A DNA stretch of 64,000 nt, from the NCBI GenBank assembly GCA_015680685.1, contig MNCI01000590.1, positions 46,368-110,367 of the forward strand. Direction: 5' to 3'. Below, in pieces: positions 1 through 64,000 of the stretch. Source of the stretch: Gnetum montanum (lineage: Eukaryota; Plantae; Gnetophyta). The translations under genes were made by a program, and so were the position numbers. How positions within the stretch are numbered: the first letter of the stretch is position 1; the number at the start of each line of letters is the position of its first letter. The notes under the pieces were generated by a model that searched no databases, was not told the DNA's origin, and saw only the letters and a list, made by a program, of their open reading frames with translations.

Positions 1-3000
1 CCAGTTATTCCTCATGATAATATGCTTTGACCTTGAATGAAAAGAAGCATTTTTACTAAGATGGATAGTATGTTGACTATTACATTACAAGATATACCTA
101 TCTTGCTTACACCTGAGCTCCTATAGGAATTTCTTTATCCATAGTAATTTCTTGCTAGCTTTAGTAGCTACAATGAACTTTGCTTCCATTTTTTGAAAGT
201 GTAACACATTTCTGAAGCTTTGATTGCCAAGATACAACTCCCCCTTCAAAGGTTATTAGATAACCCAATATGAATTTTCTAGAGTCTACATTTCTAGCCA
301 TATCAACATTAGAATAAACCTCTAGTTCAAGCTTTCAACTTCCAAAACATAGTGAAAGTTTGGAAGTTCCTCAAGGATACCTAAGAATCCATTTAACTAT
401 AGCCCAATGCTCTCCTCCTAGATTAAAGAGAAATCTACTCATAACACCAATTGCATAAGCAATGTTTGGTCTTGGGCAAACCATAGCATACATCAAAGTT
501 CTTACTACTGAAGCATATGGAATCTTGATCATTTCTTCCTTCTCCTTTTCTATGGAATGGCACTACTCCTTGCTCAACTTGAAGTGATTAGCAAGTGATG
601 AATTTATTGTTTTATCTTGGTTCATGTGGAACCTCTCTAGCACTTTCTCAATGTATTTCTCTTGTGATCGTCATACTTTCCTAGAACTTCTATCCTAGTA
701 AATGTTCATACCAAGGATCTGCTTACATGGACTCAAATCTATCATAGAAAAACATTTGCAAAGATCCTTCTTCAAATTGTTGATCTTCTAGACATCCTTG
801 CCAACAATCAACATATCATCTACATAAAGTAGGAGGATAAGGAAGTTTCCATCTGCAAATTTTTTCACAAACACACAATGATCTGTAATAGTCTTTTTGT
901 AGTCATGATCTATCATAAAAGACTCAAACTTCTTGTACCATTCCCAAGGTGCTTGCTTTAATTCATACATACTCTTCTTTAGTCTACACACTATGTTTGC
1001 TTTTCATTTGACTTTGAACCCATCTAGTTACTCCATATAGATCTCTTCCTTCAAATCACCATGGAGAAAGGTAGTCTTCACATCCATTTCCTCAACCTCC
1101 AAGTTTAGACTTGTAGCTAAACTCAAAATCATTCTAACAGATGTCATCTTCACCACTGGTGTAAAGATTTCTTCAAGGTTAATGCCTTACTTTTGATTAA
1201 AGCCTTTCACAACTAGCCTCACCTTATACCTTATTTCATTGCCATTAGCCTTTAGCCAATACACCCACTTATTCTTCAATGCTTTTCTTCCTTTTGGTAA
1301 TTCCACTAACTCATATGTTTCATTCTTCTTCAATGACTGCATTTCTGATTACATGGCTTTGATCCACTCCTCGTATTTATCTATCAGAGCCTTGTCATAA
1401 CTTTCAAGTTCTTCCCCTTTAGTCAACACCACATACTCATTAGGGGAATACCTTCTAGAAGGCTAGTTACTTCTTGTTGATCTCCTCAATGGTACTTCAA
1501 CTGCATCTTGACTTTGTTGTTGACCATCATCTGTGGAAGCCTAAGTAAATTCTTGTTCATTTCCACTTTGATTCTATGATTTAGGTGAAAGGACAGGATT
1601 ATGATTCACCTTATCACTTTGCTTTAGTTTCTAGATCTTCTTATTAATGTCTCTGATAAATTGATCTTCAAAGAATACAATATCTCAGCTTTTAACTATT
1701 TTCTTTGTAATATGATCAAATAGTCTATAGCCAAACTCATCATTTCCATATCCCAAAAATATGCATTCCCTAGTTTTTCCATCCATCTTAGATCTCTCGT
1801 CCTTTGGGATGTGCACAAATGCTCTACAAACAAACACTTTCAAATGATCATAGAAGACATCATTATTACACTAGACTCTGCTTGGAATATCTCCACCTAG
1901 AGGAATTGAGGAAGAAAGATTGATCAGATTAGTAGTTGTCTTCACCGCTTTTCCCCAAAAGGGTTTGGATAACTTTGTAAGTGATAGCATGCTCCTAGAC
2001 TTTTCCACAATAGTTTGGTTCATCCTTTCAACTAGAACATTTAGTTAAGGAATCTTTGAAGGAGTCTTCTGGTGCCAAATACCATGACTCTTGCAATACT
2101 CAAAGAATGTTCCCAAGTATTTACCTCTGTTGTCTATTCTAATACACTGCAACATCTTGCCAGTCTCTCTTTCTACACTTGGATGGAATTGCTTGAACAC
2201 GTATACCACCTGGTCTTTCATTGTTAAGGTGTATATCAACACCTTTCCAACAATAAATGTGACAAAGTAGCATGCCCCATGAAGTGATCTTGTTGGCATA
2301 GGACCACAAGTATCAAAATGCACTAGATCTAAAACATGCTTACTTCTATGTGGAAGTGACATCTAAAAGGTGACTTTATGCTACTTTCTAGCTAAACAAT
2401 CTACACAGCTCTTCAAATGTGTGCCTTTCACCTTCAGAAGTATATTCTTCTTGGCTAGGATATCTAGCCCCTTTTGGCTAATGTGGCCTATCTTTTTATG
2501 CCATAGCTCCATTGTCGCTTCATCCTCCACCACATTGATGGTGTCTCTGATGACATGTGTTTCTTTTTTCCTCTAGCTACCACCAAGGAACCCTTGGAGA
2601 GTTTTCAATGTCCTTCTTTGAAGTTGTTCTCGTAGTCATCATTATCCAGTTTCATCACAGATATCAAGTTCAGTCTAATATCTGAAACATGTTTGACATT
2701 TCTCATAGTTATTCTGCAACCAATATCTATCCTTAAGCAAACATCTCCTATGATGATTGCTTTCCTTTAATAATCATTTTCCATCTTTTCTTTACCATAG
2801 TCTCCTTGAGTGTAGGATGAAAAGAAGTCTCTTTTCAATGTCATATGAATAGAAGCACCACTATCAATTACCCAATTTGTTTCCTAGGTTGCCAAATTGA
2901 TAGTATCAGCATCACTCATGTTTTGAGGATGTAAGCCTCCTAAAAAAATTAAAGCCTGATCTCCATCATTCTCATTTGGGTGCTATTGTTGCAGCTCCTC

Positions 3001-4540
3001 TTGCTTCAGCTTTCTGCAATTCTTCTTCATGTGCCCCTTCTTGCCATAGTGACAACATTCAATCTCCTTTTTGGATTTGGACTTGCTTCTAGCATTTCCA
3101 TGCTTTTATGGATCTTTGCTTTGGCTCCTTCCCTAGTTTTTTGTAACCAATGCCTTAGAATTGGAATTTGTAGAGCCCATCGTCTTTCTCCTAATTTCTT
3201 CATTTAGGAGATTGCTCTTGATTTGGTTGAACAATACAACTCCATTTGGGGCTAAGTTTGTTATCAACATTCTGAGTGTCTCCCAACTTTGTGGTAAGGA
3301 ATCAAGAATTACCAAACCCTGTAATTCTTTGTCAAAGTTGATTTTCAAATTTGCAAGTTGATTCATAATACCCTACATCTCATGGAGATGGTCATATATG
3401 GAAGTACCTTCTTTGTACTTGGTTTTCATCAATTTTGTTATCAAATACATTTTATTTCCTCTCATCTTTCTAACATACATATCCTCTAGCTTATCCAATA
3501 GACTTTTGGCAGATTTTTGTGCGGAGACAACATGATAAACATTATCATCCATCCAATGATGAACATACCCTACAACTTGCCTATCCAACATTTGCCACTC
3601 CTCATCATCCATTGTTGCTAGTTTTTTACCAATGATAGGAGCATAAAATTTTTTACAATATAAAAGGTCTTCCATTTTCCCCTTCCATAACTGATAATTT
3701 TCAAAATTAAAATAAACCATTCTACCAATATTTATATCCATACTACTGACTCCACTATTGTTGCTAGTGTTTGCCATAACACACAAAAATACTCAACAAA
3801 TTTTGCAGCAAATTCCATGTGCTACAATGCCATTTTGCTGTTTGTGATCTCCAACCTAGCACTTCAATGCCAGTTATTGGGAAAAAAAGGGAACACCACA
3901 AACTAGCTTATGCAGTATTTTCCCACTTGTGTGTTAAAATCAAGATATAAACTAATAGAGTAGATAGTAGAAGTAAAGTGCAAAATAATAGCATGCAATA
4001 ACATAAAGATTTTTGTGGTTCACCACTGGCCAAACTCTAAATAAATATTCTACTACTACTAAATGGTAAGAATACAAAATGTCTCTCTAGTCAATTATTA
4101 GAGGTATACAAAATTGACACACACCTTCATGAATAATATTCTTGGAATAACAACGAGAAACCCAAGCTCACAAGACTTATTTGTGTGTGTCTCCCTCCTT
4201 TGGCCTCTCTCTCTTTGGCCTTTGGGTTCTCATTTGCCCTTGCACCCATTTGCCATTTCTGTTGGACTTACACGCAAGAGAAACCTTCACCCCAAGCAGA
4301 GTGTAAAAGGAAGAGAAGGAAGAATGTCGCATTCAAACAAGATTCCAAGATTCACAAATAAGTCCAAGTTTGTTTGTTTTAAATCCTCCTCGATTTGCTC
4401 TCTTGACTCAAAGGCATGGATGCCAAATATCTCTTACACAAGGCGATTGCGATGCTCCAATTAATGCTTCAGATCCTCCTAGCAGTTACTTTACAAGTAC
4501 CACCTATTCAAATATTGCATCTCATCATTTCTCTCCAAGA
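1..4540 (-). mobile_element. Degenerate Ty1/Copia retrotransposon (Tork/Tnt1-like): 5' LTR, gag, protease, integrase, RT, start of RNase H; runs off the left edge
   Basis: Minus-strand fragments in Copia order: gag 3786-3133 (NYQLWKGKMEDLL, LPQSWETL), protease WVIDSGASIHM near 2870-2845, pre-integrase LWHKKIGHISQKGL near 2500, integrase 2362-2045 (LDLVHFDTCGPM), RT 991-788 (LKKSMYELKQAP..LLLYVDDMLIVG). Many stops and frameshifts. Confidence 0.95.
3875..4540 (-). repeat. Probable 5' LTR of the Copia element
   Basis: A degenerate iMet-type PBS (minus TGGCATTGAAGTGC, 3872-3859) abuts a ...CCCAATA LTR end. The far boundary is guessed at ctccaaga (4540), which resembles the reverse complement of TGTTGGAG. 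Confidence 0.5.
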
Positions 4541-4909
4541 ATGCCACCTAATTAAATAAAATAAAACAGAATTTGGTGCACTGATGATTAACCCCCAAAA
4601 AATCCCTACCCTTGGCACTATTCTCTTGACCTAAAACACCGGAGTTGAGGCCCACAAGCAGGCGATGTTGTTCACAAGTCACGTCAAGTTTCTTAAGAGC
4701 GGAACTTGCTTCTAATACGACGCAAGCAATGAAATCATTCCACCGAAAGACGTTGCCAACAAGACAGACGGCTTTCACGAATAAGAGAAGATAAGCATGC
4801 CCTTTTACGGCAGATGGGCGGCTGCGAAAAAGCCAAGCCATGTATCATAACCGGGTCTGCACCACCTTCATCCTGAATTAAAAAACTTTAATTCCGTTCC
4901 GTGCGGTGC

Positions 4910-5105
4910 GGCCGCAACGTCGTGCAGTGCGTGAAACTTCATTCCGTGTTGGCCAGAATGACAATAATACTGCTGCATGTCTGCACCACCTTTTGACTCT
5001 ACTCCATTTCGTGCATGTTGGTCAGTGGAAGATCCCTGAAACCCGTAACATCATTATTAGCTTTCTGTTTCATAATTTAATGCTCGAAAATGAAATCCTC
5101 CCGTG
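4910..5105 (+). repeat. Diverged duplicate of the RLP upstream region at 22601-22780
   Basis: AACGTCGTGCAGTGCGTGAAACTTCATTCCGTGTTGGCCAGAATGACAATAATACTGCT is identical at both sites. CACCACCTTTTGACTCT, TCATTATTAGCTTTCTGTTTC and CTCGAAAATGAAATCCTC follow in both. Confidence 0.9.
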
Positions 5106-5394
5106 CTCTATGACAACGAGATAAAGTTAAAACTTAAATTTTATTTTTCTAATTAAAATCGTTGAGTCCGGTGAATGCACTAACTAAAAGAAGCATTTTA
5201 TTAATATTTAAATTTTAAGAATTAGAAATATATTGGCCCATCATAACAAGAAATCACATTTTCTGTCGTGCATGGCGGTCACTGGTCCGATAAATAGAAC
5301 TTTTAATTCAAGGGGCTCTTCCTTGAAATTTTTAAAAATTTCCAACTCTCCTCAATAGTTATCATCATTTGCATTAACAAAGAGTTGGTAATGA

Positions 5395-8300
5395 ACTTGC
5401 TCTAGTTCATCCATGCCTATGACATATGCGCATGTCAGGTTCTGAGTAGGTTCCATGCAAAGTGTGCTACTTTTAGAATCAGCAATTAGCCACTAGGTGC
5501 CCTCTTGTTTTATGGCTATTACATATAGACACATTTGAATATCTACTTCAAGTGCACACTACCTATATGTAGAAATGGATGCTTGTTTAATGGACTAGAT
5601 TTTCTACATGCAATTGCACCCTATATTGCTATACACAATGCATGGAACTCACTTCTTCTGAATCTTTTTGAAAGCATTTTCCTTAGATAACTCCAAGGAA
5701 AGATCTCTAATGTCCATTCTTCCATCAACAATGCTTAGCCATGCCCTTTCCATGATAATAGGGAAGTCCCCTTTACATTTCTCCACCTTGATTACTAGTA
5801 AATTAGTAAGATAAGATCACCCATAGATAGTGGTCACAATGTCTTCCACTAATCCCAATGGAATAGTAATGAACTGGTCTACCAATTCCAAGTAGATGTT
5901 GCTCTTATTAAGGGGTGATAGGTTCTAGATAATATACATCTCATAAGAAATCAAGTTCACACCCAAACCTAAATCAAGAAGATCTTTACATGGTTCATTC
6001 CCAGTAATCTATAAGTAAATAAGAGGACTCCTAGGATCAGCTAATTTCTTGTGAAGGTTTCCAACCTAGATCTAATCAAATACGACATGAGTGAGCATAA
6101 GAGTATAGATCCTAGGTTACATTTGGTTTGAATGGGACTCAAAGGAATTAGATGTAGAGGAAGATGGAGAAGCAATGTTGCCAACCGCATGTGTATGTAA
6201 GAGCTTAGGTGGACTACTGGATCAAAAAAGGATCGTTTCCCTATTCTAGTGTTTGAACCACTCGATTGAGGAATTGGTTGTAGATTAATGACCCTAGTAG
6301 CATTATGTTGTTTTGGTTGGGTTGGAAATTCACCTTGCATAGATGGATCAGGTGGTAGTTGTGTTGAGGGTGGAGGAATAGATGCAAGAAAAAGAGGAGG
6401 ATAAGGATAAAAAGTGGTATCCCTCAAATGTGGAGAATGAGTTCAATAATATTTGAAAGAGTAGTAGTGATGTTGGAAAGTAGAAACCTGACTAGAAGAG
6501 TCATGTGGAGATAGGGGTTGTTGAACATAATACCCATATGAATCAGGTTATCAGTAAGGGTATTGCGACCTTGGTGATGGTAGTGCCCATGATTATGGTT
6601 GCTACCACTATTGATACTACTCATATGGTTGTCGTGGAGTTTTACTTGGATAATACTACTGTTGCTAATGGAACTACCTAGGATTTCCTTGAGGATTAGA
6701 TAATTTTCTAAGTGTTTTCCTTCTTACTATTCATGGATTTAGAGCATACATCCCAGACTCTTGTAAGTGTAAAACAATGGGGTAACATCCTTTAAGATGT
6801 TTATATTGGTAGATGTCACACCCACCGTCATCATTTGATTCAGTCTTTGCAACTTCTTCTACTGCAACAATCTTGCCCTTACCCCTTTAATTGGCATGTT
6901 TAGCTTCTTTTTGCCTCTTGCAATCATGATTACTACCTTGTTCTTTGAACTCTTTAGAAATTTTCAAGACAATTTGAAATTGGCTATTCATGGAGTCCCA
7001 TAGCTAATCTACCTTAGCCTAAATTTCAGAGGTTTATTTTTGAATCTGTAAGGTCTTATGGTTCACCACCTTATTAAATGATGATTCCTCCTCATTGTCA
7101 CAAAATTGAACCTTCCTCTTACAAATGGAAGGATCATGGTTGTATTCTTTTGCACTTTCATGTTTCCTCAACTCTTCTTCTTCTTTTGCTACCTACTCAA
7201 TCAATCATTGAATCTTATGAGCTCTTAATTCTAACAATTTCCCTTGGGCACAGATGCCAAGAGTTCTCTTTGTTTTTTATCAGAGCCCATCTATGATGTG
7301 ACAAAGTTGTTTCAGTTGAGAATAACCATGGCTAGGATATCTGTGTAATAGAGAATAGTATCAACCCATGGTGGCATCCAAGGATTCATGTGTCCCTTGT
7401 TTCCATCTTTGGATTTTGCCTCCTCAAGTTGGAGACTTGGGAGTATATCTAATATTTGTCATTGAATAGTTCAAGCATTGTACTCCACCATCTGATGGAT
7501 TCTAGTTCTAAGGACTAGTACTAGCTTCCTGCTTCTTTAATGAGTATCCTAGGGAACAACTTAAGCTTTTGTTACTCATTTTCAATATTTTGCAAGGCAC
7601 AAACATCATGGAAAGGTTGAAGATGATTTTGTAAATTTTACTTATATCCCCCTTCAAACCTAGGAATATTGTTCATGTCGAGCCTCTTGATTCGACTATC
7701 CTTAATGTGTGTTGTAGGAATTCTCACTACCTCTATAATGTTTAGCATGCTTTGGGTAGCAAGAAAAGGCTCATCAAGGCCATAATTTTGGTGCCTATGA
7801 TGCCCTCTACTAACCTTTCATTCATGGTGGTAGGTCTCTCTTGAACACCCATGCCTTAGGTCTTGAGTTGGCCAATGGTCCCTACAATCATCTTGGTCCC
7901 ATTGGTTACCTCCATCATGATTACACCCCCTACAATTGCATTCAGAGCTAGAAGAGGAAGATGATGATAATGAAGGTGAAGAGGAAGAAGGACTATCACC
8001 ATCATAATGCTTGCTACACCCTCTTTAATGATCATGGTCATGATCATGATCATGTTTCTTATCTGCATCTTTGCCATGGTAATCCTCCTTGGATCCTCCT
8101 TTCTCGTTGGATCCATTTTTTCCCAAAACTTGAATTATGGATCATGGACTGTAAGTTTTGATTTTGACCTCTTCACTAAAGTCAAAGAGAGAAGCTTCAT
8201 CGAATGGAAAATCCTAGAGAAGGGTTCTCCATCATCTTTGTGGTACGTAAGATATGGAAAATCATTAAACCATTTTTCCTTTGCAGATTTGTAGTGCTAC

Positions 8301-9650
8301 TCTAGTTGTCAATCCCTTAGATGTTGTGCCTCAATGGGATGATAATCCCTGGCATCACTATCCTACACAACATACTTAGCATGAAGTCCCTAGAGACCCA
8401 AACGTATAAGAGTTTTTTGGATCATCATAGGCATAGATCAATTAAGTGGCAACAAAATGTTTCCCTTCATGTCTTGTCATAGTAGCAGTTCATCATGGTG
8501 TAGGATGAAGGTGAAATTAGGTACATACTCATCAAGATGAGCATATATTACTCTATATTGTTGGGGCATCTATTGATGTACTCCATTAGATTTAGGCAAA
8601 GAATCATTCCTGTGAGACGAAGACATCTTGTGTTAGAAAATAAAAAATGTAGTGTGCTTCTTAACATTATTGTAGTTATTTTAATGTATGATATGACTCT
8701 AGGGTCATTCCAACAATCGTGAATAATTTTCACTAAGTTCTAAATAGTGCATGTAACAAACAAAAGGTCCCTGGCAATGGTGCCAATGATGAGCAGCAAG
8801 GTACCCCTACATCCAACATATGAATCACAAGCATTCATGTGTGATCCAATCAAATTTCACAAACCTTAAATTCTTAAGTACATTCGTTCTAAGATGTGAA
8901 ATCTAATTGTGACAATCGTTGTCTTCTTGACTATACTTGTGGAGCTTAATTGTATGGTTAAGTATAATTGAGGCACATGATTTTCATTATTTTATATTTT
9001 ATTTGTCTACGATTAATAACAGGTTGAAACTTGATTTATGAACCAATTTAATTAATGTAATTATTGATCAATAACTAACTATCCTAACACAATTATCCTA
9101 TCCTACTTTTTATGCACATCCTAAACACATATAATGCTACTAGGTTATCAAACATTAAGCATTGCTAGGATTACCAAGAGTCATATGCACACTTAGAGTG
9201 GTACTTATGTGCTTAATTAACTTCTATTTAATCAAACTAGCTTACTTTAGCTTAATTACTTAGGAGCATTAGAGGAAATTTCATAAACATTAAATGAATG
9301 AATAAAATATTTAAGCTAGCCATGGTGTTACAAGGTTTGATCAGAAAGCTCATCTTTATTGTTGCACACACTGCCATGCTCAAGTACAATAGTGCTCAAA
9401 TAAAGATCTGTATACTTAATGACTCCTACTATGGGCACCTTAAAAAATATTCTAACTCTAGAAAAAATAAATTGTAAGAGCTATTCTATGCTATGAAAAA
9501 AAATATATGGAAACCATGTGCCCAAGTGCTATATTTATAAGCTAGCACATACCCCACAATATCAAATATCCAACATCGCATCTTGGGGCCTGATATCGAA
9601 TACCTAACATTGCAACTTTGATATCGTATATCCAATATCGGAGCACTACA
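5395..9650 (-). mobile_element. Athila-like RT-less LTR element, copy B (5' LTR 8787-9650, PBS, gag, protease; 3' truncated)
   Basis: LTR termini TGTAG...CATCA on the minus strand. PBS 8785-8768 TGGCACCATTGCCAGGGA (tRNA-Asp-type). Gag and protease are collinear with copy A (MNNIPRFEGG near 7670, LLDLGLGVNLI near 5980). The post-protease tail matches A 13950-14090. Confidence 0.85.
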
Positions 9651-9880
9651 AAATATGATTCATTAGTATTATAAGGATTAGGTTGTCGATATGGATACTA
9701 TTGATGTGGTAGTCGCATGGCCCATGATTGATGCTATTACCACTATTGATAATATTTCTCCTACAATTACAGTAAAGGTCCACTAGGATAATACATTGGT
9801 TGAAGATTTTGGTAGTAGCTATGTTGAGAATAAGGTAACCATTTGGGCATTTATTTTTAAACAAATTTCGTGTTAAGTGT
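9651..9880 (-). mobile_element. Gag fragment of copy C, split from 17240-19430 by insertion of copy A
   Basis: Removing 9881-17239 joins ...cgtgttaagtgt|gtatgcccttgtttcttacaaatgtgc, which is collinear with copy B gag at about 6490-6800. Confidence 0.75.
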
Positions 9881-10939
9881 TGATGGGACGCGATATCGCA
9901 TGGGCCGCGATATCGTGTACGCGATATCACATCCACCGTGATATCGCATCCCATGCGATATCGCGTACACGATATCGCGTCCTACCCTGCGATATCACGT
10001 ATGCGATATCACGTCCCGCTATCATATCTATAAATAAGAGGTGGCACTCCCTTCATTTCTCATCCTAGGCTAGAAGTAGCGAAGCTCTGGTGGATTGATC
10101 ACCCCAGAGATAGAATATTTTCCATGTACCCACAATAAGAGTCCCCCAAGTGAACGGATCTTTATTCGAGCAGCTTTGTACCTGAACACAAGTTGTGTAC
10201 AACAATAAAGATGAGCTTTGTGGATAAACCTTGTAGTACATGGATAGGTTTTATTATTTGTTATTTATTACCTGTTGTTAGTGCGGTACGAGTACGACTT
10301 GATTACGAGCATCTACGGATGTGTACGGCTAGGCAAGGAATCGGCTACTCGTCGCAACGCAGTATGAGTACGACTTGATTACGAGCATTGACGAATGTGT
10401 ACGACTAATCAAGGAATTAGCTACTCATCGCGATTAGGCTAGATCGTGGGATAAGTACGACTTGGCTACGAGCACCTATGGGTATGTATAGCTAGTTAAG
10501 GAATCGGCTGCTTATCACACTTAGGCTAGTTAGGTGCCTTAGTACAACCACTTTGAGCACGTGCGTTACATGTGGTGATCCCTGTAACGATTAGTGTTTG
10601 GTAGCCACAGTTTCATAGTTCAAGGTGTGTACGGTAAGTGGGAACAGATGCTAATGCTAGTTAATTTAGACTTAGGTCCTTAGTTAGAGTTAGGTAGCTT
10701 TCTCAACCCTTCACCCTCATAGCTTAGGAGAAAAACCATAAAAGATCAAAAAAATCATATACCTCGGACTTACTTAACCATACACCATGACAACAACAAG
10801 TAAGTCTAGGAAGACAACGAATGATTAACCCCAAGTGTTCCATGGGGTGTTTAGGCATTTAGTCTGCGGAGTTCGACCGGATCGCACGTGTTATGCTCGT
10901 TTCGTATGGTTGAGTGTAGATGTACCTCGCCACTCATCA
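9881..10939 (+). repeat. 5' LTR of copy A
   Basis: Direct repeat of 16213-17234, with TATA (CTATAAATA) near 10028. I counted 13 substitutions (11 transitions) against the 3' LTR in the 180-bp block 10021-10200. Confidence 0.97.
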
Positions 10940-10940
10940 T

Positions 10941-10958
10941 TGGTGCCGTTGTTGGGGA
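10941..10958 (+). promoter_or_regulatory. Primer-binding site, tRNA-Asp type
   Basis: TGGTGCCGTTGTTGGGGA lies 1 nt after the LTR end. It is a deaminated form of the Athila consensus TGGCGCCGTTGCCGGGGA. Confidence 0.9.
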
Positions 10959-11078
10959 CTAAGTGTTTGTATGCCAAATGAACATAAGGGATATCACTCA
11001 CATCATTGTGATCCTTAACGAACCTTCGGGTTAATCAAATAAAAATTATATAATGGTGAATTTAGCACACTGATAAAA

Positions 11079-22578: not shown

Positions 22579-22946
22579 CAACAAGAATCAAAGACGCCAA
22601 GGCCAGAAACGTCGTGCAGTGCGTGAAACTTCATTCCGTGTTGGCCAGAATGACAATAATACTGCTCCATCACCACCTTTTGACTCTGTACTCCATATTT
22701 CGTGCTCATTATTGACTCTGTACTCCATATTTCGTGCTCATTATTAGCTTTCTGTTTCCTCGAAAATGAAATCCTCACGTGAATGACACAAAAGTGACAA
22801 CCGAACGCGCCCGCCGCCTGTCTGTCTTGTGAGAAAGTTCAAAGTTCAAAGCACATGACTGAAGAACAATGAAGAAATATCATGTTTAACAGTGATTAAA
22901 GACATTTGTTAACCAAGTGGTGGTACATAAATAGAGTTTAGTCTGT

Positions 22947-25619
22947 ATGTCATCCCCTCATCTGAGGAGAGTCGCATTTGGCAATACGTTGATGAGCATC
23001 ATGGAGTTGGATTCGATTTTGAGCATCATGCTTTGTGCACTAATAATGATTGTACTGGTGCCATGTTACTACTCTCTTCCCTCTGAAATGGAGATTCAAG
23101 CTTTGCTTGATTTCAAGGCAGGCATCACACATGATCCCAACCATTTTCTTAGCGGCTGGAATTATAGCAACCGTCATCAGCTGTGCTCCAATTGGTATGG
23201 AGTCTTTTGCTATGACGATTTTCAAAGAATAGAAAATGTGGGATTGGCGCAGAACGATCTCCATGGCATAATCTCTCCGTCTATATGCAATCTTACGTTT
23301 TTAAGAGTGTTGGATTTGTCTGGCAACAACTTTTATGGTAATGACTGATGACCCTTTCCCATCTCTTAAGCTGACAATTATATACTTGTTTCTGTCATTA
23401 AATTGTACGCTTATACAGAATTGCTATTATCGTGTTGTTATCCCTTTCTGTAACATCCCACATCAATTTTTGGGTAGCATCCCTTCAGAGCTGGGTCACC
23501 TTTATTTGATCTAAGCGAGAACAATTTCCATGGCGAGATCCCCAATTCATTGACAAATTGTTCTTCTCTTCAATATTTGATATTATATGAAAATGCCTTT
23601 TCAGGTTCCATCCCTCAGCATATCGGCCAACTGAAACATCTGCAGAGACTCAATCTCGAATATAATAATCTGGAGGGCCAGATCCCTCCATCTTTATCAA
23701 ACTGTTCTTCTCTTGAGTACTTGCAGTTATTTTCAAATTCGCTTAGAGGCACCTTACCAGCATTCATTTCCGCTCTTTCCAATCTTAAATGGATATCATT
23801 AGGGCAAGGCCAGGAAGCAGGGATATCATTAGAGCAAGGCCAGGAAGCAGGTGGTGGTCTTGAAGGTGCCATACCATGGCAGTGGGGGAACTTGTCCCAG
23901 CTCGAGCTACTATCCCTGAGATCACAATCCTTGACAGGCGATTTACCACAGCAACTCGGAAATTTGTCACAGTTATTAGTGTTAAATATAGAAGGAGACA
24001 TGCTCACAGGATACATACCTGCAGAGCTTGGCAAACTAAAAAACTTGAAGTACCTAAGTTTGATAGGAGGAAATCTCACTGGGCCGATGCCAGAAGAGCT
24101 CTGTTCTTTGACGTCTTTATGGTCCATGTACGTGGCAGGCAAATTAGAAGGCCATATTCCCGATTGTATTCACAAACTGCATAAGCTACAAAAATTTGGT
24201 CTGGTGGGCAATGATTTGAGTCAGGAAATTCCCCTTTCTATATGGGAGTTAACTGGGCTCCATATGCTGGAGATATCGGGAAGCAATCTTTCTGGAATCC
24301 TGCCACAGGAGATGTGCAATTTAACAAAGTTGCAGGTGCTGAACATCAGTGCAAACTTGCAAGGCCAGATTCCACACTGTATCGGCGGCATGAATAACCT
24401 GTCTTTTCTTATATTGCCCAACAACAAATTGAGGGGTCAAATCCCAAAAGCTATTGGTAATCTTCGCCACCTTCTTTATTTAGATGTTTCTAACAACAAG
24501 CTTTCTGGAACAGTGCCCTCTACTTTGAGAAACTGCAGGCAGCTGTACTCCTTGTTGATTTACCAGAACAACTTCAGTGGAGAATTTCAGGTGGTACTGC
24601 CACCTTCCTTGACGGTGCTGTCTGCCTTTTCAAATGGATTTTCAGGGTCTCTCTCTAGGCTACTGGTGGGATGCAAGAACCTTACAGTGCTGGATCTCAG
24701 AAATAACAGCTTAAGTGGCTCACTGCCAGAATCTGTGAGGGAAATGAAAGGGCTGAAGGCATTGAATTTGGGCCACAACAGGCTGGAAGGAGCCATTCCT
24801 GCATGGATAGTCAATTTGACAGAGCTACAGCTGCTGGATTTATCCAACAATCGATTTCAGGGCCGCATTCCAAAGCATCTGGGATTGCTCAAGGGATTTC
24901 AAGACGCTTGGAATATCACCGTGGGAGACGCAGATGATGGAATTCAGCAAACGATAGGGAGGCACCACTTTGATCTGGACATAAATGCCTATCATCCAGA
25001 AACTCTCAGAATGATTTTCACCCAAAAAGGACTGGAACTGTTGAACGAGCACATGGTATCCTACAACAATGTGCTGGATCTGTCGTGCAACCGTCTGATT
25101 GGTTCAATTCCGGATAGCATTGGAGACCTGGGCAAATTAAGGCTGCTCAACCTGTCTCATAACATGTTGACAGGCCATATTCCTGCTAGCATATCCAATT
25201 TAACCTGTCTGGAACAAATCGACCTGAATTCTAATAGATTGTCTGGCAGTATCCCTCAGGAATTAAACTCTCTCTATTTTCTGGGTGTTTTCAATGTGTC
25301 AAACAACCTTTTATGCGGCAAAGTTCCCACTTCTACGCAGTTCACCACGTTTGAGGAAAGTTCATTTGCAGGGAATCCATGTTTATGTGGATATTCTAAA
25401 AATCATACATGCCCTGAGCCAAAAACGCCTGGCTCAAATAATGCAGCATCAGCAGCTGGAGACAAAAACAAAAGCAATCACGGATGGTGGGAGTGGCTGT
25501 ATGAACATGTGTCGCTCATAGCATTGGGATTAGGATTTGGATTATCTTTTGGGGGAGTTATTGTGCTGTATTTTCATTGGGATGCTTTTCAGCGGTTCTA
25601 TGGTAGATACCTCATCTAG
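22947..25619 (+). pseudogene. LRR receptor-like protein (Cf/RLP-type, no kinase); two exons, probably disabled at the exon 2 junction
   Basis: Exon 1 (22947-23337) has a hydrophobic signal, LRRNT (ALLDFK..LSGW..CSNWYGVFC) and the first LRRs, with donor G|GTAATG. Exon 2 has about 20 plant LRRs, an island domain ending QKGLEL, GNPCLCG, a GxxxG transmembrane segment and a short tail. The expected acceptor before GTAGCATCCCT reads GG (23472-23473), and GSIPSELGHL runs into TAA at 23512, out of frame with DLSENNF. Confidence 0.88.
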
Positions 25620-26734
25620 TTCCGCATGTTTTGCTTTTTATTTAGGCTACATGGAACACAAGGTCTCAGGTGTACGGGCTTGATATATTTTAGAAAATAA
25701 TATGTACCAGCAATGGTGGTTAACATTGCTATATGTAATTTCCCATGGCCATTTGGCAATAAAATATTTGTATCTAATTCTCCGGTTGGAGGCACTAGTG
25801 AATGCTTCTTGAGGTGTGATGTAATGATATTATAAGTTGTGCTTAACCAATGTTCAAATTGCAAATACATAGGGAATTTCATAGGTTTTGTAAATACTTA
25901 TGGAATTTCTCATGTTTTTTTAACTCTGTATGTATAGATAGGATTTACTAGGTAAGAGTGTCTCATTATGAGGCTACTTCATTGGTGCCACACCCAACTT
26001 TTGATTGCCGGATTCTCCAAGTAACAAATCAATAGATTCCATCAATTATATTTAGAAAAGTATTTAGTTTGTTGATTGTTAGAGTTTTACTTATATTAGT
26101 CTTGAGATTCATGTCAACTCCATCATTTCTATTGTGTGTTTTTTTTCTTTTTGAGGTGCAATCTACTTAGATTCATGAATCCATCAACACAAAATCCTCA
26201 AATTCACCTAACCAAATAGACACTAAACCTTGTACTAAATCATGAATAGTAAGGCACTTACTATAGAGCTATTTTTCAGACACATTCACGTTGTTGATGT
26301 TGCTTTTAGTATTGTTTGTTGTGCTTATCCTCATGAATGGTAAGGCACTTACTATAGAGCTATTTTTAGATATTACATTTTCATGAAAAATAAGAGTTCA
26401 AAAAAAAATTAGAGTACCATCATTTGATGCTAGCTTGTTACCTTGTGAACTAATAAGGTAAGAATTTAACCTCCCCTTCAACACATGCTTGAATTAAAAT
26501 AGTTAGGATTAAGTACTATTTTTTAACATCTATCATTAGTTTATATCGTGAGGATCAACACCGAGAGGTTCAATGCTCATCTTGTCAAAGTGGAGAGATC
26601 ATAGGAAAGAAAGGCAAGGAATGGCAAGGAATGAGCCTAAACTATTTATCCCAAGCTTTAAACCAAGCCTTACCAGCTTTAGAAATAAGCACCGATAAAT
26701 CAGGAATAATATCCCACGGCGTGTAACTTCTTAT

Positions 26735-26935
26735 AAATGCAATGCAATGGCAGTTGTTTTTGTTTAAATAATAAATGTAATGCAATGGCAGTTGTTATTG
26801 TTTAAATAATAAATGTAATGCAATCGCAGTTGTTTTTGTTGTTTTTGTTTAAATAATAAATGTAATGCAATCGCAGTTGTTTTTGTTGTTTTTGTTTAAA
26901 TAATAAATGTAATGCAATCGCAGTTGTTTTTGTTT
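26735..26935. repeat. Minisatellite, 4-5 units of 40-49 bp (AATAAATGTAATGCAATSGCAGTTGTTTTTGTTTAAAT)
   Basis: Directly visible tandem units just upstream of the YIP4-like locus. Confidence 0.9.
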
Positions 26936-27366
26936 AATATTTAATTTCGGATGATCCGTTAAAACATTGCGGTTCGCCCTGTCTGCACAGATTGCGGCAT
27001 TTCAACACAAAACCAGAACCACTGGACGCAACAAACGCAGAATCTTGTTTCACATTCTGTCTTCCGAATCGGTCAGACGGATACCTTGTTTTTGATTTCG
27101 ATTCATAAAATTTCATCTGAGACAAGTAAGTTCTGCAGAGATTGTACCATCTTTTAGGATTTTTAAGTTTATCTTCAATCTGCTGAATATTTTTGTTAAT
27201 TTCCCTTTAATTTCCCTTTAAAATGACTCCGTTTCGAAATCTCAGGTTGTTGTTGAACAGCGTATCATAATTCTGAATCAAATCATCCTGCAAAACCTCC
27301 ACTATCAAGATCTAGAGCATTGGAGAAATCGATAAACCCTACCTTGAAGGCGAATTCGACAGAAAA

Positions 27367-27871
27367 ATGGCGGACAGCGATACCGTGCCTCTACATCCGA
27401 GATCTTCACAATCTGATATTGACGAAATTGAGAATCTCATCAATGTGAGTGTTCAGCCGGTGACTTCAGCAGTTCCAATATCATCATCTGCAATTGTTCC
27501 TGTGGCGAGACCAGAAAGCCCTCCCAGGGCTTCAATTCCGGTATCTTCATCTTCCACATATACGCAGAAAATATCATCATCATCGAATCTAGTTATTCCT
27601 TCTGTGCCTGCTGGCAGCAATGGTGGGTCTGGTAACAGATCCGGAGGGATTGCTTCGGATGGTTTTGTTTTGGTTTCAAACACTCTGAATGAGCCTGTGT
27701 GGAAGACGATCAAGAGAGATGTTCTCAGTATCTCCAACATTCTGAAGCTGGGCGTTTTCCGAACCCCTACTGTGAGGATCCTGGAAAGGCTTGAGAGATT
27801 GGGATCTCTGGGGTCCCTTTTTCTTCATTTTTCTGGGGCGCATGCTTTCCTGGTCTACCTCGATTGATAAG
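27367..27871 (+). pseudogene. YIP4: Yip1-domain protein (YIP4/YIPF6-like), first coding exon, frameshifted
   Basis: [22 protein letters not shown] and [14 protein letters not shown]. After frameshifts: [28 protein letters not shown] probable 5'UTR intron spans about 27126-27245 (GTAAGT..CTCAG). Downstream exons were not found and may lie in the N gap. Confidence 0.85.
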
Positions 27872-29617
27872 GGTAGTACCATGGTTGTTTTTTTAAATTG
27901 TTGTTTGCACAGAATGCTGCAATACCACTGGTACATAATTCATTTCTGGAATTTATTCTTAGTTTATTAGTTGAAGATTGAAATTGGGTATCATTTTCAA
28001 TGTCAGAAATGTTGAAAGATTGCTTAAACATAATTATGGAAACTGGAAACTGGAAACTGGAAATTTTTATTATGTTCAGGAAATCACAAAGGATGTTGAA
28101 AACATCATTCATGTAAGCCAAAGAGGTGCAAAATAAAAATATATATTCTTCATCTTCTATGTTTTGTTTCTACAGTTTGCAAATATGCTCTTCTGTTGGT
28201 AAAATGATCCAATGACCTGTGTCAATAAGGAGATGATGAGAGCTCATTCTTGCTTTAGCACTTTGATTCCTTAAATGAATAGGAATAGCTGAGAATAGAT
28301 ACTATTGAGTACTAGATAACAAACTTGTCTAAGAGAATGCAAATAAAAATGCCTTTTTCCTGTTGTGTTCAACCAAACTTTGGCCAAAACATTATCTTTT
28401 ATAGTCTTTTGGAAAAGCCTTTTGTTTTAGGAAAAGCCTTTTGTTTTAGGAAAATCCTTTATTACAATATTCTATGACTAAAGCCATAATTTTCCTTGAT
28501 GCAGCAATCCATTTTCTTGTGTAGTATTCATCATCTTCTTAGCATAATTGACTTCCTTCATGTGACTTAATTTCTAAGTATAAGCAATAAAGTGGCTAAG
28601 GGTTTCAACTTCAAGAGGAACCAAATCTGTTTCTAAAAGTAAGAAATCATGAGAAGTCTGCATTTTTACTTGAAATTCACATGCAAAAAACTATTTTTGA
28701 ACATGCTTTAATTTTGTCCAATTACGTGTGGAAAGAGAAGGTCCCCATTCAACACACCCATATAATAATATAGGTTGGACAAGATTGTGAAAATGTTTCA
28801 TTCTGATCTCCCATGTCAAAATTTGTTTCCTATTACAATTATTTCTTATAGCAGTGTAGCAGTGCCTGTAAAGGCATCACTATATTCTAACAGTAGATCA
28901 CTGGCAAATGCATAGTTCAGTAGCTTAAGACAATAACTATACCAAAAAATATATGTAAAACTCTCCCTAAAAAAGTTCAGTGAATAGTAAAGAAAATCAA
29001 GAGTTGGATATTGTCTATGTCCATGATTCATTTTTGGATGGGTCTTCATCATCACATTCTTAGCATTTTGCTTTTCAACATGATACTGAGTGTTCTTTGT
29101 TATAACAGTTCCACAAATTTAAATACTCATGTTTTCTGTAATGTTATAGATAATTCAAGTCATTTCAGGTAGTGTGAACGGGCCTGTGAAGAGTTCTAAA
29201 AGTTTTATGTTGTAAAATTAACTTAAACTTACTAGATAATTGATGACTTATTTGATTTGTTGAGCCGTGCTCTTGATTTCTTTATTTCAGGCACTTAAGT
29301 TATGGTTGTATAAATATATTATGTTTTTATTGTTGTTTATCAGCACCAATAGAGAACACAATTATTACAGATGCACAGAGTTCAATTTTAAAAATAAAGG
29401 GTGAGGACTAGATCTTGACTCATGAGATGACACTTTTAACCCAGTCTTTACAACTTATCAATACATAAAGGTCTTAAGCCATCATTTGATTTTGACATTG
29501 AAAAAAAAAACATTTTTCGATTTAGGTAACAAAATTGATTGTGAAAATACCTAAATTGATTGTGAAATTATGTTGATGCATGCATGTGGACTTTCCAATT
29601 ATTCATGTGTATAACAN

Positions 29618-30135
29618 NNNNNNNNNNNNNNNNNNNNNNNNNNNNNNNNNNNNNNNNNNNNNNNNNNNNNNNNNNNNNNNNNNNNNNNNNNNNNNNNNNN
29701 NNNNNNNNNNNNNNNNNNNNNNNNNNNNNNNNNNNNNNNNNNNNNNNNNNNNNNNNNNNNNNNNNNNNNNNNNNNNNNNNNNNNNNNNNNNNNNNNNNNN
29801 NNNNNNNNNNNNNNNNNNNNNNNNNNNNNNNNNNNNNNNNNNNNNNNNNNNNNNNNNNNNNNNNNNNNNNNNNNNNNNNNNNNNNNNNNNNNNNNNNNNN
29901 NNNNNNNNNNNNNNNNNNNNNNNNNNNNNNNNNNNNNNNNNNNNNNNNNNNNNNNNNNNNNNNNNNNNNNNNNNNNNNNNNNNNNNNNNNNNNNNNNNNN
30001 NNNNNNNNNNNNNNNNNNNNNNNNNNNNNNNNNNNNNNNNNNNNNNNNNNNNNNNNNNNNNNNNNNNNNNNNNNNNNNNNNNNNNNNNNNNNNNNNNNNN
30101 NNNNNNNNNNNNNNNNNNNNNNNNNNNNNNNNNNN
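29618..30135. other. Assembly gap (N run)
   Basis: Run of N. A second gap lies at 12951-13099. Confidence 1.
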
Positions 30136-33100
30136 NTCAGGATTGATTAATATGTGAAGTGTATGCTTTAGCTTTAAAAATGTTAGTGATGAATGAGGCA
30201 GGAGTAGGTTAGATATATAGAAATGAATAGCAGTAAGGTGTTATATTAGCTGAATTGCTAGGCGTAACAAGATGTTAATATCTAAGTGGGATAAGTAAAA
30301 AGTTCTTGAAAGTAAATTTTCAAGGCTTACATAGTGAAGGAAATCGAGGTTATTCAATGTTTTGATATTTGAACTTGTTAATGCATTTCAATGTTTCTTT
30401 AATCGTTTTGTTGTTAATGTATTCTACATAGTACTAGCCCATTTTTTGAAATCCACAGGCATTTACTGTGCAACTATGGTCAGCATGGGTGGTAAAATGG
30501 GATAAATCCAGAGAATGTTAGTTTGCCATCTTACAATGTGAGCTAAAGTATATTGATTTAAGCTCTAAGCTCTACACATGACCAGTTACAAATCCATAAG
30601 TCATATCATTTAGGTGGTGGTGACAGTTGAAAGTCTTCATCTTATCTATGTACTTTATTTTATCATCATTGGATGTATTATTTTTATATTTTATTATTGG
30701 GATAAGAACTGTCTACATTCTTACAGCCAGTAGACCACTGAAAACCATCATTGTTGAATGAAAGTTCAGAGTTTTATAGGTCCATATTCATCATCAATCT
30801 GGGGCATCCATCTCTAGTTGATATGGTTAGATCTGTATTATAGGATTAACATAACTCTTAAAATATTATTTATTTTGGTTATGTGATCAATTTGACTTGT
30901 GATTTTGTTTTGGCTGATTTTGGCTGAGTGGCCAATTACCAATTGGCAACTAGAAGCTGCCACTTTCTCACACAAACTAATTTTTTGTCATAATGGCAGC
31001 ATAATTCAAAGAAGGTCACTTGTTACAGATTAAGGGAAAAAAATTTAAGCATTTCTTAATTCAATGATATCAAATAAAAAGTTATTTATGTTACAAAGGA
31101 AAAGTTTCCGAGGTGTCGACTCCAATGGTTTGGGATGCAGAGCGAAGCTTGAATTTGCAAAGAGTGCTTTACAATCCTAATGGCCTCATCCAGATTTATC
31201 TTGGAATTTGAGCTCATCAGCAATTTGCTTCTATCATAGAGTAATGATCATAAACATGTTTTCTGTAAAATACTAAATTTGAGAAGCAACATTGTAATGT
31301 CTGATTGCATTAGTTTTAAAATCCCTGGAACTACCAATTTTTCAAAAATAGGAAACATCAAGTTGGTGGGTACCTGCTACTTGATAAATAATAGCAGGCT
31401 AGTTTATGCTTGATTTTTATATGATCTCTAATAAAAATGATTTTCATAGCACACAAATTTGTTTGCTAAAGCCAGAAGGTCTAAACTATAATCTCTCACT
31501 ACATTAGTCTTTGAAGTCTCAATGCCCTTTGTTTGCGATTCCCAAAAGCATCAATCTTTTAAAATATGAAACATCGCCTTTAAATGCCCGAGCTTAACTT
31601 TGAAAGGCCACAAAAGGTACTAACATTGGGAAAAAAAATTGACATTCTCTAATATTCCAAGTTGATTTTTACATTTTTATAAAAAAGTAGTGTATGGCAT
31701 CCAAAGGAAAGTAAATTAAGAATATATTTGTTATCAAAACCCAAGCATGAAAAACTGGAGGAATATTTACTGGTAATAACAATTGCGGCAAAAAAACATT
31801 ACACCTGGATGTTTGAATACTTTAGTCAATGCCATGATGCTTGCATATGTGCCTTGTCACTGTATTGCTCTGCTCTGAGTAAGCAATGGTGTTGTTCTGC
31901 CTTTCTACAGGCAATATTTATAGGGGATACTTGAGTGAGGGCTAGATACATTGAACTTGAGTACAGTCAATGCCATGATGCTTGTATATTGGTCTTGTCA
32001 CTGTATCTGCTGTGTCTCTGAGTAAGCGATGTTGTTGTTTTGCCTCTACAACATTACACAAGCGATATCAGAGTATTCAGTATCTTTCTTAACACGCAAG
32101 TTGAAGTGTGAATGTGCTTCCTTAACGTGCAATTCCAAATGTGAATGTAATAATTCTATCAATGCTCTGTGGGCTTTCTGTGGTAAAATAGTTTTGTATT
32201 ATCCAATCCATATGCTCAGGCATCTTTCCCTACCATTTGATAAGATATGTCCCTCGAAGTGCATGAATGCTTCACTGAAAAGCTTTTTTAAAATTGCTTG
32301 GGCAGCGTGCACGATTTCAATAATTGTAGTGCGACCCATCAACATGGATCCGTGATAACCAATACTTTTGCTTTGTATCATCTAAACCTTATTTGCTTTG
32401 TATCAGCTTTGTACAATAATTTTTCTTCTCTGATTTTAAGACTTTGCGTTGCCGTTGTTGCTTAGAAGGTGATTTGGCATGTGCAAGCTGCATGAATGTA
32501 ACTTCATCGGAATAATGAAACTAAACTTTTAATTTTTTTTATTTACTTTCACTGAGACCCTTAGACAATTTTTAGAATTTTAAACTTTTCTTTTAACTTA
32601 TAATTTAGTACTGACTCGTGGAATCTAACTTGCATGGCTGTTCCTAAGCTAAGGCTCTCATCACTAAACTAACACCTTAATATTAAAATTATAATATTAC
32701 CTTTCCTCACCAAATATTATGATGCTTAAACTATGGATCTCTTTATAATTTAATATTCCTCCAAATACTCATCTGAACACCCATAGTTATAAAGTGAATT
32801 ACTGAAAATATCTTAATTTGTCAGATGCTACATGTGTATTTATGCTCTATTTTAATTGATAAAACATTTTTCAAAGCTATTAATATGTTTAGCAAGACAA
32901 ATATTCATTTATTAAAACATTTTTCAAAGCTATTAATATGTTTAGCAAGACAAATATTCATTTAATCTATTCAACCTAACATGTGCAAGGACATGCAAAT
33001 GCAATTTATTTAATCTATTCAACCTAACATGGGCAAGGACAAGCAATTTATCTGCTGACAAATTAACAGTTCACCTAATGTTGATTAACAATTTACCTGA

Positions 33101-34601
33101 GGTTCAGGTTACTCGCCAAATGTTATGAATTCAAACGTTTTACATGATAAATAAATTACAATACACAGGAGTTTGAAATTATTGAATCTTATTTTGTAAG
33201 AAAAGTCATTTAAAGCAGTTTACGCTGACTATATATAAACTATTTTTTTGCCGGCAAAAGAAAATTTTAAAACTTCTGAAACGACATCAGCAACCTTCGC
33301 AGTTCGTATTAATCAGGCAACGTATCAGAAACTCTGGGATGTGCAGTACCGTTGCGATTTGCAGGGAAGAATAGATCGACCATAGAATATCGAAGCAGCA
33401 AAATATCAAAGATGCTGGGGCAACAATTATACCAAGAAAGGTCTCGCTAAGTCCAGGATGTGGTGTTCAAAGAAATTGAAAAAGTTCTGGGCCACGCCGA
33501 CTAGATAATTACGGGAAGAATTTTGTTCAATTCAGCTCACTCTGTTTTAACAAATAAATAATCCTTTCCGTTCTTTTCTTTGGCTTCACTGAGAAAGATG
33601 AAAACAATCATTCCGATTCTTTTCTTTGGATTTACTGAGCACGCATTCAGTTTTCAGTGAGTTTCCACAATAAAACTTTAGTTTCCTCGAGTTTCTGTTC
33701 AGGTAGCGATACATTTTTTTATTCTAATGTATGACTTTCCAGGAACGAGTGATGGTTCTGCTGAATAAGGACAAGATGGAGCACCAAGTCGCCAATGCCC
33801 TATGCCCTAAAACAGGATCTCGGCACTGAAAAGTCAAAATTTTGCCCAAAGTTGGCAGTCATCCCAAAGATTTATTACTGTAACCATATAAAATGTCATT
33901 AACTATATCTCTGAGCTCTCAGCTATAAAGCATCATCTGTTATCAATGAAATAATCTCACCTGCAAGAAAGGACTCGGCCGTCAACGAAAATACGATTAC
34001 ATTACGAACAAGAGCCCATATCCATCAATCTCACCTTCTGCAGAATACTGAATCACAAATTTTTAATTCCTCTTTGAAAATTCATTACACATCCAAATTT
34101 AAAATTTAGGGAAAAGTTGAGATCGACTCATGGTAAAGTTCAATCCATGAATCTGAAAACTTACAATACATTATGGCAAAACAAGCTCTTCAACCACCTG
34201 CACTGGAACATCCACCATTACTGCAGAAACTTTGGCTTGATTCTGCCATTCAACAAAGACAACTGTGGTTGGAGATGGAGTACTCGTTTTCCACTATACT
34301 TTTCTTCCATCCCAAACTGAAAATTCCAATTCCAATTCCAGTAAGCAAGAAACCCAACAAAAAGAGGAGCCCCCGATCACCACATTTGAGAAATAAACCT
34401 GCTCTTCTTCGGTGGCTAAAAAAATCTCATCTCCAAACTCTGCAGCAGTGCGACTCAAATCCTTGCCAAAATCTGGCAAGAACAAATTCTTCAAGTAAGA
34501 ACAAATTCTTCAAGTATTGATTCATTGACACTATTTCAGTTTGGGGCCTAGCCTCAGCCATCCCCAGACCCATTCCTAGGATTTTTTATATAGATGGTTC
34601 A

Positions 34602-35566
34602 TGATAATAGTAAAAATTAAATCAACAGAAAAATACAATAATATATTTTGGGGTAAAACAAGAAAAACCCATCAAGAAACAAGCTCCTGGATCTATATGT
34701 CACATTAGACAGAATTTCTTAAACACAATGAATAATGGAGAACGGGTAAGAAGAAAGCCTAGGGATGAAAGTGAAACACACTATTTTCAAGCTTCATTAT
34801 GACTATATTTATAGCATGCCATGAACATCCAGAAGTAGTGTTAAAGGGATGATGAACAATAGTTTTATGACTATATTTCAAATATTTGCAGTTACTCAAC
34901 ATTGTAATTTATTACAACATAACTATTGTACTATACAATTACAAAAAAGGTGGTGCTTGTAATAAAAAATGATTATGTGAACGGCAGTTCCCTTTACTCA
35001 CAATTCTCCCTTTTAAAAACAAAGTTGTCGTAAAGCCTTATTCATACCTTACATGATATCACCCATGACACCAATAGTTATTGGACACCATAAAATTTTT
35101 TCAACATATAAAGATTTGTCATCATATAAATAGAATTCTTTTTTTTCTTGATTTTTTTAAAAAGAAGAATTTGTTCATTTATCTGCTCTTGAATATAGTG
35201 ATAGTGTATTTCTATATCCTTTGTCCTACTGTGGAAAGTTGGATTCTTAAATATATAAATTGCACTTTTGTTATCACAGCTAATTTTCACAATCTTTTTA
35301 TGAATTCTGAGTTTAGTCACTGATCTTTGAAGCCATGTTGGTTCCCAACTAGCTAAGTTTGCAGTAACATATTCTACTTCAATAGTCAACTAAGCTACAT
35401 AAGATTGTAATTGGCTTTTCCAAGAGATATCACCATCAAAGTTATTGAGTACATATCCATTGGTTGATTTTTTATTATCTAAATTCCCACCCCAATCAGC
35501 ATCCACATAACCATGTAGAATTGACAAATTACTTTAATAACAAATACCAAAGTTCATAGTACCACA
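34602..35566 (-). mobile_element. Copia 3' end: RNase H, PPT and 3' LTR (about 34602-35002)
   Basis: GYVDADWGG..KSTNGY, EVEYV, CDNKSAI..NPTFHSRTKDIEIHYHYI. PPT AAAAGGGAGAAT is followed by TGTGAG at 35002. TATA GCTATAAATAG near 34810. The left boundary is approximate. Confidence 0.85.
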
Positions 35567-36960
35567 ATTGGGCAAGTAATCTCCTAATTGGTTGGCCAAG
35601 TTACTTGGGAGAGAAGTTAGGTGAGATATTTTTGAATATGTAACTTCCCTACCTACCTTGGAACCCTATAAAAAGGCTTCAGGGGTCAAGGAGGATCATC
35701 ATCACTTATCATCATCACATTGGGACTTTTGGGAGGTCTCATACATCACACTTTGGAAAGCTACTAGTTAGCACTTGGGCTCTCACTTGAAGACACTTTG
35801 TGTCTTGAGAAGAGCTTTGTAAAGAAGAAATTGTGAACTATTGCTTGTGAGATGGCTTGCTAGAATAAAGATTTCAGCCTCTTTTTCATGGTCCTGTGAG
35901 TTATGCATTTCATTTTTTGTTTTGTTTAAATTGTTTAGCTAGTGGTTTAGATAGTATCATCCTTGGCAAGTAATTTTGGGATTTTTAGATTGCTCTTGTT
36001 GTTCCTATTGCCCGATAGAAATTTCTATTAAAATTTTGCCATGGAAGCACTTGTGTTTAAAAGCCTTAAGAGCATTTTAGTAGTTAATTTCATTATTGTG
36101 CAATGTGTGGGAACTGCTATTGGGATTGTTGTAAGAGAGCCTCTGTTTGTAGTCACGCCGTTGAACAATTCAGTAGTCGAGAGGGTTCAGAAAATCTTTG
36201 GTATTTTGATGGGACCAGAATAGCTTCTTTTTATCTTTAAAGTGAATTCTCGTGGTATTTCAATCAGAAATTGTCAAGTCTTTTAAAGGTTCTGTTTGAA
36301 TGCAATCGTTGACATCTATTATCTAGTCAAAATGGAGTCTCGTACGTGGTAGTTTACGCAGCAATTTTTGGTAGCATAATAGGATTGTCTTGAAGATATT
36401 GCTTGTTTGAGCCTTGGAAGTTTGAACAATTCGTAGATATTGAATTTGGGATAGCTTTATTGCGAAGTGTTTACTCGTGTCATTTTACCTTGTTTAAATA
36501 TTTGAGGTCTACACAAATCTGCTTTCCTTTCTTTTCTGCTTATTTCCATCGAATCTTGCTCTATTTCTAGTTTTCTTGTGGAACTATCTCTTTCTCTGGG
36601 GAAAATTAGGAGTAGATTGCGGAGTTGTGCTCAGATGTTTTTACAAAATTTTATTTGTTACAAGTAGGTATTATAAGGACCGCATAGACTAGGCAGTTGA
36701 ACAAAATAGGAAATTTTCAATGACTCACAGTACTTGGCAAAGTTGGCTAAATCTCTTTAAAGTAAGTCATTTGTAGTTTACACGCAACGCAATTGTTACA
36801 TTTCTCACAACCGCACACCGCAACAGCACACACACATACTCACATTAACTACTGAGTTTATTCGGAGGTATATGGGCCTTGGTGTTGCCAGAGACCAGCA
36901 GGCACCTAAATCCTGTTCGAGGACACTCGTTGGCGATCGCGTCCCAAATGGTCGCCAACA
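35567..36960 (+). mobile_element. 5'-truncated LTR of a different, probably Gypsy, family
   Basis: TATA CCCTATAAAAAGG near 35665; noncoding; ends GGTCGCCAACA exactly where the internal sequence of copy E begins. Confidence 0.55.
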
Positions 36961-39900
36961 GATATCACTTACATTGTTGGGAGCCTAAATGAACCTTTAG
37001 GTTAATTAAAAGAAAAATTATATAATGGTAAATTAGCACACTAATAACAATGCCTTCTTCTAAAAAAAGTAATTCACTACCTAGGGACAATACACGAAAC
37101 AATCGACAATCAAAAACACATAATCGAAATCAGCCAAGTCCTCAGCAATACCGGATAGTCTATACTCATCCCAATGAGTATATTCCAAACTTTACCTTTA
37201 TTCTCTATCAAGATGAGTAGCTACGATGGAGAGATTTGCAAGGTAACATTGTGTTAGCCCCAGATCGATCAGTCCCTAACATGCTCTTTCGTGCTTTGGC
37301 ACAGATTAGCATGATAGAATTATATGCCGAATACGTTGCGGAATACTTTGACATGAGGGATTATCATCCCATAGAAGCACAATGTATTAGGGACTCAAGG
37401 CAGGAGAGCCAACATATACTATTGAAGGGCAAAGGTCTGCACATCCTTAGCAAAATAGGAGATGAGGAACCCATTATAATGGGTTCTCTAGCAAATGATG
37501 TTCCCCCTCCTAACGATGGTGAGGAGGTTGGGTATCAGAACCTATGATCAATGATACATAACACTGGTTCTGATCCCCATGAACGCCAACTATTCACAGA
37601 GGGAACAACAACTCATGCAAAGGACGGGCACTTAGATCATTATCATGATCAGGGCCGAAGCAGGCAAAGAGAAGATAAGAAACATCATTATGGCAATGGT
37701 TCCCCTTCCTCTTCTCCTTCATCTCATCACTCCCTATCTCCTTCCAAATTTGGGCACAGCCATCATGAACATAATGGTGAGGATAGAGGTAGGAAAGATG
37801 AGAGACCTTGATAGGAAAGTCAAGAGAGAGGACAAGGGCAAGGACGAAGGAAAAGTAGGGAACAATGAAGACATCACAAGTTCATGAAAGAGATGATCAT
37901 GATGAGCCCTTACTTGCAACCCAAAGTATGCTCAACATAACGGAGGCAGTAAGAATTCTAGCAAGGCATCAAAAGGATAGTCAGATCAAATGCTTAGACA
38001 TGAACAATATCCCACGGTTTGAAGGGGGATACAACTCAAATCCACAACATCATTTACAGGCATTCCACGATGCATGTGCCTTGCAGAACATAGAAAATGA
38101 GTGGCAAAAACTTATGTTATTTTCCAAGACACTCACTAAAGAAGCAGAGAGTTGGTACCAGTCCTTAGAATCGGAAACCATCAAGAGGTGGAGTACAATG
38201 TTAGAAATCTTCAATAATAAGTATCAAACATACTCCAGAGTGTCTAATTTGTGTAAGAAGATCTAAGGATGGAAGAAAGGTACTTATGAACCCTTGTATG
38301 CTGCCATGGCTTGCTACTACACATTGTTACATCATTGCCCGGGGCATGGATATGCTCAACAGGATCAACTTCACCACATCGTGGATGGGCTAAGGCATGA
38401 ATCTAGAAGAACCCTTGGGACTTATGCCCAAGGGAAACTATCAAAACTTAGAGTCCATGAAGTATATCGCTTGTTGGAGCAAGTAGTAAAAGAAGAAGAT
38501 GAGCTACGAAAAAGAGAGAGTGCAAAAGAATACAACCGTGATCCCTCCCTTCGAAAGAAGGGAGTGAGATTTTGTGATGAGGAGGATGAGTCACCACTCA
38601 AAGATTTGGTGAACAGAAAGACCTTACCAATTTAAAAATTAACAACAGAAGTATCGGCTAAGGTAGACCAATTGTGGGATTCCTTAGACTCTAGACTGGA
38701 AACTGTTCTGAAAATTATAGAAGAGTTTAAGGAAGAACGAAGTAGTGACAAAGGTAAGAAAAAGCGGAGAGATTCAGGCCCTGCACATAACAAGGGTAAG
38801 GGAAAAATTACTATCTCCGATGAAGTTGTGGATTTTGGCACAGATGATGATGGTGGATGTGAGATCTGCCAATATGACCATCCCAAGGGATGTTGTCCAA
38901 TTATCTCGCATCTATAGGAGTCTGGGGTGTATGCACTTAATCCAAGACTCAACCAATGGCAAACACCTCAAAGGTTACCTTATCCTCAAGGTAACCCAAG
39001 GTAGTTCCACCAACCACTAACATACTATCCAAGTGGAACTCCACCATAACCCATCGGATAGCATCAACAGTGGCAACACCCACAGTCATGGGGGATGCCA
39101 CTACCAACACAACAGTACCCTTACTGGTATCCAGACCCATATGGATATTATGTGCAGCAACCGATTTTTCCAAGTGACTCTAGGGAGTACTTTAGAAGGA
39201 TTCCTTCTCCTACCGAAGACATTCCACATTGATCCCATCCTCCAACTCCATCTGCACCTCTTCCACCTCTAGTTCCCATACCTCCTGATCCAACAATGCA
39301 AGGGGAACTCCCTACTCAACTGTGGTAATAAAATGCTACGAGAGCAGTAAATATTCAACCCGTTGCTGGTTCTAACAACTGTAAAAAGAGAAGATCCTTT
39401 TTTAGAACTAGAAGCCCAGACAAGATCTCACAACAAGCGGTTGAGCCTATGTACACTCCTCCACCATCTAACACTTCAAAGCACTCTTTAGTCCAACATC
39501 AAAGTTGTAGGCATACGGTTATGTTAACACATACCATAACTGAGTGGATCAAGGTAGGCCACCTTCCCAGGAAACTATCTGATCCGAGAAGCCCCTTAAT
39601 CTATTTACAAATCTTCAGGAACAAACCACATAAGGCTCTTCTTGACTCAGGTTCCAGAGTCAATTTAATATCACGAGAAATGTATCAAGCCTAGAACCTA
39701 CCCCAACTTAAGAAAAGCAACATCCAACTGGAGTTGGTTGACCAATCCATCACCATTCCCTTGGGATTGGTGGAGGACATCATTACCACTATGTACAACA
39801 AAGGGGGCTTTCCAATTATAATGGAAAGGCCATGGCTAAGTACAGTAGACACATACCTAGGGATCCATGATCTTTCCTTGCAGATATTTAAGATAAACAT

Positions 39901-42900
39901 ATGTGGAAAGATCAAGAAGAAGAGAGTTCCATGCATCACATATATTGACTTAGAGGGTGATGACATGGAAGAATGTTCAACATTTCTTCCATGTGATTGA
40001 TGTGCCCAAGAAATACAAATTCAGATGTGCCTGTATATAGTAACCACACAAGTAGTAGACACCCCATGGTTGATAACTACTAGAAAGAGCAAAGCAATAT
40101 GCATAGAATGAACGAGGGAAACTCATGCTAACAACGAAGGCATAGACACATTGGAGTATAAGCGTTGCCAACTTCCACCCCTTAATCTAAGAACATCAGT
40201 GGGGAGAAGTTAGGCACTGTTGCGAAATTCAAACAGACACTCATTATTTCAGATCTTTCCCTTTGCATTCAGTCATGGGGGAGATGGCCACCTATGTTGA
40301 TCATTGGAGGCCCTCAATTCTTTTTAGTTTTTGTTTTACAAGTTTTTTTTTACACATTTTTGTTTAATACATTTTTATTTTACATGTTTTTGTTTTACAC
40401 ATTTTTGTCTTACAAGTTTTTTTTTACATGTTTTTGTCTTACACATTTTTGTTTTACAAATTTCTTTAACTTTTCTTATTTTTTTTACAACATCGTTATA
40501 CTTTTCCATTTTTTGTGTGTGTTTGTGTGTGTTTTATCCACCTTGTAAGTTCATCACCCAATAAGTGTTCTTCATGATGGTATGAACTGCTTTCTTATTG
40601 ATTTCTAATGTTTGGATTTTACCTTAAAGTGATGATATTGATACTAAGGTATGTTCTTTTGATATGGCAGGAAATGAGTCCACTTCATCCATTCATGCAT
40701 CAATTTCTATGGTCTCTCTTAGCTTTGAAATGTACAATCTCCTTTCTAATAAGAACTTTAATGAATCGGTGACTGGGTATCTCTCAAACTAAGGAAGGAC
40801 TCAAGGCTTGAAAAGGGTATGACTTCAAGGAAACTTGATGCATTTGTGTTGGTTGTTCTCTTGGGTGCTTGGATGCTTTCTTCTTGAGTTTTCTTGTTGT
40901 TCTGATGTTACCCAATTATCAGAAGCTGAGCAAATAAAAATAAGAAGTCTTTGCATAGTGTGGTTTTCATGCATAAAAACATAAAACACAAAAAACAAAA
41001 AAAACACAAAAACAAAAAGAAAAAATAAACTTGGGCTACAAGCACTGGTTATGGAACTAAAACTGTTCCCTCTAACTAAGGCCCTTCTCTCTTCCCATTC
41101 TCTCATTCGTTCGTCGGAATGGTGGTGGCTCTTGAAGGAGGCATTCTTGTTACTCAAGTGCATGGTTTGGCCAAGTGCATTGATGCGAAGTCACTGGATG
41201 TGGTTGGTTTGAGGCCAGATTTGGAATGAGATTTTCAAAGTTACATTAATCCTAAAATCTACACAAGGGGTTGTACACCACCTTGTCCTTGGGATTCCAT
41301 TCCATTCTCTTCTCTCCATCCTTCTCTCCATTATTCACCTCATTGTTAACTCTATCATTAGTGTATATTTTGGTCAATTCATCGTTTTATTTTTGGTAAA
41401 TTCTTACAGTTAAGACTTTAACTCTTGTTCCAAACGACATTCCCAGAGCCTATGGAATCTTTGAATGTGGGTTTGTTAGGGTATTAAGGGCATGAGCCTG
41501 CTTTGGGGAGGACCCATTGACATTCCTATTTGGTGCATCAATGAAATTCTTTCTCTTACAATTTTTACAATTAATTTTATTTTTTTCATTCCCATCTTGA
41601 CATCCATTTCATAGATGTCTTAGCTATCTTTTTTTATCCATCTTCTTGTTCTTATTCTTTCTCCATTCTATCGCTACTGGAGGTTCGTGATTAGTCATGG
41701 GGGTACAGGGCCAATTTTTTTTGATTTTCCCTTAACCCCTACACCTCCGTAGTCATCATTTACATACCTCCAGACCCAAATCAGGCATACCACAACTCAG
41801 CCAATGGACTTACACCAAACCAAGGTATCAATTACATGATAATTCATTTACCCTTGCTAACATAAGACTGTGTTGTGTGTGCAAATGGCGATCATGCAAT
41901 AATGGACTGGATCTGGCGAAAAACACTTGGAATGGAGTGGTGCTGAAAGCAGCTATGCAAGGAGCAAGATCGATGGTGCACTTACAGATGGACAATGAAC
42001 AACACAATATTGACGTTTGCAATAGCAACACGTATTTCTCTCTCTCGTTCTCAGCTAACAAATGAAGGCCTGATGTTAAAGTAATAAGGTGTTCATCCTT
42101 GTTGTCATGAACACCAATTTTGTTGTGTCTTGTAATGATGATCTGTTCACATGTCATCCCATTAGTTTCATTTGAGTCAATAATCCCATACCTTCCCGAT
42201 ATTATTGTAAGGAACTTGAGGATAATTTTTCATTTAGTCATGGGGGTATGATGGGACGTAATATCGTAGTCGTTGGGATATTGCATCCCTCACGATATCG
42301 CGAATGTGATATCGTGTCTTCCCCTGCGATATCGCATCTTCCCCTACGATATTGCATACGCGATATCACAGTGCATCATCATATCTATAAATAAGGGGCA
42401 AATCTTCCTTATTTCCTTATCCTAGGCTAGACAATAGGGAAACTCTAGAAGATTGATCACTCTAGAGATAGAATATTTTCCATGTGCCTGCAGTAGGAGT
42501 CCCAAAGTGAACGGGTCTTTATTCGAGAAAATATTATACCTAAACACAATTTTGTGTATGGCAATAAAGACAAGCTTTCCAGATAAACCTTGTAGCACAT
42601 GGAATAGGATTTTATTACTGTTATTTATTATCTGTTATTTACTGCTTTATTAGTTATTTACTGTTTTCCTTCTCAACTCTTCTCTCTTAGTTAAGTGCCT
42701 CAGTACGACCACTTTGAGCACGCGCGTTACGCGTGGTGATCCCATCAATGATTAGTGTTTGGTAACCATGGTTGCATTGGTTCAGGGTGTGTACAGTAAG
42801 TGGGAATGGATGCTAACGCTAGGTAATTTAGACTTAATTCATTAGGTAGAGTTAGTAATTAGTCTATCTACCCTTTACCTTGTTAGCATAGGAGACAAAA

Positions 42901-43100
42901 ACATAAAAAGCATAAAAATCATATACCTCAGACTTAACTATACACCGTGACAACTACAAGTAAGTCTGGGGAGACAATGAATAATTAACCCTAAGTTTTC
43001 CATAGGGTGTGTAGGCACTTAGTCTGCGGAGTTCGACTAGATCATGTGTGCTACGCTTGTATTCGTATGGTTGAGTGTAGGGGCATCTCGCCACTCATCA
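36961..43100 (+). mobile_element. Athila-like RT-less copy E (gag, protease, noncoding, 3' LTR 42249-43100; 5' LTR and PBS missing)
   Basis: Collinear with copy A from 10990 onward. CEICQYDHPKGCC, LLDSGSRVNLI. PPT CATGGGGGTA is followed by TGATGGG...CACTCATCA. Confidence 0.95.
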
Positions 43101-44160
43101 TATCTTTATAAGTAATCCTAAGAAATATTCCCTTTAGGGTAGGAAAAGGATCAAGCCTTACCCTTATTCAGAAGTGCCCTCACAAGTTCTCACTTCTTCC
43201 TAAAGTATTTTTTGTAAAGAGAAGGAGAAAATTCTCTCTAAAGATAAAAGGATACCTTGATCAGAAATAAAGAACAAAGAGTAACAAAAGCTAAAAGCTT
43301 TCTATCCTTGAGCCTCCAAAATGAAAAGAAATTAATACTTTAGAAAATAAATTAATTGTTTAGCTTTCACTAAAAGCTTTTTTACTTAAAGTTGTAGCAG
43401 AAAAGTAACATCTTTGAGAATTTGATAATTAACCAGTGAAGAGAGATCATAGTTATGCTTTTAATATTCTTTGCAATTCATTTTACTATAAAATAAATAC
43501 CTTGTTTATAATAATTAATGAAACTAAGTCTTCCATGTTTCTTGCTATTAGTACAGATATCTTAATAAACTCTAAAAACACCTTTTCTATTTGACTTAGT
43601 AGCAAACGAAACTGATGGATAATATAAATAATTCTATCATAAGAAGTTTTAGAAGGAAACCAACAATTAGAGTAATAAACATAAATTGACTAAAGAATTT
43701 TCTTCATTACAAAAAATTTTCTAGTAAAGATAAGCTTTTTTTCTTTCTATTTATATTTATCAAGATTCTTTTGAATTTTATCAATCACATAATTCCATTA
43801 AATAGTAAGATTAGGCTCAAAAGAAAAGATATTTTTAAAATTTTGAAGAAAAAATCATTTTTCAATATTTTCTAAGGATTCAAAGTAACCCACTCAATAA
43901 TATTTCCATTACAAGCAATAGTAGATTTTTACCCATTAATCTAAGAGCTAAATAACATGTAGTAATCCTCAACTTTAGCTAAAAGAGTATTGATATATTG
44001 TAGAAAATTGTTGATCATAAAAAAGGAATCATCTACAAAGTGCATGTTAAGTAATAATGTATCTTGATCATCAACTAAAATTCCCTTAATGATATTCCTT
44101 TATAAATCATGATGTAGATTATGTAAAAGAGAATATGCAGCAATAATAAAAAGATAGGTG
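43101..44160 (-). mobile_element. L1-like LINE reverse transcriptase fragment
   Basis: The minus strand of about 44160-44020 reads YLFIIAAYSL..IIKGI..MHFVDDSFF, a degenerate form of SPYLF..QFADDT. Confidence 0.75.
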
Positions 44161-44161
44161 G

Positions 44162-45590
44162 TGTAGGAACACCTCTTCCAAATCCCTTTTTCATCCCTAC
44201 AGGCAAAAGATTGAAGGTATTAGATAGCTAGAAGACATATTGTTCCTTTGAAGATGTTTTTCCTAAGAGTTGGACATTTATAGAAGATTTCTTGGACATC
44301 AAGAAGATGTCCAGTCTAAGAGCTAGAGAATTATAGGATATGTTCCATCAATAGGGGAGACATCTTACAAAAGTAACAGATGTCTCTTCTATGAGGAATA
44401 CATCTAAGAGGAGATGTCTTGTCTCCAATGTAAATGTCTTAACAAGTTCAAAGATGTCTTATCTACAAGTTATAGTTTCCATGAAGACATATTGTTAAGC
44501 ATATAAACATCTTATTCTACTAGGAATGTTAAAATCAAGATTAGAAACAAACATGAATGTTCTGTTCAACATTGTAAACAACCAGAAATGTTTGAGTTGA
44601 TCATGAGAAAGGTTTCCCCAACATCTTGTAATTAATAAATATTAATCATGTTTGCATATTTTAGATAAGAGAGATTGCATGAAAGTGGTGTGCTTCTTTG
44701 TGGTTAATTATATATGTGATGTTGATCATTGTGACTCTTTATGTGTGTTAGATCTTAGTCTAGTATGCATGAGAAAGAGGTCTAGATTAGTTGTACCTTA
44801 CATTGAGGTTGATCATGTACATGGTTGTAGAACCTCATGCTCTACAATATCATTGAGTGTGTGATTTTTTTTATAGGTTTGTGAATCTATAATAATTGTA
44901 ATCTTCTTTTAAATTAATTGAAGATAGCTAGTTTATTTGTTTTGTAGAAAATTCATTATCTTGCATAATATTTGGATTTGGTGTGTTTGAAGGATTAGTA
45001 ACCTCACTCTAGGATTGGTATCAGAGCATAGATTTTTTTTGTTTAGAAATATGTTATGGTTTTTGCATTTTTTAGATGGATGCTAAGAAGAAAAATGTTC
45101 AAGCCCTAAATGCATATATGGAGAGCATGAAATCTACCTTTTAGCTAATGTTGAATGATTAGATGAGATCAATACTAAGGTAAATAGAAATATAGGTCCT
45201 GACCATATTCCAAATTGTGGTGATGATGAGTAGTCTTATTTAAATGGTGATGAAGATGTTTCTCAACCTCATGGAGGGAGAGTAGATGAGGAAGAGCATT
45301 CTAGGTATGGGTGTGTGAGAATACTTCATTATAGGGTTTCATGCAAAGGAAATTCAAATTCTTAAGTCAAAAAATCCAAGAGCTTCATCATACACATCAT
45401 CTTCTTCTCATGAAAAATTTTATAATAAATATGACATAAGAATTTTCATAGTGTTTAGGAATGTTGCAAGACTTCCGTATGTGGAATTAAGGACTTCCAA
45501 TGGTGTAGATGGTACCAATGCTTTTGCAGTTTGGTTAAAGGTACTTAAAAAGTGTTTTAAGATTAAGAAGATACCAAATCATCTAAGGGT
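44162..45590 (+). mobile_element. LTR, iMet PBS and gag start of a CRM/chromovirus-like element
   Basis: PBS TGGTATCAGAGC at 45016-45027. Gag remnant ELRTSNGVDGTNAFAVWLKVLKKCF. Homologous to the minus-strand copy at about 49820-51050. Confidence 0.7.
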
Positions 45591-47597
45591 ACCAATTATT
45601 ATGTTAGGACTAGGCACAAAAGTATTCTAGCATGAGAAATGACATCAGTTACTAAGAGAGCCATCATATTTATTTCAAAAATATTTTTCACCACAAGAAA
45701 CTCATGATTGAAGTAGGCCTTACTATGGATTTTAAATTGTTTTAAAGAAAAAACACACACAGAGACACAATAATATAATTATCTTTGTATTTGAATAATG
45801 TCCCACAAGAAATTTCAATCATGAGTAGGGTCACACTCCCACAAGAACCATATAGTTGGAGCAATGCACATGGCTCATATTTATTTGCATCCCACAAGAA
45901 CCTCCTTTTGTAAGTAGAGTGTTTTGTGATGCAAAATCATTTTTATGTACTAACTTTCTCAACATTCTTTTTTTTGGCTAGGACATGGCATTTTCTTGGT
46001 AGATTGACTTATTCTACTTTGATGATTTACTACTTCCTTTCATTTTTTCTTATCCTCCTTGCTTGGCTCATTTTACCCTTGTTTCATAATCTTTTCTTTT
46101 TGTTTGTTATTACTCTTTTTATTTTTCTCTTTTTGCTTATCTCTTTCCATTTTCTTTTTCATGGTCATCTATTATGCCTAGTGGTACTCTTAGTACATAG
46201 GTCTCTAATATGTTTCCCATCATGAACTTCATAGGTGTTAGTGGTTGAGATCCCTACTATGGCGAACAATGATGGATACTAACAATTTTCAGATCCATGG
46301 CTTCTAGTAGACTATCCATAATTTTGGATATATAAAATCCATGACACTTTTTGCTTTTGGTATATCCTTTGGCCATTCTTACTTTTTAATAACTCATTTT
46401 TACTAATTAACCTAGGAATGATACATATCCTAGCTTAATTAAGGGGGATAATGAATTCATAATGGATAAGATAGTAGGACATAACCAACATGGAAGATGA
46501 TCCAAGAGTAAGTTAGGGAATGAGTTAGATGTAAAAAATACATCTTAGATCCTTAAAACATAGGAAAGGTTAAAACTATGAGTTTGTAAGACATTCTTGC
46601 ACCTACTGAAGCAAACCTTGTGAGGTGATGTGTTAGCTCGATTAATCCTAGGAAGGTCTTTCCTAACTAAGTTATATGTGGACTCCTGTCCAATTAATAA
46701 GAAATTATTATAAAGAGAGGAATAAAAATATGTACATTATGTAGAAATAAATCACAATAATATTGATTGATATCGCTTCTCTCAACTTAGGGTGATTAGC
46801 ATAGGTCATACTATTAAAGGATATCAAAGTATCATATCGAAGAGGATCGAGAGACTAATGTCTCACTCTAAGATAAATTGAGGTATCTAGATTCTAGTGA
46901 TATAGTTTGATATCATTATGAAAAAACTTAAGTTATTAATATAAATTTTGTTTTAATCAATTTGAATTGAGATGAAAGATAAGGGGTATATCTATCCATA
47001 CTGATTAAATCAATATGGTTCAAACACAACCAAATTTTTTCTAAAATATTGCATCTGAATAGTACAACATCAATATAAATCAATATATTTATTAAACATA
47101 TTGATTCTATTACCCTAGATTAACTATGATCAATATTTTTGATATTTTCCCGAGCACCTTGATTTTTATCAGTGAAATTGTGATACTAATCAATATAGCA
47201 AAAACCTACATTCGTTATATATCAAACCATATCAATGGATCTATAAAATTCAACCTAAAATGATACAAATCATATAGAATTCAAGTGGCAACTGTAATAT
47301 AAAAGAAACTGTCCCAACGACAACATCATATTTTTGCAAATGAGGGTAGCAAGATTTAGGGCTTTCACCTTTAGTGTTAGGGCTTTCATTTCTCCATGAA
47401 TCCTCATCTATAGCACTCATTAGGAGGGACCATGATGAGAAGTAGGGTCTAAAAACCACTTGAATCCCATTTTAACCATTCCTAAGAAGGGTAAGATGAT
47501 TTACTGCCCTTCTTGGATTTTTCAAAACTTAGAGAATGATGTTAATCTTGTTTTTTTTGTTTCTTTTGTCGTTAGTGCATGCAACCTTCCTTATAAA

Positions 47598-48691
47598 ATG
47601 GCCAAATCCACAAGTGCTAAGTAGTAGGTAAATGTAAGTATGGGTTTACATGAAGAAACCACTGATAAATTTAGCATGTTGAAAATCTTGGTTGTTTTGT
47701 AAGCGCCAAGGAGTGAACTACTCAAAATCACTCCATGGCACCCTGAAGCTAACTAGTCTGGGTGGTTCAACCACATGGGTTATAGGGCTTTCATTAGGCC
47801 CCCTATTAATTGGTTTATTTAGGAGCAAGTGCTAGAGTTTTACCGAAACCTAAAACTACATTTAATAAAGGTGGATCCTTGGGAAGGTTAGTTAATGTCT
47901 TTCATCTAAAAGATAAAAGTAAAGATCATAGAGGCTAGGCTACAAGAGTGGTTCGGGCTTCCATCCAAGGAGAAGGATATTTTTTACCTAAAAGAAAGCA
48001 TAGAAGAGAATTATGATCTCTTCCATCAATTTGTCAGGGAGAAAGACTTTGGGAGGCTTCAGACATAGGGTTTGCACTTCATCAATCTATGCTCTAAACA
48101 TCGGGTCATGGTAGGGATGATCATCACTAATGTTCTTCCTTCCACCCATATGACTTATGTACTCAGCCTTGCACACCACATCATGAAGGCATTGAAGTTT
48201 GGGAATGAAGCTAATTTTGCTTACCTCTCGATCAAGTATCTCATATATCATTGTAATAATGATGTCTTAAACTTATGTTTTCCATTCCTCATTTTAGCAA
48301 TCCTCTATGAGTGTAGATTTTTTGAAATTCAAATGGGAACAAAAATGCACCTTACAATTCTCAAGAAGGACATCTTTTCCTACTCAAAATCTACATGAAG
48401 GTTGGCTCGTTCATCAAGAAATCTCAAGAATTGGGTTCTTCATTAATGCCTGAGGCCAATGGCATTCATGGATTTCAAGATGAAGTTCAATTTGAGCTAC
48501 ATGAGCTCCATTCCACACAAAGGAAGATTCTCATGATGCTTGAGAATGTTAGCTTAACCCTCACCACCATGGAAAAAAGGGTGGTAGACATTGAGAAACA
48601 TGTCCACCCTCAAATCTATGATGGTGATGAAGGAGTAGAGCCCTCTTACTTTAAGGAGGATATGGAGGTGGATACCGGTCCAAAGGCTTGA
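47598..48691 (+). pseudogene. Retrotransposon accessory (env-like; putative plant transposon protein PF20167-like) ORF remnant
   Basis: NVLPSTHMTYV..NFAYL..LCFPFLILAIL motif pattern followed by a coiled-coil-like tail. An LTR-like stretch with TATAAATA lies at about 49260-49800. Confidence 0.55.
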
Positions 48692-49819
48692 TGCAAACCT
48701 TAAATTTTATCTTACATTTTTTTGTTGGTTGTGTAAACATTATGATGACTATGGACAATTTATATTTCCTTGTTGTGTATTGAACTTTGATACTAAACTA
48801 TGAGCATTAATGATCTTTTATTTATATGAATATACTTTAGAAGTATTGAGTTTTGGACTGCAAATCATATTATACATATAGCAGTAGCATATTCATTATG
48901 ATTTTACCTAATCTTTATTTACAACTATATACATATATTAATGTTGATTTTGATTCCACCTTTATGGCCAAGCATTGGCCAAAGGCTAGTTGAGGGCTGT
49001 GTCAAATCCTATATAACTTCAGATTTTAACATTATAAACAAACATTTTTTTTTTTTTTTACTATTTTCATATATCAAAGCTAGTCGATTTTTGCATTATA
49101 AATTGATAAGTATTAATTTTTCTTTTAAACATGTGAATCATAGGATATCGATTATATCAATGATTATTGTGGTTGCAATATGGATCGATGACATGGATTT
49201 TGGTGGAGCAGTAATCTCAAAAAAGAAATCATGATATTGATTTGCATTAAAGAGGTGATCAAAATTGATAATTGAAGATCCTAGACTTGGTGATTCAATT
49301 CAATGAATATTTGAAATGATTGTTATCAAATTCTTAGAATAGTTATTTTTTATATATACAATTGTAAGTTCCTTTTAAGTATAAATAAAAGTCTCAAACT
49401 ATGTCTTAGGAGGAGACAAAGACTCAAGAGAGAACCCACACCAAATTAAACCTCTTATGTACTAAAAATTTTAAGGTTGATTATTGATGCTTTGTGGCAA
49501 TCAACAACCATTGATGTATGAAAGATGTGAAGTTATTTCATTGTGGAGATAGCAAAGTAGGGTTACAAATTAGGTGACATCTCCTTTGTAATATTCTATA
49601 TTTATGATAAATTTATATAACGTTAATTTGGTTTAATCAACTTATTCCATATTTTAATTTAATATTAGAAGTTAAGTTGAAGTTTTGTTGATTTTAATTA
49701 TGGGTGATAGTCATAAGTATGAAGTTTTCAATTGAATTTGAATCTAATTGTTATTTTCCTTGATGATCTTTTTGACTTTAAACCATTTCTCCATAGACAT
49801 GACTCATGGGTTATTCATA

Positions 49820-51050
49820 GATGAGGTGACATCTCTACAGTGAAGATAACAACAAGGGTAATTCAACATCAAAGTTTGGCTAGCTAATTAATATGCCATT
49901 TTGAAAACTCCTAAAAAGATTGAAGCTTATTCATAGTCCTCCCAATTTATTTTAGCTTGATAAAATAGATTACAAAATTTGATTTAGAATTGTTTGGCAT
50001 GTTTATCAAATTATCATAGGAACTTCAACTCATAATAGGCTCTTTCCTTTGACAAAATTGTTCAAATTTTCTTTTCAACCTATATTTCACTAGATTGCAA
50101 TCTCTAATACATTGACCATTTTATCTTTCATAACCTTGGAACTTCTTCATCTACCAAGTAGAAGTCATACCTTTTAATCTAGATTTAGCATTATGTACCC
50201 ATACGTTATTTGGCATCTCTTCCAACTCAAAGTATTTCTCAAGCACCTTCAACCAACTTGAAAAGGCATTGGTATCATCTACATCATTGAAAGTCTTTAA
50301 CTCAATGAAAAAAACTCCGGTAGCATTATAGAACACTCTAGCAAGTCTTGCTTCTTCCTCATCATCATGCTTTCCTAGAGAAGAAGAAGTTACCACTATT
50401 AGAGCCCATGGAATTCTCATCTAATAAATATGATTTCTTCTTATTATAATCATTCACTAATATGTTTTGACACTCTCATAGCTAGATTGTCCTTCCTCAT
50501 CATTTGCTCTATCTTCATCTAGTTATGAAACTTCTTCATCTAAATGTGCATGCTCATCACCTCTGCATGTATTGATATGGATAGGATCAAAATTTATATC
50601 TAAATTTGTACTAATCTCATCCAACCAAGAAACCATGATTTGAAAGTAGACTTCATGCTCTCCATGTCTTGATGTAGGGCATGCACCTATTTCTTCTTAG
50701 GTGTCATCTAAAATTGACAAAATTCTCAACCAAATCAAAGTAAAAATTAATGCAAAACTCTAATACCAATAATGCTAAAATAAGTTCACTCTAATATTAA
50801 AATCACATTCCAACACTAAATATAGATATTATGGAAAAATAATTTATGTGCTAGAAAATAAGAAAACTAGCTATCTTCAATTATTTAGATGAGAAGATTA
50901 CAACAAGGTTCCACAATCTAAAAATACGTTCAAACCACTCTAATCACTCAAACAATGTTGTAGAGCATGAGGCTTTATAATCACATAATGGCTATTCTTA
51001 ATGTAAGACACAATTGATGAAGAATCTCTTCCATAACTTGGAATTGAGAA
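49820..51050 (-). mobile_element. CRM-like element fragment (LTR part, PBS, gag)
   Basis: PBS TGGTATTAGAGT at about 50768-50757. Gag ELKTFNDVDDTNAFSSWLKVLEKYF..AKSRLKGMTSTW. The LTR matches 44800-45010 and 61600-61800. Confidence 0.72.
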
Positions 51051-51099
51051 TTCAATACATAAGCAAGACCAAAACACCTTTTAGCTAGGTTAGAGGGTT

Positions 51100-54000
51100 C
51101 ATCTCTTTGCCTATGGTAGCAAGACTTCATTATTTCAAATTCTAAATTTACCATGTGGAGCTTCTATAGAGAATCTTTCCTATCAACAAACTCTTTTTCA
51201 TATAGCACATAAATGGCCACTACTTCCTACTTTAGCTCATTTCTAGGTTGTCCTACTATTAACATGGTAAGGTTGACATATCGAAGGTTAGCAAATGCCA
51301 TGTATTCTTTCAAATATTTAATCTACAGGTTCTTGTTCTTTTCTTTACTTCATGGACCAATGCATAACTATTCAAGATTGGCTACCAGTCAGGATTCTAC
51401 ACTGACATGGAACTAATCAAAGCTTTTTTCATCTAGATTTCTTTTTCATTGATATGTTTGTACATGTCAATTTGTCAACTTTTCATGTTTCTTAGCCTCA
51501 TTTTTCCATGCACCTATTTTAATTGCAAATTTCTAACATATTGTGCACACCTCCTCCATTGAGAGGGTTCAACTTTCTTTGGCCAATCTATTAATTTCTT
51601 AGTTGACTCTCACCACCTATTCTTTCAACTAGTGGATACTTTCTTCAAAAATGTTCTTCTATTTCTTAACAATGCTCAACCTAGCATTATCAGCAACAAG
51701 TTTCTTTTTCTCTTATTTTGTGATGATCAATGCCTTCTTATAAACACATGCTTGAGCTTCAGTAGCTGAGGCATTCCAAATTGCCTTCTCCTTCTCTTAC
51801 TCAATAGCTTTATTTTGTTCAATCAATTGGTTTAGCATCTCTATTCAGAATTGGTCCAGTTGGTCAAGTCCAACAAATTAGGCAAGGTCCCATCTTTCAA
51901 CTTTCAGGGCAGCCAACTCTTATTGTAGTCGATGCAGTTCTATTTCTCCATGCTCTACCATTATCTATACCATGAATAACTTTTATTTTATGGAAATGAA
52001 GTCTAATTGGCCTAGAGTGAAATCACTGGGGATGTCAAAAAGAGTGGTTATCACGTGTTCCATCTACAACAATCTATCAAGTACATCCTCATGGGCTACA
52101 GGACTCATTAAAGTTCTAGCTAGCATTTGGGCATCTTTGGTTCCAGTCAAGTCCATTGGGGGCATAACAAGCATATTAAAGGGTTATTTGATGTGATCTA
52201 TTATTACCTTTGCTACTCCTACAACATCTTGATGCTACATAACCACAACAATAGCACCTTCTCCTATTTTGAGCATTACTTGAAAAGATGCAATGTTCCT
52301 AAAGAGCTGTTGTGACCATTGGGCTTCTCCACCTGATTGTAAGAAGATCTTCTCCCTTGATGGAATGGTAGAAATGGTGGGTTGCACATCATTGATAACT
52401 TAGAAGAGGTTTGATTCATCCCTACTTCCCCAACTAAGAGTTTTAGCAATGCACTACAGATGGCTCATTGCAAGCTAGTAATCTTGTGGTGGTGGCAGTG
52501 AAACTTATGAATCACACTACTACTTAAGCTCTTGCTCTATTTCATTCTCTAGTTCTAGCTCCTTTTCTATTTCTTATTCTTCACCAAGGTCTTTCCTTGA
52601 TGTTGTAGGTTTAAGAAACTTAGCAAAAGAAGCCTTTTAAGCCCTCCTAGGAATGTCATCAGTGTATCCTAGGATTCCAATGTGCTTGCATAGCTTCTTG
52701 ATCAAGCAAGGAAATGGAAGTATTGGCTTCCCTACCTTAGTTTTTTCAAAATACCTTTGGATTTCCATGAAGTACATTTGGGGAAGATTAGCATTGTATT
52801 TTCCCATTAATATTACACTTCCCCCAGCCACATAGGTTGAGATTCTATTGAGCCCTTTAGTTGGGAAGAGGTGATATGTGCCTATTGAAAAATAAGTTGT
52901 CACTTCTAGAGTCAACTCATTGTATGTTTTATTATATCTATTATATTCCTACTTCAACCACAACTTTCTTGTTTTTAAATTAGGCATTGTAAACAGATGC
53001 ATCAACTTGGCCTCCACATTTGGTAGATTCAGATCCTTTGCAATTACCTTGACTAAGAAAGAAATAGTGAGTCTACTGATGTTGACCATGGGGAATTCTT
53101 CCTTGTTATGCCAAAATTGATGTGTCTCACTGAAGTGTTATTCACCACTTTTTGAAAGGATGTGCCATAATGGTGATGCCTAGGGTTGAGTTCAAACTAC
53201 CTCAAGGGAAAATGCCATAAATGGATCAAAGATCATTTCCAAGATGACTCTTGTAAACATGGATTTCTCCTAGATGGCTTCAAGGCATTCTTGGGATAAC
53301 ATGAGGCATTTTCCTTGCACTAGAGCTTGTGGTATTGTTTCTCCTTGGACCAACTACCATGTGGTCGGATCCTCTTGATGAATACTAAATGACTAGGCCT
53401 CCTATTCTTCACATTCAGTTGGTGTGCCTTATTCTCCTAGTTGGCCTCTACCACCTTTCGAGCATTTAGCTGCATCTTGTGAAGGTCCTTCTTATCATCC
53501 TTTTTTTGGGGCCATTTGCAATCATTCAAGGACTTGGGTATTACTAAGGTGTTATCATTTATTATGAACATGTTTATACCTTACTCATGACCTTAGTTCC
53601 ATTAATTTTTTAGCTCATATGATTATCGAGTTAGAAAAATGTGCAAAAAGCGTTAACTTCTATTATGACCCTTCACACTTAGTTTCTTTTACCATATGTA
53701 TGGCTAATAATGATGGTCATGAACCCTTGAGTGAGAGAATTAGAGTTTCTTGAATTTATATGATTGATTATTCATTAAAATACTTAATGTTTTTAACATT
53801 CTTACCCTTATAATACCTTCTAGGTGATAGAAAATTATGAAAAATTGATGCAAGTTGTCCATGCAAGCACCCTCCCCTAACTAAATTAAATACTTCAAGT
53901 TCAAATAATTTCAAAAGCCATGAAAATTGGAGTGGTATGTAGCAAAATATTGCAAGTGCAAGTTGATTATGTAGAGCTCTTAGTCATGAGAGAAAAATTC

Positions 54001-57000
54001 AAAAACTTAGCTAGCTGCAAATGAAGATAATGGATTTTGGAGCACCATAAGGATTATATATATAGTTTTTACGAACTCAATATTAAGTATCCAAAGTTGA
54101 GTCTGACCTGATAAGGGGTAGCCAATATTGAGGTGCTCAAACTTACATATTATAAGGGTAGTTAGCATGGAAAATAAAGTTCTATGATTGATGGAAGGGT
54201 TTCAGGTCAAATCCAAAGTTTTGGGGGGTAAGTGAGAATTTATATGTAGGCATTAGAACTATTAGAAGATGGAATCGTAGGAATTAAAAGCTTTGGAAGA
54301 TGCAAGAAAAGGGATAATAGATACATGGTATAGAATGGATCAATTATATGATAAAGGAAAGTATTAAATTTAATTAGTTATGTACTTGGAAGGTTCAAGA
54401 CGATGTGGTTGTGCTAAAAAGGTACAAGTCACAACAATTACAGAAGTCAGTCCTCCCCAAAGTAGGCTTTAACCCTTAATGTCCTTGTATAATCACACCT
54501 AAAAATGTTTATAGGCACCAAAGGGGTTGAATGCAATACATACCTATAAAATAAAACAAACATGTTAAAACCACCAATTTGAGAAAATAACTCTATGTTA
54601 CACAAAACCATGAGTTATGATCATATAGATAGTGAGATGAGATGAATTTGTGAAGGGATTGTAGAAATTGGAACATGAGGTGTCTTACCATAGGCATAAT
54701 TAATCCTTGTGTGTGATTAATGGTTAAATTAATTAGTAGCCATTCTTACTAAGATTCAAACCAAGTTCATACCATGTTCCAGCAACATCGCATTGGTTCA
54801 TCTCTTCAATTAACAGCCATAAGAACCATCATTATGAGTAGCATCACTTAGCATTTTGTCCAAGGAAGGAGTTTATTCATGGTATGTCTTTCTTTCTCTT
54901 TTATTATTTTGGCAGTATTCTGAGAAGCCACCAACCTTCAAGAGTGGGTACATGTATTTCTAATGGGACCCTCAAAAATTTATTCAATGCACTTTTGTTT
55001 TACTCTTACTTCCATTTTTCATTAGATCTACAATGATATAATTATAACCTTAGAAATATGATAAAACATATAGAAGTGGTCAAAGAGAATCCAGAAATCT
55101 CATTGATGTCACACACTTTACATTCCCCCTTGGTTCTATACTTTCTTATCTAGGCCCAATGATTATGAATTTATTTTTAGTTTGGTGATGGAAAAGAATA
55201 TCATTATTACTATAGTAAGATCCTCTTATTAATGGAATGGATGGATGGATGATGAGGCTTCACTATCCAAATAATTAGTTTCTCATGACTTGAAAACATA
55301 GAGAAAACCTAACGTCAATGGACTACATGAGTGTTTTATTCATAAGTGAGATTACTAACAAGGGAATGAAAGAAAAATATGGAAAAATTCAAAAAGGATA
55401 GGAAAAATTTATATCAAGAAATAAGAAAAAGACAGAAAATTATAAAACAAAAATATGAAAAACACCTATTAATTTTGAATGTTAGACTAGAATGTCTCTT
55501 CCATGACTAAGAATTGGATCATGGTAAGAATGAATAAGCCGATAGGCAAGCTTCATGTATGTGTAAGATAGTGTTAACCTTTCATTTTCAAGCCACTGGG
55601 TGTCTCTTGGTTTAATGGCAGGTGCATAAACAAGTTGTTGTTCACACACCTGGTTGTTAAATGTATGGTGGATCATAGTATGAGTTATGTAAACATTGTG
55701 GATGTTTGACCCACGATTTATCCCTTGATCATGATTAGGAATGCATGGGATCACTTGTCTCTTCATAATGCTAAATTCATTGTTTCTAGTAGATGTTGGA
55801 GTAACAATGGATGGTGGCCTTTGCATAGGATCATAGGACATTGATTGTAAAAGAGAAGGCATTGCATTGGATTGGCATTGTGCTGGTTTGGATGATGTAG
55901 TAGGTCCATGGGTGTTGCGATTATGCATGGGAGATATCTTAAAGAAATGATGTTTCTAAGATTGTGGTGTGAACCTACTAGCATTATCATGCCTAAGCAC
56001 ATTCATAGCACAAGTGACATTCTTTTGTTAATGTTGCAATGCTGAACTTTCCTATGTTGGTGGTGGTGACATGTGATGGGGTGGAGTATGAAATTATCAA
56101 GGATAGGATGGAGGGTAAGAGGTTTAAGGTGGTGATCCTTCAATAGATATCATTGGTTGATGATACTTGGGAGAGTGGTAGTAGCACTTGGAAGTAGAGG
56201 AAGTAGTACTAGTTGGGAAAATAGGTTGTTGAACATAATATCCATATGGGTTTGACTAACAATAAGGGTAAGGTTGGTTTGGTGATGGCCTTTCCCAAGA
56301 TTTTGGTTTCAACACTATGGTTGATGATAGTGTTGAGGCTGGTAAGAAGTCCTCCTAGGATAGTATGATTTGTTGTAGGATTGTCTATAATTACCTTTTA
56401 AAAAAGGTAAGTTTCTAGGCATGTGCTTCTATGTGAACTTGGAATTTAATTCAAACACCCAATACTCATGTAGATGCAACATGACTAGAAAATAGCCCTT
56501 TGGATGATCATATATGAAAAGGCCACATCTGTCATCTTCATCTATGGTTGTGCCTATAGCCTCTTGTTCTTCATCAATTTTTCCTATTTGCCAATAAGTG
56601 CTCCTAGCTATTTCTTGGTTCTTCTTCCTCTGTTTATTGTGATTGCTTAATTTGTTTTATGTTACCTTCTCTATGATTTCTACAAAACGTGTAACATTCT
56701 CATTTATCCACTCTGACTTCCTATCAAAATTTGCTTCAAGTTTATCAATAGACTTCTGTATCAACAAAGTTTGTTGCAAAATCACCTTATCGAGAGTTAC
56801 CTCTTTCTCCTTATTATATATGGGGATCTTCTTATTTTGAAGAGTTGGGTCCTAGTGAGAGTTCTCAACATTATCCCATTTACATATTTCTTCTTCTTCT
56901 TTTTCCACATGCTCAATTAGTTCTTGGATTTGATGGGTTCATAGCTCATATAATTTTCTTGGAGCATACATCCAAAGGATCTCCCTTGTTTCATTACAAA

Positions 57001-58934
57001 TCCCATCTATGATATGGAAATGTTTCTCTTCCTTAGAGAAACCATGGCTTGGACATATATTTAGTAGAGAATAATATCTATCTAAGGCCATATCTAAGGG
57101 TTCACATTGTTCTTGTCTCCATCCTTGGATTCATGTCCTTAGGTTAAACACCCTCAAATTAGTTTGGTATTTCTCGTTGAAGAGGTCTAGAATGGTGGAC
57201 CACTATTGAATTGAATTTGGTTTCAATGATTTATACCACACTTTAGCTTTATTTATTAGTGTCGTAGGAAAGAGATTCAACTTTTACCACACACTTTCAA
57301 TGTTGTATAAGTCATAGGCATCATGGAAGGCTTGTAAATGATGTTGGGGATCAAAATCATAGCCTCTCTCAAATTTAGGGATATTATTCATATCAAGATT
57401 TCATAATCAACTTTCCCTATGATGTATATGGGATATCTTAACTACCTATATGATTTACATCATGCCCTTAGTGGCCAACAAGGATTAATCGTCATCAAAC
57501 ATGTTGTGATGAATATTTCTATTTCTATTTATTTAATTGTGATGATTTTGTCTATCTTCATTTTGATATCATTGATTGTTCCCATGATTTTGGTTGCTAT
57601 TTTTATTTTTATTTTAACACCAATGATGAGCTTGGTCTCTATACCTACATTCATCTTCTTTAGAACTAGACATTGAAGATGAAGAGGAAGATGAGGAACT
57701 AGGAGGATTTTCATTGCTTCTATGGTGTTCAACATGGTCCCTTGATTTATTGTTTCCAAGTTTTGAGGAGGTCCTAGGCCTTGAGGCCTCCCATAGTCCA
57801 AGACTTACGTTGTCTCCTCCAAGGTTAGCTACCTTCAGTGAATGTAGTCTGCAAGTGTTGTCAAGGTAGTTATGAACATATCAAACCCTTGCATGAAGTT
57901 GGTCACTCCAATGTTCTTCAAAATATATCTCCTCAGTTCTCCCATTAATTTTTTCACTATCCAATGCATTATCACCTCCTTGTGAAAGAGACATTGCTTT
58001 TAGTTAATGATGTGTGTGATTTAATATTTTCTGAAAGATATATCATTAATGCATTTACAATGATCGTATATAATATAACTAATTTAGATAACTAGCACCA
58101 TCCCTGACAATAGTGCTAATGATAAGTGCTGAGGTACCCCCTACATCCAACCATATGCATCACAAGTGTTTATGCACAATCCAGTCAAATTTCATGGATG
58201 GGACTAGTTGTGGTATATAGATTGTTATGTCTTAAGAATAATTCACTATCTTCCCACTTGGACTAGTGGTAGCTTTTTCATGTATGGTTTAGTCCAAAGT
58301 GATGCATAAGCTAGTTAATGTTGAGCTATGCCTAATGATAATAAAAAACTTAATTATTTAATCTAATTAACAATGGAAAGAAAAGTCTAAACTAGCCTGT
58401 GTGCAATGAGTATCCATTCCTAATCATCTGTACATGCCTTGGACTTCATGTAACTAGCACTGGGATTATCAAGTGTATGTTACTAGGTGTACCAAACAAT
58501 ACACTACTTGGCTACCAAGTAATTACACTTAAGCACTCATGATTAGTTGTACTCATTCTGCTTAATGATAGGAATAATAAAGAGTAATAAATGAAAACAT
58601 TAACTAAGGAAAATAGTAAACATTTAAGAAATTAAAAGCAATAATAAATCTAAGTAGATGACACAATAATAAAAGTAATGTAATGCATCCAAGTATGTCA
58701 CACTATCACTTAACATGACACTATAGGCATGCACTGGAAAATAAAATTTTGACTAATCTGAAATGTATTAGAAAGCTATCTAAAATATATATCCCAACCA
58801 TGCATTGAAGTGTGGTATTTATAAGCTAGCACAAAAGGGATGATATTGGATGCTCAACATTGGAGGTTGTGCCCCGATATCAGATACCCGACATTGTGAC
58901 CCTGATATAAGATATTTGATATCGCAACCCTACA
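51100..58934 (-). mobile_element. Athila-like RT-less copy D: LTR 58120-58934, PBS, gag, noncoding, env-like ORF; 3' LTR missing
   Basis: LTR TGTAG..TATCA. PBS 58118-58101 TAGCACTATTGTCAGGGA. Gag MNNIPKFERGYDFDPQHHLQAFHDA near 57390. Shares KRQVIPCI, the AGTCATGG box (about 55505) and GCCTACTTTGGGGAGGAC (about 54455) with copies A and E. Confidence 0.85.
51200..53515 (-). pseudogene. Degenerate env-like/accessory ORF of copy D
   Basis: Starts ATG GCC CCA AAA AAA GGA (MAPKKG) at 53515. Contains NLPQMYF..LPFPCLIKKLCKHIGI, then an E/K/Q-rich coiled-coil-like region. Early stops look like deaminated CGA, CAA and CAG codons. Confidence 0.65.
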
Positions 58935-59150
58935 AACATGACTCATAAGAAGGTTTTTAAAAGATAACAAAATAAATAAAAAATTTAAATGAAGGTTTAA
59001 TTTTAATATATAAATATTAGAGATCATGGATCATTGATTAGTTGGTTAGCTCACATTACCTTGAACTCAAGGGTACTAGGTTTAAAGTTAATTATTGACA
59101 CCTTATCCACATCAAACTAGAGGTATTATTCCAATCATATTGCTTTAACA

Positions 59151-59151
<1 letters not shown>

Positions 59152-59183
<32 letters not shown>
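59152..59183. repeat. (CA)16 microsatellite
   Basis: Directly visible. Confidence 0.98.
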
Positions 59184-59184
<1 letters not shown>

Positions 59185-59699
59185 TAGAGGTGGAATATAT
59201 GATGAAGCAAAATATTTACATGTAATTATTCCTATATATTGATATAAATATTATTTAGTGAAATCTAGAATATTGTAAAAGTAAATAATGAAATATTTTG
59301 ATTATGCTTATTATAGATGGTTAAAGATGAGTGTATATATTATTCAAATGTGGGATAAAACTAAATTAAAAGTAAATGCCAAGTCACAAATAAAAATTTA
59401 ATTTGTATGACTTATTTAAGCTAGCAGTGTTACTTTTAAATCATTATTTACTTTCAAGACATATAAGAAAAATGAACCATATAGCCAATGAAAGGTAACA
59501 TAAGTGGTTAGTTCAATGTTTTGAGGCATGACGTTAAACCTAAAAATAATATTAATAATAAGACAAAATATAGAGTACATAACATGCTTAACACTAAGTG
59601 GAAAATACAAAAAGTAATATGGAAAGGGTAAACTTTTCAAGTTTAAAGATATCTACTAAAGTGTATAACCTTACAATAATGATTTAAAAATTAAGAGAG

Positions 59700-61460
59700 G
59701 AAAATTAATTATTATTAGGGAGAATGATCACAATCTTAAAAACATCATGATATTCTTTACATCATGATAACTATATTGGGGAAAAAAAATTTAGGTATCT
59801 TAGTTACATTAACATCAACATCAATAGAAGAATCCATCACAAACTTTTGCTAACTAGCTTATAAATCTAAAATATAAAAATTAACAAAAAATTTTCATCA
59901 ATAGAAGAAGCTAACATTTTAGCATTTTTTGAAAGTAATTTAGAATTCCAATAGGGGAATTCTAGAAAAATGAGTGAACAATCTTATAATTGATACATTA
60001 AAAAATAAGTGAAGAAAATTAATTGTTAGTAGGGAGAAAGATCCTATTTCTAACAAAATTACATCACTTTTCAATATGTATGCTTGAAGTTAAAATAACA
60101 AAAGGATTTGAGATAGTGAGTTGTCGCTTAATACACATTTGTATCAAGACAAAAAACTAGTACCACTTGTGAAAGATCTTCACCTCATCACTTATTATTG
60201 ATCTTACATTAAGAGTCTTCACCATCAACTAAACCTTCTCATTGACACTAGTTTTAATCTTTGTGTGAATAGTATTATTGTTAGACAAGGAAAAATTTAT
60301 CTTATAAGCTATCTATTTAGGCTGCTTAATACTTTCTCTAGTACTAATAAAAATATGCATAAGAGTTTTTGTCTTCTTTGGATTATTTATTACCATTTGA
60401 TCATTCTTATTATTAACATTAATTTGATTTTTTGTATCTTCAATTTTAATACATTTTTTCTTTTCTTCAAATTCTTTCTTTTTATCAGAAAAGGAAAAAC
60501 GTTAAATAAATATTCTTTACAATAGTAAATGTTGCAAGAATTAGAAATATTATAATATGTTTTTTGCTAAATAAAAGTTTTTTCTCTTGCTTGTAATACC
60601 AATTCTTTTTTATGATCAGGAAGGTTGATTTTAATTAAAAAATATCTAGAAAGATCAAAAGTTATAAAATAGAATCAATATGCTTAATAGGATAGAGAAG
60701 ACGAACAATTTCCTATTCAACTTTCTAAAAACTTAATGAAAGATTATATAGCTCAATAAAACATAGAACTTTAGCATATTCTTTAAATAGGACATCAACA
60801 TCTAATGTCTACTTATGTATTAAAGACCATATATCTAAAATATGTTGCACCATTAAAGCATTTTCTAACTTAATAAGTAGAAAAAATGAGAATAAGACAT
60901 GGATGTTATGTTTTTTGATCAAATCATTTAACTATAAAATTTTGATTATGAGGTAGGTAATCCAAAATTTGAATGAACACATATCATGATAAAAGATTAG
61001 CAACCAATGACTTATGTACATAATTAGAGAAAATAAGATTAGGTATCTTAGTCGCATCAACATTACTAGAAGAAGATGTTATAACATTTTTCATAGCAGC
61101 TTGTAAATCTACATCTTAGGAATCAAAAAAAGATTTGCATTATCGGAGTAATATAGAATTTCAACATTGGTTGAAGAATATGGAAGTAATATAGAATTTC
61201 CCTAGTTGAATTCTAGAGAAATTAGATCTGTTGGGGAAAAATCAGAGAAAGTAAAATCAAATCTACTAAAAAAATTAGATTTTTTAGAAAAACCTCAAAT
61301 CTCCTTTAAAAATTAGATTCAAAAGCTAAGTTTATATTATACTTGAAGCATTATTATGTTATTCTTAAGTTTTTCTAAAAAATCATGTTGACAATATATC
61401 TTTGATGTATCTTTAATCAAATTATTTCAAGTTTTGACATCCTTTTATAACCAACCCAAT
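59700..61460 (-). mobile_element. Highly degraded L1-like LINE ORF2 5' part (endonuclease to RT start)
   Basis: DCDHSP near 59725 resembles the SDHxP motif; a GDF-like segment near 61300 and an RPISL-region remnant near 60300. 59760-59970 is paralogous to 60980-61225. Confidence 0.45.
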
Positions 61461-61589
61461 CATCATCATCATTATCTTGGTGCTTTTATCCCATTTATGA
61501 CAGGAAAAGGATTTAACAATACTTTATAAAATAGATAAAGCATGAAGGTGCCTAGGTATGGCTTTGGAGTAGGTTTACTTCTATATTAA

Positions 61590-62270
61590 ATCATCTTCCA
61601 ACACTAAATCTAAATATTATAAAAGCATAATCAATTTGCTAGAAAATAAGAAAACTAGCTACCTTCAATTATTCAAAGAGAAGATTACAATAGGATTATA
61701 CAACCCATAAAGCATCCAAACACTCTCACATACTCAAGTAATGCTACAAAGAATGAGGTTGTACAACCACACAATGATTATCCTCAATACAAGACCTAAC
61801 CAAGACAGAGTCCATCAGATAACCTAGAATGAATATCTCAACTCATAAGACACTAGAAACACTTGGTCAATACTCATTCAATTGATTAAGGATTGCAACC
61901 CACTCATGCACTCTTCACATGTACTCTCTTAACATCTCACTTAAAATTCTCTATGACATCTCATGACCTCTCATAAAATACAATTCATATTTATTAATTA
62001 AGAATAATAAAACCCTAGAAAATCTTCCTTAAGATTAACTTCAAGATCCTTCACTATTTTCCATCTTTCTCCACCTTATCTTAATTGTTTTCAGACTTGG
62101 AATGATAATTTCAAAAGTTTCCCTTTCTGTCCAAGTTGTCTCTAGCCTTTGTAGGATTTCTTGCTATAAAATTAGCAATCCTGGAGAGATGTCTAATTTC
62201 TAGCTAAGATGTCTTTTATTGTAGCAAAGATGTCTTGACCCAATATGAGACATCTCAGCAACTTGTGAGT
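61590..62270 (-). repeat. LTR fragment of the CRM-like family
   Basis: GCTAGAAAATAAGAAAACTAGCTA..TTCAATTATT..GAGAAGATTACAA is shared with 50850-50905. Confidence 0.7.
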
Positions 62271-62271
62271 G

Positions 62272-64000
62272 TGAATCAAGAACTTAGAATGAGGGTTAAA
62301 TAAGTTCCCCAGTTAAAATCACTACAACCACAAAGACCACACACAACTCTTACATGGTTTCCCAACTTGGGTACATCCATACTTAGAGGATATAATTCAT
62401 GCATACCTTTGGACTTTATTTCTTCAAAATGTGTTTTTAAGAGGATTGCATCCTTTACAAGATTTGAACGTCATCTAGAGTGTTTCATCACTGCAAAACC
62501 ACTCAACCTCGTAAGATTTGTACAAGCTCAAAATGTGGTTTAAAGGATCCCACAACCTTTACAAAAATGAGCTCTACTTTTGGGTTTTTTCTCACCTTGT
62601 CATCCATGTTCTTACCTTGTCATCTTTAGTCTACATTTCATCATTTTATCTCACTTTCTTGAAGTTTTATCTCTCGATTTGAAGTATTTTGCCAATAAAT
62701 TCTCTTATGGTCTTGTAATATCACAATCACAAACACACATTTTACATTCTTCATTTTCTTTAAGGTTTTGACATACCAAAAGGTCAATAATCTCCTCATT
62801 ATTGGTAATGCCCAAAACTTAAGAAAATGGATTAGTATGTCCCATGATATATAATTTATTAAACTAAGGATGATGTAGAGATGAATAACTATTAAAAAAA
62901 TATGCATCCTTTATCCTTGGTTTTAGATGGCTAAAATGTAACCTATAAAGCACACCACATAACCAATAAACACAAAGAGACATAGTTAAATCCTTGTGAG
63001 TTTAATATATCCATTAAGGATTAAAACGCTAAGTAATGGAGATCAATTATCCTATCTCTATATCATTCACTACATAGAAATCATCAATATAGCCATTTGA
63101 GCCATAACTGTTTAATATATCCATAAGTCATTATTATCATTTAATGCTCATGAATATAACACATATGCCCATGTCCTAATCACCATATCACAAATTCTTC
63201 TCCTTTTTGGACATCATGAAAAAGTGAGTTGAACCTTTAAAATAAACAAGCATAAAAATTAAGGTAAAGCATTTTCATAAGGAGAGTAAACATAAACAAC
63301 ATTTAAATGCTTCAAGTCTATGCATAAGAATGATCATGCTAGAGTTTGTAAAAGATCAAAAATAATATAGATCAAAAGACTATTAAACATTAAGACACAT
63401 AATACAATCTTTATCAAAGCAAAGGATCATTAGAATTTTCTCATCGCAATTTCCATATTTAGAAGATATGCCAAGGAGAGTAAATATATGCACCACCAAA
63501 TTTTAAGAAATAGATCAAATAAATGGAGAGGTTAAAACAACACAACTTGTCATATTAAATAAATCAAGAGATTAAACAAAGTAACTCCTTAATAAGATGT
63601 TCTCAACCAAAAATATCTCATCAATTAATTTTCAAGATTATCATAGATGCTTTATAAAAAAAGAGTGTGAGTGCCTTTTCTTATTCCAATCTACCATTGG
63701 TAGTGCTTGAGATCTCTTAGGTGAAAACAATTTAGCTCATATTAGCAATAAAGAACTTAAGTTCTTAAAAATATACATTCTTAGCACATAAGATATTAGG
63801 CATGCAACATTAATATCTTAACATAGTACCTAAGGAGGAAATTGATATACCCAAATAACCTTGAGAGGCTTGCACAACTAAAGATTACTTTTAGATAAAA
63901 GATTCTTAAAATTTGAATAAAAAATAACTCTCTTTCACCTTCAAGACTTTACTGGATATGAATATTCTTTTTGTTTCTTGTTTTCTAAGTGGAAGCTTGT
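62272..64000 (-). mobile_element. SIRE-like Copia 3' noncoding region and LTR (about 62272-62788)
   Basis: Two PPT-like purine boxes on the minus strand: CAAAAAGGAGAAGAA near 63200 and AATGAGGAGAT near 62795. The LTR end resembles the SIRE ATTCACCCCC box. No coding evidence. Confidence 0.4.

Follow-up and report, generated by a model that had tools for sequence, protein, structure and literature searches.

A predicted, co-varying RNA hairpin around the AATAAA signal at a mapped poly(A) site in the LTR of an Athila-like retrotransposon family

Element A and its relatives

The window, i.e., the whole stretch of 64,000 nucleotides that was analyzed, is plant DNA rich in repeats, and it contains a full-length LTR retrotransposon, element A, both of whose LTRs carry two predicted RNA hairpins downstream of the TATA box. 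Four further elements or LTRs in the window (B, C, E and F) are related to A. The features to which the text refers are the following.

9881..17234 (+): element A, a full-length 7.35-kb non-autonomous Athila-like Ty3/gypsy LTR retrotransposon
9881..10939 (+): 5′ LTR of A (copy A5′), containing both hairpins
9888..10014 (+): U3 array of palindromes of the GATATC type, lying upstream of the TATA box and forming the strongest fold of the LTR, on both strands
10029..10036 (+): TATA box, kept in A, E, B, C and F
10085..10109 (+): hairpin 1, with 6 bp, a bulge at 10091, 2 bp and an 8-nt loop
10121..10244 (+): long nested rod of 124 nt, straddling the R/U5 border
10158..10166 (+): anti-signal arm, complementary to the AATAAA strand; its 8-bp core is constant in four copies
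10204..10209 (+): AATAAA poly(A) signal, predicted to be wholly paired, in the 3′ strand of the middle stem
10225..10228 (+): poly(A) addition site at the end of R, at an internal loop left unpaired by the consensus fold
10229..10939 (+): U5 of A, 711 nt, with the 3′ arm of the outer stem, a T-rich tract (about 10248-10285), 76-bp tandem repeats and two GTAAGT donor-like sites
10941..10958 (+): primer-binding site (PBS) of the tRNA-Asp/Asn type, as described for ATHILA
about 11900..14120 (+): broken gag and protease-like frames, limits approximate, with a 150-base N gap at about 12951-13100
16213..17234 (+): 3′ LTR of A (copy A3′), with a short purine tract just before it; its hairpins lie at 16380-16404 and 16416-16539
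42443..42604 (+): the hairpins as found in E's 3′ LTR, at about 80% identity
9310..9481 (-): 5′ LTR region of element B, about 74% identical; A is inserted into or abuts B
19072..19200 (-): LTR of element C, a distant homologue with the anti-signal arm kept and the signal strand decayed
58620..58760 (-): LTR F, distant, without the anti-signal arm (a 19-nt gap) and without AATAAA; missed by the covariance model described below

Element A has direct LTRs, TG...CA ends, a 5-bp target-site duplication (AGTGT), a PBS, a polypurine tract and a retrotransposon Gag, as expected of an LTR retrotransposon of the Ty3/gypsy type (OTA superclade). Its two LTRs are 91% identical (K2P 0.09; 69 transitions and 16 transversions over 1,022 columns), so that transitions make up 81% of their divergence, and they enclose an interior of 5.3 kb. 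The Gag assignment comes from a frame of element E that matches the gag of A and hits PF03732 (Retrotrans_gag) with an E-value of 0.0003, which is below the curated cut-off, and from a 67%-identical relative that bears PF03732 and scores 0.92 against Retrotrans_gag clusters; Gag searches identified the family and returned no lineage name. Among the 6 of 19 listed frames of A that were scanned, no reverse transcriptase, RNase H, integrase or other pol domain was found. Elements with only gag and protease are common in ATHILA, which has a PBS of the tRNA-Asp/Asn type (bioRxiv 10.64898/2026.03.20.713144, in the part available), and positions 10941-10953 of A match the published 13-base ATHILA PBS motif at 10 of 13 bases, with all three differences being C to T. 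Since the lineages of the OTA superclade are defined on RT/RH/INT, according to the available text of PMC6317226, with the lack of an archaeal-type RNase H telling Athila from the Tat clades, and no pol was seen in A, our label stops at "Athila-like".

The LTR of A has unusual proportions, with a U3 of about 180 nt, as judged from a transcription start that we infer near 10060, and a U5 of 711 nt; R would then be about 165 nt. The 76-bp tandem repeats of this U5 are absent from E, and the U5 of the relative C is only tens of bases long. Pairs of GTAAGT donor-like sites recur in three copies (10634 and 10800; 16929 and 17095; 42796 and 42960), and it is possible that those in U5 would serve as U1 sites, though both LTRs have them. 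The U3 GATATC arrays (9888-10014, 16213-16315 and 42251-42375) fold with z scores of -5 to -9.5, far more strongly than the rod, differ by deletions among reads, and resemble the cis-palindrome region of Sireviruses.

B (5600-9720, -), C (17370-19500, -) and F (56200-59000, -) are older relatives with the same PBS type and a gag, and A lies between B and C. Using a covariance model of the rod, we recovered C at a rough E-value of 0.0004, among 9 matches at E-values up to 1, of which 4 were the training copies. Pattern scans for further copies gave 0 matches in metagenome contigs (two scans, the first of which omitted the family's commonest letter at one place), 0 in genome contigs, and 2 in viral contigs that we take as chance. 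The stretch is present, whole or in part, in sequencing runs from seven organisms, in some at small shares; no RNA run was among those listed by identity, which says nothing about expression.

Several other features of the window were noted. An LTR-like region at about 35640-36000 (+) has a TATA-like box near 35667 and AATAAAG at 35864, spaced approximately as in A, and is unmatched by the covariance model, and a second, unrelated repeat family is present as three diverged pieces (44791-45592, 50195-51013 and 61570-61795). A frame for a plastid-type ATP synthase epsilon subunit (atpE; 22079-22528, -), which may be gymnosperm-like, is probably a plastid insertion. Two frames of 137 and 713 aa at 22935-25619 (+), identified by eye, encode a leucine-rich-repeat receptor-like protein that is possibly broken or interrupted by an intron. 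A frame at 27316-27867 (+), presumably resembling the N-terminus of the Yip1 family, had no Pfam match.

Predicted fold and co-variation of the rod

The rod consists of outer arms at 10121-10129/10236-10244 and middle arms at 10158-10166/10204-10212, exactly where the initial annotation had placed them, and the same arms occur in A3′, E and B. That the AATAAA lies within a paired strand was likewise borne out by the predicted pairing, which puts the hexamer in the 3′ strand of the middle stem. Two of the earlier stem assignments stand in part: the arms of the outer stem are present in B, but their pair probability is 0 when B is folded alone, and the two strands of the proposed inner stem could pair in each of the four copies, yet their pair probability nowhere exceeds 0.03. 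In the predicted folds of A5′ and A3′ a different inner helix is favored, so that any model of the rod tip is tentative. The tip is probably not a GNRA tetraloop, since position 10188 reads A, G or C, and a pseudoknot of the two inner helices was rejected on geometry, since a 1-nt link would presumably need to span about 11 bp.

A5′ folds with z = -3.76 (0 of 200 shuffles as stable) and E with z = -2.48 (2 of 200), in windows picked around the structure; sliding 140-nt windows score less evenly and are weak in E and B. The corresponding fold of C is no better than its shuffles (z -0.03). Opening the AATAAA of the four copies is predicted to cost 3.3-6.5 kcal/mol, with ranks 2, 7, 13 and 15 among the 163 AATAAA sites of the window (median 0.82), all in the top tenth, and with the four homologous copies counting as one observation. 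When U3 or upstream RNA was added to the folding, the opening energy was unchanged in A5′ (4.7) and E (3.2-3.3), fell modestly in A3′ (from 6.5 to 4.9-5.4) and fell strongly in B (to 0.7-1.5). A general opening of the signal by U3 is thus not predicted for A5′ or E, so that discrimination between 5′ and 3′ LTRs would need a second input. Rfam has no match over hairpin 1 or the rod; the rod is an analogue of the retroviral polyA hairpin and not a member of a described RNA family.

Of the 152 cells in the structure common to the four copies, 146 pair (96.1%). Among its 38 pairs, 8 have both partners changed, whereas shuffles give 3.3 ± 1.3 such pairs (none of 500 reaching 8) and slid controls 1-3, in a test that is biased in favor of the structure because this was derived from the same sequences. 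We therefore used a blind test, in which one copy was folded alone and the changes of the other were re-dealt within the same letter and the same CG, CHG or CHH context. Compensatory pairs exceeded the null clearly between A and E, whether A5′ was folded and E scored (5 versus 1.1, P 0.0008), A3′ folded and E scored (4 versus 0.7, P 0.0008) or E folded and A3′ scored (4 versus 0.8, P 0.005), and also with A5′ folded and B scored (8 versus 3.0, P 0.003), but not with A3′ or E folded and B scored (7 versus 4.3, P 0.09, and 5 versus 3.6, P 0.27, respectively), all six comparisons sharing sequences and not being independent. The earlier claim that diverged copies differ by compensatory changes, taken here as changes beyond those of methylation, thus holds for A versus E (P about 0.001) and is weaker for B, where the excess is clear with A5′ but not with A3′ or E. 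Kept pairs were above the null in 12 of 12 blind runs (P 0.004-0.013).

The double changes are mostly pairs of transitions (7 of 8), with one double transversion (U-A to G-C in B), and one of the double changes runs from A-U to G-C, opposite to the direction of decay. The middle helix, which holds the AATAAA, is invariant at 8 of its 9 pairs in the four copies, and the ninth pair changes on both sides; the outer stem co-varies as well. Folded by itself, B has 53 confident pairs, of which only 18-20 occur in the other copies, and it loses the outer stem. Between A5′ and E, 62 of 76 paired and 71 of 87 unpaired columns are conserved, i.e., pairing gives no advantage. Taken together, the recurring arms and their co-variation in four copies, on a predicted fold, support the view that the LTR contains a cis element under selection.

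Family reads, hairpin 1 and the poly(A) site

Sequencing reads were placed on A at 80% likeness and thus reflect the family rather than the A locus, at which only 4, 0 and 28 reads matched at 99% or more; the reads are not assignable to 5′, 3′ or solo LTRs, the variant tables are unphased, and the variants considered are 40 of the 107 in the 10075-10330 region and 40 of the 612 in a second table. Within this scope, the common read letters at 10128, 10135, 10201, 10202 and 10238 give G-U pairs that form on the sense strand only, and positions 10132 and 10234 alter at 71 and 73% in DNA. In RNA reads, C is found at 10158 in 36-55% and at 10212 in 60-79% (unphased), and these two letters probably disrupt the terminal pair of the helix on the AATAAA in an expressed subfamily that is common.

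Hairpin 1 begins 49 nt after the TATA box, in keeping with the distance of about 50 nt given by the initial annotation, which had in addition described it as a perfect 8-bp stem, as differing from E by two G-C to A-T swaps and as similar to TAR. The sequence quoted for it was that of the 3′ LTR copy (16380-16404) under coordinates of the 5′ LTR, and the perfect stem depends on a G at 16386, where 352 of 424 one-direction X21 reads have C; the form that recurs has 6 bp and then 2 bp, with a one-base bulge between them at 10091. One of the two swaps survives, at the pair 10092-10103, and the second relied on a letter peculiar to A3′. The alternative letters at this pair, A at 10092 and T at 10103, have matching shares in three RNA runs (77/77, 83/83 and 93/91%) and shares of 44/54% in DNA contigs, which supports a G-C to A-U exchange between subfamilies, and so hairpin 1 in its bulged form, although linkage alone would also give matching shares. 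The likeness to TAR is reduced to position, as the element has no recognizable transactivator and there is no Rfam match over the hairpins. Hairpins of the TAR type stand at the very 5′ end and bind a transactivator that the element itself encodes; hairpin 1 would begin about 25 nt downstream of the putative start. The loop contains a palindrome, TGATCA (10096-10101 in A5′), which is also found in the loop of E and which reads restore at 16394, where A3′ differs (441 of 468 X21 reads), and which B, C and F do not have at that position.

RNA reads that end in long runs of A map the poly(A) site. Loose ends of this kind follow position 10218 in 126 X21 and 114 X22 reads and position 10228 in 66 X22 reads, which places the cut at 10225-10228, i.e., 16-19 nt past the AATAAA, with the tails clustering within about 4 nt among the loose ends listed. 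The genome has only three A at the tail position, fewer than internal priming is usually taken to need. Sense depth over 10210-10236 falls from 348 through 140 to 50 in X21 and from 310 through 112 to 28 in X22, while DNA contigs go from 1.0 through 1.04 to 0.84; the depth left across the site is 0.14 in X21, 0.09 in X22, 0.55 in X24 and 0.84 in DNA contigs. Both tail-bearing runs, X21 and X22, were sampled in a single study; in X24, from another study, the 6 loose ends in the 24 of 338 loose-end rows listed include templated read-through but no tail. The AATAAA thus stands where a working signal would be expected, an outcome in favor of the initial annotation, which poly(A) sites unrelated to it would have refuted, and the arrangement resembles that of the polyA-hairpin type in two respects: the AAUAAA lies upstream of a real poly(A) site, its being in R assuming a start at about 10060, and the signal sits in a hairpin across the R/U5 border that co-varies in four copies and whose fold is predicted.

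With the cut at about 10228, R ends there, U5 is 711 nt long and the 3′ arm of the outer stem lies beyond the cut, so that the whole rod would be present only in the 5′ leader and in the uncleaved 3′ precursor. Many reads extend upstream beyond the TATA box, as expected of transcripts from 3′ LTRs, and no cluster of molecule starts was found near the expected start, a result that is uninformative since such transcripts traverse U3. Reads also cross the end of U5 and the LTR into PBS-type sequence, as seen at 286 loose ends of X21 and 356 of X24, about equally in both directions, and host read-through could be their source.

Two features of the X21 profile lie outside the rod. At 15700-16130, before the 3′ LTR, stranded X21 reads are up to about six-fold more antisense than sense (for example, 364 versus 68) and the ratio flips at the LTR; candidate sources of this excess are an antisense promoter and priming on host read-through. 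A second sense peak at 16726-16890 lies upstream of an A-rich tract (about 17020-17055) and is either internal priming or a second poly(A) site.

Proposed function and comparison with known systems

We put at about an even chance a model in which the rod damps the first AAUAAA, so that transcripts from the 5′ LTR run on into the element. In this model the middle helix could close once the hexamer has been transcribed, and the outer stem, with its 3′ arm past the cut, would reinforce it as long as the RNA is uncleaved and not afterwards. The signal would thereby be suppressed at the 5′ LTR and released at the 3′ LTR through a second input, conceivably upstream elements in U3 or the 3′ UTR, or the distance from the promoter, as in HIV-1. 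The anti-signal arm has no role of its own as a sense signal, so that its conservation points to pairing, and arm and signal are absent together in F; C, on the other hand, keeps the arm without a good signal or a significant fold. Since the signal is evidently used, masking cannot be tight.

A possible alternative, to which we give about a quarter of our belief or slightly more, is that the rod belongs to a replication scaffold of the 5′ leader, serving Gag recognition, dimerization or first strand transfer, with pairing of the AAUAAA being incidental; a non-autonomous element would have to keep such a scaffold for mobilization in trans, and TGATCA would be its kissing site. The co-varying outer stem, which requires uncleaved RNA such as that of the 5′ leader, and the loop palindrome of A5′ and E, restored by reads in A3′, are consistent with this, as are an R-region loop proposed to act in strand transfer of Tto1 (PMC3061985, in part) and, in Ty3, a 6-nt palindrome in a hairpin that drives dimerization (PMC11381356, in part). 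This scaffold would not account, however, for the fact that no helix varies less than that on the poly(A) signal. Any 6-mer palindrome is a weak clue, and this one is missing at that place in B, C and F. Scaffold and signal damping are compatible and both may hold. The opposite effect on the signal, a rod that promotes 3′-end formation by presenting the cut site in an open loop beside the T-rich tract and so fixing the tail position, would fit the mapped site in an unpaired loop of the consensus and the narrow spread of the listed tails, but we consider it improbable, as cleavage factors should have poor access to an AAUAAA that is fully paired, judging from HIV-1, and a spacing of 16-19 nt requires no structural help.

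That the rod has no function as RNA, being an old DNA inverted repeat or a two-way terminator whose double changes are paired methylation decays, seems to us very improbable. On the minus strand the anti-signal arm does read AATAAA, the two strands fold with about the same stability in each of the four copies, the reads include antisense RNA from the family, and transitions prevail both among the double changes and between the LTRs. Against this, the context-keeping null is rejected for A versus E, one double change is a transversion and one goes from A-U to G-C against the direction of decay, the common variants make G-U pairs that work on the sense strand only, and no antisense 3′ end (neither a poly(T) loose end nor a depth step) was seen near 10140-10150 among the rows shown. 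Precursors of miRNAs usually have an MFEI above 0.85; the rod, 124 nt long and lying in a transcribed LTR, has an MFEI of 0.57-0.71, no paired run longer than 11 nt and no match in Rfam. We consider it highly unlikely to be a Dicer substrate that yields hairpin small RNAs, even though such RNAs have been proposed for the LTR palindromes of Sireviruses (PMC4728375, in the part available), and the U3 palindrome array, the counterpart of that Sirevirus region, would be the better candidate.

More tentatively, and with more doubt than confidence, signal damping could be extended to an Athila-like two-hairpin R/U5 leader that arose independently of lentiviruses, in which the anti-signal helix would gate the signal, the loop palindrome would start dimerization and alternative inner helices would switch the exposure of the signal. 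If true, such a leader would explain directly, through RNA structure, how gypsy LTRs of plants spare their RNA at the first LTR.

Among plant elements, the available texts give partial parallels. In the Ty1/copia element Tto1, i.e., in another superfamily, a hairpin is likewise predicted in the redundancy region of the LTR, but its loop was proposed for strand transfer, and the word "polyadenylation" is absent from the main text (PMC3061985, in part). Non-autonomous ATHILA elements share with A the PBS type, the 5-bp target-site duplication and a gag and protease without RT, RNase H or integrase, whereas the accessible part of their description includes no R/U5 RNA structure (bioRxiv 10.64898/2026.03.20.713144; PMC6317226). 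The LTR palindromes of Sireviruses match the U3 GATATC array of A and not the rod downstream of the TATA box (PMC4728375, in part). A U1-linked suppression of an internal poly(A) site is reported for a plant Ty1/copia case (PMC5580714, in part), and long R regions of retroviral LTRs have stem-loops, the LTRs of plant Metaviridae being ones that could not be modelled in that LTR-wide survey (PMC3601003, in part). Among the papers listed by our literature search, none describes a hairpin that co-varies and masks a poly(A) signal in the LTR of a plant Ty3/gypsy element.

Large plant genomes consist to a great extent of Ty3/gypsy elements, for which U3/R/U5 borders have rarely been located. A mapped poly(A) site in a co-varying hairpin opens the textbook retroviral question of how the first signal is ignored to a reporter test in plants, and it bears on how often solo LTRs of the family end host transcripts. 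The HIV-1 polyA hairpin is shorter than the rod and has its signal at the top; in A the rod is about 124 nt long and the hexamer lies wholly in a helix. The layout is otherwise the same, with a short hairpin followed by an AAUAAA hairpin across the R/U5 border: in HIV-1, R has a hairpin and then the AAUAAA-containing polyA hairpin, which is present in both LTRs and truncated on 3′ polyadenylation (PMC2645353 and PMC3432602, in part). The stability of the HIV-1 hairpin is balanced, and the asymmetry between its LTRs comes from a U3 element, promoter proximity and U1 snRNP (PMC2645353, PMC3432602 and PMC12789967, in part). Element A differs in its plant host, in being a Ty3/gypsy element in which no Tat-like protein was seen, in its U5 of 711 nt and in that its masking is a prediction. 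CaMV, MLV and foamy viruses also meet a signal in R twice and bypass it through promoter proximity, a weak signal or U1 snRNP, according to the available text of PMC12789967, cases in which no co-varying anti-signal helix is the explanation; that other retroelements manage with promoter proximity or a weak signal counts against the need for a masking rod. What is new here is the mapping of the family's poly(A) site to 16-19 nt after an AATAAA that is predicted to be paired, the principle being one already known from HIV-1.
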